A DNA stretch of 64,000 bases from the NCBI GenBank assembly GCA_018660415.1, contig JABJKG010000006.1, positions 142,448-206,447 on the forward strand. The letters run 5' to 3'. The stretch is from a bacterium (GTDB lineage: Bacteria; Babelota; Babeliae; Babelales; UBA12409). Positions 1 to 64,000 of the stretch are shown piece by piece (the first letter of the stretch is position 1; each line of letters begins with the position of its first letter). The notes under the pieces were generated by a model. The model was not told the DNA's origin, ran no database searches, and saw only the letters and a list, made by a program, of their open reading frames with translations. A program made the position numbers and the translations under genes.

Positions 1-709
1 ACTTTGCTTTTCTAAAAAGGAATCTATAACATTCTCTACACTGAATGAGCTTATTCTGTTTTAAGCTAAGAAGGTCTTGAGCGGTTAAAGGATAAAAACA
101 TGAACTACACGTATCTTGATCGACATAGGAGATAGGATGTGTATCTTGTGCTCGGATCATATTATATTTTTCGAGCCATTCTTGAGGGATACCTTCTTCT
201 TGTGGTCGACGTTCATGAGCGAGTTCTTCTACAACTTTTTCAACTTCAGCAAGCTTGGCTTGATGTTCTTGAAGAGTAGTTTCAAGACCCTGTTTTTGCT
301 CATTGATTTCGCCTTCAAGCTGTGCAAAACTTTTTTGTTTGTGCTCAACCTTGTTCCATGAAGAAACCAAGACAGATTCAAGTTCATGTTGTTGAAGTTT
401 TAAGTAATCAATTTCTTTCTTGATTGATTTATACTCTTTATCTGTTTCCACTTGTTCAAGTTGTTTACTTTTAACCTTTTCTTTTTCGTCTAATTCTTTC
501 ATATCCAACTCATGTCGCTTCACACCTTGTTGTGCTTGTTCGAGTTGTTCTTTATTGATATTGAGCTTATCGTCGAGAGCTTTGATGTTGTTTTGAATAT
601 CAGCAATAGCTTTTTGTTCACTTTTTATTGCTGTATCGGTTTCGAAAAACTTCTGATCAAACTTAACCAAGTCAACGAGAGATTGAAGTTGTTTACTGTT
701 TTCTGCCAT
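1..709 (-). CDS. Coiled-coil protein with C-terminal C4 zinc ribbon (COG1579/DUF164-like); 3' end runs off the window
   Basis: It is absent from the ORF track because it has no stop inside the window. Hand translation of the reverse strand from the ATG at 709-707 gives MAENSKQLQSLVDLVKFDQKF..., a long heptad-rich K/E/Q region, then CSSC-x19-CRECYRF. The plus-strand ORFs 116..361 and 512..727 are low-complexity mirror artefacts of it. Confidence 0.6.
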   Translation of the reverse strand, partial: MAENSKQLQSLVDLVKFDQKFFETDTAIKSEQKAIADIQNNIKALDDKLNINKEQLEQAQQGVKRHELDMKELDEKEKVKSKQLEQVETDKEYKSIKKEIDYLKLQQHELESVLVSSWNKVEHKQKSFAQLEGEINEQKQGLETTLQEHQAKLAEVEKVVEELAHERRPQEEGIPQEWLEKYNMIRAQDTHPISYVDQDTCSSCFYPLTAQDLLSLKQNKLIQCRECYRFLFRKAK

Positions 710-760
710 GAGTTGTTCCTTTTCTGAGGTACTATTGAAATAGGCGAAAATTTTAAAAGC

Positions 761-837
761 TGGTGGGCCCACCAGGACTTGAACCTGGGACCTTTCGGTT
801 ATGAGCCGACTGCTCTAACCAACTGAGCTATGGGCCC
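761..837 (-). tRNA. tRNA with CAT anticodon (elongator Met, or Ile2 if lysidine-modified); CCA encoded
   Basis: Hand-folded cloverleaf on the reverse strand: GGGCCCA/TGGGCCC acceptor, GCTC/GAGC D stem, anticodon loop CTCATAA, T arm CCAGG-TTCAAGT-CCTGG, then A-CCA. G1-C72 is paired, so it is not an initiator. tilS is present in this window, so a lysidine tRNA-Ile2 must exist somewhere in the genome. Confidence 0.85.
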
Positions 838-986
838 TTAAAACGTTGCTACTTAAACATTTCATGTTAATAAAATTATAGTGCACAACCGTCCATTTGT
901 GAAGTTTTTCTCGAAGATCTAGTTTTAATAAGGAAAAAAGTGCTACAACTAAGGATAAGATTTTATAATCACTATAAGGGATAAAA

Positions 987-1703
987 ATGGATAGAAAGGC
1001 GATTAGAAGGCAAATTATCATCTGGATACTGCTTGCATTGGTCATAATCGGTGGAATAATATATTTTACCAAGTTTAGAAGTTTCTTCTCGTTAGACACG
1101 ATTCAACGATACCGAACTGAGCTTTTGAATGCTGTAGAACATCACTATGTCTTATCGGTTATAGTCTATATATTAGCCTACATTCTCCTTACCCTATCTT
1201 CATTGCCCGTTCCTGGTGTTTTGACCATGGTTGGCGGGTTTATGTACGGACTGGTATGGGGGATGGTTTTTGCCAATATAGCAGCTTTTTCAGCGTCCAT
1301 TTTGATTTTCCTTATTGTACGTCATGTCCTTGGGAAGCGATTGCAAGAGCGATATTCTAAGCGATTTAAGCGCTTTAATAATATGATAGGGAAACATGGT
1401 GCTAGCTACTTACTCCTGATCCAGCTGATAGCTATATTCCCGTACTTTGTTGTCGCTTTTGCTGCAGGGATGATTACTCAGATTTCCATGCTTACGTTTA
1501 TGTGGACGACTGCCATCGGGATTTTACCAGGTTCATACATTTATGCTTTTGCAGGACAAAAGATTGGAACGATTAACAAAGTTTCTGATATTTTTACACC
1601 AGAGTTTTATGTTGCTATGGGGATCTTTATTGCTGTTATTTTATTGGCGACCTGGTGGCGTAAGCATTATATAGACAAGAAAGAAGAATCAAAGGAGGCC
1701 TAA
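987..1703 (+). CDS. TVP38/TMEM64 (DedA/SNARE-associated) family membrane protein
   Basis: The 238-aa protein has multiple hydrophobic helices and a DedA-like core (LPVPGVLTMVGGFMYG ... LLLIQLIAIFPYFVVAFAAGM). This is a family-level call made from sequence pattern memory. Confidence 0.6.
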   Translation: MDRKAIRRQIIIWILLALVIIGGIIYFTKFRSFFSLDTIQRYRTELLNAVEHHYVLSVIVYILAYILLTLSSLPVPGVLTMVGGFMYGLVWGMVFANIAAFSASILIFLIVRHVLGKRLQERYSKRFKRFNNMIGKHGASYLLLIQLIAIFPYFVVAFAAGMITQISMLTFMWTTAIGILPGSYIYAFAGQKIGTINKVSDIFTPEFYVAMGIFIAVILLATWWRKHYIDKKEESKEA

Positions 1704-1722
1704 GCCTCCCTTGAATTGTAGA

Positions 1723-2088
1723 TTACTTTTTTTTACGTCGTACAAGAGTTGGAGCGACTTCTAAGTGGTGAATGATGTCAGGTTGTCCCTCACGATGAAA
1801 AGTAATCGTTCCACCATTGTCAGTAGCTGTGTATGTTCTGGTAATTGGAGCAAGTGCTGGTAAGTCAATTTCTTTTATAGTTGTTTTGTTTGGTATGGCA
1901 TACTCTATGAATGCACCGCTAACTTCATAGTTACGAAGTGCAGGAAAAGTTACAGTAAAGTCTTTACCGGCCGTTACTTCGGTTAGAAATACTTTTTGTG
2001 CTTGTAGGATTGCCAGTGCTGAACCATTAGCTAATAATGTAAGTACTGTTGCTAGATACGTTTTTTTTCTAAAATTTAATTTATACAT
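1723..2088 (-). CDS. Hypothetical secreted protein
   Basis: The 121-aa protein has an N-terminal signal-like segment (KKTYLATVLTLLANGSALAILQAQ). I recognise no conserved motif. Confidence 0.45.
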   Translation of the reverse strand: MYKLNFRKKTYLATVLTLLANGSALAILQAQKVFLTEVTAGKDFTVTFPALRNYEVSGAFIEYAIPNKTTIKEIDLPALAPITRTYTATDNGGTITFHREGQPDIIHHLEVAPTLVRRKKK

Positions 2089-2166
2089 ACTGATTTCCCC
2101 TTAAAACTTTATGTAGTTGTATTGTATAAACAAAAGTATCATTTTACTTAAAGTAAAAGCAACAGA

Positions 2167-3186
2167 TTAAGGAGTGCTTAAGAGAAAGTCTTTTAAGCGC
2201 TGGCAGTATGCCCATTCATTATCATACCATCCTGATACTTTGCCCATGTTGCCTTGTGCTTGGGTAAGAAGACCGTCAATAACAATAGACTCATTAGATT
2301 CATTATAATCGCTTGAGACTAATGGTTCATGGTTAATGGATAGAATGTTTTGTAGGTCTTGTGTGCTAGCGTTTTCAAATGCTTGATTAATAATGGTCGG
2401 ATCAATATTTTTCTCGGTTGTGAAAACGACATCGAGGAGTGATACTTTAGCGAGAGGGATGCGTACAGCCGAGCCGATAGTTTTTCCGTCCAATTCAGGT
2501 AATATTTTGCCAATTACTTTTGATGCACCAGTTGTTGTTGGAATACAGTTGAGTGCCGCAGCTCTAGAATTACGAATCTCTTTTTTTTCTACATCCAAAA
2601 GGACCTGGGAGTTGGTATATGAATGAATTGTAGTAAAGATTGCGTTCTGAATTTCAAAGTTATCATGAAGGACTTTTAGCATTGGGGCTAAGGCGTTGGT
2701 AGTACAGCTGCCAAGTGAAACGATATGATGTTCACCTGGTTTATAGCAATCATGATTAACACCTGGGATGATAGTAACATCTTCGTCGGTGGCCGGTGCC
2801 GTAATGAGAATGTTTTTAGCTCCAGCATTAAGATGTTTCTGTGCTAAGTTGCGTTTAGTAAATTGACCACTTGCTTCTACGACCCAATCAATATCAAGGG
2901 CTTTCCAGTCAAGTTCAGCAGGATCTAATGATCGAACAATCTTGATCTTATGGTTATTGATTACTAAGAAATCACCTTCCATCGTAACATCGCCCTTAAA
3001 AGTGCCTAAGAGAGTATCATACTTAAATGAATAGGCGGTATGGCTTACATCGCAAGGACCGATGTTGATAGCTACCGGCTTAAGCTCTTTTAATGCTTGT
3101 GGGTCTTGGAATAGTACGCGTAAGAAGTTTTTTCCAATACGACCAAATCCGTTAATGGCGATATTTTTCATCAAAGGTTTCTCCAA
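2167..3186 (-). CDS. gap: Glyceraldehyde-3-phosphate dehydrogenase
   Basis: It has the NGFGRIGKNFLR Rossmann motif, the catalytic SCTTNALAP motif and the WYDNEWAY C-terminal motif. Confidence 0.95.
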   Translation of the reverse strand: MEKPLMKNIAINGFGRIGKNFLRVLFQDPQALKELKPVAINIGPCDVSHTAYSFKYDTLLGTFKGDVTMEGDFLVINNHKIKIVRSLDPAELDWKALDIDWVVEASGQFTKRNLAQKHLNAGAKNILITAPATDEDVTIIPGVNHDCYKPGEHHIVSLGSCTTNALAPMLKVLHDNFEIQNAIFTTIHSYTNSQVLLDVEKKEIRNSRAAALNCIPTTTGASKVIGKILPELDGKTIGSAVRIPLAKVSLLDVVFTTEKNIDPTIINQAFENASTQDLQNILSINHEPLVSSDYNESNESIVIDGLLTQAQGNMGKVSGWYDNEWAYCQRLKDFLLSTP

Positions 3187-4001
3187 CTTTTTACTAACTC
3201 TACTGCATCAATTTCTTCCTGTTGGGTGACCACAGGGAGTTCTAATATAATAGGGATATCTTTTAAGGCTTCTTGATTAACAAACTGTTTTAAGGCTTCA
3301 CTTCCTATGTTTCCATGTCCGGGAGCCGCATGTCTATCTATTTTTTTCCCAAGTTCTTCTGGCGTGTCATTCAAATGAATTAATCCGACTTTATCAATGC
3401 CGACAACGTCATCAATGAGCTGGATAAATTCGACTTGCCCCTCGGGGGTGGAAATGTCATATCCATATCCATATGCATGAGAAGTATCAATACATAGTTG
3501 AACATTGTCTGTTGTGGCAAGTTGCGAAAATATCTCCTTAAAATCATTAAGGTCACTTCCGATGCAGTTATTGGCATGGGTGGTATTTTCTAAGAGGATG
3601 GTGACGGATGGATATTTTTTCATGATGGTATTCAGGCGTTCTACTAGAATAGCGATTCCGTCCTGTTTGCACTCTTTTTTATTATCAAAGCCTACAGCAG
3701 CACCAGGGTGAATAATAAGTTTGGTTAGCCCTAACTGTAAGGCCAAGGTGAGTTCACGTTCTAGAGCACGCATTCCATGGTTAGCTTTGCTTGATAGGTT
3801 AACCCAGTATGACGTGTGAATAAAGATGGATTCAAATTGTTGTTTGAGCTTTTTAAATTGTTCAATTTCTTCCGGAGCAATTCGTATTCGTTTTCCTTCA
3901 GAGTTAATCAAAAAAGTTTGAAATATTGGTATATCCATACGTATAGCTGCATTTATAGCATTGGTGATCGTATCGTGTAATCGGATATGGGTGCCTACCA
4001 C
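3171..4001 (-). CDS. nfo: Endonuclease IV (AP endonuclease, Nfo family)
   Basis: The 276-aa protein looks like a TIM-barrel AP endonuclease (HTSYWVNL, IHPGA, LLENT, CIDTSHAYGYGYD, IHLNDT). It starts at a GTG, and its 3' end overlaps the gap start by 16 nt. Confidence 0.85.
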   Translation of the reverse strand: MVGTHIRLHDTITNAINAAIRMDIPIFQTFLINSEGKRIRIAPEEIEQFKKLKQQFESIFIHTSYWVNLSSKANHGMRALERELTLALQLGLTKLIIHPGAAVGFDNKKECKQDGIAILVERLNTIMKKYPSVTILLENTTHANNCIGSDLNDFKEIFSQLATTDNVQLCIDTSHAYGYGYDISTPEGQVEFIQLIDDVVGIDKVGLIHLNDTPEELGKKIDRHAAPGHGNIGSEALKQFVNQEALKDIPIILELPVVTQQEEIDAVELVKSWRNL

Positions 4002-4013
4002 GTGTATTACCTT

Positions 4014-5414
4014 TTATAATTTAAAAGCAGTTTTCAAGTCATTACTATCAAGATGTTTTCTTAAGGCAGTATAGAAGTCCTTCTTAATATGAGCAAGTGT
4101 AACCGGATTCATACTTTCAAATCGTAAGGATAAAACTGGTTCCGTATTAGAAGGGCGAATGAGTCCCCAACCGTATGGCATAAGTGCGCAAATGCCATCC
4201 AGGGTGGTTATATTACTGTCAGGGTTATCGGAAAAATATTTTTTAACATGTTCGATAATTACATCTTTTTGTTTGGGTTCATATGGAATTCGTAATGCAG
4301 AACCAAATCGCTTAGGGAGTTTTTCATAATGTATTTGTAATGTTTGTTGTGATGAAATCAGAACAGAGAATAGCCGCAACATGGCATAAATGCCATCATC
4401 AAAACCAAAATACTTATCTGCAAAACAAAAATGACAGCTCAGTTCAATGCCCAGGAGCGCGTTGGATTTTTTCATTGCTTGTTTAATGTAGGCATGTCCT
4501 ACACGGCTAGTTATATTGGTGATGTCTATTTGTTTGAGCCAATCAATTAAGACGTGCGAAAAGGTTACATCGGTAACGATAGAGCATTCTTTATTGGATT
4601 TTTTTATTTCTGTAGCAAATATTGATCCAAGGTCGTCACCAACAAGGTGTACCCCTTTTTCGGTTATAGCGCTCATACGATCAGCATCACCATCAAATCC
4701 AATACCGACATGGTTAGGATATTTTTTTAATTCTTTTTTTAGCTGTGCAAGATTTTTTATATTGGTTGGGTCAGCTTGATGATCGGGATTAGCGGAAACA
4801 TTTTCATAGATAAGGTGGACATTCTTCCACTCAAACTTTTCTTTTAAAAGAGGGAGAACGCTTCCTGCGGTGCCATTAGCGCAATCTATGACAGCTTGAA
4901 CATCGCTACTGCCAACCAGCTCTGGAAACTGCTCTACTAGATAGTATACGTAATCGACTCCTAGATCGTGACTAATCAATGATCCTTTGAGTGAGCTGGT
5001 AAGAACGCGCTTGGTTTGGTAGTACTGTTCAATGCGTTGAATTTCATCACCAAAGACTGAATTTTTATTGAGCATTAATTTTAAGCCGTTATATTCTGGT
5101 GGATTGTGTGAAGCTGTGATCATGAGTCCGCCTTGAACCGGAAGTTTTTCCTGTGCAAAGTACATGATTGGAGTCGTACAAACTCCTAAGTTAATTACAT
5201 TAATTCCACTATCCATGAACCCGCGGGAGAGTTCATCAAAGATTGAAAGAGAGTGTGAGCGTCCATCGCGGCCAATAGCGACAGTGGTTAGGTTGGGGTT
5301 GTGTTCTTTATAGTAAAACGCTAACGCTTGAGCAAGATTGTATACATTTTCTAGAACGAGTTCGCTTCCTACTATTCCTCGAATGTCATATACTTTAAAT
5401 ATTGAACTTTGCAT
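4014..5414 (-). CDS. Phosphomannomutase/phosphoglucomutase (alpha-D-phosphohexomutase family)
   Basis: It has the TASHNPPEYNGLK phosphoserine loop, the GFDGDADR metal-binding loop and a C-terminal RPSNTEP sugar-phosphate loop. Confidence 0.9.
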   Translation of the reverse strand: MQSSIFKVYDIRGIVGSELVLENVYNLAQALAFYYKEHNPNLTTVAIGRDGRSHSLSIFDELSRGFMDSGINVINLGVCTTPIMYFAQEKLPVQGGLMITASHNPPEYNGLKLMLNKNSVFGDEIQRIEQYYQTKRVLTSSLKGSLISHDLGVDYVYYLVEQFPELVGSSDVQAVIDCANGTAGSVLPLLKEKFEWKNVHLIYENVSANPDHQADPTNIKNLAQLKKELKKYPNHVGIGFDGDADRMSAITEKGVHLVGDDLGSIFATEIKKSNKECSIVTDVTFSHVLIDWLKQIDITNITSRVGHAYIKQAMKKSNALLGIELSCHFCFADKYFGFDDGIYAMLRLFSVLISSQQTLQIHYEKLPKRFGSALRIPYEPKQKDVIIEHVKKYFSDNPDSNITTLDGICALMPYGWGLIRPSNTEPVLSLRFESMNPVTLAHIKKDFYTALRKHLDSNDLKTAFKL

Positions 5415-5493
5415 ATGAATCCTTTTTTAAAAGAAGGGTGTATATTTTGTAAATGAGTATAACTTTTTTTTGTAAATTTGTATTGAGGTTATT

Positions 5494-8205
5494 ATGATTC
5501 CTTTATTATTGCAGTTAAAAAACTTTATGAGTTATGGATCTCAATTACAAGAAATAAACTTTACTCCCTATAGCCTTATTTGTTTGTCGGGACGCAATGG
5601 TCATGGTAAGTCGGCATTGCTTGATGCTATTACGTGGGCAGTGTGGGGACAAGCCAGAAAAACAAATGGAAATACTAAACCTGACCAAGGATTATTGCGG
5701 CTGGGTACCGATAACATGGTTGTCGTGTTTGAATTTGAGTTTAATGGTAATCGCTATCGAATACGTCGAGAAGTTTCATTTAGTTACGGCAAATCATATG
5801 CATTACTAGACTTTGGCATGTTTGATGTGAATAATAGCCTTATTTCGCTTACGGAAAAAACTATTCGGATGACTCAAGATAAAATTGAAAGTATGATCGG
5901 TCTTGATTATACCGCTTATATTAATTCAGCGTTCTTGCGGCAAGGTCACTCGAATGAGTTTTCCAAGAAAAATCCACGCGAGAGAAAAGAAATTCTGGGC
6001 TCAGTACTTGGTTTAGATAAATTTGAAACGTTGAAAAAGAAAGCCATTGATAAAGGGAAGTCATTACAATCGGATAAAAGAAGTCTTGTTCGCTTGTTTG
6101 AGCACATGGAAAGTAAGATGGAGCGTGTTGATCAGTTAAAACAAGAGCAGGTGGCTTTAGCTCAACAGTTTACAATAGTAAATCAGCGTGAAAAGGATAT
6201 TTCAGCTCAACAAACAGAGTTGGAAAAGATTGAGAAACAGCTTAATGATCAAGAGCAGGCTAAGGCCGTTATTGCTGCAAAACTTGAACAATGTGTAAAG
6301 CAAGAGTCTATTCAGATGGAACAGCTTGATACATTGCGTACTGAGTGGAAGAAAGTTCATCGTGTACGCTTAGAGGCTAAAGATTATGAAGCCTTACAAA
6401 AGGCTAAACAAGCTTTAACTCAGAAGCTTGTTATGTTACAGGAAAAACAGCGCAAACAACTGAAGTTAAAAGAAGAATTATTACAGCGAAAAGAAAGCAT
6501 ACAACAATTAACTCATACGCTACAAAAAACATTTCAAGATCAAGAGCATAAGCAACAAGCTATAATCAATCAAATGGAACTAGAGGTTGAAAATAACCGA
6601 GTGCGCTTGAATGAGATTGATAAAAAAAAGAGCACACATGAGCAGTTGATTGTACAAGAAGATAAACAAATAAAAAAGTTGCAGGAGTTGATCTTAGCTG
6701 CAAGTAAGAAACTTTCTACTAAGGACGCCTTTCAGCAGTTGTTTGATAAAAAGCGGGATTGTTATCAACGGTTTATAACCATGTATAATACTTTTCATCG
6801 TGAAATGCAGGAATTAAAACATAAACAATCTTTTTCGCACGATGCTGAAAATCCCAGTTGTCCATTATGTGAACAAAATTTATCGGCCTCTCGGAAACGA
6901 TTTTTAAAATCCAAGCTGGAAAAGCGATTCAGCTGGCTTACTCATCGTCTTGCTCGTTTAAAAAAATTAGTAGAAACTACAAAAAAAGAGTTAATACAGG
7001 AGCATCCTGAGCTACAAAGATTACTAGAGCTAGAAAAGAAGGATGCTATTGATCAAATGAGGTTCAAAGAGCATCAAGTTGTATTACAAAAAACACAAGA
7101 AGAGTTTCAACAACTGGCTGCTACTGTCAAGCTTATGACGGTGGCTCTTAAAGATAAAGAAGGTTTGTTGCTTGGAAGTAAGACTAAGCTTAAAGAGTTA
7201 CAAACTCGTAATGTTTTGGACAATGATGTTGAATACAAAAAACAGAATGATTTGTTTCTAAAGTTGGAAAAAGAGTTTCAACAGTTGCGCTATGATCCAC
7301 AAGAGTATCAACAGGTTGTAGTGGATTTAAAAAAGCTGGAAGATAGTCTTGAAAAAGTAGAAAACATTGATTCTTATATTGCTATGCAAGCTAACCGTGT
7401 GGCCACTATTAAACAAGTCATACAATTGATAAAATCTATACGCAAAGAACGTTTGTCTTTACAAGACAAGCATGATGCGTTTGCTCAATTAGAACAGGAC
7501 CGAAAAGCATACCAAGTTAAAAAAACGACATTTGCAGCATATCAAAAAGAGGTTGCTCAAGAGAAAGAAAAGGTTGTTCAGGAGCAGGGGCGCTTGGATA
7601 GTGACAAAAAGCTCTTGGAACAAACTGAAAAAGAATTGAAAAAAAATAAGATCGAGATTGATAAGGTCGATCTACAAATTGATGAGTATAAAGCTATTAC
7701 TCAGGCATTGAGCAAGGATGGTATTCAAGCATTACTCATCGAGGACGCGATTCCAGAGATAGAGCACGAGGCTAATGAACTATTAGCTCGGTTAACAGAT
7801 AATCGTTCCCAAATTTTTATTGAATCACTGCGAGACTTAAAGGACGGTGGCACCAAAGAAACATTAGATATCAAGATCTCAGATAGTGCCGGACTTAGGC
7901 CTTATGAGATGTTTTCTGGTGGTGAAGCATTCCGTATTGACTTTGCTTTGCGTATAGCGATTTCTAAGCTCCTGGCACGCCGTGCAGGAACATCTCTACA
8001 AACATTAATCGTAGATGAAGGGTTTGGCTCTCAGGATGAAGAGGGCTTAGTTAATATCATGGATGCCTTGCATAAGATACAAGACGATTTTGCCAAGATT
8101 ATTATTGTTTCCCACTTATCATCACTGAAAGAGCAATTTCCTGTCCATTTTGTTATAGATAAACAATCAACGGGAAGTAAGGTTATTATCCGTGAAAATG
8201 GGTAA
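5494..8205 (+). CDS. sbcC: SbcC/Rad50-family ATPase (long coiled coil with CxxC zinc hook)
   Basis: The N-terminal Walker A is GRNGHGKSALLDAITWAVWG. It is followed by roughly 650 aa of coiled coil with a central CPLCEQ hook. The C-terminal end carries the signature FSGGEAFR and Walker B LIVDEGFG. Confidence 0.85.
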   Translation: MIPLLLQLKNFMSYGSQLQEINFTPYSLICLSGRNGHGKSALLDAITWAVWGQARKTNGNTKPDQGLLRLGTDNMVVVFEFEFNGNRYRIRREVSFSYGKSYALLDFGMFDVNNSLISLTEKTIRMTQDKIESMIGLDYTAYINSAFLRQGHSNEFSKKNPRERKEILGSVLGLDKFETLKKKAIDKGKSLQSDKRSLVRLFEHMESKMERVDQLKQEQVALAQQFTIVNQREKDISAQQTELEKIEKQLNDQEQAKAVIAAKLEQCVKQESIQMEQLDTLRTEWKKVHRVRLEAKDYEALQKAKQALTQKLVMLQEKQRKQLKLKEELLQRKESIQQLTHTLQKTFQDQEHKQQAIINQMELEVENNRVRLNEIDKKKSTHEQLIVQEDKQIKKLQELILAASKKLSTKDAFQQLFDKKRDCYQRFITMYNTFHREMQELKHKQSFSHDAENPSCPLCEQNLSASRKRFLKSKLEKRFSWLTHRLARLKKLVETTKKELIQEHPELQRLLELEKKDAIDQMRFKEHQVVLQKTQEEFQQLAATVKLMTVALKDKEGLLLGSKTKLKELQTRNVLDNDVEYKKQNDLFLKLEKEFQQLRYDPQEYQQVVVDLKKLEDSLEKVENIDSYIAMQANRVATIKQVIQLIKSIRKERLSLQDKHDAFAQLEQDRKAYQVKKTTFAAYQKEVAQEKEKVVQEQGRLDSDKKLLEQTEKELKKNKIEIDKVDLQIDEYKAITQALSKDGIQALLIEDAIPEIEHEANELLARLTDNRSQIFIESLRDLKDGGTKETLDIKISDSAGLRPYEMFSGGEAFRIDFALRIAISKLLARRAGTSLQTLIVDEGFGSQDEEGLVNIMDALHKIQDDFAKIIIVSHLSSLKEQFPVHFVIDKQSTGSKVIIRENG

Positions 8206-8207
8206 TA

Positions 8208-8738
8208 TTACTCAGCAACTGGTTTTCCTGTCACGATATCTTTAACAAACCCAGGTGTTGCCCACGTTGCCCATGATGCTGCTTTTTTAACAGTCCATTT
8301 TACAGAATTTGGTGTGTGGTCCTGAATGTTATCCCATTTATCTTTTACGAATATAGCGATTTCTTCTTTTTTCTTCTCAATTGCTTCGTTGGCAATGTCG
8401 CTACCGTAATCGATTAAAGCGTTTGCACCTAGGTGACGAGTTATGATACATAAGGCTGCAGAAGCACCCATGCACACAGAGTTACGCGCAACTAATAACT
8501 TGCTTCGTTCATTTTTTTCTTTTCTGACTTCTTGAATGAGAAGATATGCAGAAGCCATGCCAGTAAAGATACCCATATAAAACAGGCTGTCATTCATTAA
8601 AATTCTAGTTTTTGGAGGTAAAGTTCCGTAAACCTCAGCTGCTCCGTTTAATATTGCTGTAGGTGAAACTACAGGCTTGTTTGTCAGGGGAGCCGCCAAA
8701 AAGAACGCTGTTAAAACAAAAATTAATCTTTTCTTCAT
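8208..8738 (-). CDS. Hypothetical signal-peptide membrane protein
   Basis: I placed the start at the MKKRLIFVLTAFFLAAP internal Met of the tracked ORF. The protein has two further Gly/Ala-rich hydrophobic segments. It is the first gene of a five-gene same-strand cluster of small secreted proteins. Confidence 0.5.
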   Translation of the reverse strand: MKKRLIFVLTAFFLAAPLTNKPVVSPTAILNGAAEVYGTLPPKTRILMNDSLFYMGIFTGMASAYLLIQEVRKEKNERSKLLVARNSVCMGASAALCIITRHLGANALIDYGSDIANEAIEKKKEEIAIFVKDKWDNIQDHTPNSVKWTVKKAASWATWATPGFVKDIVTGKPVAE

Positions 8739-8827
8739 AGGGAACCTCAATTTTATAGTTATATTATTCTTATATATAAGTATAAATCCTTTTAGATTTA
8801 GTGCAAAAGGCCCTATGGAATGGGGCT

Positions 8828-9322
8828 TTACTCTGCTTTTTCTATTCCCGTATTAGTGAGAGGAGGCACAAGAGATTCTAGGGTAGGCTGGAACTCTTTT
8901 TGGGCTTGCATAATAAGTTGGGTGAGCGTTACCTTACTGTCTGCAATGCCATCCAATATAATTTTAAAAACAAGCCCTACACCGGCCCCAGCTAGAAATA
9001 TCTTGAATCTGCGTAGAAATTTGTCTCTAGAGCTCAGATGACTGTGTGGGTGTTGATCTTTAGCTTCATTGGTTATAGTTGCAAATAGGGCATACATGGT
9101 TGGTACTAGCAGGCAAAAGCCTACAGTTTGCCTGGTTTCTGGGGACAATGAGTTAAACTGGGTAACGATACCGTTGGTCGCTCGACATGCACTAATACAG
9201 CCAAATGATGCTGCAGTATGTAACAAATCAAAAACTTTTTTAGTGTAAGAAGGGGGGAATTGGTCGGCGTTTATTTGGGTACTTATGATAAGGGAGAGTA
9301 TAATCAGAAAACTTTTTTTCAC
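8828..9322 (-). CDS. Hypothetical signal-peptide protein
   Basis: The 164-aa protein begins MKKSFLIILSLIISTQINA. It has hydrophobic segments VGFCLLVPTMYALFATI and IFLAGAGVGLVFKIIL. Confidence 0.5.
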   Translation of the reverse strand: MKKSFLIILSLIISTQINADQFPPSYTKKVFDLLHTAASFGCISACRATNGIVTQFNSLSPETRQTVGFCLLVPTMYALFATITNEAKDQHPHSHLSSRDKFLRRFKIFLAGAGVGLVFKIILDGIADSKVTLTQLIMQAQKEFQPTLESLVPPLTNTGIEKAE

Positions 9323-9392
9323 TGTTACTCCTTTAGTAGAAATGTTTTAAAAATCTATCAACGATTATAGTTTTCTTAGCGGTTTTTTACAA

Positions 9393-9428
9393 GCAAAGAA
9401 AAAGACGTGGTTTTTAGGACCACGTCTT
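9393..9428 (-). terminator. Rho-independent terminator downstream of 9449..9823
   Basis: A 9-bp stem, AAGACGTGG/CCACGTCTT, is followed on the minus strand by TTTTTCTTT. A near-identical copy lies at 9926-9961. Confidence 0.7.
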
Positions 9429-9448
9429 AATTGTATACTTTATTGATT

Positions 9449-9823
9449 TTAGTTGTCTTGATGGGTTGCCAAGTAAAGACCTGTAGCAGCTGCAGCAGTA
9501 GCAGCAGATGCTGTCATGGCTGTACCTAACGGGTTAGTGAAAAACCATTGAATGGTGTTTTTACCTGTCGTATACATTGCATAAGCTGAATTGGCTGCTT
9601 TTCTCAGAGCATAAACAGCTACTGGGTAGAGTAAGGCGCCAGTAGCGACTCCAGCTGCGTACTTACCGGAGGTAGTCGTTTCACCTATAGCGTCTATCCA
9701 GTCACCTGTAGTATCGAAAGCCACTTGTAGAGTATCTTCTCCAAGATACGCATTAGCTGTTTTAATTTCCAACATTGGAAGTATAAACACTGATAGCGCT
9801 AGGATTAATGATTTTTTTTTCAT
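9449..9823 (-). CDS. Small secreted paralog (family A), two Gly/Ala-rich hydrophobic lobes
   Basis: The signal peptide is MKKKSLILALSVFILPMLEIKTANA. It shares SGKYAAGVATGALLYP and WFFTNPLGTAMTASAATAAAATGLYL with the 9992..10378 protein. Confidence 0.6.
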   Translation of the reverse strand: MKKKSLILALSVFILPMLEIKTANAYLGEDTLQVAFDTTGDWIDAIGETTTSGKYAAGVATGALLYPVAVYALRKAANSAYAMYTTGKNTIQWFFTNPLGTAMTASAATAAAATGLYLATHQDN

Positions 9824-9925
9824 AGCATTGCTTTCTTAATAAACTATATAGTTAATCTGTTTTATTAAGTATGACAGGTGTTGTGCTTTAAAATCAATGG
9901 TTTTGTGTATGGTATGAAGGTTTTT

Positions 9926-9961
9926 GCAAAGAAAAAGACGTGGTCCTTAAAACCACGTCTT
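9926..9961 (-). terminator. Rho-independent terminator downstream of 9992..10378
   Basis: It has the same AAGACGTGG/CCACGTCTT stem as 9393-9428, followed by a T-run on the minus strand. Confidence 0.7.
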
Positions 9962-9991
9962 TATTTCTAGTATTTTACAGAGCTAAAACAG

Positions 9992-10378
9992 TTACTGTGC
10001 CATTAAGTAAAGACCTGTAGCAGCAGCTGCTGTAACAGTCGATGCTGTTATGGCTGTACCTATTGGGTTGGTAAAAAACCAAGTAATAGTATCTTTTATG
10101 GCGGCACATGCATTCTGTACTGGTGTGGCAACCTGTCTAGCGGCATACATTGTAGCTGGATATAAAACTACACCAGTAGCAAGACCCGCAAGGTATTTAC
10201 CTGAAGTGGGTACAGCTGCAATATCCATCAAAGTATCACCAGCATTTGTTAAAATTTCCCCAGTAGTATCTACTAGGTTGGTGAATAACTCTTCACCTGG
10301 TAATGCGTTAGCTGTTTTAATTCCTAACATTGGAAGCATAAATGCAGCGAATGTTAGTGTTAATAGTTTCTTTTTCAT
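9992..10378 (-). CDS. Small secreted paralog (family A)
   Basis: The signal peptide is MKKKLLTLTFAAFMLPMLGIKTANA. The protein is collinear with the 9449..9823 protein, sharing SGKYLAGLATGVVLYP and WFFTNPIGTAITAS..AAAATGLYL. Confidence 0.6.
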   Translation of the reverse strand: MKKKLLTLTFAAFMLPMLGIKTANALPGEELFTNLVDTTGEILTNAGDTLMDIAAVPTSGKYLAGLATGVVLYPATMYAARQVATPVQNACAAIKDTITWFFTNPIGTAITASTVTAAAATGLYLMAQ

Positions 10379-10495
10379 AATAAACCTCCATTTATTAGTT
10401 TATTGATTTTACTGTAAATTAGGCTTTTTCAAGCCTGTTAATAGTATACTTAATAGGCGTTTTTCATCAAAAGGGCCCATTAAGACGTTGTTTTG
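10321..10495. repeat. Copy 1 of a ~175-nt duplicated block (signal-peptide codons plus 5' leader plus upstream hairpins)
   Basis: It aligns by eye with 10920-11100. Shared stretches are ggaagcataaatgcagcga.tgttagtgttaatagtttctttttcataataaacctccat, aggctttttcaagc.t.ttaatagtata and aaaagggcccatt..acgttg.tttgg. Confidence 0.7.
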
Positions 10496-10977
10496 GTAGT
10501 GCTTATTAGAGCATCCATGAATAGCAAGCCAAGGCCTACAGTACCATATTTAAGGATTTTCCACCCAATGCCGTAAGACCCGCTTCGAGCTTCTATTATA
10601 ATTTTTGCTAGGAGTAGGGTAGCACTTACACCGATACTAGCTCCAACAATTAGAGCATGGTTATTACCAGGTGTTGTTATGTTTTCTTCAAAAAGAGGCG
10701 TATCTTCGCCACCAAAAGAATTTGGTTGAGTTTCTTGAGAATAGCCTGGCACAACTGAAGCTATATCTGTAGAAGAACTAGCTTCTGCATTACCAAAAGT
10801 TGCTCTGCCAGGAACTACTGAAGCTCTATCTGGAGTACTAGGGCTTGCGTTGCTCCAGTCAGTGTTTGAAGTGTAACCAGTTTGCACCGGGGTGTAACGA
10901 GATGATTCTACTGTTTTAGTTCCTAATATTGGAAGCATAAATGCAGCGAGTGTTAGTGTTAATAGTTTCTTTTTCAT
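10480..10977 (-). CDS. Small secreted protein sharing the family A signal peptide, with a divergent Ser/Thr/Pro-rich body and C-terminal TM segments
   Basis: The N-terminus MKKKLLTLTLAAFMLPILGTK is nearly nucleotide-identical to that of 9992..10378. There is an internal duplicated ASVVPG motif. The C-terminal hydrophobic segments are ALIVGASIGVSATLLLAKIII and YGTVGLGLLFMDALI. Confidence 0.55.
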   Translation of the reverse strand: MKKKLLTLTLAAFMLPILGTKTVESSRYTPVQTGYTSNTDWSNASPSTPDRASVVPGRATFGNAEASSSTDIASVVPGYSQETQPNSFGGEDTPLFEENITTPGNNHALIVGASIGVSATLLLAKIIIEARSGSYGIGWKILKYGTVGLGLLFMDALISTTKTTS

Positions 10978-11100
10978 AATAAACCTCCATCTAGGTTATT
11001 GATTATTTACTTAAATAAGGCTTTTTCAAGCTTATTAATAGTATAAAATATGGGCCCTTTTTTATCAAAAGGGCCCATTGGTACGTTGCTTTGGAGGTTT
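10920..11100. repeat. Copy 2 of the ~175-nt duplicated block
   Basis: See 10321-10495. The period between the two copies is about 600 nt. Confidence 0.7.
11052..11076. terminator. Palindromic hairpin downstream of dnaJ
   Basis: A 10-bp stem, GGGCCCTTTT-ttatc-AAAAGGGCCC, lies 35 nt past the dnaJ stop. Confidence 0.5.
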
Positions 11101-11110
11101 TTAGGATATC

Positions 11111-12238
11111 TTAAAAGAACATTTTAAAGAAGCCTTTTTTCTCATCGGTGTCATTACCAATGATCTCGGCATATTTCTTTAAAGCGTCTTTAGCTTCCTT
11201 GGATGGCTTTTTAGGGATATGACAGTCAGTTATAACCACTAGATTTCCACTGCCACGGGTTCGAATACGTTCAAAGCCCTTACCAGGAACCACAATTTTG
11301 TTTCCTACCGGTGTTCCTTTAGATACTTTGATAATTTCTTTCTTTCCATCGATATTTTCGATTTCAAGCTGTCCACCAAGTACTAATTGGGGATAGGTTA
11401 AGGTAACCCGTGTTACCAAGTCATCTTCGACACGTTGGAACTTGTTATCCTGTTTAACGCTGATAGTGATGAGCAAAGAGCCTGCAGGACCACCAAATAG
11501 TCCAGCATCACCTTTGTCAGGGATTCTAAGGGTCGTACCGCTTGAAATACCCTTACGTATTTTAACGTTAAATTTATCAAATTTTTGTTTACGTGATTGT
11601 CCTGCGCAGGTTGCACATGGGTTGGAGATTATGTAGCCCTCTCCCTGGCATAAGTCACAGCTTCGGCTATACATGAAAAAGCCCTGTTGGAATTGCTGTT
11701 GTCCGCTACCATGGCACTGTTCGCAGGTATTTGCAGTAGAGCCTTTTTTCATACCCGACCCGGTACAGGTGTCACAGGAAAAGAGGTGATAGTAGCCAAC
11801 TTCCTTATTACAGCCTTCATATGACTCTTTGAGTGTTATGCTCAGTGAAATTTGGCGATCATGACCACGTTGTGGTGTGGGGCCTGTTGGACGGCTTTGT
11901 TGTCGGCCTCCGCCACCAAAACCACCGCCACCAAAGATGTTATCGAAAATATCACCAAAGTTAGCAAAGATGTCATCCATATTCATGTCACCTTGACCAC
12001 CAAATCCGCCTGCTCCATTAACGCCATCAGCACCAAATTGGTCATACTTCTTGCGCTTGTCTGGTTTAGACAGTACTTCATAAGCACTAGCAGCATCTTT
12101 GAACTTTGCTTCCGCCTCTTTATTATCCGGATTGCGGTCTGGATGGTACTTTAGGGCAAGCTTACGGTATGCTTTTTTGATATCGTCAGTAGAGGCATCA
12201 CGACTGACACCTAGGATTTCATAATAATCTTTAGCCAT
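11111..12238 (-). CDS. dnaJ: Molecular chaperone DnaJ
   Basis: It has the J domain [11 protein letters not shown]...KYHPDRN, a G/F-rich linker and four CxxCxGxG zinc-finger repeats. I placed the start at the conserved [11 protein letters not shown] Met (12238) rather than at the upstream non-ATG start at 12319 used by the tracked ORF. Confidence 0.93.
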
Positions 12239-12470
12239 AAATATTTTTACTATTTCTTTAATGTATTGTTGAAATTTTTTCTTGTTTAATAGTCTATCAA
12301 AACTGTCAGTTTTAAGCAAAGCGTGCTTTTCAAGCGGGTTAATACCATATTTGAAGGGATGTTTTTAGTAGAAAAATGAGGTCGTTGCATAGTGCTCACC
12401 ATTTGCAATTGTGGCAAAATGGCTTATTTTTATATTAAATGTATTTCAAGTTGAAAACCTGGAGGTTGGG

Positions 12471-13361
12471 ATGAAAAAATTATTTATTTATGTATTAGGC
12501 TTACTTGTAGTGTTTAGTGCTATGAGTATGGAAGAACCAGAATATAAGGGATTTAAGGATTATGCAGAATATAATCATTTTCTATTGGGGGTAAAAGCTG
12601 CTTGCGAAGATGTAGGTATTCCTGTGGACAAGTGCATCTATATTAGGGGTTTTAAGGGAGGTCCTGGTATTATAATGGCCGTTTTTCTAGGTAGGGTTTA
12701 TATAAATAGGCACTATATTCCTGATCCCAAGAGTTCGCCTGAAGAATGGCTGAAAGCGTATGCTATTTCTCAAGCTACTTTACATCATGAGGTTGTTCAT
12801 ATTGGGCAACAGGTCCCTGGAGTAGCTCTTCTTGATACAATTAAGTCATTGTGTAGTTTTGGAGCTGCATCTGTCATGGGTTTAGTTGCGACTATTTGTG
12901 GTGTGGACGGAGCACTCAAATCAAGAGAAGATAAGTCTGCTTTTCAACAAGCAAAAGCATTGTTAGGTATAACTATTGGGGGGTGGTGTGCTACTAGGAT
13001 GGTCCGGTCAGCTATTACAATTCGCAATAATATGCCCGATACGCTTAAGTTTTTTAAGGATTTTAATAATTTAGATCCTCAACTAAATGAAAGAGAGGCT
13101 GATATACAAGGTTATAATGCTCTCAAGTGCTCAAGTTGCATAGACGCTGTGGCATGGGATAGTCGTTCGAGTTCAAATATGGGTTATCTTACGAAATCTG
13201 AAGTAACTGCAATTGCTGATGAACATAGAAAAAACAACCATATGTGTAATATTCATCGAGCATTTAGATTAAAAGAGTCTTTATCTTTTGAATGTGTCCA
13301 AAGAATAGTTTCACCTTTTAATAAATCTACTTCTACTATGGATAAGGTTTATCAGGTTTAG
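12471..13361 (+). CDS. Hypothetical secreted protein with an HExxH motif
   Basis: I placed the start at MKKLFIYVLGLLVVFSAMS, which is preceded by GGAGG. The protein contains ATLHHEVVHIGQ (HExxH) and a Cys/His-rich C-terminus (CSSCIDAV, HMCNIH). Confidence 0.5.
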   Translation: MKKLFIYVLGLLVVFSAMSMEEPEYKGFKDYAEYNHFLLGVKAACEDVGIPVDKCIYIRGFKGGPGIIMAVFLGRVYINRHYIPDPKSSPEEWLKAYAISQATLHHEVVHIGQQVPGVALLDTIKSLCSFGAASVMGLVATICGVDGALKSREDKSAFQQAKALLGITIGGWCATRMVRSAITIRNNMPDTLKFFKDFNNLDPQLNEREADIQGYNALKCSSCIDAVAWDSRSSSNMGYLTKSEVTAIADEHRKNNHMCNIHRAFRLKESLSFECVQRIVSPFNKSTSTMDKVYQV

Positions 13362-14278
13362 ACCATCAATTGTAAGAGGTTTTCAAATCGTGTACAGATC
13401 GCTTTAGAATCTTTTATATCGCCTTCACGGGCAGGCATAAAGTTTATAGGGATCTCATAGCCAGGAAATTCTTTTTTGAGGTGTTCATACAGCTCTATGA
13501 GTGTGATACTTTTATTTGATGCGATATTAACAGGTTGGCCCATTAAGTGTTGCTTTGGCAGTGTTGCCAATAAGAGATTAGCACGTACTACTTCACTAAC
13601 GGTTATAAAGTCTCGTGTTTGTTTTCCATCACCAAAGATTGTTACAGCTTTATTGTTCAGCATTTGGTCTTTAAACTTGGCTATAACGCCTGCATACGGA
13701 CCGACAGCGCTTTGGCGTGGGCCGTAAACATTAAAATAGCGTAAACATATGGTAGCTACATTAAAATAGGCTGCATAGCTTTTACAGAGTTCTTCCCCAA
13801 TCAGCTTAGAAGTACCATAAAGTGATATTGGATTGCTTTGCATTTCTTCAAAACAGGCTTCTTCTTGTGGACCGTATACGGCTGATGAAGAAGAAAAGAC
13901 TAATTTTTTTACATTGTTATTACGTGCAGCTTCTAAGATATTAAAAAGGCTTGTAACGTTATTATCAAAACAGCTGTCAGGGTTGTCCATTGATAATGGA
14001 ACACTTGTGAGCGCAGCACAATGGAAGATGATTTCTTGTTGTGACGTGGCCTTATGGCATACTTCCTTATCAATCAGGTTGCCTTCAATAAAGGTTATAT
14101 TATTGATTATACTTTCAAGGTTGGTAAGGTCGCCCGTAGACAAATCATCAACGATAGTGACTTTCGCGTTAAAGTTAACCAGCATTTCGCTCAGGTGTGA
14201 CCCAATAAATCCGGCGCCGCCAGTAATAAGAATATTTTTGTTTTCAAAATATTCTTTTATTCTTTGATCAATCAGCAT
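13358..14278 (-). CDS. NAD-dependent sugar-nucleotide epimerase/dehydratase (extended SDR, GalE/WbpP-like)
   Basis: It has ILITGGAGFIGSHL (GxxGxxG), the catalytic YGTSK (YxxxK) and FNVYGPRQ. Confidence 0.85.
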   Translation of the reverse strand: MLIDQRIKEYFENKNILITGGAGFIGSHLSEMLVNFNAKVTIVDDLSTGDLTNLESIINNITFIEGNLIDKEVCHKATSQQEIIFHCAALTSVPLSMDNPDSCFDNNVTSLFNILEAARNNNVKKLVFSSSSAVYGPQEEACFEEMQSNPISLYGTSKLIGEELCKSYAAYFNVATICLRYFNVYGPRQSAVGPYAGVIAKFKDQMLNNKAVTIFGDGKQTRDFITVSEVVRANLLLATLPKQHLMGQPVNIASNKSITLIELYEHLKKEFPGYEIPINFMPAREGDIKDSKAICTRFENLLQLMV

Positions 14279-14287
14279 AAATGTCCT

Positions 14288-15634
14288 TTATTTGAAAAGA
14301 TTTTCTTGTTCGAACTGCTGTGAAGGCATAACTTGTTGTTCTGAAAGTATTTGTTGTGCTACTTTTTGGCCATCTAGTATTGATTCTTGCATGCTGGAAT
14401 ACTTCCATCCACCATATCGTCCAATGGAGTAGATTGCGTGTTGTTCTAATTGGTTGAGTAATTGCGGGAGATTTTTTTCACGCCAAAAGGTATATAATAC
14501 GTAGGCTCTAGGAATAGTGATGATTTTCTGTGTGATAATTTCATTATCATTTAAATTTAATATTTTCTTTGTTTTATCAAGAGCGTTGGCAAGTAATGCT
14601 TGTGTGTCTGTTTGTCCTACAAATGCGCATTCGCCATAGAGTGAACTGCATCCTGCAGGCGCCATGGATTTTGCAAAGTTATGTGGGAATCCCAAACGAT
14701 AAAACGGGTATTCGCCTTCAGGGAAATATATCCAATGCTTGGTTGTTAAATCAGCGCGGTTGATGCCGAGGTTGAAATTAAATACAGAGTTGCATACTAG
14801 GTTCTTATGTTGAGGGTTCAAGTTCGTTGCAGAGCTATCAACGGTTTTTTTCAAGAAGTTATCAAGAGGGATGGTGTTGATAAGGTGATCATATGTTTCA
14901 AAATCACCGTTAGTAAAAGTAACCACCTTGTTTTGTAGGTCTATAGACTCCATTTCAAATCCGGTTTGGATTTGGTTTTTAATTTTTGCTACCAATGAAG
15001 AGATGATATAAGAGATGCCGCCTTTTTGTGGATAAAAGAATGTTGAGTTGTAGCCAACTTTTTCGTCTTCTTTTTGGCCACCAAGAGCACCATCGATCAT
15101 TTGAGTAAGTGATGTCTTTGGTACAAAGCGGCCTGTCCAGGACGGAGTGATTTTTTTAATATCGTATGCGAGTATTTTGCTTTGAAATGGAGTAAAAAAG
15201 TGCTTTGCTAGCCCAGCTCCAAAATGTTTCATTACCCAGGCATGAAATGATTTTGGGTCTTTATTTGATTGAGGTCTATTTACAAACCCTTCAATACATT
15301 CACTAATAACCTTGCTTGGTAAGCCGTATAGGTTGATCTGGAAAGGATACTTGATAAAAGTATCATGTGATTGAATAAATGATCGTCTTACTATGGTATT
15401 AAAATTCTTTTTACCTAGGTTGTCATTAGAAAATGATTCCATGTAAGGATCATTTATATGTAATAGGTGGCCCGTGTAATCGAAGGTAAACCCGTCTTGT
15501 TGTACAGATCGGCATAAACCGCCGGGAGCGTCTTCTTTGTCATATATTTTATAGTCGAAAAAACCATTTTGTTCTAAATGATATGCGGCAGAAAGCCCAG
15601 TGAGTCCTGCGCCAAGAATAATGATTTTAGCCAT
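14288..15634 (-). CDS. FAD-dependent oxidoreductase, UDP-galactopyranose mutase-like (eukaryote-type GLF pattern)
   Basis: The N-terminus has the dinucleotide fold IIILGAGLTGLSAAYHL..D...PGGL. The motifs YPFQINLYGLP, HWIYFPEGEYPFYRLGFPHNF and GRYGGWKYSSMQESILDG resemble, from memory, the YPFQNN, WLYFPE..CPFYR and GRFGSWRYE motifs of fungal and trypanosomatid UGMs. Confidence 0.5.
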   Translation of the reverse strand: MAKIIILGAGLTGLSAAYHLEQNGFFDYKIYDKEDAPGGLCRSVQQDGFTFDYTGHLLHINDPYMESFSNDNLGKKNFNTIVRRSFIQSHDTFIKYPFQINLYGLPSKVISECIEGFVNRPQSNKDPKSFHAWVMKHFGAGLAKHFFTPFQSKILAYDIKKITPSWTGRFVPKTSLTQMIDGALGGQKEDEKVGYNSTFFYPQKGGISYIISSLVAKIKNQIQTGFEMESIDLQNKVVTFTNGDFETYDHLINTIPLDNFLKKTVDSSATNLNPQHKNLVCNSVFNFNLGINRADLTTKHWIYFPEGEYPFYRLGFPHNFAKSMAPAGCSSLYGECAFVGQTDTQALLANALDKTKKILNLNDNEIITQKIITIPRAYVLYTFWREKNLPQLLNQLEQHAIYSIGRYGGWKYSSMQESILDGQKVAQQILSEQQVMPSQQFEQENLFK

Positions 15635-15708
15635 AGTGGCACTACTGTCCTTTTAGTAAGTTGTTATTCAGTCTTAGTGTTAAATAAATCTGAGAAAAAG
15701 TCTAGACA

Positions 15709-16635
15709 CTAGGTATAATTGAAGCTGGATGGTACCGCATTCATGTCAGACATATGTCCGGGTGTTAATCCGAATGCCCACGGGTGGGCCAGTGTGTTTA
15801 TATTTAAAGAGGGCGGTATTGCAGGAAGAGGAAGCGCTGATTTTAAAATTTCTTCAGACATAGTGTCATGTGCTGGGCTTCCTGAAGACTGTGCTAAGCG
15901 TTGTAGGATGATATTTCCATTCTTATCCCACTCCAAATCAAATACTGTTTGTGGTAAGCGTTTTTCCGTGAGCATCTTACGCTCGGGGCCAGATAGACGG
16001 TTGATAAAAATATTGAGAGCGGTCTGCATATGTTTTTTGAGCGTTTTAAAGTACGATGCGTACTTCATCATTGCAAGGTCGCCATTGATATTTCCGTTAG
16101 TTATCCCTACAGTTTGGCGGTCTTGTTGTTTTTGATGATCAAGAAAGCCGGTTGCAATATCGGCCAGTGATGGGGTGTTTGGGTGTAGTTCTTGTTTGGG
16201 TTCATAATAACGCTTGCGCTTGGTCTTTTGAGGTGGTTTTTTTGGTGCTTGAGCGACGGCTTGTTTAGTTTCTTTGGTGGTTTCTTTTTTGATAATATTT
16301 TTCTTTTCTGTTTCAGCCTCTTTGATTTTAGGATCAGGGTCTTGAGCCTCTTGTTGTTTAGGAGGAGTCTTTGGTGGTTGTTTTTGTTTAACTGCAGGCT
16401 GTGGGGTATTAGCGGTCCCTTTGGGGGCGTTCATTTGTTTATGTTTATATATTTTCATAACCCGGGGTGGTTGAGTAGTGCCAGGAGGAGGCTTTTGCGG
16501 TTGTTGGTTCCACTGGTGTGATAGCTCAGAGAAGTATATAATAGTGAATAATAAGATGAGGTTGAGTAAGAAAGCAACTACAAACCACACCCATAGTTGG
16601 GTATATAGTTTTTTTGAATTGTCTTTGTCGTTCAT
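15709..16635 (-). CDS. TonB/TolA-like energy-transducer protein (N-terminal anchor, Pro/Lys-rich spacer, TonB-C-like domain)
   Basis: It has an N-terminal TM segment (LWVWFVVAFLLNLILLFTIIYF) and a spacer rich in P, K and Q (QPQKPPPGTTQPP...KQKQPPKTPPKQQ). The C-terminal segment LEWDKNGNIILQRLAQSSGSPAHDTMSEEILKSALPLPAIPP resembles a TonB C-terminal domain. Confidence 0.5.
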   Translation of the reverse strand: MNDKDNSKKLYTQLWVWFVVAFLLNLILLFTIIYFSELSHQWNQQPQKPPPGTTQPPRVMKIYKHKQMNAPKGTANTPQPAVKQKQPPKTPPKQQEAQDPDPKIKEAETEKKNIIKKETTKETKQAVAQAPKKPPQKTKRKRYYEPKQELHPNTPSLADIATGFLDHQKQQDRQTVGITNGNINGDLAMMKYASYFKTLKKHMQTALNIFINRLSGPERKMLTEKRLPQTVFDLEWDKNGNIILQRLAQSSGSPAHDTMSEEILKSALPLPAIPPSLNINTLAHPWAFGLTPGHMSDMNAVPSSFNYT

Positions 16636-16701
16636 GAATGACTCGATTGGTTGTAGCGTACGTTAATTAATTTTCACCTATAAGGTACTATACTAAAATT
16701 T

Positions 16702-17259
16702 ATGATAATTCTTCAAAGAAATTTTTATGAACGTTCTTCACCGGTTGTAGCACGCGATCTTTTGGGTAAGATTTTAGTACGGGTTATTGATGGTCAGGTG
16801 GTGAGTGGTATTATTACAGAGACGGAAGCGTATGGTGCTGACAATGACCGTGCTAGTCATGCGTATAGAGGCAAAACTAACCGCAATGCTCCCATGTTTG
16901 AAATGGTGGGGCATAGCTATGTCTATATGTCATACGGTCTTCACTTTTGCATTAATATTGTCGCACATACTGTGACAGAAAAGGCTGGTGCGGTTTTAAT
17001 TCGTGCACTTAAGCCACTCGATGGTATAGATTTTATGCGTTTTAAAAGAAATTTTATCAAGGACAAGCTTTTGACTGATGGACCTGGTAAGTTATCTCAA
17101 GCCTTATCGATAGACCTTGGTTTAAATAAGCATGATGTTACGGAAGAGGGCAAGCTGTATATTTTGGATGGACAAAGTGAGAGTAAGATTGTTGCTACGC
17201 CTAGGATTGGTATTTCTCAGGAACAAGATCTGGCTTGGCGTTTTGTTATAACTGTTTAA
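16702..17259 (+). CDS. DNA-3-methyladenine glycosylase (Mpg/AAG family)
   Basis: It has VARDLLGKIL, ITETEAYGADNDRASHAYRGKTNRNAPMF and GHSYVYMSYGLHFCINIV, which are typical of this family. Confidence 0.85.
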   Translation: MIILQRNFYERSSPVVARDLLGKILVRVIDGQVVSGIITETEAYGADNDRASHAYRGKTNRNAPMFEMVGHSYVYMSYGLHFCINIVAHTVTEKAGAVLIRALKPLDGIDFMRFKRNFIKDKLLTDGPGKLSQALSIDLGLNKHDVTEEGKLYILDGQSESKIVATPRIGISQEQDLAWRFVITV

Positions 17260-18193
17260 TACTGGCTTTATGCTGTTTTTTTTCAATGCCCCATGTTGTA
17301 TGCACTTGATGAAGGCCACCGCGTTCATGGTTTAAAAATCGCATTACTTCCTGGACGAGTTTATTTGATACAGTTGCTTGCACCTTGTTTTTGTAAAGCC
17401 AGTCAACAATAATTCTTTTTTGTAAGAATGAGGGTTGCTTGCTGAGCTTGTGAATATCTAGGCTAAGGTCGTGGTCGACAACGGCATTAAAGCCATCCTG
17501 AGTCACGTCTAGCATAAATTGTTCGGTTTCTTGAAGGTTCTCAAGGGTCCGTGCAAAATTGGCATCAAATCTACTATCACTATCCTTGAGTGCCGGGATG
17601 ACTGTGTTTCTGATGCGATTACGTAAAAAATCAGGGCTAGCATTAGTAGGATCAGTTAAGTATTCAACGTTTTTGTCATCTAGCCACCTTACAATCTCTT
17701 GCTTAGAGAGTTTGAGAAGTGGTCGCCAGTACAGACCATTCTGTTTTTTGATGCCAGTAAGCCCAGCGAGGGTGGCCCCACGGATAATCCTGATGAGAAA
17801 CGTTTCGGTTTGATCATCAGCATGATGAGCGAGTGCGATGTACTGTGCATTGTGCTTTTGTGCAACCTTTTCAAAAAAATGACGTCGTAACTGTCTGCCC
17901 AAATCTTCCTGTGATCCAGATGCAGGTCGATTGAGCGTGATATTTGAGGCCTGTCCTTCAATGAGAGGGATATTGAGATCTTTACACATCTTTTTGCAAA
18001 ACTGAGCGTCCTGGGCCGACTCTGTGCGCCACTGATGATCTAAGTGAGCTGCTATGATGGTTAATTGCTGTGCATGTTGAGTTGCCGCTAATAGCTGTAG
18101 CAAGAATACAGAGTCTGGACCTCCCGAAAGGCCTACAATAACAACACTCCCTGAGGGAATGGTGAGGAGATCTGTGTATTTCTTATCAAACAT
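17246..18193 (-). CDS. tilS: tRNA(Ile)-lysidine synthase
   Basis: It has the PP-loop VGLSGGPDSVFLL, followed by AHLDHQWR and LAHHADDQTETFLIRIIRG. Confidence 0.9.
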   Translation of the reverse strand: MFDKKYTDLLTIPSGSVVIVGLSGGPDSVFLLQLLAATQHAQQLTIIAAHLDHQWRTESAQDAQFCKKMCKDLNIPLIEGQASNITLNRPASGSQEDLGRQLRRHFFEKVAQKHNAQYIALAHHADDQTETFLIRIIRGATLAGLTGIKKQNGLYWRPLLKLSKQEIVRWLDDKNVEYLTDPTNASPDFLRNRIRNTVIPALKDSDSRFDANFARTLENLQETEQFMLDVTQDGFNAVVDHDLSLDIHKLSKQPSFLQKRIIVDWLYKNKVQATVSNKLVQEVMRFLNHERGGLHQVHTTWGIEKKQHKASIKQL

Positions 18194-18366
18194 AAAATTT
18201 TCCAGCTTTTTATTTTAATTTATCAGCGATCATCTATTTCGTCCACTGTTGCCTATATTGCAACGAGATTTTGTGTCAATTTCCTAATCTATTGCATTAG
18301 GTTAAGCGTGTTTGGTATGTTTTATATTAGAAATTAAGTTATAGGTGGGAGATGGAGGTTGTACAG

Positions 18367-18765
18367 ATGAATAAGTTGTTGATGTTTTTTGTGGCTGTGT
18401 GCGCAGTGAGTGGTTCATTTGCTAAGCATTTTGTTCCGCAAGAGGATTTATCGATTGTGAATATGACGAATGGTCCGGTTCGGCTGAGTGTGTTTCAAGC
18501 TAAGCATGGAGCGACCCATTTGAGTTATTTTCCGGTAGCGCAATCGAGTGAAGTGGTCAGGCATCATGAACAGTTTGTATATCCAACTGATCAAGCTCAG
18601 AGCTTGTTTGTAACAGCTGAGTTTGATGGGCCCAACCATAGAGATCATGCACCGTTTCTCTTTCCACTGCCAGCAGGAAGCTATGGCCTGGTGATGAAAG
18701 CAAGAAGTTTGATGATTGAGCTGCTAGTAATAGGTAAAGAAACAGGCTCATTGAAAAAGTTATAA
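18367..18765 (+). CDS. Hypothetical secreted protein
   Basis: It has the signal peptide MNKLLMFFVAVCAVSGSFA. I recognise no motif. Confidence 0.45.
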   Translation: MNKLLMFFVAVCAVSGSFAKHFVPQEDLSIVNMTNGPVRLSVFQAKHGATHLSYFPVAQSSEVVRHHEQFVYPTDQAQSLFVTAEFDGPNHRDHAPFLFPLPAGSYGLVMKARSLMIELLVIGKETGSLKKL

Positions 18766-18807
18766 AAGTGAATGTGGTTATTTGTTAATTAAAAAAGGAG
18801 AAAGACA

Positions 18808-19080
18808 ATGGCAAACGAAGGAAAATACTGGTCTGAAGACGTAGAGACTAAGTGGCATCCCAAAGAAGGTTTTTTTGATGGGTCTGCTGAAAGTATCGCA
18901 CAAGGCTTGAAAGAGGCTTCAGATAGTCATGCTCAAGCAATGGATCGTCTTAATTTTTATATTAACCGTGCTGGATCAAACCTTCAAGGTGAAGATAGAG
19001 CTCGTTTAGAAGAAGCTAAAACCATTCTTGAATCACTCTATGGTGATTGTTCAGATGGTGATGATTCTTGTTGTAATTAA
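18808..19080 (+). CDS. Small conserved protein, DUF3175-like
   Basis: The 90-aa protein is preceded by AAGGAG. The segment SAESIAQGLKEASD..AMDRLNFYINRAGSNL resembles DUF3175 proteins as I remember them. Confidence 0.45.
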   Translation: MANEGKYWSEDVETKWHPKEGFFDGSAESIAQGLKEASDSHAQAMDRLNFYINRAGSNLQGEDRARLEEAKTILESLYGDCSDGDDSCCN

Positions 19081-19385
19081 TATTGCAACATACATAAATA
19101 GATAAAAGCTCTGATTAATTTCGGGGCTTTTTCTTTTGTGTTTAATCTTGAGGTGAAGCGGGGCGAGTTAACCTATATTTTTTTATAAAAACTACAAGTT
19201 TTAACTTGCATCCGATAACACGTTGAGCCTCTAGTTGAGTGCCTTTGTAGTCTCCTGGGCCTCGTATAAAACCTTTGTAATGTGTTTTTAATCATGAATA
19301 ATCTTATAAAGATGATGTTGTATGTTAGCTTAGTGAAAAGAGCCCCAACATAAATGCTGAGGCTCTAGTAGAGATATATTAGGTG

Positions 19386-21854
<2,469 letters not shown>

Positions 21855-21928
21855 TTATATACGATACTATTGTTCAACTTTGTGTTATTATTAGTTTAGA
21901 AAATTATACAATTTTTACTAGTTTTTAT

Positions 21929-22447
21929 ATGCATTTTAATGATACTTTCTTTATGCAAGCGGCTTATAAGCAAGCTGTTTGTGCCTATAACCAAAATGAG
22001 GTTCCTATTGGGGCCGTAATAGTTTCTCCTGAAGGGGATATAGTGTCTGCTGCCCATAATAAGGTAGAGCAGACAAATAACCCTTTTGCTCATGCTGAAA
22101 TGTTAGCTATAGAGAGTGCTGCTACTTCTATTGGTGACTGGAGATTGCCGGGGTATTCCATTTATGTTACGCTGGAACCTTGTGCCCTTTGTATGCAGGC
22201 AATAATACGGAGTAGAATCTCTACACTTGTTTTTGCCACACGCTCGATGGTCTATGGGTTTAGCCTTGACACGTGTACGACTTTCCAGTTATACAAAATC
22301 CCTATAACCATTAGAGAGGGTATTGAGCAACAGTTAGCTATGGATTTATTAAAAAAGTTTTTTCAAGAAAAAAGGAGAAACATTAATGGACAAAAAAGAA
22401 AAGAAAGTATCAATGAAACTAAAAGAGATTCAAAAGACTTTACTTGA
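21929..22447 (+). CDS. tadA: tRNA-specific adenosine deaminase
   Basis: It has the CDA-fold zinc motifs HAEMLAI and PCALCMQAI. I moved the start to the Met of MHFNDTFFMQAAY, because the upstream part of the tracked ORF is low-complexity. Confidence 0.85.
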   Translation: MHFNDTFFMQAAYKQAVCAYNQNEVPIGAVIVSPEGDIVSAAHNKVEQTNNPFAHAEMLAIESAATSIGDWRLPGYSIYVTLEPCALCMQAIIRSRISTLVFATRSMVYGFSLDTCTTFQLYKIPITIREGIEQQLAMDLLKKFFQEKRRNINGQKRKESINETKRDSKDFT

Positions 22448-22748
22448 GCGAAAAGCGGCTATTGAGCAGGATCTAGTGCGTATTTCCAATGAAAAGCTAT
22501 CTGATGATCAGGTACAAGACGTTGGAGATCAGGCTTTTACACTGACCATGGAAGCCCTAAGATCTTCCTTGCAGAATAGTGAAAGTGAAGAATATAATAG
22601 GATATTGAAGGCTCTTGAAGCAATTGATGATGGTACCTATGGTATTTGTATTGATTGTTCAGATGATATTTCTGAAAAGCGCTTAAAGCACTATCCCAAT
22701 GCCTCTCGGTGTATTGCATGCCAAGAGATTGCTGAAACGATTGGGTAG
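22386..22748 (+). CDS. DksA/TraR-family C4 zinc-finger protein
   Basis: The 120-aa protein has a coiled-coil N-terminus and CIDCSDDISEKRLKHYPNASRCIACQE (CxxC-x17-CxxC). Its start overlaps the tadA tail, and an alternative Met lies at 22413. Confidence 0.8.
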   Translation: MDKKEKKVSMKLKEIQKTLLERKAAIEQDLVRISNEKLSDDQVQDVGDQAFTLTMEALRSSLQNSESEEYNRILKALEAIDDGTYGICIDCSDDISEKRLKHYPNASRCIACQEIAETIG

Positions 22749-22761
22749 GTGCGTGTATAGG

Positions 22762-22836
22762 GCCGATGTAGCTCAGTGGCAGAGCAATTGATTCGTAATC
22801 AATAGGCCGTCGGTTCAACTCCGATCATCGGCTCCA
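22762..22836 (+). tRNA. tRNA-Thr (CGT), CCA encoded
   Basis: Hand fold: acceptor GCCGATG/CATCGGC, D stem GCTC/GAGC, anticodon stem ATTGA/TCAAT with loop TTCGTAA, T arm GTCGG-TTCAACT-CCGAT, then T-CCA. Confidence 0.85.
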
Positions 22837-22848
22837 TGATTTTGCGCT

Positions 22849-22877
22849 TTGACTTTTTATCACCTAGCATGTAGACT
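22849..22877 (+). promoter_or_regulatory. Candidate sigma70-type promoter of rpsI
   Basis: TTGACT (22849-22854) is separated by 17 nt from TAGACT (22872-22877), about 60 nt upstream of the rpsI start. Confidence 0.4.
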
Positions 22878-22939
22878 TTTAATATAAAAATGGCTTGTAT
22901 TACTATAAAACTTAACGTTACGAAGGCTTTTTGTTAATT

Positions 22940-23425
22940 ATGAAAAAAGCAGAAGAAAAAAAAGAACAAGCAGTAGCAACAAAAACTGTTGCTAAGGCTT
23001 CTCCTCGAAAAGCTGCATCTGCAGCTAAAAAGAGTTCAACCCCTATTTCTCATGGTGTAGGAAGACGAAAATCCTCAGTGGCCCGTGTTTGGTTACGTAA
23101 GGGTTCTGGTGCAGTTACCGTTAACGGTGAAGATTACAAAAAGTATTTTGTAACTTTATTGTCACGGCATAACATTGAAGCGCCGTTCCGTGCGAGCCAA
23201 CAAGCAAATCAATTTGACATTGCTGTCAATGTTTGTGGTGGTGGAAAAGAGTCTCAATCAGGTGCAATTAAGCTTGGGTTTGCTCGAGCATTAGTTAAAT
23301 TTGATGAAACATTACGAACAGCTCTTAGAGCAGCCGGTCTTTTGACTGTTGACTCTCGAGTTAAAGAACGTAAGAAACCAGGTCAAAAAGCAGCTCGTCG
23401 CAAATTCCAATTTGTGAAGCGTTAA
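22940..23425 (+). CDS. rpsI: 30S ribosomal protein S9 with a Lys/Ala-rich N-terminal extension
   Basis: The S9 core is GVGRRKSSVARVWLRKGSGAVTVNG ... KPGQKAARRKFQFVKR. It is preceded by roughly 35 aa, MKKAEEKKEQAVATKTVAKASPRKAASAAKK. I prefer the ATG at 22940 to the TTG at 22931. Confidence 0.93.
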   Translation: MKKAEEKKEQAVATKTVAKASPRKAASAAKKSSTPISHGVGRRKSSVARVWLRKGSGAVTVNGEDYKKYFVTLLSRHNIEAPFRASQQANQFDIAVNVCGGGKESQSGAIKLGFARALVKFDETLRTALRAAGLLTVDSRVKERKKPGQKAARRKFQFVKR

Positions 23426-23456
23426 TAGACCGTCAATTAAGTTTGATTTTTAAGAT

Positions 23457-23486
23457 GGGAATGTACGAAAGTACGTTCCCATTTTT
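23457..23486 (+). terminator. Rho-independent terminator after rpsI
   Basis: A 10-bp stem with one G-U pair, GGGAATGTAC-gaaa-GTACGTTCCC, is followed by ATTTTT. Confidence 0.75.
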
Positions 23487-23993
23487 GCTGCTTATATAAA
23501 ACAGGTAAAATAGAGTAGCTTTAAGCTTTTTTGCGTTAACAGCTTAGTAAGTGAAAATACAGATTAATTTGATTATTTTCTTACAGAAGAAACGGCCCAT
23601 TGAACCCTATGAGGTGGATTCGAGCGACTCAAAGCGAATACAAAAACGAATAAGCATGCCGATAAGGCACACATGAAAACTCTACTTTTATATTTTCTAC
23701 TCATATATTTGAATTATTCTTTCTAATAACCCACAATTTATTTACCCCTTTAGACTATACCTAGCTTAAGCAAGTGTCAACCCCTTAGCAAAAGGCTTTG
23801 TAGGCCTTTGTTTTAAGGGATAAGTGGCTGAGGGTTAATTCAGGTAGAAACAGTTTGTGGGTAAATAAAGGGGAAGTCTGGATGATGAGCGGAAGGTGTT
23901 TTTGAGGTTAAGTTATGCAATTTATTGAATCCATCCCTAGATGCTTATTAGGGTGAGCTAAGATCAATTAAATATGGTATATGGGAGAGTGGT

Positions 23994-24281
23994 ATGACAA
24001 GCAGGCAGTTTAAAAAGCATTTTTTAAGGTTTTTTCTTGGGATTGAAATTATTGTATTTGGGCTAACCTATTTTTGGGGGGCTAATGGTATTCGGGCTTT
24101 GATTAATATGAACAATAAGAACCTTGTCTTGCAGCATAAAGTTGACGGTATAGCAGCAGACATTACAGAGTTGGAGGGTCAGATTGAGCAGTGGCACATT
24201 CATCCCTTTTATCGAGAGCAAATTGCCCGAGAAAAGCTGCAAATGGCCCGTAAAGACGATAATGTCTACTTTGTTAAATAA
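23994..24281 (+). CDS. ftsB: Septum formation initiator (FtsB/DivIC family)
   Basis: The 95-aa protein has a single N-terminal TM segment (FLGIEIIVFGLTYFWG), then a coiled coil. It ends in REQIAREKLQMARKDDNVYFV, which is typical of FtsB/DivIC. Confidence 0.6.
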   Translation: MTSRQFKKHFLRFFLGIEIIVFGLTYFWGANGIRALINMNNKNLVLQHKVDGIAADITELEGQIEQWHIHPFYREQIAREKLQMARKDDNVYFVK

Positions 24282-24290
24282 GGAGCAACA

Positions 24291-25070
24291 GTGAAAAAAG
24301 TATCCTTAGTCGTAATTTTGGGTCTTGTAGTGTTACAGGTATCTGTAATTGAGGCTAAAAAGGCTGTTTCTTGCGTGACAAGGGCACCTAAAGTAGATAG
24401 AGTAAAAAGGAATTTAACCAAAAAAAAGTTGAAAAACAAGAGGATTTTGATGAATTACCCGTATAAACTACCAGAATTGGGATATGCTTTTGATGCCCTT
24501 GAGCCACATATCGACAAAGAAACGATGATTTTACACCTTACAAAGCATCAACAGGCTTATGTTAATAATTTGAACGCTATATTGGAGAATCACCCAGAAT
24601 TGCAAAAACGTTCGTTAGAAGACATTTTAAGTGACTTAAAATCGGTTCCTGAGGCTATTCGCCAAGGTGTTATCAATCAGGGTGGTGGTGTCCTCAACCA
24701 TACCATGTTCTGGACGATGATGAGTCCTCAGGGTGGTGGAGAACCTACAGGAGAGATTTTAGAGGCTATAAAGGCTAATTTTGGGTCATATGAGGCATTT
24801 AAAGAACAGTTTACCCAAACTGCCAAAAAGCTATTTGGTTCAGGTTGGGTCTGGTTGTCAGTCGATAAAGATGGCAAGTTGATTATGTCTACTTCTCCAG
24901 ATCAAGAAACACCACTTTCAGATGGTCTCAAGCCAGTAATGTGCTTTGATGTATGGGAGCATGCTTATTACTTAAAATATCAGAATAGGCGGCCAGAATA
25001 TATTGATGCTTGGTGGCACGTGGTGGACTGGGATCAAATTAACAGGAATTATATAGAGAGTAAAAAGTAA
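24291..25070 (+). CDS. Fe/Mn superoxide dismutase, possibly with an N-terminal signal peptide
   Basis: The core is YKLPELGYAFDALEPHIDKETMILHLTKHQQAYVNNLN ... DVWEHAYYLKYQNRRPEYI. The long form starts at GTG 24291, with AGGAG 5 nt upstream, and adds MKKVSLVVILGLVVLQVSVIEA plus a basic linker. An internal ATG at 24450 also has an AGAGGA site. Confidence 0.9.
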   Translation: MKKVSLVVILGLVVLQVSVIEAKKAVSCVTRAPKVDRVKRNLTKKKLKNKRILMNYPYKLPELGYAFDALEPHIDKETMILHLTKHQQAYVNNLNAILENHPELQKRSLEDILSDLKSVPEAIRQGVINQGGGVLNHTMFWTMMSPQGGGEPTGEILEAIKANFGSYEAFKEQFTQTAKKLFGSGWVWLSVDKDGKLIMSTSPDQETPLSDGLKPVMCFDVWEHAYYLKYQNRRPEYIDAWWHVVDWDQINRNYIESKK

Positions 25071-25145
25071 GCCAAAAGCAGTGGTTTTATTGTTTACTTT
25101 AATGGGCTTTATAGTATGGTGTTAGCATTACATTTTAATATTAAC

Positions 25146-25667
25146 ATGAAAGGTTCCATTGTGAATTATAATTCCTATTTGTTAAGTCTATTGCTTCTTA
25201 TGTCTCCTATGCTTAAAGCTAAATCTGATGATTCTCATGCAGCATGCATTAAAGAACTATCTCCCTTAGTAGCCCAAATGATAAAGAGTTTTCCTGCTGT
25301 AGTCGGTGCTGTAATACGGTCCGAACTGCAACATGAAAGTATGGCAGAAGAGAGAGGCGTTGTTATGGATCAAGAATCAAGGACTATGGTTTTATTTGAA
25401 AAGGAAGTAAGGCAAGGTACTGTTGTTGCAGATATGGCGCGGGCAATATGTGAAAGAGCTGATTTTACGAAGGAAGAGCTGCAGGCTTTAAAGGGAGTTG
25501 CTCAGAGTTCTGCATTGAGAAAAGCTCTGTCCCCAAAGGTTTTAGAGGATACTATTGAGGTTGGTATGAGAGAATCTCTAGAAAGGCTTGGTGAGCTTGT
25601 TTTCGAAGCTAAGTGGGCAGCTTTTAATCATGCTAAAGAACAAGGGACTGCTAAACAAGAAAGTTAG
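25146..25667 (+). CDS. Hypothetical secreted protein
   Basis: I placed the start at MKGSIVNYNSYLLSLLLLMSPMLKA. The protein looks helical and charged, and I recognise no motif. Confidence 0.45.
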   Translation: MKGSIVNYNSYLLSLLLLMSPMLKAKSDDSHAACIKELSPLVAQMIKSFPAVVGAVIRSELQHESMAEERGVVMDQESRTMVLFEKEVRQGTVVADMARAICERADFTKEELQALKGVAQSSALRKALSPKVLEDTIEVGMRESLERLGELVFEAKWAAFNHAKEQGTAKQES

Positions 25668-25688
25668 TTGTAAAAATTATCTAAAAAA

Positions 25689-25714
25689 AGGGGCCACATT
25701 AACTTGTGGCCTCT
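25689..25714. terminator. Bidirectional rho-independent terminator
   Basis: The hairpin AGGGGCCACA-ttaact-TGTGGCCTCT is flanked by an A-run upstream and a T-run downstream. It lies between two convergent genes. Confidence 0.75.
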
Positions 25715-25738
25715 TTTTAGAATATTAAGTGGGTTATT

Positions 25739-26068
25739 CTATGGAGTAGCAATGAGCTGTGGTCCAATTTTATATACAGCATAAGCCGCACCTGCAGTAA
25801 TGGCAGCTGCAATTATATAACGTTTTGTATATAAAGAATAAAGACTATAGGCTGCTACACCAGTTGCTACACCGGCAGCAACATAGGGGTGTTCTTGCGC
25901 TGCAGTAGAGGTAGCCTCTTTAGCTTTAACCATTGCTTCTATGGCAGCTTCTTTAGAAGGAGCATACTTGAGAACTTCATGGCGAATTTCTGGGGCGCTG
26001 GGTAGTTGATATGCTTGTGAGCAATTTAACATCAAAAGACTGAGCGATAAGATTAATATTTTTTTCAT
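25739..26068 (-). CDS. Small secreted paralog (family B) with a C-terminal bilobed Gly/Ala-rich hydrophobic domain
   Basis: The signal peptide is MKKILILSLSLLMLNCSQA. The C-terminus reads AQEHPYVAAGVATGVAAYSLYSLY-TKRY-IIAAAITAGAAYAVYKIG. Confidence 0.6.
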   Translation of the reverse strand: MKKILILSLSLLMLNCSQAYQLPSAPEIRHEVLKYAPSKEAAIEAMVKAKEATSTAAQEHPYVAAGVATGVAAYSLYSLYTKRYIIAAAITAGAAYAVYKIGPQLIATP

Positions 26069-26261
26069 ATTGATTCCTTTTTAATTACAATATTTCATCA
26101 GTGTGGTGTTAGTATCTCAGATAGTGTGATTTTTGCAAAGGTCCTTATTGATGTGTCATATCGAAGGTTATTTTATAGCAGAAAGGATTTAATAGGATTT
26201 TCTATACGTGGAGTAAAGCATTGTTGATAAGCAGAATGAAAAGTAGATTGATACAAAGAAA

Positions 26262-26287
26262 AGAGGCCACAAATTAATGTGGCCTCT
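26262..26287 (-). terminator. Rho-independent terminator downstream of 26311..26826
   Basis: The hairpin AGAGGCCAC-aaattaat-GTGGCCTCT is followed by TTTTCTTT on the minus strand. It is related in sequence to the 25689-25714 hairpin. Confidence 0.75.
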
Positions 26288-26310
26288 TTTCTTTGTAAAT
26301 TGAGTGATAA

Positions 26311-26826
26311 CTATCTTTGAATAGAACTTAAATCTATTTCAGGACAGAATGTATAGGCAGCATAACCAGCTCCTACAAGAGCAGTATAATAACCAGCAAA
26401 TCCAGTAGCAGCAATAAGAGCCGCTTTTTTATTTTTATAACGTTTATATACAGTAGCATAAAAAATACCTGTATAGGCTACACCAAGAGCAGCGAGGCCA
26501 GCGATGTATGGGTGTTCTTGAGCAGCGTCAACTACAGCATTTTTAGCCATAGTAGCCTTATCAATTACTACATCCTTAGCTACAGTAGCACCGTCAACAA
26601 GAGCATCTTTAGCTGAATTGGCAGTAGCAACAACTGTTTCCTGAGAAGGTACATACTCAAGACCTTTTTGTACAATCCATGCTTGACCAACAGCTTCTTT
26701 AGTCGGCACATATTTGATAGCTTCATTGTAAGTGTTTTTAACACTTTCAGGCATAGTAGGCAAAGTAAAAGCCTGTGAGCCAGCCAATGTCAAAAGACCA
26801 AGTGATAAAATTAATATTTTCTTCAT
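26311..26826 (-). CDS. Small secreted paralog (family B)
   Basis: I placed the start at MKKILILSLGLLTLAGSQA. The protein has three approximate 11-residue repeats (AKDALVDGATV / AKDVVIDKATM / AKNAVVDAAQE). These are followed by EHPYIAGLAALGVAYTGIFYATVY-KRYKNKK-AALIAATGFAGYYTALVGAGYAAY. Confidence 0.6.
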   Translation of the reverse strand: MKKILILSLGLLTLAGSQAFTLPTMPESVKNTYNEAIKYVPTKEAVGQAWIVQKGLEYVPSQETVVATANSAKDALVDGATVAKDVVIDKATMAKNAVVDAAQEHPYIAGLAALGVAYTGIFYATVYKRYKNKKAALIAATGFAGYYTALVGAGYAAYTFCPEIDLSSIQR

Positions 26827-27118
26827 ATTGATTCCTTCCATTTAAATTACAATATCTAACCATTGTGATATAAGTATCGCAAATAGAAGCTGTTTGCGCA
26901 AAAGCCCCCATTGGCACACCCTATTGGATGTGTTGAAGGAAGTGGGAATGAGCTTTTCAGTGGTAAAAGCACTTTTTGAGGTTGAAATAAGGCCAAACCA
27001 TTGATTTGATCGACCCTTTGAGGTATTATTTCAGATAGGGTATTATGTATTAAATAGATTTTGCTTTATGGCTCCGCTTATGCAGTGCTTTATTTGCTTA
27101 AAAATGGAGATTTATAAT

Positions 27119-27775
27119 ATGGTTACTAAAAAGTTGTTTTTAATTATTTCATGTCTTTTGCCTGTTGGATTATTTGGGATGCAAGCTGGATCTTCTTTTA
27201 TGAAGGCTGCAGCACGTCCTGGAGTTTTATCTAGAATTAAGATGCCAATGGGACAACGAAATTTTTATGATTTAAGTTTATTGCCGTCAGTTTCAGATCA
27301 TCCTATATTGCTTGCTTCGATTGGTGGATTTGGGGCGTTAGAATATGGCGCTATGCGATATGGATATAAGCGTCCAAGTGTAGTACTTGGGGCAGCGTTT
27401 AATAGAATTCGTCCAGCTACCCGTAACGACCTTAAGGCTGAGGTAGAGAAGCTGCTTGAGCAAACTCAGCAAGAATATAAAAAGCATGGCGTAAAGGTTG
27501 ATGTCCTTCAAGAACAAACAAGGAAAGACTTTTCTCAAATGGGGCAGAAGGTTGAAGGAGTTGAGATTATTGCCAGAGATTCTAGTGCTAAAGTAGGGCA
27601 GATGGAAAATCGTGTTAAAGCTTTTTCCGGTATTTTAAACAATGTAACTACTCAGATTCATAGTTTGCCTGAAGACGTTCAGAGAAAAATTGTACAAGAT
27701 CCTGCGTTTAGACAAGGTCTTCAAGATGATATCAAGGCTGCCATTGATCAGGCTGTTGAAGAGCATGGCGCATAA
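27119..27775 (+). CDS. Hypothetical signal-anchored coiled-coil protein (family C)
   Basis: I placed the start at MVTKKLFLIISCLLPVGLFG. It shares the RYGYKRP segment with the next gene. The C-terminal half is heptad-rich. Confidence 0.5.
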   Translation: MVTKKLFLIISCLLPVGLFGMQAGSSFMKAAARPGVLSRIKMPMGQRNFYDLSLLPSVSDHPILLASIGGFGALEYGAMRYGYKRPSVVLGAAFNRIRPATRNDLKAEVEKLLEQTQQEYKKHGVKVDVLQEQTRKDFSQMGQKVEGVEIIARDSSAKVGQMENRVKAFSGILNNVTTQIHSLPEDVQRKIVQDPAFRQGLQDDIKAAIDQAVEEHGA

Positions 27776-27791
27776 CATAAAAGGAAACAAC

Positions 27792-28583
27792 ATGGTTAGA
27801 AATATTTTTATTGGTTTGCTTGGGTGTATGTTATTTATACCGATGTTTCCACAAAATGAAACGGTGGCGCCTCAGGGTATCGTTGCTCAATATCAAGAAT
27901 ACAAAAAAGAACATCCTGTTGTAGCTGAAAAAGCTGAGCAAGTAGCTAAAGGAGTTGCTGTTGTAGGAGTAGGGGCGCTTTTGTGGCGTCGATATGGCTA
28001 CAATACACCACGACATCTTAAGCGAATGTTTGGTAAAGTATCAGCAGAACGAGGTCATTTAGCTGGGCAATATAATACTCAACTTGATTTGCTAGCTTCA
28101 ACATATCAGCATGGGTTTAAACGACTTGGAGAACAGCTTGGTTCAAAGGAGCAAGCGTTAAAATCTTTAGATAATCACTTAACTTCTTTACTTACTGGGG
28201 TAGCGCGTTTGAATGCTAAAAGTTTAGCTGCCGAACAAGTACTTGCCAAAAGCCCAGCTGTAATTGCTAATAAAGCTGTTGTTGGAATTGGTCAAGTAGT
28301 CAAGAGTGAAGCTAGAGATGCTATTGCTCAAGGGCTTAAGAAGAATGATAAGTTTGCGCAGTTGCTTGGTATTAAAAAACCAGCAAAACCGATCTTGCCA
28401 CAGCTTATACAAGAAAATCGTATACTCATGCCGAATGCAATGTACCCTGTTATTCCATGTGGTGCAGCAGCAGCGTTAGCTATTGAAGGTCCGCGGTTTA
28501 GTGGTTCAGCTACTGGCTTCAATATGCCTCAAGGTGAATTCAACTCACTTGAGCTTTACGAAGTTGGCAACCAATTTTGCTAG
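27792..28583 (+). CDS. Hypothetical signal-anchored protein (family C paralog)
   Basis: I placed the start at MVRNIFIGLLGCMLFIPMF, with AAGGAAA upstream. It has VAVVGVGALLWRRYGYNTP, which parallels the previous gene. Confidence 0.5.
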   Translation: MVRNIFIGLLGCMLFIPMFPQNETVAPQGIVAQYQEYKKEHPVVAEKAEQVAKGVAVVGVGALLWRRYGYNTPRHLKRMFGKVSAERGHLAGQYNTQLDLLASTYQHGFKRLGEQLGSKEQALKSLDNHLTSLLTGVARLNAKSLAAEQVLAKSPAVIANKAVVGIGQVVKSEARDAIAQGLKKNDKFAQLLGIKKPAKPILPQLIQENRILMPNAMYPVIPCGAAAALAIEGPRFSGSATGFNMPQGEFNSLELYEVGNQFC

Positions 28584-28696
28584 AAATTAGCACCGATTGA
28601 TATCCGACAATTTAACCTGTTGTTCTGGAAAATTTTGTTACAAACTGATATACTCAAGAAAACTTATTTATTGAAATTAAATACGATTGATTGATA

Positions 28697-30208
28697 ATGT
28701 CAGACAAGAAAAATAAAGATGTACAAGAGCAGCCTGAGGTTGTTGTAGAGCATGATGGTTCTCAAGAGCATGAAGTTCGCTTACAAAAAGTTAAAGAATT
28801 ACAAGAACAGGGCATAGATCCTTGGCCTACAATGAAGCCCGTTTCAGCGTCTTGTGATAAGGTTGTTTCTGAGTTTAAGGAAGACCAAGAGCAAGAATAT
28901 ACTGTTGCAGGTAGACTTATGACTATTCGTGAGCATGGTAAAAGCATTTTTTGTACTCTTCAAGACCGTACTGGCAGACTTCAAGTCTATATCAAAAAAG
29001 ATCTCATTGGAGAACCCGCATTTGAGTTCTTTAAAAAGTATATTGATACTGGTGATATTGTTTGGTTTAGTGGATCCGTATTTAAGACTAGGATGGGTGA
29101 GATTACCCTTAAGGCACAAGAGTTGACCTTAATGAGTAAGTGCCTGCATCCATTGCCTGAAAAGTGGCATGGTATTGCCGATAAAGAACTTAAGTATCGA
29201 CAACGATATTTAGACTTGATGAGTAATGAAGATTCTAGAAAAAAATTCAAAATTCGTTCTGATGTTGTTGCATTCATGCGGCGCTTTCTTGATGATCAAG
29301 AGTTTATGGAAGTTGAAACGCCGATGTTGCACCCTATTCCGGGTGGTGCTGCAGCCAAGCCTTTTGTTACACATCACAATGCATTACATATGGAACTGTT
29401 CATGCGCATTGCGCCAGAGCTTTATTTAAAGCGTTTGGTTGTTGGTGGCTTTGAACGTGTTTATGAAATCAATCGTAATTTTCGTAATGAGGGAATTTCA
29501 ACACGACATAATCCTGAGTTTACTATGCTTGAGCTTTACATGGCTCACGCTGATTACAATTTCATGATGAACTTTATTGAACAAATGTTACATACATTAG
29601 TGCAAAAGGTCTGTGGTGAAAGTAAGCTTCCTTTTGGTGATCATGTTTTAGACTTTGGAAAACCCTTTGATCGTATTTCTGCTAAAGAAGCAATCTTGAA
29701 ATACAGTGATGTTAAGGCAGCTGCACTAACTGCAAAAACTATTGATGCTACACTAAAAAAGCATGATGTTAAGTTTGATAAGAAAAAATCATTAAATGAA
29801 AAAATCTTCTTATTATTCGAAGAGGTAGCAGAGTCTAAGTTAATACAGCCTACATATATAATTGATTTTCCAGTAGAGATTTCTCCTCTATCTAAACGTA
29901 GTAAGGATGATCCTTCCATTGCAGCACGTTTTGAACTGTTTGTTGCAGGGATGGAAATCAGTAACGGGTTTAGTGAGTTGAATGATCCGTTTGATCAAGC
30001 TGAACGCTTTAAGCATCAAGTTGCTGCACAAGCTGCAGGTGATGAAGAGGCACATCAATATGATGCTGACTATATCCACGCGCTTGAGTATGGATTACCT
30101 CCTACGTGTGGTGTTGGTATTGGTATCGATCGCTTAATTATGTTGTTAACAGACACCACTTCGATTAAAGATGTCATCTTATTCCCAACATTAAAAAAAC
30201 AAAAATAA
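28697..30208 (+). CDS. lysS: Lysine--tRNA ligase, class II
   Basis: An OB-fold N-terminus is followed by the class II motifs FMEVETPMLHPIPGGAAAKPF, ERVYEINRNFRNEG and GVGIGIDRLIMLL. Confidence 0.95.
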   Translation: MSDKKNKDVQEQPEVVVEHDGSQEHEVRLQKVKELQEQGIDPWPTMKPVSASCDKVVSEFKEDQEQEYTVAGRLMTIREHGKSIFCTLQDRTGRLQVYIKKDLIGEPAFEFFKKYIDTGDIVWFSGSVFKTRMGEITLKAQELTLMSKCLHPLPEKWHGIADKELKYRQRYLDLMSNEDSRKKFKIRSDVVAFMRRFLDDQEFMEVETPMLHPIPGGAAAKPFVTHHNALHMELFMRIAPELYLKRLVVGGFERVYEINRNFRNEGISTRHNPEFTMLELYMAHADYNFMMNFIEQMLHTLVQKVCGESKLPFGDHVLDFGKPFDRISAKEAILKYSDVKAAALTAKTIDATLKKHDVKFDKKKSLNEKIFLLFEEVAESKLIQPTYIIDFPVEISPLSKRSKDDPSIAARFELFVAGMEISNGFSELNDPFDQAERFKHQVAAQAAGDEEAHQYDADYIHALEYGLPPTCGVGIGIDRLIMLLTDTTSIKDVILFPTLKKQK

Positions 30209-30327
30209 TTTAGACGCGTATTGCGTTGACCGTTATTAGTTTTGTCTTTACACTTTTATTAAATGCCTTAACAATTTTTGTTGAAAAAAGGTAATTCATT
30301 ATTTAATCATTGTGTATAAGGTGTGCT

Positions 30328-30843
30328 ATGTCTAAAAAAGTTTTACTAGTTATTGCTAGTAAAGAATTTCAACCGGTTGAATACGGAAAAACTAAAGAAG
30401 TTTTAGAAGATAATAATATTGAAGTTGTTACAGCGAGTGATGCTTCAGGTCAAGCTTATGCAACTGATGGATCGGTAGTGCATATCAATCTTACTTTAGA
30501 TGAAATAGACATGTCATTGTTTGATGGTATTTTTCTCATCGGTGGCGGTGGTGCTATGAAGTATTTAGACACGGGTGTTATGTATAATCTGTTACGTACA
30601 GCACAACGTGAAAGTAGGGCGTATGGCGCTATTTGTATTTCACCAAGGATTTTAGCCGCAGCTGGTGTGTTGAATGGTAAGAAAGCAACAGGTTGGGATA
30701 GTGATGATAAGCTGACTGAAGTGTTTAAAAAGCATAATGTTGAGTATGTTAAAGAACCTGTCGTTGTTGACGGTAATCTTGTAACGGCTGTTGACCCAAA
30801 AGCTGCAGAAGAATTTGGAAAAGCGATTGTAAAAATTTTATAG
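30328..30843 (+). CDS. DJ-1/PfpI family protein
   Basis: It begins MSKKVLLVIASKEF and has FDGIFLIGGGG and the nucleophile elbow GAICISPRILAAAGVL. Confidence 0.8.
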   Translation: MSKKVLLVIASKEFQPVEYGKTKEVLEDNNIEVVTASDASGQAYATDGSVVHINLTLDEIDMSLFDGIFLIGGGGAMKYLDTGVMYNLLRTAQRESRAYGAICISPRILAAAGVLNGKKATGWDSDDKLTEVFKKHNVEYVKEPVVVDGNLVTAVDPKAAEEFGKAIVKIL

Positions 30844-30855
30844 TAACGAGGCTTC

Positions 30856-32589
30856 ATGGAAACTCTTCAGGGTTCAAAGTACGCTTGGATCTTGCCACAA
30901 GAATTTGATACCATTGTGGATCAAGCAAGTAAGTATAAATTATCTATTCCCTTAATGCATACCCTCACTTCAAGAGGTATAACCACCAAAGAAGATATTG
31001 ATTCATTTTTATTTAGTGCGTTTGAAAAAGAAGTTCATGATACTTCTTTAATGAAGGATGCTGACAAGGCGGTTAAAAGAATATTAGAAGCTATTGAGAA
31101 TGGTGAGAAAATATTAGTAGCGGGCGATTACGATGTTGATGGAATAACCTCTAGTGCGTTAATGCTCATTTGTTTATTACCGCTTGGTGCTAATATCAAT
31201 TTTTTCTTACCTAATCGTGTTAAGGATGGATACGGTTTATCACCTAAGGTGGTTCAACGAGCTGCTGATAACGATTATAAAGTTATTATAACCGTGGATA
31301 ATGGAATAACAGCGTTTGAGCCAGCAGAGTTAGCCAAAAAGCTAGGTGTTGATTTAATCATAACGGATCACCATAGACCACACGACAAAGTTCCTGATGC
31401 GTTTGCCATTGTTGATCCTGCACAAAATGATTGTGAGTATCCATTCAAATACTTAGCCGGTGTTGGTGTAACATTTAAAATACTTTCCTTATTGTATGCA
31501 CAAAAAGGGTTAGACATACCAGAAAAAGCTTATGAGTTGCTTTTGTTTGGGACCGTGGCTGATGTGGTACCATTAAAAGGTGAAAATCGATTTTGGGTAC
31601 GACACGGTTTAAATTTGCTTAATCAGGGAGAAAGTTTTCCTGTTAAAGTGATGAGGCGGAATAGTAAGCTTAATAAACCAAAAATTTCTGCTTCTGATAT
31701 TGGATTTTTTTTGGCTCCTCAGTTGAACGCTCTTGGACGCCTTGATGATGCACGGCAGGGCGTTAAGTTCCTCATTGGTGCTGATCATAAAGAAACAGAA
31801 TTTATTGGGAGCATCCTACTCGAATTGAATGATGCACGAAGAGAAGTAGAACGTTCAATTGTTGAACAAGTAGAGCGAGAAATTAAGTCGGGTAATATTG
31901 ATTTTGAAACAGAGAATGTTATTATGGCGGCTGGTGATAATTGGCCTGCCGGTGTGATTGGATTAGTTGCATCGCGTATGATTTCTGCTCATGGTAAGCC
32001 TGCGTTACTTTTTCATTTAACCAAGGATGGACAAGCTAAGGGGTCGTGTCGTTCTATTCCTGAATTTAATATGTTCGATGCTTTAACCAAGTGTAAAGAC
32101 TTGTTGACTCAGTTTGGGGGTCATTCATTGGCTGCAGGGCTATCATTACCACAGAAAAACTTACCTGAACTGAAAAAAAGGTTAGAAGCGTTGGTTGCAG
32201 AGCAATTAACACCGTTTGATTTACAACAGAAAATTACACTTGATGCTCCAATCATTTTAGCTGATCTTAATAAGAAATTTATGCATGATATGGGCTTGTT
32301 TGAACCATTTGGGAATGAAAATAGAAATCCTAGTTTTTTAATTCGGGATGTTACCCTGGTTGAAGAGCCGCGATTGCTTAAAGACTTACACGTGAAGTTT
32401 AGAGTGTTTGCTGATGGTGTTATCAAGCCGGTAATGTTTTTCAATCGTCCCGAGCTGTTTGAACAATTGAGACATCAAGGCGAAAAGGCCTTTGACTTGG
32501 CTGCGCAAGTGACTGAGAATTATTGGAATGGAACGAGCACTATTGAACTTATTGGTATTGATATTGCGTTTAAAGATGAACTAAAATAA
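30856..32589 (+). CDS. recJ: Single-stranded-DNA-specific exonuclease RecJ
   Basis: It has the DHH motifs ILVAGDYDVDGITS, ITVDNG and ITDHH, and the DHHA1 segment FGGHSLAAG. Confidence 0.92.
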   Translation: METLQGSKYAWILPQEFDTIVDQASKYKLSIPLMHTLTSRGITTKEDIDSFLFSAFEKEVHDTSLMKDADKAVKRILEAIENGEKILVAGDYDVDGITSSALMLICLLPLGANINFFLPNRVKDGYGLSPKVVQRAADNDYKVIITVDNGITAFEPAELAKKLGVDLIITDHHRPHDKVPDAFAIVDPAQNDCEYPFKYLAGVGVTFKILSLLYAQKGLDIPEKAYELLLFGTVADVVPLKGENRFWVRHGLNLLNQGESFPVKVMRRNSKLNKPKISASDIGFFLAPQLNALGRLDDARQGVKFLIGADHKETEFIGSILLELNDARREVERSIVEQVEREIKSGNIDFETENVIMAAGDNWPAGVIGLVASRMISAHGKPALLFHLTKDGQAKGSCRSIPEFNMFDALTKCKDLLTQFGGHSLAAGLSLPQKNLPELKKRLEALVAEQLTPFDLQQKITLDAPIILADLNKKFMHDMGLFEPFGNENRNPSFLIRDVTLVEEPRLLKDLHVKFRVFADGVIKPVMFFNRPELFEQLRHQGEKAFDLAAQVTENYWNGTSTIELIGIDIAFKDELK

Positions 32590-32595
32590 GAGAAA

Positions 32596-33267
32596 ATGAT
32601 GAAAAATATAATAACCATTGATGGTCCAGTAGCAAGTGGGAAATCTAGTCTTGCGCGGGCGTTGGCAAACAAGTTAGGATATTATCATATCAATAGCGGA
32701 TATTTTTATCGTTCACTAGCGTATATACTGATCAAGTTTTGTAAGAAGACTCTTGATGATTTACGTGCGTTGGATCAAGAAGATATTGAGTGTATCGATT
32801 TAAATAAGCTTGAGTATGTATACGATGAGGGTCGCCCACAAGTGTTTTACCAAGGTACTGACTTGACCCCACATCTTAAGACTCGCGATATTGACGATGG
32901 AGCATCCACGATTTCGACCTATCCGTTCATCCGTGAAGCTGTTAATAAGTTTCAACATCAGCTGGCGGGAGATCATGATATTGTTATTGATGGGCGTGAT
33001 ATTGGGACTATTGTATTTCCCGAGGCGAAAATAAAAATATTTTTAACAGCGTCTGAAGAAGAACGAACAAGTCGCTGGCAGAATGATCAAAGGAAAAAGG
33101 GGAATATATTTTCATTTGATCAAAGTTTGGCAGAGGTTCAAGAGCGGGATCGTCGTGATACTACGCGTAGCATAGCGCCACTCACTATCCCTGAAAACGG
33201 GCTTGTAATTGATAATAGTAATCGTAGTAACGAGGATGTGGTACGAGAAGTTTTGGAATTGATATAA
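32596..33267 (+). CDS. cmk: Cytidylate kinase
   Basis: It has ITIDGPVASGKSSLARALANKLGY, DGRDIGTIVFPEA and the ERDRRDTTRSIAPL lid. Confidence 0.9.
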   Translation: MMKNIITIDGPVASGKSSLARALANKLGYYHINSGYFYRSLAYILIKFCKKTLDDLRALDQEDIECIDLNKLEYVYDEGRPQVFYQGTDLTPHLKTRDIDDGASTISTYPFIREAVNKFQHQLAGDHDIVIDGRDIGTIVFPEAKIKIFLTASEEERTSRWQNDQRKKGNIFSFDQSLAEVQERDRRDTTRSIAPLTIPENGLVIDNSNRSNEDVVREVLELI

Positions 33268-33287
33268 TATATTTTAAGCAAAAAAAA

Positions 33288-33310
33288 GCGCCTCTTATAA
33301 TAAGAGGCGC
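33288..33310. terminator. Bidirectional rho-independent terminator
   Basis: The hairpin GCGCCTCTTA-taa-TAAGAGGCGC is flanked by A8 upstream and T6 downstream. It lies between convergent cmk and the small ORF 33332..33514. Confidence 0.8.
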
Positions 33311-33331
33311 TTTTTTATTACCTGGATTTAT

Positions 33332-33514
33332 TTATCCACAGTTTTCGTCTTCATCATAGTCAATACGACCTGAATCATATCCTTCAAACTCTTTCATACG
33401 TTCATTAACGTATCCAGATGGTTCTTCTTCATAGCTAGCAACGGTGGTTTTTTTCCCACAGTTAGCAAGAGCTAAGACTGATAAGATTGAAACGATAGAC
33501 ATTAACTTTTTCAC
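33332..33514 (-). CDS. Small acidic secreted protein, possible lipoprotein
   Basis: The 60-aa protein begins MKKLMSIVSILSVLALANCGKK. This lipobox-like Cys has an atypical Asn at position -1. Confidence 0.4.
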   Translation of the reverse strand: MKKLMSIVSILSVLALANCGKKTTVASYEEEPSGYVNERMKEFEGYDSGRIDYDEDENCG

Positions 33515-33544
33515 GATATCTCCTAAAAGTGTAGAGTTAGTTTG

Positions 33545-35974
33545 TTATTTCTTTTTTTTTCTAGTTTTTGTAGCAACTTTTTTCATTGGTTGGCTTTTCT
33601 TGAAAATTTTCTTTTCAAAGATTTGTCCTAGAACTTCATCAACATGATCAACAAACACTAATTTTAGGTCTTTGTCTACATCTTTGATGAATTCTTGAAC
33701 GTCATCATGGTTTTCCTTAGGAAGAAAAATCTTTTCGATACCATACCGCTTGGCTGCAAGTATTTTTTCTTTCAAGCCACCAACTGCAAGCACACGACCA
33801 CGTAATGTGATTTCTCCTGTCATTGCCACTTTCTTTTTTACAGAATTTTTTGACAATGCTGACACGAGGGCTGTACAGAGTGCAATCCCGGCAGAAGGAC
33901 CATCTTTAGGGGTCGCTCCTTCAGGTATATGGACATGAATATCTTTATTGTTTGCAAATGCAGCAGGTATTCCAAGCTCCTTACAACGGGATCGGATATA
34001 ACTAACAGCTGCTTGTGCAGACTCTTGCATCACTTCACCAAGTTGTCCAGTTAGTGTAGCAGTTCCTTTACCTGGCAAGACGGATGCTTCAATTTCGAGA
34101 ACATCGCCACCAACTTCAGTCCATGCTAGACCGGTAACCAGTCCGATGGAATCTTTCTTCTTAGGATCCAGTGTTGTTCGTTTATATTTAGTAAACCCAA
34201 GCCATTCTTTAATAAGAGTTGGTGTCACGGTGACACTTTTCTTTTCTTTTTTCAAGATTACTTGGATGGTTTTACGTAATAATTTAGCGACAACACGATC
34301 AAGCTGTCGAACTCCAGATTCTTTGGTGTATTCTTCAATCAGGATTTCAATAGCGGGAACCCCAAGTTTGAACTGGCGTCCATTGAGACCGTATTCCTTT
34401 AGTCCTTTAGGGATGAGGAATTTTTGAGCGATATCAACTTTTTCAGATTCTGTGTATCCTGCAAGGTTAACAATTTCCATACGATCAAAAAGTGGGTATG
34501 GAATGTTTTCCAGCATGTTAGCTGTAGTAATAAACATTACTTGAGATAGATCATATTCAAGATCAAGGAAATGATCTACAAATCCTTTGTTTTGTTCTGG
34601 ATCTAACACCTCTAATAATGCTGCTGATGGATCGCCATGAACGTCATTAGACATTTTATCGATTTCATCGAGCAATATAACTGGGTTTTTAACCTTAGCC
34701 TTTTTCATTGCTTGGATAATTTTACCAGGAAGCGCTCCTATATAGGTTCGCCTGTGGCCACGAATTTCAGCTTCATCTCGTACTCCACCGAGTGAAAGAC
34801 GAACAAACTCACGCCCAAGGCTTTCTGCAATAGTCTTTGCTAATGATGTTTTTCCAACACCAGGAGCACCTACAAAGCAAATAACCGGTGATCGTTCCTG
34901 AGATCCTCTAAACTTAATTGCTGCTAAGAACTCTAAAATACGCTCTTTTGCCTTTTGGAGACCAGCATGAGATTCATTGAGAATCTTTTCTGCCTTAGAG
35001 AGTGCAATATTATCTTTAGTAGCATTTTTCCAAGGTAATCCAGTTACCCATTCGACGTAATGACGGCTGACAACCGCTTCCGAAGAAAGTGGAGGCATTT
35101 GTTCTAAGCGCTTTAATTCTTTTTCTACTTTTTCATTAGCTTCTGTGGTGAGGCCTAAACTCTTCAAGGATTCACGTATTTTGATGATCTCAGAGGAGTG
35201 ATCATCACGACCTAGCTCTTTCTGGATAGCTTTCATTTGTTCGCTTAGATAGTATTCTCGTTGGTTTTTTTCAACCTGTGTTTGAATACGTCCTTTAATA
35301 CGTTGTTCTGTTTGAAGAATTTCTATTTCTTTTTGTAAAAGCCCTGCTACCTTGAGTATTCGTTGATTGAGGTCGAAGAGTTCTAATACAGCCTGTCTTT
35401 CATCGAAAGACAATGAAAGCTGAACAGCCATAGTATCGATTAAGTTGTCGATATCATCCATGGTACGTGCTTGAGCGAGTAAGTCCTGAGGAGCTCGATC
35501 ATTTAGCTTTGCATATTCGCCGTAGAGTTCTTTAGCCTGTCTCCACAATGCTTCGAGCTCGACGCTATTATTAGCATTGGTAGTTGGTAGGTCTTCGAAG
35601 TATGCACCCATAAACTCGCCATTGTCTTCTAAATGTACAATCTTAGCACGAGAAATTCCTTCAATGAGAATCTTGAGTGCATTATTTGGCATGCGGATAA
35701 CTTGCAAAATAGTGGCTCTGAGGCCATATTCGAAGATATCATCTCCAGTAGGGTTCTCAACATTAGGGTTCTTTTGTGCTGTGACAAAGAGGGACTTATT
35801 ATGTTTAAGGGCATACTCAACTGCCTGAATGGAGGATTTACGTCCTACGATTACAGGATTAATACTTTTTGGGAGGATGACCACGTTTTTTAGAGGAAGA
35901 ACTGATAGGTAATCAGTTTGCTCTTCTTCTGCCGATTGTGGCTCCTGTAGGGTGATTTCCTTTTCGTCTATCAT
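33545..35974 (-). CDS. lon: ATP-dependent Lon protease
   Basis: The 809-aa protein has a LON N-domain and an AAA+ module (GAPGVGKTSLAKTIA, ILLDEIDK). Its protease domain has the catalytic PKDGPSAG. Confidence 0.97.
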   Translation of the reverse strand: MIDEKEITLQEPQSAEEEQTDYLSVLPLKNVVILPKSINPVIVGRKSSIQAVEYALKHNKSLFVTAQKNPNVENPTGDDIFEYGLRATILQVIRMPNNALKILIEGISRAKIVHLEDNGEFMGAYFEDLPTTNANNSVELEALWRQAKELYGEYAKLNDRAPQDLLAQARTMDDIDNLIDTMAVQLSLSFDERQAVLELFDLNQRILKVAGLLQKEIEILQTEQRIKGRIQTQVEKNQREYYLSEQMKAIQKELGRDDHSSEIIKIRESLKSLGLTTEANEKVEKELKRLEQMPPLSSEAVVSRHYVEWVTGLPWKNATKDNIALSKAEKILNESHAGLQKAKERILEFLAAIKFRGSQERSPVICFVGAPGVGKTSLAKTIAESLGREFVRLSLGGVRDEAEIRGHRRTYIGALPGKIIQAMKKAKVKNPVILLDEIDKMSNDVHGDPSAALLEVLDPEQNKGFVDHFLDLEYDLSQVMFITTANMLENIPYPLFDRMEIVNLAGYTESEKVDIAQKFLIPKGLKEYGLNGRQFKLGVPAIEILIEEYTKESGVRQLDRVVAKLLRKTIQVILKKEKKSVTVTPTLIKEWLGFTKYKRTTLDPKKKDSIGLVTGLAWTEVGGDVLEIEASVLPGKGTATLTGQLGEVMQESAQAAVSYIRSRCKELGIPAAFANNKDIHVHIPEGATPKDGPSAGIALCTALVSALSKNSVKKKVAMTGEITLRGRVLAVGGLKEKILAAKRYGIEKIFLPKENHDDVQEFIKDVDKDLKLVFVDHVDEVLGQIFEKKIFKKSQPMKKVATKTRKKKK

Positions 35975-36427
35975 ATTTTTATTTGATCCTACGTAAAATT
36001 GATATTATACTGAGGAAGGTGATTTTCTGATTTAAAATTTTGCTTATTTATAAAGATAGTTTATCATAATTAAGCTTGAGAGTAAATGGGGATTTTTTAA
36101 ACCATTACCTTAAATAACAGGCACAGAGTGGCCTTTTCTTTCAGTGTTAGCCTTTGAATAATGCGTCTGAGTGACGTTTTAGGCTTTTCTATCTCTTTCT
36201 CGTGAAGATTTTTCAATGATAGGGACTGCTTTCCTTTGAAGAGGGGGGTGGGCTACTGGAGCATTCAAGTAATAAGTGTGTTAAAAGGGAGTGAATATGA
36301 TGGCAAAGTAATTAATAGGCGATTTTGAATTGAAAATAATTTTGGCAAAGTTGTGTAAGTTTGCTAAAATTAAAATTGAAATAGATTTATTTATTTTTTC
36401 TTACTTATTTTAAAGGATTGTTTCACT

Positions 36428-37795
36428 ATGATGTCATTTTTGAAAAGAATGTACGGCAACTTTCAAAGCCGTGAAGAAGTTTTCAAGTTTGTAGTTCTCG
36501 GATTCATATTTTTCCTTGTAATTGGAACCTACTGGACTCTACGTCCTTTGAAGGATGGATTGTTTCTTTCTATCGTTGGTGGAATCTACCAGCCTTATGC
36601 AAAGATACTTTCTATGTTTGCAGTTTTTCCGATTGTTATGTTCTACTCTAAACTTATCGATTGGTTCTCTCGAGATAAGGTGTTTTATATTTTAACGGCG
36701 TTCTACTGTGTAACTGCATTTGCTTTTGCATTAGCATTTATGAACCCAACAATTGGTCTTGCAAACACTGTAGAAAGCCCATCACGAATCTTGGGTTGGC
36801 TTTGGTACGTTTGGGTTGAAAGTTTTGGATCACTAATTGTTGCATTGTTCTGGGCGTATACCGCTGATATTACTGCACCAGATGTAGCAAAAAGAGGTTA
36901 CCCTCTGATTGTTCTCTTTGGTCAGCTGGGCAATATTCTTGGACCATTGTTTTTGACACCACTTGGAAAGAACTTTTTCAATGGTGACAGTAGTCCAGTT
37001 GTGGCTATTACAGGTGTTTTGATTTTCTGTATCGGTTTTATGGTTTGGATTTTCGGTAGAATTGTACCAGCAAGTCAACGTCAGGGTTATAAATCTGCTG
37101 ATGAAGCTAAGGTTGATAAGAAAGAAAAAGGAGAAGCTGGATTCTTTGAAGGTCTTTTCCTATTATTAAGAACTCCTTACCTATTGAGTATTTTCTTTAT
37201 TATTACAATTTTTGAAATGATTGTTACAGTATTTGATTTCTTACTTAAGATTAACGTTGCAGAAAACTTTGCGACAAGTGCTGAGCGAGTTGCATATTTA
37301 GGAAGCTATGCTTGGATGACCGGCTTGGTTGCATTCTTGTGTGTTATCCTTGGTATTAACAATATTCAACGTAAAGTTGGTATGACAGCGTCATTACTTA
37401 TTTTACCGTTCTTGGTTCTGTTTGCAGTATTAACATCTAAGTTCTACACTGGTCTTGCAGTATTCTTCTGGATCATGGTATTTGCTAAAGCTGTTAACTA
37501 TGCATTAAACCAACCAACATTGAAACAGCTTTACATTCCAACCAGTGCTGATGCGAAATACAAATCTCAAGCTTGGATTGAAATGTTTGGAAGTCGAGGA
37601 TCAAAAGGTACAGGTTCATTCTTTAATACATTCCGCGAAGGATTTATTAAGATGTCCGGTCCTGCTGGTGCCGCAGCATTTATGACGATATTCACATTTG
37701 GTGGTGTTGGATTAATTACCTTATGGGTACCAATTGCTATATATGCTTCAAGAAAATACAACACTGCAGTTAAGGAAAACAAGGTTGTATGTTAA
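36428..37795 (+). CDS. ATP/ADP translocase-like nucleotide transporter (NTT/Tlc family), copy 1 (divergent)
   Basis: The 455-aa protein has about 12 hydrophobic helices. Its N-terminus has the Tlc-like pattern FKFVVLGFIFFLVIGTYWTLRPLKDGLFLSIVG. It is collinear with the two downstream paralogs. Confidence 0.75.
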   Translation: MMSFLKRMYGNFQSREEVFKFVVLGFIFFLVIGTYWTLRPLKDGLFLSIVGGIYQPYAKILSMFAVFPIVMFYSKLIDWFSRDKVFYILTAFYCVTAFAFALAFMNPTIGLANTVESPSRILGWLWYVWVESFGSLIVALFWAYTADITAPDVAKRGYPLIVLFGQLGNILGPLFLTPLGKNFFNGDSSPVVAITGVLIFCIGFMVWIFGRIVPASQRQGYKSADEAKVDKKEKGEAGFFEGLFLLLRTPYLLSIFFIITIFEMIVTVFDFLLKINVAENFATSAERVAYLGSYAWMTGLVAFLCVILGINNIQRKVGMTASLLILPFLVLFAVLTSKFYTGLAVFFWIMVFAKAVNYALNQPTLKQLYIPTSADAKYKSQAWIEMFGSRGSKGTGSFFNTFREGFIKMSGPAGAAAFMTIFTFGGVGLITLWVPIAIYASRKYNTAVKENKVVC

Positions 37796-37824
37796 AAATA
37801 GTACGATATAAAGTATGATAAAAA

Positions 37825-37860
37825 AGAGCTCTCTAAGCAAATTAGAGAGCTCTTTTTCTT
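37825..37860 (+). terminator. Rho-independent terminator after NTT copy 1
   Basis: A 12-bp stem, AGAGCTCTCTAA-gcaaa-TTAGAGAGCTCT, is followed by TTTTTCTT. Confidence 0.85.
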
Positions 37861-37932
37861 AAAAAGGGTAGGGTTGTTAGTAGGAGTCAAAAAGAGGCAT
37901 ATTACTAATTTGTTGTAAGGGATTACGATACT

Positions 37933-39339
37933 ATGAGTTCTAAGTTTTGGAGTTTTTGGGACGTTGAGCGTTCAGAGTATTTGAAATTGGTCTATCTATC
38001 TTTGGCGTTCTTCTTTGTAATTGCGGCATACACCGTGATGAAGGATCTCAAGGATTCGATCTTTATTTATACGGTGGGGCGTTCGTATTTACCAACGGCA
38101 AAAATTTTATCTATGATTGTGTTGATTCCAGCAATTTTGTTGTTTTCATACTTAGTAGATAGAATGCGTCGGTATCGGCTGTTGTGTGCCTATAGCATTG
38201 CATTTAGCCTGATCGGGTTTGCTTGTGCTTATTTGCTGGGAAATCCAGTAGTAGGTTTAGATAATCCAGTAACAAGTCCGAATCGTTGGTTTGGTTGGTT
38301 CTTTTTCTTTTTTGTTGAAGGGTATTCACCTTTTATTGTGAGTCTGTTTTGGGCATTTGCTAACTCGATTAACAGTCCAAAAGAAACCAAAAAATATTAT
38401 TCATACATGGTTGCAGCTTCTAAGGTCGGCGGTATTGTTACGGCGGCATTTTCTTGGTATTTTTTCAGTTGTAATTTCAATTCTGCTGTACCGATCAGCG
38501 GAACGTTAAAACATCAAATAATTGTAGCGTTATCTTCAGCGTTATTATTATTAGTTCCGGTTGTTATTTTCTTCATGGTCAAAACGGTGCCAGGATACAT
38601 GCTTCATGGTTATGAAGCGGTTTATAAAGAAGAAAAGGCTATGAAAAAGGCTGGTAAAGAAAAAAGTGGCCTTTTTAGTGGATTGTGGCTTCTTTTTAAG
38701 GTTCCTTATGTGATGGGGATCTTTGGCATTATTTTCTTTTATGAAGTTATTAACGTGGTTTTGTCCTATCAGCGGTTAGTCTTGCTTGATACTGGCGCAA
38801 AAGATGTGGCAGAGTTGAGTTGTTCATTGTTAGAGCAAATGTTCTATGTACACGTTTTTGGTTTACTTATTGCTCTATTTGGAACTACGTACCTATTAAG
38901 AAAATATGGAGAGCGTAAGTGTCTTCTCTTTGTTCCTGTTTCGATAGGGGTATTGATTGCTATATTTATGGCTTTTGGGGCATGGCATTTCCATGTATTA
39001 ACATCGGTCTTTGTATTAATGCGATCTATTCACTATGCAATCAGCTATCCGGTTCGAGAAGCGCTGTATGTTCCGACTTTGAAAGAGATTAAGTTTAAAT
39101 CCAAGTCATGGATTGATTCATTTGGTCAGAAGTTTGCCAAGAGCTTTGGATCTACCTTTAATAAAATAGCCGAATCGGTTTTTGTACGGTATGGTGCCTC
39201 AGCATTTGTGTCGCTAGAAGCGGCATTTTTTGCTACACTAATAGGTTCATGGATCTTAGTGGCCTATTTTATTGGTCGGCGTTATAGTCAAGTAGTGAAA
39301 GACAACGAAATTATTGGGTTATCCAGCGATAACAAATAG
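37933..39339 (+). CDS. ATP/ADP translocase-like nucleotide transporter (NTT/Tlc family), copy 2
   Basis: The 468-aa protein has YLKLVYLSLAFFFVIAAYTVMKDLKDSIFIYTVGRSYLPTAKILSM. By eye, most positions are identical to copy 3 over the full length. Confidence 0.75.
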   Translation: MSSKFWSFWDVERSEYLKLVYLSLAFFFVIAAYTVMKDLKDSIFIYTVGRSYLPTAKILSMIVLIPAILLFSYLVDRMRRYRLLCAYSIAFSLIGFACAYLLGNPVVGLDNPVTSPNRWFGWFFFFFVEGYSPFIVSLFWAFANSINSPKETKKYYSYMVAASKVGGIVTAAFSWYFFSCNFNSAVPISGTLKHQIIVALSSALLLLVPVVIFFMVKTVPGYMLHGYEAVYKEEKAMKKAGKEKSGLFSGLWLLFKVPYVMGIFGIIFFYEVINVVLSYQRLVLLDTGAKDVAELSCSLLEQMFYVHVFGLLIALFGTTYLLRKYGERKCLLFVPVSIGVLIAIFMAFGAWHFHVLTSVFVLMRSIHYAISYPVREALYVPTLKEIKFKSKSWIDSFGQKFAKSFGSTFNKIAESVFVRYGASAFVSLEAAFFATLIGSWILVAYFIGRRYSQVVKDNEIIGLSSDNK

Positions 39340-39390
39340 GGTTAAAAATGAGCAAGCGGTGTATTACTAACTTGTTGCAAGGGATTTAAA

Positions 39391-40794
39391 ATGGGTTTTT
39401 TAGGCCAGAATTTTTTGAATCTAGATCGTTATGAGAAATTAAAGTTCTTGTACTTATCCGGGGCGTTTTTCTTTGTTATATCATCCTATACTGTAATGCG
39501 TGAGCTTAAAGACTCCGTTTTTATATATGTAGTGGGACGTTCTTACCTGCCTACAGCTAAAATACTTTCTATGATCGTTTTGATACCGGCAGTTTTACTG
39601 TTTGCTTACTTGGTTGATAGAATGAGACGATATCGATTGTTGTGTGTCTATACTATTGCATTTAGCTTGATAGGACTAGTCTGCGCTTATTTACTAGGGA
39701 ATCCTACTATTGGGTTGGATAATACAGTATCAAGTCCATATCGTTGGTTTGGTTGGTTTTTCTTCTTTTTTATCGAAGGATATTCACCATTCATAGTGAG
39801 TCTGTTTTGGGCGTTTGCCAACTCGGTAAGTAGTCCAAATGAAACAAAAAAGTACTATTCTTTTATGGTAGCGGGATCTAAGATTGGTGGCATGCTAGTG
39901 GCGGCGATTTCCTGGTATTTTTTCAGTTGTCAGTATACAGGTTCTATTGTTCTATCCAGTACAGTAAAGCATCAGCTTATTGTGGCTTCCTCGTCGGTGT
40001 TATTAATGATTGTACCGATTATTATACTTTGGATGATTCGGGTGGTTCCTGGGTATCGATTACATGGTTATGAGGCTGTATATAAAGAAGAAAAGGCTAT
40101 GAAAAAGGCTGGGGTAGAAAAGACTAGTATTTTTTCAGGATTATGGCTTTTGTTGAAGGTCCCTTATGTAATGGGTATTTTTGGCATGATCTTCTTTTAT
40201 GAGGTTATCAATGTGATTTTGTCATATCAGCGCTTGATTATAGCTGATAAGGCTGCTAATGATGTTGCAGGATTGAGTTGTTCCCTGTTTGAACAGAACT
40301 TTTTTGTACACTTGTTTAGTTTTTTAATCTCATTATTTGGTACAACCTACTTATTACGGAAGTATGGAGAGAGAAAGTGTCTTCTCTTTATTCCTATTGC
40401 TACAGGATTGTTGATTGTGGTGTTTATGCTCTTTGGTCACTGGCATTGGCATGTCTTGACTTCAGTGTTTGTTCTCATTCGCTCTATTAACTATGCTGTG
40501 AGCTACCCTGTTCGAGAAAGCCTCTATATTCCAACCTTGAAAGAGATCAAATTTAAGTCCAAGTCGTGGATCGATTCATTTGGTCAGAAGTTTGCCAAAA
40601 GCTTTGGTTCTACCTTTAATAAGATTGCTGAGTGGATCTTTGTTAATTATGGTGCAAATGCCTTTGTATCGGTTGAAGGAGGGTTTTTTGCTATTTTAAT
40701 AACGTCCTGGATCGCGGTTGCGTATCTTCTTGGGCGTCGCTATAGCAAGGTTATTAGAGATAATGAGATTATTGGGGTATCAGCATCAGATTGA
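39391..40794 (+). CDS. ATP/ADP translocase-like nucleotide transporter (NTT/Tlc family), copy 3
   Basis: The 467-aa protein is a tandem paralog of copy 2. Shared stretches include LKFLYLSGAFFFVISSYTVMRELKDSVFIYVVGRSYLPTAKILSM and KEIKFKSKSWIDSFGQKFAKSFGSTFNKIAE. Confidence 0.75.
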   Translation: MGFLGQNFLNLDRYEKLKFLYLSGAFFFVISSYTVMRELKDSVFIYVVGRSYLPTAKILSMIVLIPAVLLFAYLVDRMRRYRLLCVYTIAFSLIGLVCAYLLGNPTIGLDNTVSSPYRWFGWFFFFFIEGYSPFIVSLFWAFANSVSSPNETKKYYSFMVAGSKIGGMLVAAISWYFFSCQYTGSIVLSSTVKHQLIVASSSVLLMIVPIIILWMIRVVPGYRLHGYEAVYKEEKAMKKAGVEKTSIFSGLWLLLKVPYVMGIFGMIFFYEVINVILSYQRLIIADKAANDVAGLSCSLFEQNFFVHLFSFLISLFGTTYLLRKYGERKCLLFIPIATGLLIVVFMLFGHWHWHVLTSVFVLIRSINYAVSYPVRESLYIPTLKEIKFKSKSWIDSFGQKFAKSFGSTFNKIAEWIFVNYGANAFVSVEGGFFAILITSWIAVAYLLGRRYSKVIRDNEIIGVSASD

Positions 40795-40930
40795 TTATAG
40801 GCTTGTTATTGCACTTTTTGCCAATTCAGGTACACTATATTTGTATTATTTGTTAAATCTTGCTTTTTGTAAATTGGGGTGGCCATATGGCCTGAAAAGC
40901 AATAGTTAAAACCCTGAAGGGAAATTTTCG

Positions 40931-41965
40931 ATGATTGATTTTAGAGATTTAGTAAAACACGGCATTCACTTCGGTCACCAAACTAGTAAATGGTGTCCAA
41001 AAATGGCTCCTTATATCTGGGGACATAAAAACGGAATTCACCTTATTGACGTTTCCAAGTCAGCATTTGCTATGGATCAAGCAGCAAAATTCTTAGAATC
41101 TGTTGTAGCTGAAGGTAAGACTGTCTTATGGGTGGGTACTAAAAAATCTGCTCAAAAAGTTATTGGCGATGCTGGTAAAAAACTTAACATGCCAAGCGTA
41201 ACCTATCGTTGGATTGGTGGAACATTAACCAATCACTCACAAGTTAAAAAATCTGTAACCAAGTTGTTACATTATGAAGATATTATTGAAAAATCAGATG
41301 ATTTTTCTTACACCAAAAAAGAACTTAATGTTTTTGGTAAGTTGGTAGAAAGATTACAACGTACTGTTGGTGGAATCAGGACATTGAAGATGCCTTTGGG
41401 CGCAGTTGTGTTAGTAGACGTTCGTAAAGAAGATACTGCATTACGTGAAGCAAATATTGCTGGAATTCCTGTAGTTTCTCTTGTTGATACTAACAGTGAT
41501 CCATCATTGGTAGATTATATCATTCCTGCTAATGATGATTCTCCTAAGTCTATTCAGTTCGTTATTGAGCACTTAGTTAAGGCTGTTGAATCTGGAAAAG
41601 AGCAAGCTGATAAAGTAATGGCTGAAAAGAAAAAAGTTGCTGCTGAAAAGGCTGCAAAAGCAAAAGAAACAGCTGTTCCAAAAGCTGCTGCAAAGAAAGC
41701 TCCAGTTAAAGCTGCTGCAAAAGCGCCAGCTAAAGCTGCTGCCAAAGCACCAGTAAAGGCTGCTGATAAAAAAGAAGCTGCACCTAAGAAGGAAGCGGTT
41801 AAAAAGGCTGCTCCTAAGGCTGCTCCTAAAAAGACAACTGAAGCTCCTAAGGAAGCTGAAGTAAAGGCTGCTGATAAAAAAGAAGCTGCACCTAAGAAAG
41901 AAGCGGTTAAAAAGGCTGCTCCTAAGGCTGCTCCTAAAAAGACAGAATCAACAGATAAAAAATAA
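40931..41965 (+). CDS. rpsB: 30S ribosomal protein S2 with a ~100-aa Lys/Ala/Pro-rich C-terminal extension
   Basis: The S2 core is LVKHGIHFGHQTSKWCPKMAPYIWG ... GIPVVSLVDTNSDPSLVDYIIPANDDS. The tail is AEKKKVAAEKAAKAKETAVPKAAAKKAPVKAAAKAPAKAAAK... and includes a duplicated 28-aa unit. Confidence 0.93.
   Translation: MIDFRDLVKHGIHFGHQTSKWCPKMAPYIWGHKNGIHLIDVSKSAFAMDQAAKFLESVVAEGKTVLWVGTKKSAQKVIGDAGKKLNMPSVTYRWIGGTLTNHSQVKKSVTKLLHYEDIIEKSDDFSYTKKELNVFGKLVERLQRTVGGIRTLKMPLGAVVLVDVRKEDTALREANIAGIPVVSLVDTNSDPSLVDYIIPANDDSPKSIQFVIEHLVKAVESGKEQADKVMAEKKKVAAEKAAKAKETAVPKAAAKKAPVKAAAKAPAKAAAKAPVKAADKKEAAPKKEAVKKAAPKAAPKKTTEAPKEAEVKAADKKEAAPKKEAVKKAAPKAAPKKTESTDKK
41753..41944 (+). repeat. Two copies of an 84-nt direct repeat (108-nt period) inside the rpsB tail
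   Basis: The unit gtaaaggctgctgataaaaaagaagctgcacctaagaa.gaagcggttaaaaaggctgctcctaaggctgctcctaaaaagaca occurs at 41753-41836 and 41861-41944 with a single mismatch. Confidence 0.9.
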
Positions 41966-41972
41966 ACTGTTG

Positions 41973-42064
41973 GGAGAGGTGTCTGAGTGGTCGAAAGAGC
42001 ACGATTGGAAATCGTGTATGTCTCGAAAGGGGCATCGAGGGTTCGAATCCCTCTCTCTCCACCA
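41973..42064 (+). tRNA. tRNA-Ser (GGA), long variable arm, CCA encoded
   Basis: Hand fold: acceptor GGAGAGG/TCTCTCC (one G-U pair), anticodon stem with loop TTGGAAA, a long variable arm, T arm GAGGG-TTCGAAT-CCCTC, then A-CCA. Confidence 0.88.
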
Positions 42065-42077
42065 GAATTGATTAAAA

Positions 42078-42168
42078 GCTTGGGAAGCTCTAAGAATCGA
42101 TATGCTTTATTTTGTCAGGTCCGAGAGGAAGCAGCAAGGGGTATATTGGTTTTGTAGGCTTCCCTTTT
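42078..42168 (+). ncRNA. ffs: Small (4.5S-type) signal recognition particle RNA
   Basis: It contains the conserved domain IV core GTCAGGTCCGAGAGGAAGCAGCAAGG, with a GNRA-type GAGA tetraloop. The closing helix is GGGAAGC (42082-42088) paired with GCTTCCC (42158-42164), followed by a T-run. It sits immediately upstream of dnaX, as in many bacteria. The ends are approximate. Confidence 0.8.
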
Positions 42169-42228
42169 TTTATGGAGAAGTAATCGTTGGTGAGTTTGTT
42201 CAAGTACCTAGTCTAAAGTGAGCTTATT

Positions 42229-43938
42229 ATGAATAAGACATATCTCAATCTGGCCCGTAAATGGCGTTCAAAAAACTTTGACCAAATAATAGGTCAAGAT
42301 TTGTCTGTGCGCATGATCAAGAACACCTTGTATTTGAATCATTTTTTTCCTGTTTACCTTTTTGCAGGACAGCGTGGTTGTGGAAAAACCTCTACGGCTC
42401 GTGTATTTGCTGCTGCTATCAATTGTGAGATGTTAAGTGAGTTTCAGAAGGATCCTCGTAAGACAGTACTACCGTGCTTTGTCTGTACATCTTGTAAAGC
42501 TATGGAAGAAGGTAATCACCCTGATTTTATCGAAATGGATGCTGCATCGCATACCGGTGTTGATAATGTACGTCAGATTATTGAAGCGGCTTCATTACTC
42601 CCTTTGTTGGGTCGTAAAAAGGTTTATTTAATTGATGAAGCGCACATGTTAAGCAAGGCTGCCTTTAATGCGTTTTTAAAAATATTAGAAGAGCCTCCGG
42701 CATCAGTGTTATTTATCTTGGCTACCACTGACGATAAAAAAATTATAGAAACTGTTCGTTCTCGTTGTTTCCAACTTTTTTTTAGAGCAATTGCTCAACA
42801 AGACTTACATAAATTATTGGTTTCAGTCTGTGAAAAAGAAGAGATTGGTTTTGATGAGGCTGGCCTACAGTTATTGATTCGTGAAACTGAAGGTTCTGCT
42901 CGTGATGCGCTTAATTTATTAGAGCAGGTTCGTTTTTCTAGTGATAAGGTAACAGAAGAACAGGTATTGCGAGTATTGGGTTCTATTAGTGACGATCAGA
43001 TTTGTACTTTAACTAACCATATAATTTCATCTAATGATTCATCACCACAGTCATTAATTTCATATATAGCCACTCTCAAGTTAGAAACATTTGCTCCTGA
43101 GATTGTTTGGCAACGATTCATGCTTGTGTTGAAGATGATTGTGTGGCAAAAATATGGGGCCCCTGTTGCCAATATTTCGATGACCGAGGAGTTAAAGTCT
43201 ACACTGGCAAAAGTACCCTTAAAAGTCATGATCTCGCTCTTTCATTTTTGCTGCCAGCAAGAGCAACTGTTTTTAAAATCTGTAGATAAACATTTGTTCT
43301 TATCTATGTTTTGGGTTCGTATTTGGGCTATTGCACATAGTCAGGCATCAGTTGGAGATGTAAAGGCTACTCCTGTTAAGACAGAACCGCCAGTACCGCA
43401 AAAAAAAACAGTTGACCGTGTTGTGCCTCAACCGGCTGCACCGGTAGCTGTAAGTCGTACAGAGCATCCCAATGAATGGGCAGCGTTTTTAGAAAGTGTT
43501 GCCAAGATTGACGATCAGCTAGTGGTTTCATTGTTTGCTCAGGCAAAGCTCAAGGCGCATGATAAAGCTTCGGGATTATTAGAGGTGGTTTTTCTTAAGA
43601 AGTTTGAACTGTTTCAGGATATTTTTAGTAGAAAAGAATCAGAGTGGTTTGCGATATTGAAATCGGTGTTTGGCGATAATGTTCAGTTAGAGCCTATTTT
43701 TGAAGAGAGTAGTAAGGCGCAGCCGCAAGCGCCAGCAGTGTCTAAGTCTGTTGCAAAGCAGGCTATGCCAGAAGCGCCAGTTAAAAAAGTTTTTTATCAA
43801 TCAAATAATAAAGTATCAGTAACAAATAAAGATGTTCCTCTGGATGTTTCAGATAAAGCTACATGGGCAATGACTCATTCTTTACTAGAGCACTTTCCTG
43901 GAACGGTTACCGAATTCAAGGAGGATGGGGATGAATAA
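42229..43938 (+). CDS. dnaX: DNA polymerase III subunit gamma/tau
   Basis: It has YLFAGQRGCGKTSTARVFAAAINC (Walker A), a zinc module CFVCTSCKAM, VYLIDEAHML (Walker B) and SRCFQLFF (sensor). The C-terminal region is Pro/Ala-rich. Confidence 0.93.
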   Translation: MNKTYLNLARKWRSKNFDQIIGQDLSVRMIKNTLYLNHFFPVYLFAGQRGCGKTSTARVFAAAINCEMLSEFQKDPRKTVLPCFVCTSCKAMEEGNHPDFIEMDAASHTGVDNVRQIIEAASLLPLLGRKKVYLIDEAHMLSKAAFNAFLKILEEPPASVLFILATTDDKKIIETVRSRCFQLFFRAIAQQDLHKLLVSVCEKEEIGFDEAGLQLLIRETEGSARDALNLLEQVRFSSDKVTEEQVLRVLGSISDDQICTLTNHIISSNDSSPQSLISYIATLKLETFAPEIVWQRFMLVLKMIVWQKYGAPVANISMTEELKSTLAKVPLKVMISLFHFCCQQEQLFLKSVDKHLFLSMFWVRIWAIAHSQASVGDVKATPVKTEPPVPQKKTVDRVVPQPAAPVAVSRTEHPNEWAAFLESVAKIDDQLVVSLFAQAKLKAHDKASGLLEVVFLKKFELFQDIFSRKESEWFAILKSVFGDNVQLEPIFEESSKAQPQAPAVSKSVAKQAMPEAPVKKVFYQSNNKVSVTNKDVPLDVSDKATWAMTHSLLEHFPGTVTEFKEDGDE

Positions 43939-45265
43939 GTTACCTAAGGTTGTCATAGTTGGAAGAACCAATGTTGGTAAATCCAGTTTGTTTAACAGAA
44001 TTTCAAATCGAACAAAGAGTATTATCTTAAATGAAACTGGTGTGACCAGGGATTATTTAAAAGACGCTATCACTCATGACGGTATTTCATTTGATCTTAT
44101 TGATACAGGTGGTTTATGTGCTCAAGCAGAGCATGATTCTATTTTGGCAGCTATTCGTACGCAAGCGTTGGGCTTGATTGAAAAGGCGCAAGTTGTGGTA
44201 TTTGTTGTTGATGGTACGATTGGTATCTTGCCAGATGAACAAGAGTTGGCCAAGATGCTCCACAAGCTAGGTATTCCTGTTGTTTTAGCGGTTAATAAGG
44301 TTGACGTTAAAGAGACGCAAGAGAATTTATATCAATTTGATCGATTTGGCTTTGAGCATATTGTTCCTGTATCGGCTACGCATGGTACCGGTATATCTGA
44401 AGTGTTATCTTCTGTTACCGATATTCTCAAAGAACGTCCTTTAGAAGAAGAAGAGGAACGAGTTCGTCCAGAATATAAGGTAGTAATTTTAGGGAAGCCT
44501 AATGTTGGAAAATCATCCTTGATGAATATTTTAACGCAAGACGAGCGGTCGTTGGTAGCAGATCAAGCTGGAACTACTCGAGAATCTATTGCTGAACCAA
44601 TCGTGTTTGAAAAATCTACATTGGAGTTGGTTGATACGGCTGGAGTACGACGTAAAAAAACTATTAAGACTGATATAGAATCTTTGATGGTTAAAAGTTC
44701 ACTGGCGTCAGTCCGGACTTCTGATCTGATTCTACTCATGGTTGATGCTAATGAAGGGCAACTTTCTGATCAGGAGCTTAAGCTGGCATTTTATGTGTTT
44801 GAACAAGGTAAGGCTCTTATTTTACTCTTTAATAAATCAGACATTCTTGATGACTATGAAAAAGAACGCTTAGATTCTGAGCTTGAAAAATACCTCTTTT
44901 TCATTAAGCGCTTAGAGTCATTGACTATTTCATGTAAGAGCAAGAAAAATCTGCATAAGTTGTTACCATTGGTAGAAAAGATTTGGCATCGGTATAATCT
45001 CAAAATTCCTTCTGATGAGTTGACCGAGTTGTTTAAACGGATGTTGATGCGTAAGCCATTGTTTAAAAATGAGAAGAAATTAGAGTTGCGAAGAGCTGAC
45101 CAGATTGGTACAGCTCCTATGACTATTAAGTTGTCGGTTAACTACCCTCAGTACTTTGGTGATCGCGAGTTGGCTTTCTTTGAAAATATTTTAAGAAAAA
45201 ATTACGAGCTTAAGTCCGTTCCGGTTATTATTAATGTTCAAGCTCCCAAGAAAAAACACTATTAA
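43925..45265 (+). CDS. der: Ribosome-biogenesis GTPase Der (EngA), tandem G domains plus KH-like domain
   Basis: It has two P-loops (VVIVGRTNVGKSSLFN and VVILGKPNVGKSSLMN), DTGG/DTAG motifs and NKVD/NKSD motifs. It overlaps the dnaX stop by 14 nt. Confidence 0.92.
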   Translation: MGMNKLPKVVIVGRTNVGKSSLFNRISNRTKSIILNETGVTRDYLKDAITHDGISFDLIDTGGLCAQAEHDSILAAIRTQALGLIEKAQVVVFVVDGTIGILPDEQELAKMLHKLGIPVVLAVNKVDVKETQENLYQFDRFGFEHIVPVSATHGTGISEVLSSVTDILKERPLEEEEERVRPEYKVVILGKPNVGKSSLMNILTQDERSLVADQAGTTRESIAEPIVFEKSTLELVDTAGVRRKKTIKTDIESLMVKSSLASVRTSDLILLMVDANEGQLSDQELKLAFYVFEQGKALILLFNKSDILDDYEKERLDSELEKYLFFIKRLESLTISCKSKKNLHKLLPLVEKIWHRYNLKIPSDELTELFKRMLMRKPLFKNEKKLELRRADQIGTAPMTIKLSVNYPQYFGDRELAFFENILRKNYELKSVPVIINVQAPKKKHY

Positions 45266-45276
45266 ATAGGTCCTCT

Positions 45277-45843
45277 ATGAAACTACTTTTTTATTTAAGC
45301 ATCGGGTTATTTCTGGCTATACATGTATATGCAGTTCCTCCATTGCAAAGGTCAAATTCGTGTAAAGAGTTGTCTATGGGAGGGGAGCTGCCAGCATGGT
45401 TTCATAAATATTTAAAAACTCAAAAAAAAAATGGTACTAAGGAGCGGGAAGAGCTTCGACCATGGATAGATTCTTTAGAGTTTTCGCGTACAACACTTAT
45501 GGGGCATGTAGAGCAAGCTTCTCTGTTTATTGGCTCTAATGAGGCAGACACTGCAACGCGTATTCGTACGGTTCGAGATTTTTATGGTGAGAAGCAACCA
45601 GCCTCATTGGAAGGTTTGGTTAAAGGGGGTAATATTCTGGGCTATAGACGCTTTTTGGGACGTAAGGTATCAGTTGGTAATCTTGATTCTACTTTTTATA
45701 CACAAGAGGCTATTATCCATTGCACTCCTTCTATGTTACATACTTTGTCTACTTGTACTGAGGTAATGGGTAACAAAGAAGAAGATCATTCACCTAACGT
45801 AGTTGCATTTTTATTCCACTTGTTTGCTTCTTTATCTAGCTAA
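45277..45843 (+). CDS. Hypothetical secreted protein (family D)
   Basis: It has the signal peptide MKLLFYLSIGLFLAIHVYA. It shares CKELS, PAWF, TQK, FYG, YRRFL and VAFLFHL positions with the next gene. Confidence 0.5.
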   Translation: MKLLFYLSIGLFLAIHVYAVPPLQRSNSCKELSMGGELPAWFHKYLKTQKKNGTKEREELRPWIDSLEFSRTTLMGHVEQASLFIGSNEADTATRIRTVRDFYGEKQPASLEGLVKGGNILGYRRFLGRKVSVGNLDSTFYTQEAIIHCTPSMLHTLSTCTEVMGNKEEDHSPNVVAFLFHLFASLSS

Positions 45844-46437
45844 TTGGTGTGGGTTATAAAAAAGCATTTTTATTTATACATCTTTTTTTTAGTCACTCAA
45901 CTTAATGCGATGGATCCTAAGGTCCAATTACAAGGCACCTGTAAGAATTTATCTATTGTACCCAGAGAATTAGATCAACCAGCATGGTTTCAATTATATA
46001 TAACAACCCAAAAACAAGCCGCTGTGAATCTAGGGCAATCTGTTCATCGTGATTTGCTGGAACATGCACCAGAATCTATCTATAGGGTTTCTTTATTACA
46101 ACATCTAGAGCGTGTTTTTACATTTATAAATAAAAATCCTAACGACCTTGATCGACGTCTTGAAAACATAAATTGTTTTTATGGAGCTACGCAAGCTACA
46201 TTGCCAGTTAATCATGTTTCAGGAATGGAGGTCAATCGATTTAGAAGGTTTTTAGAGCATCAAATGTCTACAGAGCCACTGGGAAATAATGCTCGACAGG
46301 CTACGACTCTTTATGTTATTTCTCCAATGATGTTAAAAACGATACAGGCTTGTAAGTTACTACAAGGACCGGTTTTTGCATCTCGACAAAAAAAGATAGC
46401 AGCTTTTTTGTTTTGCCTCCATGCTGTTTTAGAATAA
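45844..46437 (+). CDS. Hypothetical secreted protein (family D paralog)
   Basis: It starts (TTG or GTG) directly after the stop of the previous gene. The shared positions CKNLS, PAWF, TQK, FYG, FRRFL and AAFLFCL are collinear with 45277..45843. Confidence 0.5.
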   Translation: MVWVIKKHFYLYIFFLVTQLNAMDPKVQLQGTCKNLSIVPRELDQPAWFQLYITTQKQAAVNLGQSVHRDLLEHAPESIYRVSLLQHLERVFTFINKNPNDLDRRLENINCFYGATQATLPVNHVSGMEVNRFRRFLEHQMSTEPLGNNARQATTLYVISPMMLKTIQACKLLQGPVFASRQKKIAAFLFCLHAVLE

Positions 46438-46524
46438 TTTATAGGTGGTGAATAAAAATTATCTGAGTATAGTTGATAGATAGAAATGGAAAACTATTAG
46501 TCATCAAGTTAGGAGATTTTTACT

Positions 46525-46857
46525 GTGGAAAAAAGAATTACCTTTAAAGGAATGGATCATTCTGTATCTATTGAAAACTTCATAAACGATAAACTAGCAA
46601 AGATAGAAAAACTATTATTGAAAGAAAAAGGTCCAATTTTTTTTGATATTGTGATGAACATGGAGCATAGCAGTAAATTGTCGGATGTAGAAATACGTAT
46701 TAACGGTCCGCACTTTAGTCTTGTTGCGCATGATCAAGAGCGGGAAATGTATAGCGCTATTGAAAAAACCATTGATAAGATGGCCAAAGAAATCACCAAG
46801 ATGAAAGACAAGCGTCGTGATGAAGAACGCAATGGTGATTCTTACAAGAGTGCATAG
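46525..46857 (+). CDS. hpf: Ribosome hibernation promoting factor / RaiA family (short form)
   Basis: The 110-aa protein reads ITFKGMDHSVSIENFINDKLAKIEKLL ... EMYSAIEKTIDKMAKEITKMKDKRRD. It starts at a GTG. Confidence 0.75.
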   Translation: MEKRITFKGMDHSVSIENFINDKLAKIEKLLLKEKGPIFFDIVMNMEHSSKLSDVEIRINGPHFSLVAHDQEREMYSAIEKTIDKMAKEITKMKDKRRDEERNGDSYKSA

Positions 46858-46909
46858 TTGATCGAATTGTTTTTTATTTATGTTTTTGATATATTATATC
46901 TAATGGTGT

Positions 46910-46985
46910 GGGGCTATAGCTCAGCTGGTAGAGCGCATGGATGGCATTCATGAGGCCACCGGTTCGACCCCGGTTAGCTCCACCA
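46910..46985 (+). tRNA. tRNA-Ala (GGC), CCA encoded
   Basis: The acceptor GGGGCTA/TAGCTCC includes the G3-U70 identity pair. The anticodon stem CATGG/TCATG closes the loop ATGGCAT. The T arm is ACCGG-TTCGACC-CCGGT. Confidence 0.88.
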
Positions 46986-47013
46986 TTATTTTCTATCTAT
47001 TCGCAGGATGATG

Positions 47014-48387
47014 TCAATCTTCTACCTCTTCCCATGTTTCTACTTCATCTGATTCATAGCCACGAGAAGGGTTCAACATTTTTTCTATTTGTTGACGCAG
47101 CCATAATGCATACTCATGCTTACATTTTAATTGCATTGCTGCATGGGGGTTACCAGCATTTGAAACTTCCCATAACGAGCTATTAAGGACAACCCGTTGG
47201 AGGTTACGTATGGATTCAATATCTACATCAGGATCATCAGTACCATGCACCAATGCTAGTAGTACTTCTGGTGGGAAGTTAGCCATACGTCCGTTAAGAA
47301 GATTGCGTTCAGCTTCTACCTTTGTAAAACCACGTTTTAATAGGGTCTGATAAACCGCACTAAGAAAATAGTAGTAGATTCCATTGTTCCATCCCTTCAT
47401 ATGGTTGCGAGCAACATTATATCCTACTTCTTCCATAGTTGCCCAAGCACTATCTATAAGCGCTCCTGGTATGTGTAAATCGGCAATACGTTCTTCCTCT
47501 TGAAGTAGGAGTAATGCATTGATTGAGTGAAAGCCTCCTGAGCAAGTACCGTAGGGAATATTTGCAAGATCAGGATGTTGTTGATGCATCCATGCTAGTG
47601 CTGCCATGATATCAAGTGGCTCACCTTCAGCATACTTAGTTTCCCAAAGACTTCTTTTTAAGCTTCCTTCACTTGGACCATGCCCACGTGCGTAAATAAA
47701 GAGAAGGTTGCACCAGTCTGGAAAACTGTCGTATAGCGTGGCCATCCCCATGGGATTACCAGGAATGAATCCACATGAAATTGCAATATTGCATCGCGCT
47801 TCCTCACCACGATCTTTCCATAAACCAGCAATCTTTAAGTTATCTCGGGTGGTAAACTCTACAGGTTCAAACCCTTCTTCTTTTATAAGATCTTCTCGAA
47901 CCTGTCCAAAGTTTCTTAAATATTTGGTATTAAAACGTTTTCCATTTTGCCATTTTATTAGTTCATCAAGCCGGTTGTCTTTTGCCGGCATAACCTTTCC
48001 CTCAGCTACCATCCTATACACACCTGCACTCATTTCGGTCAAGTTTGCGGGAGGTTCGTCATTCATCAGTGCAAAAACTGAATTCATTGGGTCCAGATTT
48101 GTAGGGGGCTTGTATAGGGTTGGATATTTTGCTGTAGGATTGCGATAATTTAGTTGTGTAACAAGAAGGTCGTCAAAGGGGTGACTTCCAGGAGGTTGGA
48201 TCCGAGGCATAGAAGAGGGCATAGATTCTGCTACAAGGAGAGAAAGTGCATCATTTCGGGCTCTAGCATGTGGGGAGCGACGATTCGAATGAGGATTGCG
48301 AAGATCAAGATTTGTAGAAGGAGCTTCCATGCAACTCAGGCCGGTCGAAATCAGGAGCATCAGTGCAATAATTTTATTTTGTATCAT
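47014..48387 (-). CDS. Secreted alpha/beta-fold hydrolase with Cys at the nucleophile elbow (dienelactone-hydrolase-like GxCxGG)
   Basis: I placed the start at MIQNKIIALMLLISTGLSC. The protein has LLFIYARGHGPSEG and the elbow PYGTCSGGFHS, where Cys sits at the usual Ser position. Further on are LVHGTDDPDVD and a late His (NAGNPHAA). Confidence 0.55.
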   Translation of the reverse strand: MIQNKIIALMLLISTGLSCMEAPSTNLDLRNPHSNRRSPHARARNDALSLLVAESMPSSMPRIQPPGSHPFDDLLVTQLNYRNPTAKYPTLYKPPTNLDPMNSVFALMNDEPPANLTEMSAGVYRMVAEGKVMPAKDNRLDELIKWQNGKRFNTKYLRNFGQVREDLIKEEGFEPVEFTTRDNLKIAGLWKDRGEEARCNIAISCGFIPGNPMGMATLYDSFPDWCNLLFIYARGHGPSEGSLKRSLWETKYAEGEPLDIMAALAWMHQQHPDLANIPYGTCSGGFHSINALLLLQEEERIADLHIPGALIDSAWATMEEVGYNVARNHMKGWNNGIYYYFLSAVYQTLLKRGFTKVEAERNLLNGRMANFPPEVLLALVHGTDDPDVDIESIRNLQRVVLNSSLWEVSNAGNPHAAMQLKCKHEYALWLRQQIEKMLNPSRGYESDEVETWEEVED

Positions 48388-48498
48388 GTGGATATTCCTG
48401 TATGTAAGTCTAGATATTCTGATTGAATTTTTTATATACCTTAGAAATATGATATAGTATTTCAGCAAACATTCAAACTAGAAAAAGAGATAGATATT

Positions 48499-49929
48499 GT
48501 GAATCAATTAATTTCACTTGGTCAATGGAAGCCTGCCTTAGTTGAGATGTTACAAGAATATCCTGATCTTGAAGATATCATTTCTGCTATTCATCGTGTG
48601 GGCGGTTACGCGTTCTTGGTCGGTGGTGCCGTACGCGATTTGCTGCTAGGTATTGAGACCAAGGATCTTGATATTGAGGTGCATGGGTTAACGGTAGAGC
48701 AGTTGGCGCAGCTTTTGGAACAGTTTGGTCGGGTTAATTATGTTGGGAAGTCGTATGGAGTATTGCGGCTAGAGCATTTGGATATAGATTGGTCTATACC
48801 GCGCAAGGATCGCTCTGGAAGAAAGCCTGAGGTTGAGATTGATCCTAACATGTCTATCGAGGAAGCGTTTCGTAGGCGCGATGTAACAATTAATGCCATG
48901 GGGATAGATTTACATACTTTAAAACTGGTTGATCCTTTTGATGGGATGAAAGATCTTAAGCATGGGATTTTAAGGCCGACAGATAAAAAGTTATTCATGG
49001 AAGATCCGTTACGGTTGTTTCGAGTCATGCAGTTTATTTCTCGGTTTGAGTTTACACCGACCGATGAGCTTGATGTAATCTGTAAGGCGATGGATCTTCA
49101 TGAAGTGTCTCGAGAACGCATTGAGCAAGAGTTTATAAAGATGTTGCTACGATCTGAACATCCGTCATTAGGGATTCGGTGGCTGCATGCGATTGGCAGG
49201 CTTCAAGAAGTATTGCCAGAGTTATATGATACGTTAGGGATTGTACAAAACCCTGAGTGGCATCCTGAAGGTGATGTATTTGAACATACAATGCAGGCAT
49301 TAGATGCTGCCGCACAATTAGAATATGATTCTGCTGAAGATCGGCTGACGGTTATGTTAGCAGTCCTGTGCCATGACTTGGGGAAAGTAAGCACAACTCA
49401 GTATATAGATGGGAAGTGGCGTAGTATTGGACATGCTGAAGCTGGAGTTGTATTGGCGCGTTCATTACTCAAGCGTTTTGTCAGCAAAAAGAAACTGATT
49501 AAAACGATTGAGAAGTTAGTACAGTTTCATATGGAACCGGTGCTGTTTACGGCAACTAAGGCTGGCCCTGGTGCGTATAAGCGGTTAGCTAGTAAGCTTG
49601 CTCCTCATACTCATTTGGCGCAATTGGTTAAGGTATCATTAGCTGATAAACGTGGACGACGGGGTGCTGATAAAAAGATGATGACTAAGTTGTTTGGTTT
49701 AGAGGCAGAGTTTGAAGCGAATGCAAAAAAATATGGTGTCTTTTATCATCCAGAACCGCCAGCATTGTGTGGTGAAGATATTGTTGATATTGTACAGCCG
49801 GGACCTCAGATGGGTGAACTTCTTGAGCGGACATATCAATGGCAAATTGAGCATGGAGTAAGAGATAAAGAGCGCTTAAAAAAATATGTAGCAGAACAAC
49901 TCAAATCAAAAAGATATGTAAAAGAATAA
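48499..49929 (+). CDS. cca: CCA-adding tRNA nucleotidyltransferase with HD domain
   Basis: It has the Pol-beta NTase motif GGAVRDLLLG..KDLDIEV, then RRDVTINAM, then an HD domain (HDLGK). It starts at a GTG. Confidence 0.85.
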   Translation: MNQLISLGQWKPALVEMLQEYPDLEDIISAIHRVGGYAFLVGGAVRDLLLGIETKDLDIEVHGLTVEQLAQLLEQFGRVNYVGKSYGVLRLEHLDIDWSIPRKDRSGRKPEVEIDPNMSIEEAFRRRDVTINAMGIDLHTLKLVDPFDGMKDLKHGILRPTDKKLFMEDPLRLFRVMQFISRFEFTPTDELDVICKAMDLHEVSRERIEQEFIKMLLRSEHPSLGIRWLHAIGRLQEVLPELYDTLGIVQNPEWHPEGDVFEHTMQALDAAAQLEYDSAEDRLTVMLAVLCHDLGKVSTTQYIDGKWRSIGHAEAGVVLARSLLKRFVSKKKLIKTIEKLVQFHMEPVLFTATKAGPGAYKRLASKLAPHTHLAQLVKVSLADKRGRRGADKKMMTKLFGLEAEFEANAKKYGVFYHPEPPALCGEDIVDIVQPGPQMGELLERTYQWQIEHGVRDKERLKKYVAEQLKSKRYVKE

Positions 49930-49978
49930 GATTGTGATAATATAGTGAGCATAATTAATTAACAGGGAGACTAATTGA

Positions 49979-50677
49979 ATGAGTATGTTTAATGGCGTTG
50001 GAATGACTCAGTTGTTGTATCATTCAGATTTAATGACAAAAAGCGTCTTAATAATATTATTTATAACTTCAGTAATTTGTTGGACCGTATTTTTTTATAA
50101 GCTTGTCATGTGGCGAGCAAAAAGAGTACAGATCCGTAAAGCGTTATCACATATAAAAAATGCCGAAAATTTGGAAGATGTATTACATATAACAACTAAG
50201 TTTGCACATACACTTCCAGGATATTTTTTATCAAAGAACTTATCATATCTTAAATCATTATTAGTACATAAAAATGAACTTTCTCCTCAGTTGCAAAACC
50301 GTGAATGGGAAATGTTAGATCATTTGGTGTATCAAACCTTAGATAGTATCTTGCATAAAGAAGAATCTCTGCTTCCGTTCTTAGGAGCGACAGCGGCAAT
50401 TGCACCATTGTTAGGATTGTTTGGTACAGTATGGGGATTGGTTAATGCGTTTATGGATATCAGTCAAAAACAAAGTGCTGATATCACTGCCGTTGCGCCT
50501 GGTATTGCACAAGCGCTTATTACTACGGTAGCTGGGTTATTAGTTGCGATTCCGGCACTCGTTATGTTTTATATTTTAACCTTGCAGTTGCGTTCAATAG
50601 AGCAACGTCTTAATTCATTGGGCGATCGATTTTTATGGTTGGCTACGCGATTGTTTGTGAGTGAGAAAGGGAATTAA
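49979..50677 (+). CDS. tolQ: MotA/TolQ/ExbB-family proton channel
   Basis: It has the three-TM pattern with LGATAAIAPLLGLFGTVWGLVNAF and APGIAQALITTVAGLLVAIPA. It heads a tolQ-tolR-tolA-like-tolB cluster. Confidence 0.85.
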   Translation: MSMFNGVGMTQLLYHSDLMTKSVLIILFITSVICWTVFFYKLVMWRAKRVQIRKALSHIKNAENLEDVLHITTKFAHTLPGYFLSKNLSYLKSLLVHKNELSPQLQNREWEMLDHLVYQTLDSILHKEESLLPFLGATAAIAPLLGLFGTVWGLVNAFMDISQKQSADITAVAPGIAQALITTVAGLLVAIPALVMFYILTLQLRSIEQRLNSLGDRFLWLATRLFVSEKGN

Positions 50678-51102
50678 TGCGTAAAATAAGAAGGAGTAAA
50701 CTACGTAAGAACATTAGTGTTCCTGAAGTTTCTCTTACGCCTTTAATTGACACCGCATTAACGTTGCTGATTATTTTTATGATAACAGCGCCCATGATGC
50801 ATAGTGTGATTAAAGTTGATTTACCTAAAGCCAAAGAACAGGCGCCACAAGATTTTAATAAAGAGTCGCTCATGGTATCCATTGATAAGGCTGGAGTGAT
50901 ATTTATTAATAAAGAAAAAGTTTCTCTTTCTGCATTGATTGATTACTTAAAAAAGAGCCTTGTTCGTGATCCTAAAAATAATATCGTATTTATTCATGGC
51001 GATAAGTCATTACCCTATGAAACTATCATTACAACGTTTGATCAAGTGAGTGCTATAAAAGGGATAGAACATGTGGCATTGGTTACCCAAAAAACTCTCT
51101 AG
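50677..51102 (+). CDS. tolR: TolR/ExbD-family protein
   Basis: The 141-aa protein has EVSLTPLIDTALTLLIIFMITAP. Its start overlaps the tolQ stop. Confidence 0.85.
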   Translation: MRKIRRSKLRKNISVPEVSLTPLIDTALTLLIIFMITAPMMHSVIKVDLPKAKEQAPQDFNKESLMVSIDKAGVIFINKEKVSLSALIDYLKKSLVRDPKNNIVFIHGDKSLPYETIITTFDQVSAIKGIEHVALVTQKTL

Positions 51103-51802
51103 AAAAAGTAAGTTTTTTTATCAGATGATGCTTTTTGTAGCAGTACTGCATACAATCATTTGTGGGGGAGCATTTTATTTTTGTGGTGGTGTCAAAAAGC
51201 TTGGTGATGTGTTTGTGCATTCTCAATTATTACGACACAAGCTCGATTTTATTGTGATGCCGTATGCTCGTCATATTTCTAAGCGTTCGCTTAACAAGGC
51301 AATCAAAAAAAAGGCAGCAACTCAAAGCAAGAGTGTCAAAAAACCAATTAAAAAAGTGGTTAAAAAACCTAAGATAGTTCCTAAGGTCAAGAAGGCACAG
51401 CCGGTTAAGAAGGTAGTTCCTGAAAAGCCCAAGCAAGAGGTAAAAAAGAACATCTCACAGCGTGAAGTTAAGCCTGTTAAAAAAGAAGAAGTGAAGCCTA
51501 AAGCTATAGCAGAAGAGAAGGTAGATGATCCCATCTATATTGGTAAGGATGATATGGCTGCATTACTTATTCATGATGATATAGCGACGGCTTTACAACA
51601 GTACTGGAGTCCGCCTGCTGGTATAACTCCGGATCAGGTTTGTAAGATCTTAGTGGTTTTAAATGAAGTTGGTAAGATTAAAACATTACAGATCGTTCAA
51701 TCTTCGAAAATATTAGCATATGATATGGCTGCACAAATGGCTTTATCGCAAACCGAATTCCCAAAAAAGGCGTGGAACAATGAATTTACACTTAATTTCT
51801 AA
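51071..51802 (+). CDS. TolA-like protein (TM anchor, Lys/Pro/Val-rich spacer, TolA/TonB-C-like domain)
   Basis: It has the anchor MMLFVAVLHTIICGGAFYF, a spacer KKPIKKVVKKPKIVPKVKKAQPVKKVVPEKPK, and a C-terminal domain. An alternative start lies at 51125. The call rests on its position between tolR and tolB. Confidence 0.6.
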   Translation: MWHWLPKKLSRKSKFFYQMMLFVAVLHTIICGGAFYFCGGVKKLGDVFVHSQLLRHKLDFIVMPYARHISKRSLNKAIKKKAATQSKSVKKPIKKVVKKPKIVPKVKKAQPVKKVVPEKPKQEVKKNISQREVKPVKKEEVKPKAIAEEKVDDPIYIGKDDMAALLIHDDIATALQQYWSPPAGITPDQVCKILVVLNEVGKIKTLQIVQSSKILAYDMAAQMALSQTEFPKKAWNNEFTLNF

Positions 51803-53081
51803 ACGATGGTTATTTTTTATATGCTTGGTTTCTCAGCTGGTGCATGGCTTAGAGGTGACCGTTGAGAATAAAAAAAATACTAAGATGCCGTTAGCCCTTG
51901 TTACTATTAAACCGGTAACTAAAGAGCTCAAGAAGGTGTCACGAATAGTTGGACAGGATTTAGAAGCGGCAGGGCAGTTTAAAGTAGATCTATCTCATTC
52001 AAGTCCACTGAAAAATAAGAAAGAAATAACCAAGCTAGCATTGCAATCAAAAGCCTTGGCGATTTATTTATTATCGCCGGATGCTGATACTATTGAGTGG
52101 CGACTTTATAATACTTTTTCTGGGGACATGGTTGCCGGGAAACTTGTTAAGCGAGAAGGGCGATCTATAGATTTCTGGGCACATGTAATTGCAGATCAAA
52201 TTTGGCCACTTCTTACATCCGAGCTTGGATCGTTTGCTAGTGTTATTGTAGCTTGTAAGCGTGGAGCTCAAAAACGAAACCATAAAAAATACTCGCACTT
52301 GTTTGCATTCTGGCCAGTTGCCAATGGCACTACCCCACAGCCGGTAGTGCAGGGCGAGCGTATAAACTTTGCACCACGATGGCATCCAAGTCGCGCGCAG
52401 CTATTTTACTCTCAGCATAGTCCTTTTAATATTTCACTCATGTCAGTGTTACCTGGAGGAAAACCTCGTACCATCATGTCATTTGATGGTCAAAACATGA
52501 CCCCGGCTGTTTCAAAAAAGGGACGGGTAGTTATTTCCTTGTCTAACCGTGCAGACGCCCATTTGTATGAGTACCAATTTGACCCTAAAAGTAAGAGCGG
52601 AAGATTTGTATTATTGACTACCGGTGTTGGACAATATATTTCACCCTCATTTAACGGCGAGGATAATATCGTTTTCTGTTACATTAATAAGATGGGGCGT
52701 CCACGTATTGGGATGCTGAACTTAAAAGACAAGAGTATATCCTGGATATCCAAGGGCCATGGCGTTTCACCATGTGTGAGTGCTGATAACTCCAAATTGG
52801 CTTACTCCACTCGCGTAGATCGTTTACTGCAGTTATATTGTTATGACTTTAAGACTGGAGAACAACGACAGGTAACGTTTGACGATGGGCATAAAGATGA
52901 ATGCTCTTGGTCGCCGTGTGGTAACTACTTAGTTTATTCTTCAGAAAAGGGAGTAAATAGTCGTATTGGATGTTTACATCTTCCTACTAAATCAACGCGT
53001 TTTTTAACTCCTGTTGATGAACACTGGAGCTTTCCTGCCTGGTCACCCGTGTTTGAGCACAATATTCCCTTCATGAGATAA
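51780..53081 (+). CDS. tolB: Tol-Pal system beta-propeller protein TolB
   Basis: I placed the start at MNLHLISKRWLFFICLVSQLVHG (signal peptide). The protein has repeated propeller blades (PRWHPSRAQLFYS, SPCVSADNSKLAYS, CSWSPCGNYLVYSS, PAWSP). Confidence 0.8.
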   Translation: MNLHLISKRWLFFICLVSQLVHGLEVTVENKKNTKMPLALVTIKPVTKELKKVSRIVGQDLEAAGQFKVDLSHSSPLKNKKEITKLALQSKALAIYLLSPDADTIEWRLYNTFSGDMVAGKLVKREGRSIDFWAHVIADQIWPLLTSELGSFASVIVACKRGAQKRNHKKYSHLFAFWPVANGTTPQPVVQGERINFAPRWHPSRAQLFYSQHSPFNISLMSVLPGGKPRTIMSFDGQNMTPAVSKKGRVVISLSNRADAHLYEYQFDPKSKSGRFVLLTTGVGQYISPSFNGEDNIVFCYINKMGRPRIGMLNLKDKSISWISKGHGVSPCVSADNSKLAYSTRVDRLLQLYCYDFKTGEQRQVTFDDGHKDECSWSPCGNYLVYSSEKGVNSRIGCLHLPTKSTRFLTPVDEHWSFPAWSPVFEHNIPFMR

Positions 53082-53252
53082 CCTCAAAAGGCTATTTTTC
53101 GGTCGACAGTTTTTTTCAAAGGGAATATACTATATAGTAGGTTTGTTCTATATAATGGCGGCCTGATAATTAATAATATTGTGAATTGGAGATAGGTTCT
53201 GATATTTTGTTAAAGATAAATAAATTTAGATTAATAATTTTCCTTAATAAGA

Positions 53253-55199
53253 GTGAGTATTTACATGAGTCGAAAATTTAAAAAATCTCGTGATTACATT
53301 CAAAAGGGTCCAAAAAACCTTGTAATTATGGTCATATTCTTAGTTGTATCATTTGCTCTGCTTCGGTATTTTGCTCAGGAAATACAGAAGATTAATACTT
53401 TTTCATATAAGACCTTTATTGAGAAGGTAGAACAAAATGAAGTGAAGGATATTGTAGTTTCTGGACAAGAAGTTACGGGTACTTTAACGAATAATAAAAA
53501 GTTTGAAACCGTATTCCCTGAAGGGGATAAAGATATCTGGGCTTTGATTAAAGATCATAAGATTGATATTACTGCTCGTAATTCTGCGGCAGCTGGTCAA
53601 TTTACATTCTGGCATTTCATTCTCTTGATGATGGCAGTTTTTGGTGGAATCATGGTTTGGCATTTCTTACGTCAGGCACGCGGTGGCTCAGGCGGTGGAG
53701 GCGGCGGTCTTTTTAATATGGGTAAAAGCAAAGCGAAAATGTTTATGCCGTCCATGATTAAAGAAACCTTTGATTCTGTAGCGGGAGCTGGAGAGGCTAA
53801 GGAAGAGCTCAAGGATGTGGTTGATTATCTGAAAAATCCAAGCAAGTTTAGCCGTCTTGGTGCAAAAATGACTAAGGGTGTTTTATTAGTTGGTGAACCC
53901 GGTACCGGTAAGACCTTGTTAGCTCGGGCTGTAGCTGGCGAGGCTAACTGTCCTTTCTTTAGTATCAGTGGCTCTGACTTTATTGAAGTTTTTGTTGGGG
54001 TGGGTGCTGCTCGTGTGCGAGATCTGTTTGAGCAAGCACGAAAAAAATCACCATCAATCATATTTATTGATGAAATTGATGCAGTTGGTCGTCATCGTGG
54101 CAGTGGCCTTGGTGGTGGTCATGATGAACGTGAACAAACATTGAATCAGTTGTTAACTGAAATGGATGGCTTTGAAACAAACAAAGAGCCGGTTATTGTT
54201 ATTGCTGCAACTAACCGACAAGATGTACTTGATAAGGCGTTATTACGTCCAGGTCGTTTTGATCGTATTGTTCATATGCCTTACCCTGATTTAAAGAGTC
54301 GTGAGCAAATTCTTCAAGTACACGCTAAAAAAATCAATATCGATCCAGATGTTGATCTTAAAAAAATTGCACGTGGAACTCCTGGATTTACAGGTGCTGA
54401 TCTTGAAAATCTTATTAATGAAGCTGCGATTAGCGCTTCTAAAAAGAACCGAAAAATGGTCGAAATTGAAGATTTTGAGGAGGCTCGTGATAAGTTAATG
54501 CTCGGTAAAGAACATAAGTCTATTATGCTCACAGAAGAAGATAAGCGGGTTACCGCATATCATGAAGCAGGGCATACCTTAGTGGCTTTATTAACACCAG
54601 GTGATAGTGATCCGTTGCATAAAGTTACTATTATTCCTCGGGGACGAGCTCTAGGGGTTACCCACTCGTTACCAGAGCGTGAAAAATATACTCAATCTAA
54701 AGATGAAATGACGGCATCTATTATGATGGCTCTTGGTGGTCGAATCGCCGAAGAAATTGAGTTTAATAAAATGTATACAGGGGCGTCCAGTGATTTCCAA
54801 GCGGCATCGCGTATTGCTCGGAATATGATCACACAGTATGGTATGTCTCCAGAGCTAGGTCAGGTCATTTATGGTCAAGCACAAGGTGATTTTGTATACT
54901 CGCAAAAGACTGCTGAGTATATAGATAAAGCGGTTAAAGATCTTGTTGATGCCTGCTATAAAGATACTCGTGAGCTTTTAGAAACTAACCGGGACAAGTT
55001 GACCAAGCTGTCTGAAGAGCTGCTTGATAAAGAAACTCTCTATGCTCGTGATATCTATGTTTTATTAGATATAACACCGCGTAAAGATTTTAAATGGACC
55101 GATGATGACTCTGCTGATGAGGATCGTGAGCCTAACACAGGTGACCAGGATCGTGATGAGACTATTGTTTCTGATGATTCTGAAAAGGCTCCAGCGTGA
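53253..55199 (+). CDS. ftsH: ATP-dependent zinc metalloprotease FtsH
   Basis: It has two TM segments and an AAA module ([27 protein letters not shown]), followed by the HEAGH zinc site. An alternative ATG start lies at 53265. Confidence 0.97.
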
Positions 55200-55996
55200 G
55201 ATTTGCAAACGAGATAGTTCCTTTTGATAGTTTAGAAGCGGTGATTATTGAGGCTGGTAAGATTCTTAAGGGATTTTATGGAAAGTCTCTAGAGCGGGAG
55301 TTTAAATCCGGTGGTAGCTTTGCTACTGAGGCTGATTTGGCTGCAGAATCATATCTTATTGAGCACTTAAAAGCATTACTGCCAGGATCAGGAGTTTGGG
55401 CTGAAGAGTCGGGCAATCAGCTTGATGATGCTAGTCAGGACCTGTACTGGGTGATCGATCCATTGGATGGAACCAATAATTTTGCTCAAAATATCCCATT
55501 TAGTTGTATTTCTGTGGCCCTAGTCAAGCAAAAACAGCTTGCTATTGGTCTTATCTATGATTTTCATAGAGAGGAGATGTTTGTGGCATCTCAGGGCAAT
55601 GGTGCTTATTTAAATGGTAACCCTATCCAGGTTTCTCGCCATCGTGACCTTGATAGAGCCATGATTGCAGCTCCTATGGCCTATAAAGGAGATGTTTCTA
55701 CAGAAGTTCGTCATCTTTTCTGGGATTGTATTCAGCGTGTAGATAAACGGTGTATGTCTATACGGGTGCTTGGCGCTGCGGCGTTGGATATTGCTTATGT
55801 AGCTTGTGGCAGATTTGACGGAATTTTTATCGATAACCTGTACTGGTGGGACGTTGCAGCTGGTGCTTTGTTGATTCAAGAGGCGGGTGGCGTGGTTTCT
55901 ACGTATGAAGGAAACCCTATTGATTCTTCCTTTAAATCACTGGTTGGTGGTTCAGAGCAGTTGCATCATCAATTAAAAGAGCTTTTAGATAAATGA
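55196..55996 (+). CDS. Inositol monophosphatase family protein (SuhB/CysQ-like)
   Basis: It has WAEESG, YWVIDPLDGTNNF and WDVAAGALLIQEAGG. It starts at a GTG that overlaps the ftsH stop. Confidence 0.85.
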   Translation: MRFANEIVPFDSLEAVIIEAGKILKGFYGKSLEREFKSGGSFATEADLAAESYLIEHLKALLPGSGVWAEESGNQLDDASQDLYWVIDPLDGTNNFAQNIPFSCISVALVKQKQLAIGLIYDFHREEMFVASQGNGAYLNGNPIQVSRHRDLDRAMIAAPMAYKGDVSTEVRHLFWDCIQRVDKRCMSIRVLGAAALDIAYVACGRFDGIFIDNLYWWDVAAGALLIQEAGGVVSTYEGNPIDSSFKSLVGGSEQLHHQLKELLDK

Positions 55997-56076
55997 AATT
56001 TGTAAAAAGTGCTCTTTTTTTATACACTTAATAGTAAATAACCTAAAAATAGTAATACATTAAAGGTAGATTGTTC

Positions 56077-56280
56077 ATGTCAAACATATGTAAAGTTTGT
56101 GATAAGAGCCCTAAAACGGCTAATTTGGTGAGTCACGCTAAGAATAGAACCAAACGTTGGCTATATCCAAACGTTCATAAAATGAGATTTAAGTACCCAA
56201 ATTGTCCTAAAGTTCATGCAGGTTCTGTATGTACCAAGTGTGTCAAAAAGGGCAAAGTAGAAAAAGTTTTATCATCATAG
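56077..56280 (+). CDS. rpmB: 50S ribosomal protein L28
   Basis: It reads MSNICKVCDKSPKTANLVSHAKNRTKRWLYPNVHKMRF. Confidence 0.88.
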   Translation: MSNICKVCDKSPKTANLVSHAKNRTKRWLYPNVHKMRFKYPNCPKVHAGSVCTKCVKKGKVEKVLSS

Positions 56281-56291
56281 ATTAGGAAATC

Positions 56292-56567
56292 ATGGCAAAT
56301 ATTAAGTCAGCACAAAAGAGAGTCCGTCAAGCGGATAAGCGCAGAAAAATTAACTTGGCTCGTAAAACCGATTTGAAAACAGCAGTTAAGAAAGTTCTTA
56401 CTGCAATTGAAAGTGGTGCAACTTCTGATAAGCTCAAAGAGCTTATGAAGTCAGCTGAAGTTAAGTTGTCGCGTGCTAAAGGTAAAGGCCTTTTACATGC
56501 AAAGACTGCATCTCGTAAAATTAGCCGCCTTGCAAAAAAGGTTGTTGGCGCTTCAACTAAGAAGTAG
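56292..56567 (+). CDS. rpsT: 30S ribosomal protein S20
   Basis: It reads MANIKSAQKRVRQADKRRKINLARKTDLKTAVKK. Confidence 0.9.
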   Translation: MANIKSAQKRVRQADKRRKINLARKTDLKTAVKKVLTAIESGATSDKLKELMKSAEVKLSRAKGKGLLHAKTASRKISRLAKKVVGASTKK

Positions 56568-56590
56568 TCATAGCTTTTTTATAAAGTTTA

Positions 56591-56622
56591 TAGCAGCACT
56601 TTTAAAGTGCTGCTATTTTTTT
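56591..56622. terminator. Bidirectional terminator after rpsT
   Basis: The hairpin TAGCAGCACT-tttaa-AGTGCTGCTA is followed by T7. It overlaps the last codons of the convergent ORF 56602..57090. Confidence 0.75.
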
Positions 56623-57090
56623 GTGATTTTTTATACTAGATTCACCTTTGGACTTATAATACCAATCTTTAAGGTCATTCCATCCGCCCTTGACGCTATC
56701 TAGTGTATGAGTTCCAAGATCAACGAGTGGTTGACTGCTCAAGGAATATTCTGGTTGAAGAGCGTCCTGCTCTGTCATAAGCTCTTTAACCTCTGGTGAA
56801 AAACCCACTTGAAAATATGCTGCTGCATATAATAGCCCCATTCCATAAGTAGCGGCAATATACATGAGTCTTTTTCCAGTAGAGATTTGTTTCTCAGAAG
56901 TTTCATTCTTTGTATCGAGCATTATTTGCTGTATAGCTTGCTCAGTAGCCAGTGTTTTCTTTTCAGGTGGTAGATCATTGAATTGTTGAAGAGCTTCGGC
57001 GAACTCGTGAGGTTCTTCGGCTATCGACATGAACGGTAATAAAAGAGTAGTTAATGTAAAGATGCTAACTGCAACACTGTTTAATCTCAT
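56602..57090 (-). CDS. Hypothetical signal-peptide membrane protein
   Basis: It has the signal peptide MRLNSVAVSIFTLTTLLLPFMSIA and one later hydrophobic segment, LMYIAATYGMGLLYAAAYF. Confidence 0.45.
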   Translation of the reverse strand: MRLNSVAVSIFTLTTLLLPFMSIAEEPHEFAEALQQFNDLPPEKKTLATEQAIQQIMLDTKNETSEKQISTGKRLMYIAATYGMGLLYAAAYFQVGFSPEVKELMTEQDALQPEYSLSSQPLVDLGTHTLDSVKGGWNDLKDWYYKSKGESSIKNHKKIAAL

Positions 57091-57167
57091 GTTCTTCCTT
57101 CACTAATTTGTCCTATTTTCTTTAATAGTGCACTATTTGGGTGTTATTTGTAAAGGGTTTGAGTGTT

Positions 57168-58877
57168 TTAAGGGGATGTGTTGGAATAGTAGCGGTCGAT
57201 ATGCTTTTTGTATTCGATAAGGAACTGCCTGGTCATGTTGGTAGCTATGCGTACGTACCCAGCATTTTCGAGAAATATGACTATAGTAAAAGGGTTTTGA
57301 TTTTTATAAGCAAAATGCGCCACAAACCAAGTGTGTTCTATATGTTCTCCTCCCAGCTTTCTTTTGTCCAGAGAACTAGTTTGAGCTGTACCGGTTTTGG
57401 CATATATATCAATGTCCTTAACTTTTTTTAACTGTTGGGCTGTACCTTCTTCAGCAACTTCTTTCATGGCTTCCTGGATGAATTTGAGGTGTTCTTGTTT
57501 AACTCCTAAGGGTGTTTTAATAATGGGCTCGTCTTTAAGTATACGTGGGTTAACAAGATATCCTTGAAATATACCAGAGATCATGCGTGCGATTTGGAGT
57601 GGGGTAACAAGCATGAAGGTTTGCCCGATCGTGGCGCATATGGTTTCTCCTGGCCACCAGCGTTCGTTTTTTGTTTGCATTTTCCAGTCAGAGGTGGGAA
57701 TAAAGCCTTCTTGCTCTGGAAGGGCGAATCCAGTTTTCTCTCCGAGCCCGAATCGGTGAGCATAGCTAGCAAGGGTATTCATTGTTAATTTTTTACCAAT
57801 TTCATAAAAGATTATATTGCATGAGTGGGCAATAGACTCTTTGATGTTGACGTTGCCGTGACCATAGCGTCTATTACAGTGGAATTTTCTATTGCCATAC
57901 TTTAAAAAGCCTCTACAGTAGCTGGTTGAATCAGTAGAGATAACTCCTTCTTCTAAGCCGGCAATAATAGTAACCAACTTGAACAGTGATGCTGGGGGGT
58001 AGCAGGCATTGTATGCGCGGTTGATAAAAGGTTTATTTTCTGTGAGCTGTTGCCAAGCTTGAACTTCAATAGGTTTGAGGAAAATACTGGGGTTAAAGGT
58101 TGGGCGAGAAATAAGGGCGCGCAAATCACCAGTTTCTGAGTCCATGAGAATAAAAGATCCGGCATACTTAGATGGAAAGAGCTTTTCGGCAATCTTTTGA
58201 AGGGGGACATCAAGGGTGGTTGTTATTGATTGTCCTGGGACAATCGGTTTTATTTCTCGTTGGGTTATGCTTGAACCAACAGCATCTACTGTTTTTTGAA
58301 CGAGCCCGGTCTTGCCAACAAGCTCGCGTTGAAAGAATCTTTCAAGGCCCATTTTTCCTACCTTGGAGTTAATATCATTATTTCCCAAGTAGCCTACAAT
58401 ATGACAACCAAGCATTTGATGGGGGTAGTAGCGTTCGAATTGAGTTTTAATGGTGAGGTTGGGGCTAAACGCAAAGTGTTCAGCTATTTTGCTTAAGGTG
58501 GCAAAGGGGACGTCCTTAGCTATTAAGATTTGCTTTTTATACCGCTCCATATTTTTAATTGAATTGATGGGTAACTCCATATCAAGCGTTTGAGCGAGAA
58601 AGTACAGATCGTCGGCTTGTTTTTTTGAAAAACGGTTATTGCCAGTTCCTTGCCAATACACATTAGTGATAGGGCGGTTAGTTGCTAAAAGATTGCCATG
58701 TATGTCCGTTATATTTCCACGTGGGACCAATATATTATCAAAGCGAGTAAAATTCTTTTTGCTCAAATATTCTAATGACTCATTACGATAGATTTGGAGA
58801 TAGCAAAGTCGTCCTGTAATGAATAAACAAGAGATTATAAACGTAACAATGATGCAATATTGTTTATATTGATTCAT
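57168..58877 (-). CDS. mrdA: Penicillin-binding protein 2 (class B transpeptidase)
   Basis: It has an N-terminal anchor and the transpeptidase triad SLFK (SxxK), SCN (SxN) and KTGTAQ (KTG). Confidence 0.88.
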   Translation of the reverse strand: MNQYKQYCIIVTFIISCLFITGRLCYLQIYRNESLEYLSKKNFTRFDNILVPRGNITDIHGNLLATNRPITNVYWQGTGNNRFSKKQADDLYFLAQTLDMELPINSIKNMERYKKQILIAKDVPFATLSKIAEHFAFSPNLTIKTQFERYYPHQMLGCHIVGYLGNNDINSKVGKMGLERFFQRELVGKTGLVQKTVDAVGSSITQREIKPIVPGQSITTTLDVPLQKIAEKLFPSKYAGSFILMDSETGDLRALISRPTFNPSIFLKPIEVQAWQQLTENKPFINRAYNACYPPASLFKLVTIIAGLEEGVISTDSTSYCRGFLKYGNRKFHCNRRYGHGNVNIKESIAHSCNIIFYEIGKKLTMNTLASYAHRFGLGEKTGFALPEQEGFIPTSDWKMQTKNERWWPGETICATIGQTFMLVTPLQIARMISGIFQGYLVNPRILKDEPIIKTPLGVKQEHLKFIQEAMKEVAEEGTAQQLKKVKDIDIYAKTGTAQTSSLDKRKLGGEHIEHTWFVAHFAYKNQNPFTIVIFLENAGYVRIATNMTRQFLIEYKKHIDRYYSNTSP

Positions 58878-58886
58878 AGGGAGTTA

Positions 58887-59807
58887 TTATTCTTCTTTTT
58901 TAATCATTTTATTGATGGGGTGCATAGTATCATAAATACGAACTAAATGAGGCGTAGAGACATGGGTATACTTTTCCGTACTGGATAATGTTTTATGGCC
59001 CAATAGTTCTTGGACTACCCGTAAGTCTACCCCTTGATTTAGAAGATGAGTAGCAAAAGTATGACGAATTTTGTGTGGAGTGATTTTCCGTTCAATCTTT
59101 AAGAATTTCCTAAACATTTCTATGATTCTTTGTATCGCTCGAGAGCTCATGGGTTCAAGTCTATTATTGAGGAAAAATTTTTCTTGAGGACTTTGCGGTT
59201 TAATACGCTCGTCTTTTAAGTATATCATTGCTTGTTGTTTGGCTTTTTCTCCAAACAAGACGATTCGTTCTTTTGAACCCTTTCCTTTGATGAGAATGGT
59301 TTTTTCATCAAAGTCTAAGTCTTCCATTCCGATATTGATAAGTTCGGAGCACCGAATGCCAGTAGCATAAAGAAACTCGAGGATAGTTTTGTCTCGTTCA
59401 GGGTGCTGAGATGGAAGATCTTTAGTTTTGACCTTATCGAGTAAGTGGAATATTTCATCAACACTAAGAAATACCGGTAGCTTCCTATCAATTTTAGGTC
59501 TCTGCAATGATAATTTTAAATCTATACCTTGTGTTAATAAAAACTTTTCAAATGAGTTAAGGCATGAAATTTTTCTAGCAATAGAGCTTTTACTAATGTT
59601 TTGAGTATAAAAATGTACAAAGAATCGATCTAGAACTGTTTTGAAGAGTTGTTTCTTCTTACTTGTTTTTTGTAGATGCTTCCAAAATGTACTGAATTGC
59701 TTAAGGTCGAGTTGATAAGATTTAAGGGTATTATTGGATACGCCTTTTTCTACATCCATGTAGACAATGAATTCTTCACATCGCTCACTAAATTCTGCCA
59801 GATTCAT
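58887..59807 (-). CDS. Tyrosine site-specific recombinase, XerC/XerD family
   Basis: It has an SAM-like N-domain. The catalytic residues are in ATGIRCSEL, HKIRHTFATHLL, LLGHKTLSSTEKYTHV. Confidence 0.85.
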   Translation of the reverse strand: MNLAEFSERCEEFIVYMDVEKGVSNNTLKSYQLDLKQFSTFWKHLQKTSKKKQLFKTVLDRFFVHFYTQNISKSSIARKISCLNSFEKFLLTQGIDLKLSLQRPKIDRKLPVFLSVDEIFHLLDKVKTKDLPSQHPERDKTILEFLYATGIRCSELINIGMEDLDFDEKTILIKGKGSKERIVLFGEKAKQQAMIYLKDERIKPQSPQEKFFLNNRLEPMSSRAIQRIIEMFRKFLKIERKITPHKIRHTFATHLLNQGVDLRVVQELLGHKTLSSTEKYTHVSTPHLVRIYDTMHPINKMIKKEE

Positions 59808-59821
59808 GAGCCACCCTTTTT

Positions 59822-62539
59822 TTAGTTAAGTTTATATATTTTACATCGTCGACTTACTGACGATCTGTTTACTCCTAAGAATGTAGCAATTTTATTCTGA
59901 TTTTTAAATTTATTCCATAAAAGAGTCATAATTTGTGGGTCACGGAGCGCATGTTTCCCAAGCTGTGCCGCTTGGATGAGTTGAGGATCAGCAGTATCGT
60001 AGGAGTGATCTACAATAGTTTCATACGACAATTCATTCTTTTTGGATTTCAAGGTGAGAATGTTTTTAATTTTTTGTTGTAGTTCGGTGATACTGACGGG
60101 CTTACTTTGGATTAATTTTTGTTTTTCCCTATCAGTCAGTTCTAGCAATGAATGAAACTCTTTAGTTTTGATAGCTTGATCAGTGAGTTTATCTGTGAGC
60201 TGAATGAGTTCTTCTTCTGGTAAGGAGAGTAGTGATGGAAGAGACGCTGTAGCCTGTTGCAGTTCTTCGTACAATAGAGGAGAAAATTTGTTTTCTTTTA
60301 CTAGGGTTGCCAAATCCTGGTTAGTTGAACAAATAATACGGGTATTGCTGGTATAGTTTTTAACACTATGAAGGGCAGTATAGATATTATATTTAATAAA
60401 GTTTGCCAAGCGCTTTTGATTTTCAAGATCGAGAAGGTGAATGTTTTTGATAAATAAGGTTCCATCATCAAGTTTTTGTAATAAAGGGCGTTCTTGAGAG
60501 GCTTTACCCATGAGGTGGGTATTCATACCAAATAGTTTAACGCTGGTATCAACACTCTTGGTAGTTGATTGGATTTCTAAAATATGTAAATGTTGGCGTA
60601 AACTAATATGATGGAATATTTCTACTGTTGGTACCAAATCACTATCAGGGATATTAAGCAGGATAGCCTTCTTGGTTAAAGCAAGCTTTAAAAGAGATAT
60701 TTTGAAGTTAAGAATAACTTCACCAGTACCAGGGAATAGTTGATTAATAAGTTTACCGCTTTTAGTGGTTTCGAGATATAAGAGATAATCCCAATTAGAA
60801 GGATCTTTTAAAGCATCTATCTGAGATTTTATAATATCGGCAATCTGGGGGTAGTAAACAGCAATGATAGTGTTTTTAGAGTCAAGGTTAGGTAAACAAT
60901 TGAGAACTAAAGAGTTTCCATCAGAATCAGTAGTGGTTGCTATTTGTGGAGTTTTATACTCTTCTACACGCGATACAATCTTGACAAACTCTTTGGTTAA
61001 CTCATTTCCCTTTTGTAGGTTGAGGTTGATTTTAACCAGTTCTTTGGCGTCTTGGTTGCCGAAAGTAAATTTATGGTTTTTATAAAAAATAATACCAATT
61101 TTTCTTTGGAGCTTATCTTTTAAGAATAGTCTAATACTTTCTTTGTATTGATTGTTTTCTTGATGTTTAAAGAAAAGAGCTTCTTTTAATGCTTTTTCTT
61201 TTTCAATGAGTATGTCTAGATTTCTATTTTGTAGGAGATAAATAATATTGCTGATGTAGCTACCAAATACTACCAATTCATCTCGTTCTGTGTCCGTATA
61301 GAGTTTCTGTTTACGGGCATCAGGCTCAATGATAATATATGCAAGAATTTTTTCTTGGTGGAATATTGGTAAGAAAATGTCAGCATCAATTTCTTCTAAG
61401 AACGTCAGTATAGTTTGTGATAAATGATTAGAGTTGTAGAAATTGCTAAATTCAATTTCATCTTTGATGAGAATTTTATTTTTGATCAAATATTCTAAAA
61501 TATCATTTTTTTCTTCATTGCGTTCAATGAAAGTTTCAACCTTATTGAGTTGAGGGTATTCGTGACTATCTCCACGCATTTGGCGTGTGAAAATTTGAGT
61601 TTTTCTAGAGTTGATATTGAGAGCTTCTTTGAAAAATATTTTAGTAATATGAGATATTTCACCAATTTCTGTTACTTTACTGAGTTGTTCAAGAACGACC
61701 TTGAAGTCGTTAATTAAGCTGAGTCTTTTAGGAGCTTCTACATGGCTTTTTAAATTTAAGAATCTTAATAGTATGATTTTTTTAGTACAGAACCAAATAG
61801 TCGCTGTAAGAAAAACTGATTGGAAGAAAATCAGTATATAGCTATCGAGTATATATTCTGTGACTAGCGATGAAGGATTTATTATCGGATAGATTTGGGC
61901 TAAAACAAAAAACATGTGCGGAGTCAATAATAGCCCAGTAATGATGGTAAGTTGTTTCTTTAAAATTTTTGGTATATCGCAATGGTTGGATGCAAGTTTA
62001 AATAACGTAATGATGAGAGTTATGCCCATAAGAGCGGTAGTATAAATAACAGCAGTTTTAAGGATGTTTTGGAAGGGCATAGAATGCATGTCTACTAAAT
62101 AAGTTGCAAATGCACTTATCAGAAAATAACCACTAAATGGAATCCCAATAGCAACGGCTACTTTATAAGGACGAGATATTTTATAATCTTGATAAAATAG
62201 GCAGGTTATCAAAAGGCTTATCGATTGCATTTGTACGATAAATAAGAACCATGCTATACGTTTAAAGACTTCAAATGCTTGCTCACTACAAACTTCTATA
62301 GCCATTGTATTTAAAAAATATTCCCTAATTATTTTGATAAGCCACGTCGCTTCTTCGGTTATAGCGCCGAGAAGTATTCCAAGTAAAAACAATAAAGGTA
62401 TAGCTCTTTTTCCTTGTCCCAGATAGAACTCTCGAATTAGAAAAAAGAAGATATACAATTTAATTGGAATTGTAACAGCATAAATAGCAGGGAGTGCCAT
62501 TTTGTGTGTAATAAAAAATGTAGTTAAGGTTGTAAGCAT
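59822..62539 (-). CDS. Polytopic membrane protein fused to a putative GAF-like region, a degenerate sigma54-activator-type AAA+ domain and a C-terminal Fis-type HTH
   Basis: Roughly 260 aa of hydrophobic helices at the N-terminus are followed by a central region ending ILAYIIIEPDARKQKLYTDTERDELVVFGSYISNIIYLLQ. Next comes an EBP-like block: KLFGMNTHLMGKASQERPLLQKLDDGTLFIKNIHLLDLENQKRLANFI ... TRIICSTNQDLATLVKENKFSPLLYEEL ... LPSLLSLPEEE. The C-terminus reads KIATFLGVNRSSVSRRCKIYKL. Confidence 0.6.
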   Translation of the reverse strand: MLTTLTTFFITHKMALPAIYAVTIPIKLYIFFFLIREFYLGQGKRAIPLLFLLGILLGAITEEATWLIKIIREYFLNTMAIEVCSEQAFEVFKRIAWFLFIVQMQSISLLITCLFYQDYKISRPYKVAVAIGIPFSGYFLISAFATYLVDMHSMPFQNILKTAVIYTTALMGITLIITLFKLASNHCDIPKILKKQLTIITGLLLTPHMFFVLAQIYPIINPSSLVTEYILDSYILIFFQSVFLTATIWFCTKKIILLRFLNLKSHVEAPKRLSLINDFKVVLEQLSKVTEIGEISHITKIFFKEALNINSRKTQIFTRQMRGDSHEYPQLNKVETFIERNEEKNDILEYLIKNKILIKDEIEFSNFYNSNHLSQTILTFLEEIDADIFLPIFHQEKILAYIIIEPDARKQKLYTDTERDELVVFGSYISNIIYLLQNRNLDILIEKEKALKEALFFKHQENNQYKESIRLFLKDKLQRKIGIIFYKNHKFTFGNQDAKELVKINLNLQKGNELTKEFVKIVSRVEEYKTPQIATTTDSDGNSLVLNCLPNLDSKNTIIAVYYPQIADIIKSQIDALKDPSNWDYLLYLETTKSGKLINQLFPGTGEVILNFKISLLKLALTKKAILLNIPDSDLVPTVEIFHHISLRQHLHILEIQSTTKSVDTSVKLFGMNTHLMGKASQERPLLQKLDDGTLFIKNIHLLDLENQKRLANFIKYNIYTALHSVKNYTSNTRIICSTNQDLATLVKENKFSPLLYEELQQATASLPSLLSLPEEELIQLTDKLTDQAIKTKEFHSLLELTDREKQKLIQSKPVSITELQQKIKNILTLKSKKNELSYETIVDHSYDTADPQLIQAAQLGKHALRDPQIMTLLWNKFKNQNKIATFLGVNRSSVSRRCKIYKLN

Positions 62540-62631
62540 GCTTATTAATTGACTTTTAATGTGTTTCTTATTAGGCTTTTGTTATAAGAATTAACTTTAC
62601 ATTAAATTCATTAAAACTCAAGGATTGTGTT

Positions 62632-62826
62632 ATGTTTAAACTCAAGAGCATTTCACTAGTGGCAGCAGTTTTGTTGCTTACTGTATTAGAAACGGTTTCC
62701 TTTTCAATAGTTCCACCTCCTCCTACAAGACAACTATCAGAAAGTGTCCCTCCTATACCAGCACCACAAAAATTTTCTGAAGAAGTTCCACCACCACCTT
62801 CTGGAAGAAACGTAGAAAGTCTCTAA
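62632..62826 (+). CDS. Small secreted proline-rich protein
   Basis: The 64-aa protein has the signal segment MFKLKSISLVAAVLLLTVLETVS. This is followed by three proline motifs: IVPPPPT, SVPPIPAP and EVPPPPS. Confidence 0.4.
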   Translation: MFKLKSISLVAAVLLLTVLETVSFSIVPPPPTRQLSESVPPIPAPQKFSEEVPPPPSGRNVESL

Positions 62827-62833
62827 TAGACTT

Positions 62834-63451
62834 GTGAGAAATAGAGCTATTATTGCGTTAGATACTCTTCGTAAAATAACGCACAACATGCCATGCACAA
62901 TGATGAGTTCTATAATTGATACATATGGCAAAAATCCTTTTTTGATTTTAATAAGCTGTATTTTGAGTCTTCGATCAAGAGATGCAAAAACCTTGTCTGT
63001 GTGTGTTGATCTGTTTGCTAAAGCTATTACTCCCGAAGAGTTATTAGCACTTCCTCCCTCCCAATTAGAATCTATTCTTTATCCTATTGGTTTTTATAAG
63101 CAAAAAACTCAAACCTTGAGACATGTGAGTGCTGAGCTCATTAAGAGATTTAATGGAAAAGTTCCTCAAACTGAAGAGGATCTCTTATCTATCAAGGGCG
63201 TTGGTAGAAAAACGTCCGCCTTGGTTTTATCTTCGGCTTTTGATATTCCCGCAATCTGTGTAGATGTACACGTCCATAGGATTGCTAATTTACTGGGTAT
63301 TGTACACACAATGACCCCACATCAAACGGAAATGGAGCTTATGAGGTTACTCCCTAAAAAATACTGGCACGAGTGTAACTCGCTATTTGTGATGTTTGGG
63401 CAGAATGTAAAGCCCAAGGATATTGTTTCAATATTCAATCAAAATAAATAG
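62834..63451 (+). CDS. Endonuclease III-like HhH-GPD DNA glycosylase without the C-terminal Fe-S cluster loop
   Basis: It has the HhH motif LLSIKGVGRKTSALVL, with the Lys aligned to the Nth catalytic Lys, and VDVHVHRI, with the catalytic Asp. The protein ends at FVMFGQNVKPKD... without the Cx6Cx2Cx5C motif. It starts at a GTG. Confidence 0.7.
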   Translation: MRNRAIIALDTLRKITHNMPCTMMSSIIDTYGKNPFLILISCILSLRSRDAKTLSVCVDLFAKAITPEELLALPPSQLESILYPIGFYKQKTQTLRHVSAELIKRFNGKVPQTEEDLLSIKGVGRKTSALVLSSAFDIPAICVDVHVHRIANLLGIVHTMTPHQTEMELMRLLPKKYWHECNSLFVMFGQNVKPKDIVSIFNQNK

Positions 63452-63487
63452 AAACGCCTTACTTAGAACAACAAGACGTTTCTATTT
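63446..63487. terminator. Hairpin between convergent genes
   Basis: An 11-bp stem, AAATAGAAACG ... CGTTTCTATTT, encloses a 20-nt loop. Confidence 0.5.
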
Positions 63488-63506
63488 ATTGAATTTCAAA
63501 AGCTAG

Positions 63507-64000
63507 TTATTTCGCTTTTTTCATGATACGACGTTTTTTCATAGGACGTCTTTTAGGAGCAGCTTTTTTAGCTACTTTGCGTTTCTTAGGAGCCGCTTTT
63601 TTAGCCACTTTGCGCTTTTTAGGAGCCGCTTTTTTAGCTACTTTGCGTTTCTTAGGAGCAGCTTTTTTAGCTACTTTACGCTTTTTAGGAGCCGCTTTTT
63701 TAGCCACTTTGCGCTTTTTAGGAGCAGCTTTTTTAGCTACTTTGCGCTTCTTAGGAGCCGCTTTTTTAGCCACTTTGCGTTTCTTAGGAGCCGCTTTTTT
63801 AACTACACGCTTTTTAGTAGCTTTTTTAACTACACGTTTTTTAGCAACAGCCTTTTTAACTACACGCTTTTTAGCAGCCTTCTTAACTACACGCTTTTTG
63901 ACAGCTTTTTTAACTACCTTTTTAGCAGCAGCCTTTTTAACTACACGCTTTTTGACAGCTTTTTTAACTACACGCTTTTTAGCAGCAGCCTTTTTAACTA
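63507..64000 (-). CDS. Histone H1-like Lys/Ala/Arg-rich tandem-repeat protein (5' end beyond the window)
   Basis: The frame stays open to the window edge. The 88-aa tracked ORF starts at an internal GTG that is really a Val codon. The sequence is ...VKKAAAKKRVVKKAVKKRVVKK... followed by at least 7 copies of KKAAPKKRKVA, ending RRPMKKRRIMKKAK. Confidence 0.8.
   Translation of the reverse strand, partial: VKKAAAKKRVVKKAVKKRVVKKAAAKKVVKKAVKKRVVKKAAKKRVVKKAVAKKRVVKKATKKRVVKKAAPKKRKVAKKAAPKKRKVAKKAAPKKRKVAKKAAPKKRKVAKKAAPKKRKVAKKAAPKKRKVAKKAAPKKRKVAKKAAPKRRPMKKRRIMKKAK
63540..64000. repeat. In-frame tandem nucleotide repeats (33-nt period, then a related unit of about 33-36 nt)
   Basis: The unit ttttttagc.actttgcg.tt.ttaggagc.gc is iterated. 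The copies differ mainly by synonymous swaps, such as AAG AAA CGC versus AAA AAG CGC. Confidence 0.9.

What the first reader, a model, noticed from the sequence alone, without database searches (positions are those of the whole stretch)
36428..40794. Three tandem ATP/ADP-translocase-like (NTT/Tlc) transporter genes, two from a recent duplication
Three consecutive same-strand genes encode 12-helix proteins of 455-468 aa with the N-terminal Y..LR..KD.L pattern of TLC-family nucleotide transporters. Copy 1 is divergent and has its own strong terminator at 37825-37860. Copies 2 and 3 are identical at most positions. They also share a 27-nt 5' leader that includes the SD, tattactaa[t/c]ttgttg[t/c]aagggatt, at 37900-37926 and 39362-39388. 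NTTs are the hallmark of energy parasitism in Chlamydiae, Rickettsiales, some Dependentiae and microsporidia. Paralogs in those groups have diverged in substrate, for example ATP/ADP exchange, proton-driven NTP import and NAD import. The divergent copy and the duplicated pair may therefore have different specificities.
Basis: partly seen in the sequence, partly recalled or inferred. Interest (0 to 1): 0.55.

Follow-up and report, generated by a model that had tools for sequence, protein, structure and literature searches.

The report
Three tandem nucleotide-transporter genes, Dependentiae
These are three real, intact genes for ATP/nucleotide importers of the kind host-dependent bacteria use to take energy and nucleotides from their host, but this is a known, already annotated trait of the Dependentiae (TM6), and the "recent" duplication is in fact old.

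Summary
ORFs 36428-37795 (455 aa, c1), 37933-39339 (468 aa, c2) and 39391-40794 (467 aa, c3) all match Pfam TLC/PF03219 over their full length and above threshold, and better than generic MFS. AlphaFold models match the solved AtNTT1 and Chlamydia NTT1 structures best. The terminator after c1 and the shared 25-nt leader are both there.

One claim fails. The c2/c3 duplication is not recent: 75% aa identity, 72% nt identity, dS about 2.2 (saturated), dN/dS about 0.08. In the tree c2 and c3 each group with their own counterparts in two other genomes.

The window is 100% identical to a public Dependentiae MAG (GCA_018664705.1), where JGI already calls these proteins ATP:ADP antiporters. A c1-type plus c2-type pair upstream of rpsB is the commonest layout in 80 Dependentiae genomes. 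The c1 family keeps all four classical charged NTT residues (E385 as D). The c2 family has lost E385 (S/N/G). c2 and c3 differ only by conservative changes.

The likely reading is an ATP/ADP exchanger (c1) plus two near-redundant nucleotide importers (c2, c3). Substrates are inferred, not shown. Multiple tandem NTT paralogs with key-residue substitutions in TM6 were published in 2016, so interest is low.

The parts
36342..36370 (+). Promoter-like site for c1: TTGGCA, 17 nt, TAAAAT, with TG before the -10 element.
   Evidence: This is one of the two best-scoring sites (10 of 12) in the consensus scan, although the scan as a whole is not above chance. The same TTGGCAAAGT...TAGAAT arrangement is conserved upstream of c1 in L004, L006 and L007. 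Function is inferred.
36428..37795 (+). c1: a c1-type NTT/TLC transporter of 455 aa. Candidate ATP/ADP exchanger.
   Evidence: PF03219 scores 100.1 bits. AtNTT1 (9j3j) matches at E = 6e-15. The AF2 model has pLDDT 88.6, and its best PDB matches are 9j3l, 9j3m and 9j3n at TM 0.77-0.80. R39, K59, E131, D270 and K393 align with RpTlc1 R46 and AtNTT1 K155, E245, E385 and K527, and are invariant in 119 of 119 family members. The ortholog in L004 is 85% identical, with dN/dS about 0.06.
37821..37857 (+). Intrinsic terminator hairpin after c1.
   Evidence: The stem is 16 bp, dG -22.6 kcal/mol, z = -4.8. It is conserved in L004 with one A-U pair changed to G-U. Terminator-like hairpins occur at 40 of 59 c1-to-c2-type junctions in other Dependentiae.
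37900..37926 (+). c2 leader, including the Shine-Dalgarno sequence AAGGGA.
   Evidence: It is 25 of 27 nt identical to the c3 leader and unique in the window. It is conserved upstream of the c2 orthologs in L004 and L006 even though coding synonymous sites are saturated. There is no RNA-structure signal and no Rfam hit.
37933..39339 (+). c2: a c2-type NTT/TLC transporter of 468 aa.
   Evidence: PF03219 scores 75.8 bits. CpNTT1 (9j3n) matches at E = 1e-8. The AF2 model has pLDDT 89.5, and its best PDB matches are 9j3m, 9j3l and 9j3n at TM 0.75-0.79, against 0.63 or less for other MFS proteins. K37, K57, E129 and K403 are kept. The E385 position is S278.
39362..39388 (+). c3 leader, a copy of the c2 leader that includes the Shine-Dalgarno sequence.
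   Evidence: The c3 orthologs in L004 and L006 carry a different, 19-nt spacer instead. No terminator lies between c2 and c3.
39391..40794 (+). c3: a c2-type NTT/TLC transporter of 467 aa, an old paralog of c2.
   Evidence: PF03219 scores 62.0 bits. It is 75% identical to c2. It groups with RIF36_c3 and P0004 at 85.5% bootstrap. It is an exact match to public protein P0005, named 'ATP:ADP antiporter, AAA family' by JGI.

Best explanation
The locus encodes three intact, selectively maintained members of the NTT/TLC nucleotide-transporter family in the chromosome of a Dependentiae (TM6/Babeliales) bacterium, a lineage that depends on eukaryotic hosts.

Shown:
- c1 and c2/c3 represent two ancient paralog families.
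- These families sit side by side, in the order lon | c1-type | c2-type | rpsB | dnaX, in most Dependentiae genomes sampled.
- An intrinsic terminator usually lies between the two types.
- In the lineage of this window the c2-type gene was duplicated in tandem long ago. Synonymous sites are saturated, and each copy has its own orthologs in two other genomes.
- Both copies are kept under purifying selection.

Inferred:
- c1 keeps all four charged transmembrane residues known to matter in AtNTT1 (with E385 as D). It is the likelier ATP/ADP(+Pi) counter-exchanger that taps host ATP. I put this at about 0.5.
- The c2-type proteins have lost the TM7 acidic residue at the E385 position but keep another invariant TM7 glutamate (E271). 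They probably import nucleotides with a different specificity or coupling mode, supplying an organism that cannot make nucleotides.
- c2 and c3 differ only conservatively. They are probably near-redundant in substrate and differ in dosage or expression.
For: Family:
- PF03219 matches are full length and above the cut-off, and beat MFS_1.
- The only PDB sequence hits are AtNTT1 and C. pneumoniae NTT1.
- The AF2 models have pLDDT 88.6-89.5 and match the NTT structures best at TM 0.75-0.80, against 0.68 or less for other MFS proteins.

Organism:
- 17.4 kb of the window is 100% identical to GCA_018664705.1.
- Homologs are named as Babeliales, Dependentiae or TM6.

History:
- dS = 2.17 and dN/dS = 0.08 for c2 against c3.
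- The NJ tree places c2 and c3 in separate ortholog groups, with bootstrap 67% and 85.5%. The single-copy P0006 lies outside both.
- The same three-gene locus occurs in L004 and L006. L007 has a two-gene version, and L008 has a pair whose two copies are each other's closest relatives, so apparently an independent duplication.
- 'c1 c2-type rpsB dnaX' is the commonest layout among 80 GTDB loci.
- Terminators lie at 40 of 59 c1-to-c2-type junctions.

Residues:
- The c1 family has R, K, E, D, K in 119 of 119 members.
- The c2 family has S, N or G at the E385 position in 104 of 115 members.
- E271 (c2) and E263 (c1) are invariant.
- Only 15 fixed differences separate c2 from c3, and all are conservative.

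Biology:
- TM6 genomes lack nucleotide synthesis and carry several ATP/ADP translocase paralogs (PMC4776705, PMC6561590, PMC4378268).
Against: - No transport assay exists for any Dependentiae NTT in the literature I could search.
- All three proteins score far below the TIGR00769 cut-off, at 102, 56 and 52 bits against 387. They are distant from every characterised NTT, at 18-22% identity to AtNTT1 and CpNTT1.
- NTT substrate range cannot be predicted from sequence. Microsporidian NTTs lacking three of the four charged residues were studied as functional purine nucleotide transporters (PMC4256464). Assigning the exchanger role to c1 and the importer role to c2/c3 could therefore be the wrong way round.
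- The bootstrap for the c2 ortholog group is only 67%.
- The rest of this genome was not examined for further NTT paralogs.
Confidence: 0.8

Rival explanations
1. c2 and c3 have split their function, for example purine against pyrimidine nucleotides, or NTPs against dNTPs. On this view the triple array gives three distinct specificities, as with Rickettsia Tlc1/4/5 or Protochlamydia NTT1-5.
For: Both copies have been kept under purifying selection since before three genomes diverged. The two fixed differences at positions 37-38 lie in the TM1 motif (MKDLKD against MRELKD) that contains the position aligned with RpTlc1 R46. Functional divergence of paralogs is documented in other NTT-bearing lineages (PMC4776705).
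Against: Only 15 fixed differences separate the two ortholog groups. All are conservative (K/R, D/E, V/I, F/L, S/A and similar), and 274 of 470 columns are identical in all six sequences. Related lineages manage with one c2-type gene (L007, and most of the 80 loci).
Confidence: 0.25
2. The c2-type family does not carry standard nucleotides. It carries another phosphorylated or adenylated metabolite, such as NAD+ (as in PamNTT4), or another cofactor.
For: The c2 family has lost the E385-equivalent acidic residue. Its TLC and TIGR00769 scores are low. Dependentiae lack many cofactor pathways (PMC4776705).
Against: K155, E245 and K527 equivalents are kept in 98, 114 and 112 of 115 members. The fold matches nucleotide-bound NTT structures best. 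Characterised NTTs with substitutions at E385 are still treated as nucleotide transporters (PMC10654386, PMC4256464).
Confidence: 0.1
3. c2 and c3 look alike because of a recent duplication or ongoing gene conversion.
For: The 25-nt leader is 93% identical between the two copies. Short coding stretches, codons 221-240 and 381-400, reach 82-93% nucleotide identity.
Against: dS = 2.17 and third-position identity is 0.50 overall. c2-c3 divergence within the genome equals c2-c2 and c3-c3 divergence between genomes. The tree separates the ortholog groups. The leader is equally conserved between c2 orthologs of different genomes, so selection is enough to explain it.
Confidence: 0.05

Closest known systems
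ATP/ADP translocase (NTT) paralogs of candidate phylum TM6/Dependentiae (Yeoh et al. 2016, PMC4776705; B. massiliensis with three copies, PMC4378268; C. destructans with two tlcC copies, PMC6561590)
   Same: Same phylum and same protein family. The paralogs are multiple and often adjacent, duplications arose independently in different lineages, and substitutions occur at the K155/E245/E385/K527 positions. Homologs include the SOIL31 MAG from that study, Vermiphilus pyriformis and strain Noda2021.
   Different: Nothing differs in kind. What this analysis adds is detail: a split into a c1-type family (all charges kept) and a c2-type family (E385 lost), conserved placement upstream of rpsB, and an internal terminator.
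AtNTT1 and Chlamydia pneumoniae NTT1 (PDB 9j3j, 9j3l, 9j3m, 9j3n, 9j3o), the canonical ATP/ADP counter-exchangers
   Same: A 12-TM MFS-like fold with TM-score 0.75-0.80. The TM1 LR/K..KD motif, K155, E245 and K527 are conserved, and c1 also keeps an acidic residue at E385.
   Different: Identity is only 18-22%. The proteins are about 455-468 aa. They fall far below the TIGR00769 cut-off. The c2-type has S at E385. All Dependentiae members carry an extra invariant TM7 glutamate (E271 in c2, E263 in c1) where AtNTT1 and CpNTT1 have Gly.
Paralog sets with divergent specificity: Chlamydia Npt1/Npt2, Rickettsia Tlc1-5, Protochlamydia NTT1-5
   Same: Several NTT paralogs in one host-dependent bacterium, some exchanging ATP for ADP and others importing other nucleotides. 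This statement rests on established knowledge cited in PMC4776705.
   Different: There is no orthology. TM6 NTTs form their own clade (PMC4776705), so specificities cannot be carried over.

Membership tests
NTT / TLC nucleotide transporters (Pfam PF03219; TC 2.A.12) | Full-length match to the TLC profile above the curated threshold, and better than the generic MFS profile. | tested here: met
   Scores are 100.1, 75.8 and 62.0 bits against a cut-off of 21. They cover profile positions 20-454, 14-491 and 13-491 of 491. MFS_1 scores 22.7-28.6 bits, below its cut-off of 33.4.
NTT / TLC nucleotide transporters (Pfam PF03219; TC 2.A.12) | A 12-helix MFS-like fold closest to experimentally solved NTT structures. 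| tested here: met
   AF2 pLDDT is 89.5 for c2 and 88.6 for c1. The top Foldseek PDB hits are 9j3l, 9j3m and 9j3n, with E = 5e-14 to 3e-12 and TM 0.75-0.80. The next MFS proteins have TM 0.68 or less. c3 was not modelled; it is 75% identical to c2.
NTT / TLC nucleotide transporters (Pfam PF03219; TC 2.A.12) | The four charged transmembrane residues of AtNTT1 (K155, E245, E385, K527). | tested here: inconclusive
   c1 has K59, E131, D270 and K393, so all charges are kept, and this holds in 119 of 119 family members. c2 and c3 have K57, E129, S278 and K403, so E385 is lost; the family has S, N or G there in 104 of 115 members. Known functional NTTs also deviate at these sites (PMC4256464), so the feature is not strictly defining.
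Canonical NTP/NDP exchange transporters (NCBIfam TIGR00769 'AAA') | A score at or above the curated cut-off of 387.2 bits. | tested here: not met
   Scores are 101.9, 56.2 and 51.9 bits. These proteins are remote relatives of the canonical Chlamydia, Rickettsia and plastid group, not members of it as that model defines it.
NTT / TLC nucleotide transporters (Pfam PF03219; TC 2.A.12) | Demonstrated transport of nucleotides, by counter-exchange or H+-coupled uptake. | not testable with these tools
   This needs heterologous expression and radiolabelled uptake assays. I found no such data for any Dependentiae NTT.
   dS = 2.17 and third-position identity is 0.50. c2 and c3 group with orthologs from L004 and L006 rather than with each other.
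Dependentiae (TM6) conserved NTT cassette | A c1-type gene directly upstream of a c2-type gene, next to rpsB, in a Dependentiae genome. | tested here: met
   The layout lon | c1 | c2-type (x1-2) | rpsB | dnaX occurs in the window, L004, L006, L007 and L008. 'c1+ c23+ rpsB+ dnaX+' is the commonest layout among 80 GTDB loci.

The most novel reading that the evidence does not exclude
The c2-type family is found across Dependentiae. It lacks the E385 acidic residue but carries its own invariant TM7 glutamate. It could be a mechanistically distinct NTT class, for example proton-coupled net import of NTPs or dNTPs, or of a cofactor. It would be paired in a fixed cassette with a c1-type ATP/ADP exchanger and expressed separately from it through the internal terminator. 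On this reading the retained c2/c3 duplicates would split substrates between them.
Probability: 0.25. Interest if true: 0.4.

Novelty: already known. Interest (0 to 1): 0.15.

Why it matters
NTTs are how obligate intracellular bacteria take ATP and nucleotides from their hosts. Finding them supports a host-dependent lifestyle for this marine Dependentiae MAG. That conclusion, together with multiple and tandemly duplicated paralogs carrying key-residue substitutions, has been published for the phylum since 2016. JGI already annotates these exact proteins as ATP:ADP antiporters, although NCBI lists them as hypothetical proteins.

The modest added value is a cleaner picture of two ancient paralog types in a conserved cassette next to rpsB. 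That picture points to which proteins to express if someone wants the first biochemical characterisation of a Dependentiae NTT.

Tried and rejected
- Riboswitch or other known RNA element in the leaders and the 453-nt lon-c1 spacer. Rfam found nothing above threshold in the whole window except four tRNAs and the SRP RNA. The permissive search of 35900-41000 gave only chance-level hits with E of 0.47 or more.
- RNA structure in the shared c2/c3 leader. The z-scores are -0.9 and +0.6, so there is no signal.
- Recent duplication or gene conversion. Rejected by dS, by the pairwise identity matrix and by the tree.
- The promoter/terminator scanner. Counts are at chance level: 13 promoter-like sites against 15.8 expected, and 5 terminator-like sites against 4.1. 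It missed the real c1 terminator, probably because the T-run forms part of the stem. The terminator was confirmed by folding instead.
- A leader motif shared by c2-type genes across the phylum. Only the purine-rich Shine-Dalgarno sequence (AGGGG/AAGGG) recurs. The TTACTAAT part is limited to the closest relatives.
- Nucleotide-contact residues from the 2025 NTT structures.
- Other NTT paralogs. None occurs in the window. The rest of this genome could not be checked, because no locus from GCA_018664705.1 was among the 80 loci kept from the GTDB representative-genome scan.
- AtNTT1 and CpNTT1 sequences. I transcribed them from the HMMER alignments, and their lengths checked out at 471 and 479 residues.


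Full report
**Observation.** They lie between lon on the minus strand (33545-35974) and rpsB (40931-41965). No other relative occurs in the 64-kb window.

- The hairpin after c1 is a perfect 16-bp stem with a 5-nt loop at 37821-37857. It has dG -22.6 kcal/mol and z = -4.8, and none of 200 shuffles folds as well.
- The shared leader TATTACTAAYTTGTTGYAAGGGATT occurs exactly twice, at 37900 and 39362, with zero matches expected by chance.
- c2 and c3 are 75% identical in protein without gaps.
- c1 is 30% identical to each of c2 and c3.

**Family.** All three proteins match Pfam TLC (PF03219) over almost the whole profile. Scores are 100.1, 75.8 and 62.0 bits against a cut-off of 21, while MFS_1 stays below its own cut-off.

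- The only PDB sequences hit are Arabidopsis NTT1 and Chlamydia pneumoniae NTT1.
- AlphaFold models built on family alignments are confident, with pLDDT 89.5 for c2 and 88.6 for c1, and show about twelve long helices.
- Foldseek ranks the NTT structures 9j3l, 9j3m and 9j3n first at TM 0.75-0.80. Other MFS transporters reach 0.68 at most.
- The proteins are nevertheless remote from the canonical group. They score 102, 56 and 52 bits against the 387-bit cut-off of TIGR00769, and are 18-22% identical to the solved NTTs.

**Organism and public status.** The 17.4 kb around the locus is 100% identical to GCA_018664705.1 contig JABJNT010000003.1 and to two metagenome contigs.

- c1 and c3 are exact matches to public proteins. 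NCBI calls them 'hypothetical protein HOM50_02555/02565 [bacterium]', and JGI calls them 'ATP:ADP antiporter, AAA family'.
- Hundreds of homologs at about 45-57% identity are labelled Candidatus Babeliales, Dependentiae or TM6, and many are named 'Npt1/Npt2 family nucleotide transporter'.
- The rest of the window holds ordinary housekeeping genes of a small genome. These include GAPDH, GyrB, DnaJ, a class II aminoacyl-tRNA synthetase (Asp/Lys/Asn type), RecJ, Cmk, Lon, RpsB, DnaX, FtsH, a PBP and XerC/D.

**The duplication is old.** Over 467 codons c2 and c3 are 72% identical in DNA, with third-position identity 0.50. dN = 0.18 and dS = 2.17, which is saturated, giving dN/dS of about 0.08.

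- c2-c3 divergence within the genome is the same as c2-c2 and c3-c3 divergence between this genome and the Rifle TM6 MAG RIFCSPHIGHO2_12_FULL_36_22.
- In a neighbour-joining tree win_c2 groups with RIF36_c2 and P0001 (67% bootstrap), and win_c3 groups with RIF36_c3 and P0004 (85.5%).
- The only c2-type gene of locus L007 (P0006) branches outside both groups.
- The same three-gene locus with the same flanks occurs in L004 and L006. L007 has the two-gene form.
- L008 has three genes, but its two c2-type copies are each other's closest relatives (100% bootstrap). That indicates an independent duplication or concerted evolution there.

**A conserved cassette.** A scan of one genome per GTDB species found 494 stretches encoding relatives. 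Among the best 80 loci the commonest arrangement is c1-type, c2-type, rpsB, dnaX (38 loci, plus shorter versions of it). Arrays with two c2-type genes are a minority. The ancestral state is therefore a pair of ancient paralogs, and the window carries that pair plus one old extra copy.

- A strong terminator-like hairpin lies between c1 and the c2-type gene at 40 of 59 junctions. This count is crude, because ORF starts were taken as the longest possible.
- In L004 the c1 terminator is conserved, with one A-U pair changed to G-U.
- A TTGGCA-17-TA(A/G)AAT promoter-like site upstream of c1 is conserved in L004, L006 and L007.
- This layout suggests the two types are expressed at different levels or times. 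That is an inference.

**Leader.** The c2 leader is conserved between c2 orthologs of the window, L004 and L006, although synonymous sites in the coding region are saturated. It is therefore under selection. In the window c3 carries the same leader, while the c3 orthologs in L004 and L006 have an unrelated 19-nt spacer. The leader contains the Shine-Dalgarno sequence AAGGGA. It shows no RNA structure signal and no Rfam match. What it does beyond ribosome binding is not determined.

**Residues.** I aligned 119 c1-family and 115 c2-family proteins with AtNTT1 and CpNTT1, whose sequences I transcribed from the HMMER output and checked for length.

| AtNTT1 position (RpTlc1 for the first row) | c1 | c1 family (119) | c2 / c3 | c2 family (115) |
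|---|---|---|---|---|
| RpTlc1 R46 (assumed equivalent) | R39 | R, invariant | K37 / R37 | K or R in 111 |
| K155 | K59 | K, invariant | K57 | K in 98 |
| E245 | E131 | E, invariant | E129 | E in 114 |
| E385 | D270 | D, invariant | S278 | S, N or G in 104; D in 7 |
| K527 | K393 | K, invariant | K403 | K in 112 |

Both families carry an invariant glutamate seven residues upstream in the same helix, E263 in c1 and E271 in c2. AtNTT1 and CpNTT1 have Gly at that position. This residue might take over the role of E385, which is an inference.

Between the c2 and c3 ortholog groups there are only 15 fixed differences, and all are conservative.

**Mechanism (inferred).** Dependentiae lack nucleotide biosynthesis and have little means of making ATP, and NTTs are thought to supply both (PMC4776705, PMC6561590).

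- I propose c1 as the ATP/ADP(+Pi) counter-exchanger.
- I propose the c2-type proteins as importers with a different specificity or coupling.
- c2 and c3 are probably near-redundant in substrate.
- The caveat is explicit in the literature. Substrate range cannot be predicted from NTT sequence, and microsporidian NTTs with three of the four charged residues replaced were studied as functional purine nucleotide transporters (PMC4256464).

**Novelty.** Yeoh et al. 2016 (PMC4776705) already reported several points for TM6:
- All TM6 genomes studied carry ATP/ADP translocases.
- The translocases form a TM6 clade.
- They were duplicated independently several times, and adjacency was used to infer the duplications.
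- Some paralogs carry substitutions at K155, E245, E385 or K527, which suggests neofunctionalisation.

B. massiliensis has three copies (PMC4378268) and C. destructans has two (PMC6561590). The window's genes are public and annotated. I found no functional assay of a Dependentiae NTT. The finding is correct in substance but ordinary.

Noticed in passing
window 40931-41965: Ribosomal protein S2 is 344 aa long. It has a C-terminal tail of about 100 aa rich in Lys, Ala and Pro, in which the block ADKKEAAPKKEAVKKAAPKAAPKKT occurs twice. Orthologs in related loci are 308-338 aa, so the tail length varies.
   Followed up: no
window 41973-42170: A tRNA (41973-42061) and the small SRP RNA (42079-42170) sit directly between rpsB and dnaX.
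   Followed up: no
window 35975-36427; L004 6200-6497: The lon-c1 spacer is 453 nt long. It contains blocks that are nearly identical in the Rifle TM6 MAG, for example ttgcttatttataaagatagtttatcataatt and atttttatttgatcctacgtaaaattg. No Rfam family matches them. They may be promoter or operator elements for lon or c1.
   Followed up: partly
L008 6001-8983: A more distant Dependentiae contig has its own tandem pair of c2-type genes, P0008 and P0009. They are 76% identical and each other's closest relatives (100% bootstrap). So the same gene was duplicated, or homogenised, independently at the same locus.
   Followed up: partly
L015, L025, L029, L048, L073, L083 and others: Several GTDB records titled Pseudomonadota, Alphaproteobacteria, Epsilonproteobacteria or Saccharimonadales carry c2-type genes at 43-50% identity. 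Their taxonomic labels may be wrong. Their gene layout was not checked locus by locus.
   Followed up: no
window 59822-62539 (minus strand): A 905-aa ORF has only a partial sigma-54-interaction (AAA+) domain near its C-terminus (residues 666-770) and nothing recognisable before it. It overlaps the most AT-rich part of the window (GC 0.326 at 60001-62000).
   Followed up: no
window 24291-25070: The ORF as called (GTG start) gives an Fe/Mn superoxide dismutase with an N-terminal extension of about 57 aa before the SOD domain. It could be a signal or targeting sequence, or an artefact of the start call. SOD is a noted feature of Dependentiae (PMC4776705).
   Followed up: no
window 49979-53081: A Tol/Ton-like cluster holds a MotA/TolQ/ExbB protein, a protein with a TonB C-terminal domain and a PD40 beta-propeller (TolB-like) protein. 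A second TonB_2-domain protein lies at 15709-16635.
   Followed up: no

What the first reader, a model, noticed from the sequence alone, without database searches (positions are those of the whole stretch)
43399..43415. A9 slippery run in dnaX positioned to give a truncated gamma-like subunit
Codons 391-394 of dnaX read C AAA AAA AAA CA, with nine consecutive A residues at 43400-43408. The run lies exactly where the conserved clamp-loader ATPase domains end and the Pro/Ala-rich tau-specific region begins. A -1 shift, or one extra A from transcriptional slippage, gives AAC AGT TGA, which is two codons and then a stop. Losing one A gives a stop after 13 codons. This mirrors the two known ways of making gamma. 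E. coli uses -1 ribosomal frameshifting on A AAA AAG with a stop one codon later. Thermus thermophilus uses transcriptional slippage on an A9 run. Stimulators are weak: I see no obvious upstream SD-like element, and only a modest downstream hairpin GTTGA-n12-TCAAC starting at 43411.
Basis: partly seen in the sequence, partly recalled or inferred. Interest (0 to 1): 0.55.

Follow-up and report, generated by a model that had tools for sequence, protein, structure and literature searches.

The report
Slippery A9 tract in dnaX linker
A run of nine A's sits in the flexible linker of the DNA-replication clamp-loader gene dnaX of a Dependentiae (TM6) bacterium. It could yield a shortened gamma-like subunit by polymerase slippage, as in Thermus, but nothing shows this particular run is selected for that purpose rather than incidental.

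Summary
dnaX (42229-43938, 569 aa) carries A9 at 43400-43408 (codons 391-394, CAA AAA AAA ACA). One extra A gives ...PQKKNS* (395 aa). One fewer A gives a stop after 12 more codons (405 aa). The run lies in the middle of a disordered linker (residues 374-413), 20 residues after the last helix of the clamp-loader core.

Against it:
- The four nearest relatives (53-68% aa identity) have no A-run or slippery heptamer in this linker.
- Given the peptide QKKT and this genome's codon usage, A9 arises about 29% of the time.
- The nearby out-of-frame stops are no closer than chance, and there is no stimulatory RNA structure or SD-like element.
- Plain A9 runs are equally common in DnaX's second disordered linker across the phylum.

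For it:
- Long A/T runs are avoided in this genome's coding sequence.
- Across 91 Dependentiae dnaX genes, A10-A12 tracts are about 30-75 times enriched in exactly this linker.
- One clade keeps the tract in all eight members surveyed.
- In six lineages the gene changes frame at the tract, with gamma in frame and tau out of frame.

Verdict: a plausible Thermus-type transcriptional-slippage site and a new member of a known kind. Its programmed status is unproven.

The parts
42229..43938 (+). dnaX ORF (569 aa, tau in the zero frame, 64.0 kDa)
   Evidence: ORF list. TIGR02397 matches residues 5-364 at 335 bits. Pfam PF13177 and PF22608 match. E. coli tau/gamma is the best solved relative at E 1e-62. 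The exact protein is NCBI MBT4855829.1.
42229..43341 (+). Clamp-loader core (domains I-III, residues 1-371), shared by tau and the putative gamma-like product
   Evidence: The AlphaFold2 model places the last domain III helix at 354-371. The dnaX_nterm profile ends at residue 364.
43348..43467 (+). Disordered Pro/Ala/Val-rich linker 1 (residues 374-413), not conserved in sequence among relatives
   Evidence: pLDDT is below 50 for residues 374-413. Alignment A1 shows no conservation in this stretch.
43400..43408 (+). A9 homopolymer (codons 391-394, CAA AAA AAA ACA), the candidate slippage site. It is also an in-phase A_AAA_AAA heptamer.
   Evidence: Sequence and heptamer scan. The run is identical in independent contigs L167-L169.
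43413..43415 (+). TGA stop in the -1 frame, reached by A10 transcripts or a -1 shift. The product is 395 aa ending ...PQKKNS.
43445..43447 (+). TAG stop in the +1 frame, reached by A8 or A11 transcripts. The products are 405 and 406 aa ending ...QLTVLCLNRLHR.
43411..43432 (+). It is not a significant structure.
   Evidence: Folds of 43409-43440 and 43409-43470 give z = -0.88 and -0.61 against shuffles.
43468..43707 (+). Folded tau-specific domain (residues 414-493). It would be lost in the truncated product.
   Evidence: The AlphaFold2 model shows helices and strands over 414-491 with pLDDT 71-90. W417 is invariant in alignment A1, and L431, F436, Q438, F455, F462, D464, W473 and F491 are at least 90% conserved.
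43708..43935 (+). Second disordered linker (residues 494-532) and the conserved C-terminal motif (..DVSD..W..LL..FPGTV.E). Both would be lost in the truncated product.

Best explanation
The A9 tract is a Thermus-type transcriptional-slippage site in dnaX.

Inferred mechanism: RNA polymerase transcribing the T9 template realigns the nascent RNA in a fraction of rounds. This makes mRNAs with A10 (or A8/A11) instead of A9. Ordinary translation of A9 (or A12) mRNAs gives full-length tau (569 aa). A10 mRNAs terminate two codons after the tract (395 aa, ...PQKKNS). A8/A11 mRNAs terminate after 12 further codons (405/406 aa).

Each short product holds the complete clamp-loader core (domains I-III) plus about 20 linker residues. 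Each lacks the tau-specific C-terminal domains, so it is a gamma-like subunit.

Shown here: the tract, its frame and the stops; its position in a disordered linker after the core; and the recurrent, and in one clade conserved, use of longer A tracts at this linker in Dependentiae.

Inferred, not shown: that slippage occurs at a useful rate on A9 in this organism, and that the short product is functional or selected.
For: - Anatomy.
- Position in the disordered linker, 20 residues after the last core helix.
- Long A and T runs are avoided in this genome's coding sequence. A>=9 is 4 observed against 8.4 expected (P = 0.033). T>=9 is 0 observed against 5.3 expected. This implies such runs are costly here. 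Only two internal coding A>=9 runs remain in 55.6 kb, and one of them is in dnaX at the one place where truncation yields an intact core.
- Phylum survey: A>=10 tracts are about 30-75 times enriched in this linker compared with the rest of dnaX and the flanks.
- One clade keeps A10-A12 in all eight members despite 55-82% aa identity in the core and unalignable flanking linker sequence.
- Six lineages (L033/L122, L044, L045, L046, L136/137, L138/139) have gamma in the zero frame and tau in the -1 or +1 frame, switching exactly at the tract. L045's frames are uncertain because a run of N lies in its linker.
- The split is reproduced in diverged independent assemblies. L138/L139 are 95% nt identical and both carry A11. 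L033/L122 are 80% nt identical and both carry A10.
- L033/L122 is the sister group of the window's subclade.
- In folded parts of Dependentiae dnaX, A>=9 runs are depleted (4 observed against 8.0 expected). In linker 1 they are not. This fits truncation at the linker being tolerated.
- Precedents from the literature: T. thermophilus dnaX A9 gives about 1:1 tau:gamma by slippage (PMC1088944, PMC5009743). Two-ORF dnaX genes with A10 are known (PMC3711429). An A11 tract in tssM gives 20-25% frame change (PMC4256274).
Against: - The four nearest relatives lack any A-run or heptamer in the linker. The tract is therefore lineage-specific.
- No closer relatives exist in the collections searched.
- P(A9 | QKKT, local codon usage) is about 0.29.
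- The out-of-frame stops are at chance distance.
- Across the phylum, plain A9 runs are as common in linker 2 (13 A9 and 2 A10, none split) as in linker 1.
- In unsplit genes, linker-1 A>=9 runs match the synonymous-resampling expectation.
- A second internal A10 sits in an unrelated hypothetical gene 1.5 kb downstream. Such tracts are therefore tolerated elsewhere in this genome.
- Baranov et al. (PMC1088944) warn that AT-rich bacteria may have polymerases that slip less on A9.
- There is no transcript or protein evidence.
Confidence: 0.5

Rival explanations
1. The tract is incidental. It is a by-product of AAA/CAA-biased codon usage (38% GC genome) acting on a Gln-Lys-Lys-Thr stretch in an unconstrained, disordered linker. 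Any truncated DnaX made by occasional slippage is tolerated noise, not a programmed gamma. The organism, like its nearest relatives, essentially makes only tau.
For: - Nearest relatives have no tract.
- P(A9 | QKKT) is about 0.29.
- The stops are at chance distance.
- A9 runs are equally or more frequent in linker 2 of DnaX across the phylum, without any split genes.
- In unsplit genes, linker-1 A>=9 runs equal expectation.
- Another internal A10 lies in the nearby hypothetical gene at 45422-45431.
- There is no stimulatory structure.
Against: - Long A/T runs are otherwise avoided in this genome's genes and in folded parts of Dependentiae dnaX.
- The same linker is demonstrably used for poly-A recoding in several Dependentiae lineages, including the sister group of the window's subclade.
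- From published work on other bacteria (PMC1088944, PMC5009743), A9 is long enough to slip measurably. A short product is therefore expected whether or not it is selected.
Confidence: 0.4
2. E. coli-type -1 programmed ribosomal frameshifting. Ribosomes slip back one base on the in-phase heptamer A_AAA_AAA (43401-43407) and terminate at TGA 43413-43415. Alternatively, they slide on the poly-A tract.
For: - The heptamer is in the correct phase, with a -1 stop two codons later.
- Ribosome sliding on lysine-encoding poly(A) is known (own knowledge, Koutmou et al. 2015).
Against: - The motif ends in AAA, not AAG. A_AAA_AAA is much less shift-prone than A_AAA_AAG in E. coli (PMC5009743).
- There is no SD-like element within about 10-15 nt upstream.
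- The downstream fold is not distinguishable from shuffled sequence.
- Split relatives need both -1 and +1 net changes at the tracts. By the criterion of Antonov et al. (PMC3711429), this points to transcriptional rather than ribosomal recoding.
Confidence: 0.07
3. DNA-level phase variation. Replication slippage at the A9 tract switches the population between tau-encoding and gamma-only alleles.
For: Homopolymers are hypermutable. Among Dependentiae lineages the genome-encoded frame does flip.
Against: - All contigs read are 100% identical and carry A9.
- The exact 569-aa protein is on at least 24 contigs.
- None of the A6, A7, A8, A10, A11 or A12 variant proteins exists among about 15 billion proteins.
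- Tau is essential in studied bacteria (bioRxiv 10.1101/2022.11.10.516041), so a tau-less allele could not persist without slippage.
Confidence: 0.03

Closest known systems
Thermus thermophilus dnaX (A9 transcriptional slippage; Larsen et al. 2000, as described in PMC1088944 and PMC5009743)
   Same: - Single ORF encoding tau in the zero frame.
- A run of exactly nine A's in the sense strand after the clamp-loader core.
- Stops nearby in both alternative frames.
- No ribosomal stimulators needed.
- The predicted short product lacks the tau C-terminal domains.
   Different: - Here there is no experimental evidence for mRNA heterogeneity or for two products.
- The tract is not conserved in the nearest sequenced relatives.
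- The organism is an AT-rich (38% GC) Dependentiae, where A9 can arise easily by codon bias. In GC-rich Thermus an A9 is highly improbable by chance.
Two-ORF dnaX genes with poly-A, where tau needs recoding (Antonov et al. 2013, PMC3711429: 17 genes from 12 genera, nine with A10, -1 at the DNA level)
   Same: - Dependentiae relatives L033/L122 (A10, tau in the -1 frame) have this arrangement.
- The tract lies at the equivalent place, after domain III.
   Different: - The window's gene is a single ORF, so it is not of this type.
- Other Dependentiae lineages (L044, L046, L136/137, L138/139) have A11 followed directly by TGA/TAA, with tau in the +1 frame. Tau then needs one fewer or two more A's. 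That paper reports only the -1 direction for dnaX.
E. coli dnaX -1 programmed ribosomal frameshifting (A_AAA_AAG + upstream SD + downstream stem-loop)
   Same: - Same gene and the same outcome: a gamma that lacks the tau C-terminal domains.
- An in-phase A-rich heptamer.
- A -1 stop within a couple of codons.
   Different: - The heptamer ends in AAA, not AAG.
- There is no SD-like stimulator and no significant stem-loop.
- The site is about 20 residues after domain III, compared with about 55 in E. coli.
Poly(A)-tract frameshifts rescued by polymerase slippage in reduced AT-rich endosymbiont genomes (Blochmannia dnaX and dnaG, PMC3017870; Buchnera, cited in PMC5009743)
   Same: - Host-associated bacteria with small AT-rich genomes.
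- dnaX is interrupted at a poly-A tract in the tau-specific part in some lineages, and tau is presumably restored by slippage.
   Different: - In Blochmannia this is read as erosion tolerated through slippage, and it affects many genes.
- In Dependentiae the A>=10 tracts are concentrated in one dnaX linker and are rare in the flanking genes.
Citrobacter rodentium tssM1 / Yersinia pseudotuberculosis tssM3 (A11 tract, PMC4256274)
   Same: - One poly-A tract gives a long and a short variant.
- Which variant is genome-encoded differs between relatives, as in the Dependentiae dnaX clade.
   Different: It is a different gene and function. For tssM the slippage is experimentally shown (20-25%), and both forms are required.
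Caulobacter crescentus DnaX (gamma made by ClpXP partial proteolysis; bioRxiv 10.1101/2022.11.10.516041)
   Same: Produces a gamma-like form lacking the tau C-terminus from a single tau ORF.
   Different: The mechanism is post-translational. Nothing here tests for it. It remains a possible route to gamma in the tract-less relatives.

Membership tests
DnaX (DNA polymerase III gamma/tau) | Match to the dnaX N-terminal equivalog profile and to the AAA+ clamp-loader domains | tested here: met
   TIGR02397 scores 335 bits against a cut-off of 250, over residues 5-364. PF13177 and PF22608 match. E. coli tau/gamma is matched at E 1e-62.
Thermus-type dnaX transcriptional slippage | Sense-strand homopolymeric A run of 9 or more inside dnaX, downstream of domain III, with tau in the zero frame | tested here: met
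   A9 at 43400-43408, codons 391-394, in the linker at residues 374-413, within a single 569-aa ORF.
Thermus-type dnaX transcriptional slippage | Stop codons close to the run in both alternative frames | tested here: met
   TGA after 2 codons in the -1 frame and TAG after 12 codons in the +1 frame. These distances are not unusual for this gene (P = 0.27 and 0.63).
Thermus-type dnaX transcriptional slippage | mRNA population heterogeneous in A-run length | not testable with these tools
   No transcript data were available. Assemblies show only A9 at the DNA level.
Thermus-type dnaX transcriptional slippage | Two protein products (tau and a shorter gamma) that depend on the uninterrupted run | not testable with these tools
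   This needs a western blot or mass spectrometry together with an AAA-to-AAG recoded control.
Thermus-type dnaX transcriptional slippage | Conservation of the run in related genomes | tested here: inconclusive
   The run is absent from the four nearest relatives at 53-68% aa identity. A10-A12 tracts are present in the same linker in 10 of 91 Dependentiae genes, and a tract of A10-A12 is retained throughout one clade of eight lineages. No closer relative is available.
E. coli-type dnaX -1 programmed ribosomal frameshifting | In-phase A_AAA_AAG slippery heptamer | tested here: not met
   The heptamer is A_AAA_AAA.
E. coli-type dnaX -1 programmed ribosomal frameshifting | Upstream Shine-Dalgarno-like stimulator about 10 nt 5' of the site | tested here: not met
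   The upstream sequence GAACCGCCAGTACCGC has no SD-like motif.
E. coli-type dnaX -1 programmed ribosomal frameshifting | Stable stem-loop a few nucleotides 3' of the site | tested here: not met
   MFE is -8.8 and -16.9 kcal/mol, with z = -0.88 and -0.61 against shuffles.
Two-ORF dnaX (tau requires recoding) | Zero-frame stop at or just after the slippery tract, with the tau C-terminus in another frame | tested here: not met
   The window has one continuous ORF. The feature is met in relatives L033/L122, L044, L046, L136/137 and L138/139.

The most novel reading that the evidence does not exclude
Dependentiae have repeatedly evolved, and in one clade that includes a Chromulinivoraceae MAG have fixed, a poly-A slippage site in the first disordered linker of DnaX as their way of making both gamma and tau. 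The genome-encoded frame flips freely between tau-in-frame and gamma-in-frame. The gamma-in-frame states include an A11-plus-immediate-stop arrangement with tau in the +1 frame, which the dnaX literature found here does not report. On this reading the window's A9 is an independent, recently gained, functional instance. That would make this phylum a natural series for how gamma/tau recoding originates from a simple Lys-codon tract.
Probability: 0.35. Interest if true: 0.55.

Novelty: new member of a known kind. Interest (0 to 1): 0.42.

Why it matters
Why bacteria make a short gamma alongside tau is still unsettled. The fact that gamma is produced by unrelated mechanisms in different bacteria (ribosomal frameshifting, transcriptional slippage, proteolysis) is one of the main arguments that gamma matters.

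A further phylum of obligate intracellular bacteria with reduced genomes would add independent support to that argument. In this phylum poly-A tracts recur at the core/tau junction, are conserved in one clade, and even split the gene.

It would also offer graded natural variants: no tract, A8-9, and A10-12 in either frame. These could be used to test how such sites arise.

For annotation, it shows that 'frameshifted' dnaX in Dependentiae MAGs should not be called a pseudogene or an assembly error.

For the window itself the practical consequence is modest. It predicts a 45-kDa DnaX form that can be tested.

Tried and rejected
- E. coli-like stimulators: folding of the 3' and 5' flanks gave nothing beyond shuffled controls. 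Rfam found only tRNAs and SRP RNA near the gene.
- Conservation in the closest relatives: fetched L001-L007. None has a tract or heptamer.
- Search for closer relatives or run-length variants: exact look-ups of the A6, A7, A8, A10, A11 and A12 products found nothing. The contigs that carry the exact protein are 100% identical, so they carry no evolutionary information.
- Significance of the out-of-frame stops: rejected as evidence, because the distances are typical for this gene.
- Enrichment of A>=9 in linker 1 of unsplit genes, conditional on the protein sequence: no excess, 6 observed against 5.3 expected. The A9 class alone therefore carries no signal. The signal lies in A>=10 tracts and split genes.
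- Assembly error as the cause of the split genes: rejected. In-frame (L038) and split (L136) genes both have A11 but in different codon phase. Split states recur in diverged independent assemblies. A>=10 runs are rare in the flanks of the same contigs.
- The in-phase CAA AAA AAT GA motif at the end of domain III in another clade: present in only about 5 of 15 members, and explained by the C-Q-K-N-E protein sequence. Not pursued.
- The first attempt at the codon-shuffle null timed out and was rerun.
- The Larsen et al. 2000 paper is not held. Its content is cited through PMC1088944 and PMC5009743.
Full report
**1. What is in the window**

- The ORF 42229-43938 (+) encodes a 569-aa protein.
- It is DnaX. 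TIGR02397 (dnaX_nterm) matches residues 5-364 at 335 bits against a cut-off of 250. Pfam DNA_pol3_delta2, AAA and the DnaX ATPase lid match. The best solved relatives are E. coli tau/gamma, with window residues 4-402 aligned to E. coli residues 2-393 at E 1e-62.
- The gene follows tRNA-Ser (41973-42064) and the SRP RNA (42079-42170), and it overlaps der downstream.
- The closest database proteins are annotated Candidatus Babeliales / Dependentiae (TM6). The best is only 68% identical.
- Positions 43400-43408 are nine A's. In the zero frame the codons are CAA AAA AAA ACA (Q391 K K T394).
- An extra A, or a -1 shift, reads AAC AGT TGA and gives 395 aa (44.7 kDa) ending PQKKNS.
- One A fewer, or two more, reads 12 codons and then TAG at 43445-43447, giving 405 or 406 aa.
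- A9 or A12 gives tau, 64 kDa.
The same A9 is present in independent contigs from other samples.

**2. Where the run sits in the protein**

- An AlphaFold2 model built on a 34-sequence alignment has mean pLDDT 74.5. Its layout is:
  - clamp-loader core ending with helix 354-371
  - low-confidence linker at 374-413
  - folded tau-specific domain at 414-493
  - second low-confidence linker at 494-532
  - conserved C-terminal motif
- The alignment of relatives shows the same pattern of conservation.
- The run (391-394) is in the middle of linker 1. A truncated product would keep the whole core and lose everything specific to tau.

**3. Is the run, by itself, more than chance?**

Only weakly.
- A8+ runs are not over-represented in the window: 25 observed against 30.8 expected.
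- I used 57 long ORFs as genes, 55.6 kb in total. Sense-strand A>=9 runs number 4 against 8.4 +/- 2.5 expected when codons are redrawn for the same proteins (P = 0.033). T>=9 runs number 0 against 5.3 expected.
- Long runs are therefore avoided in this genome. By the logic of Baranov et al. (PMC1088944), this suggests they are costly here.
- Two of the four A>=9 runs lie at gene ends. The two internal ones are in dnaX and in a hypothetical gene at 45422-45431 (A10).
- Given QKKT and local usage (CAA 70%, AAA 64%), A9 has a probability of about 0.29.
- A -1 stop within two codons occurs at 27% of positions in this gene. A +1 stop within 13 codons occurs at 63%.
- The downstream GTTGA-n12-TCAAC pairing and all larger folds are indistinguishable from shuffles, with z from -0.6 to -1.3. 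There is no SD-like element upstream.

**4. Relatives**

I collected dnaX loci from genomes and metagenomes. After removing near-duplicates there were 91 Dependentiae genes.

*(a) Nearest relatives.* L001/L007, L004 and L006 (53-68% aa identity) have no A-run of 7 or more and no in-phase slippery heptamer with a nearby stop in linker 1. L006 alone has a weak TTTAAAT. No closer relative exists in the collections. The 90% cluster holds only the protein itself and fragments.

*(b) Phylum-wide pattern.*
- Linker 1 is a hotspot for long tracts. A>=10 runs occur in 10 of 91 genes, or 0.445 per kb. The rest of dnaX has 0.015 per kb and flanking DNA has 0.006 per kb per strand.
- An NJ tree of the core places eight lineages (L107, L038, L124, L136/137, L138/139, L044, L045, L046) in one clade. 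L045's record is titled Candidatus Chromulinivoraceae. Every member of the clade has A10-A12. In six members the tract lies 29-34 codons after the conserved E345, and in L046 and L045 it lies 45 and 55 codons after it. Core identity within the clade is only 55-82%, and the flanking linker sequence is unalignable.
- Within that clade the genome-encoded frame flips. L107 (A12), L038 and L124 (A11) encode tau in frame, with a stop 1-4 codons away in the other frames. L136/137, L138/139, L044 and L046 read ...(Q/E)KKK-stop in the zero frame (A11 followed directly by TGA or TAA), and their tau C-terminus continues for 173-223 codons in the +1 frame.
- L033/L122 (A10) read VKKKDY..* in frame, with tau in the -1 frame. 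This pair is the sister group of the window's subclade.
- A neighbouring clade (L022, L029, L031, L116) has A8-A9 followed directly by TAA/TAG.

*(c) The split states are not assembly noise.*
- L138/L139 (95% nt identity) both have A11. L033/L122 (80% nt identity) both have A10.
- In-frame and split genes can have the same tract length in a different codon phase.
- A>=10 runs are almost absent from 260 kb of flanks of the same contigs.

*(d) Direction of the frame changes.* Both -1 and +1 net changes are needed in different lineages. By the argument of Antonov et al. (PMC3711429), this points to transcriptional realignment rather than a directional ribosomal shift. Ribosome sliding or a -2 shift at the stop cannot be excluded.

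**5. The caveat that limits transfer to the window**

- Plain A9 runs are common in both disordered linkers. Linker 2 (q494-526) holds 13 A9 and 2 A10 runs, and none is associated with a frame change.
- Conditional on the protein sequence, unsplit genes show no excess of A>=9 in linker 1: 6 observed against 5.3 expected. Linker 2 shows an excess (12 against 6.6), and folded parts show a deficit (4 against 8.0).
- What marks linker 1 out from linker 2 is:
  - tract length of 10 or more (Fisher p = 0.0025)
  - gene splitting (p = 0.006)
  - a stop codon directly abutting the tract (p = 0.046)
- The window has none of these three features. It has A9, a single ORF and a stop two codons later.
- It does share the property that truncation there yields an intact core. 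It also lies in a genome that otherwise avoids such runs.

**6. Mechanism and likelihood**

- Published work shows that A9/T9 tracts slip during transcription in bacteria, adding or removing bases. T. thermophilus dnaX A9 gives about 1:1 tau:gamma, and an A11 tract in tssM gives 20-25% (PMC1088944, PMC5009743, PMC4256274).
- Some A10/A8 dnaX mRNA, and hence a 45-kDa gamma-like protein, is therefore to be expected here. I rate this at about 0.7-0.8.
- Whether the tract is maintained for that purpose is open. I put the Thermus-type programmed reading at about 0.5 and the incidental-tract reading at about 0.4.
- E. coli-type ribosomal frameshifting is below 0.1.
- DNA-level phase variation is about 0.03. 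All contigs carry A9, and no variant proteins exist among about 15 billion.

**7. Comparison with what is known, and novelty**

- The window's arrangement is the Thermus one. It fails the defining features of the E. coli cassette and is not a two-ORF dnaX (see the membership table).
- Two-ORF dnaX genes with A10 are already described for 12 genera (PMC3711429). Poly-A frameshifts in dnaX of Blochmannia are read as slippage-rescued erosion (PMC3017870).
- I found no paper that mentions dnaX together with Dependentiae.
- The finding is therefore a new, unproven member of a known kind. The phylum-level pattern is a new lineage-level instance that includes a +1-frame A11-stop configuration. It is the more interesting by-product of this check.

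Noticed in passing
window 45422-45431 (ORF 45277-45843, +): An A10 run lies in the sense strand at codon 49 of a 188-aa hypothetical protein (..TQKKNG..). A paralogue sits directly downstream (45844-46437). Neither has an NCBIfam match. The A10 is identical in four independent contigs. It is the only other internal coding A>=9 run in the window, and slippage there would truncate the protein early.
   Followed up: partly
Related loci L033, L122, L044, L045, L046, L136-L139 (linker after domain III; e.g. L044 2630-2640, L136 2612-2622, L033 2571-2580): In these Dependentiae genomes and metagenome contigs, dnaX changes reading frame exactly at an A10/A11 tract. The gamma-like stop lies in frame at the tract (A11 loci) or five codons after it (A10 loci L033/L122), and the conserved tau C-terminus lies in the +1 or -1 frame. 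The split is reproduced in diverged independent assemblies. Automated annotation would probably call these genes frameshifted or truncated.
   Followed up: yes
Second disordered linker of DnaX in related loci (query residues 494-532; window 43708-43824 has only A6): Across unsplit Dependentiae dnaX genes, A9 runs occur in this second linker in 12 of 74 genes. Synonymous resampling predicts 6.6. None is associated with a frame change. Truncation there would remove only the conserved C-terminal motif. This is unexplained.
   Followed up: partly
window 40931-41965 (rpsB), repeats about 41752-41836 and 41860-41944: Ribosomal protein S2 carries a C-terminal Ala/Lys/Pro-rich, histone-H1-like extension of about 100 residues. 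It contains an 85-nt direct repeat with a 108-nt period. Relatives' S2 proteins are 308-338 aa, against 344 aa here.
   Followed up: no
L126 1101-1193; L027 327-2951: L126 has a dnaX-like gene (54% identical over residues 5-365) that ends right after domain III (..NRKKKD*). It has no A tract and no tau part, and unrelated small ORFs follow it, so it may be a gamma-only copy. L027 has two tandem dnaX-like pieces that share an identical stretch, which may be a duplication or a misassembly.
   Followed up: no
Related loci L010, L035, L099, L016, L093 (about 22 codons after E345): In one large Dependentiae clade, the end of domain III reads C-Q-K-N-E, encoded as TGC CAA AAA AAT GAA. This is an in-phase A_AAA_AAT heptamer with TGA immediately following in the -1 frame. 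It is present in only about 5 of 15 members, so it is probably a by-product of the protein sequence.
   Followed up: partly
window 41973-42170: tRNA-Ser(GGA) and the small SRP RNA lie immediately upstream of dnaX. Relatives share the gene order TLC ATP/ADP translocases - rpsB - dnaX - der - hibernation factor, which fits an energy-parasitic intracellular lifestyle.
   Followed up: no
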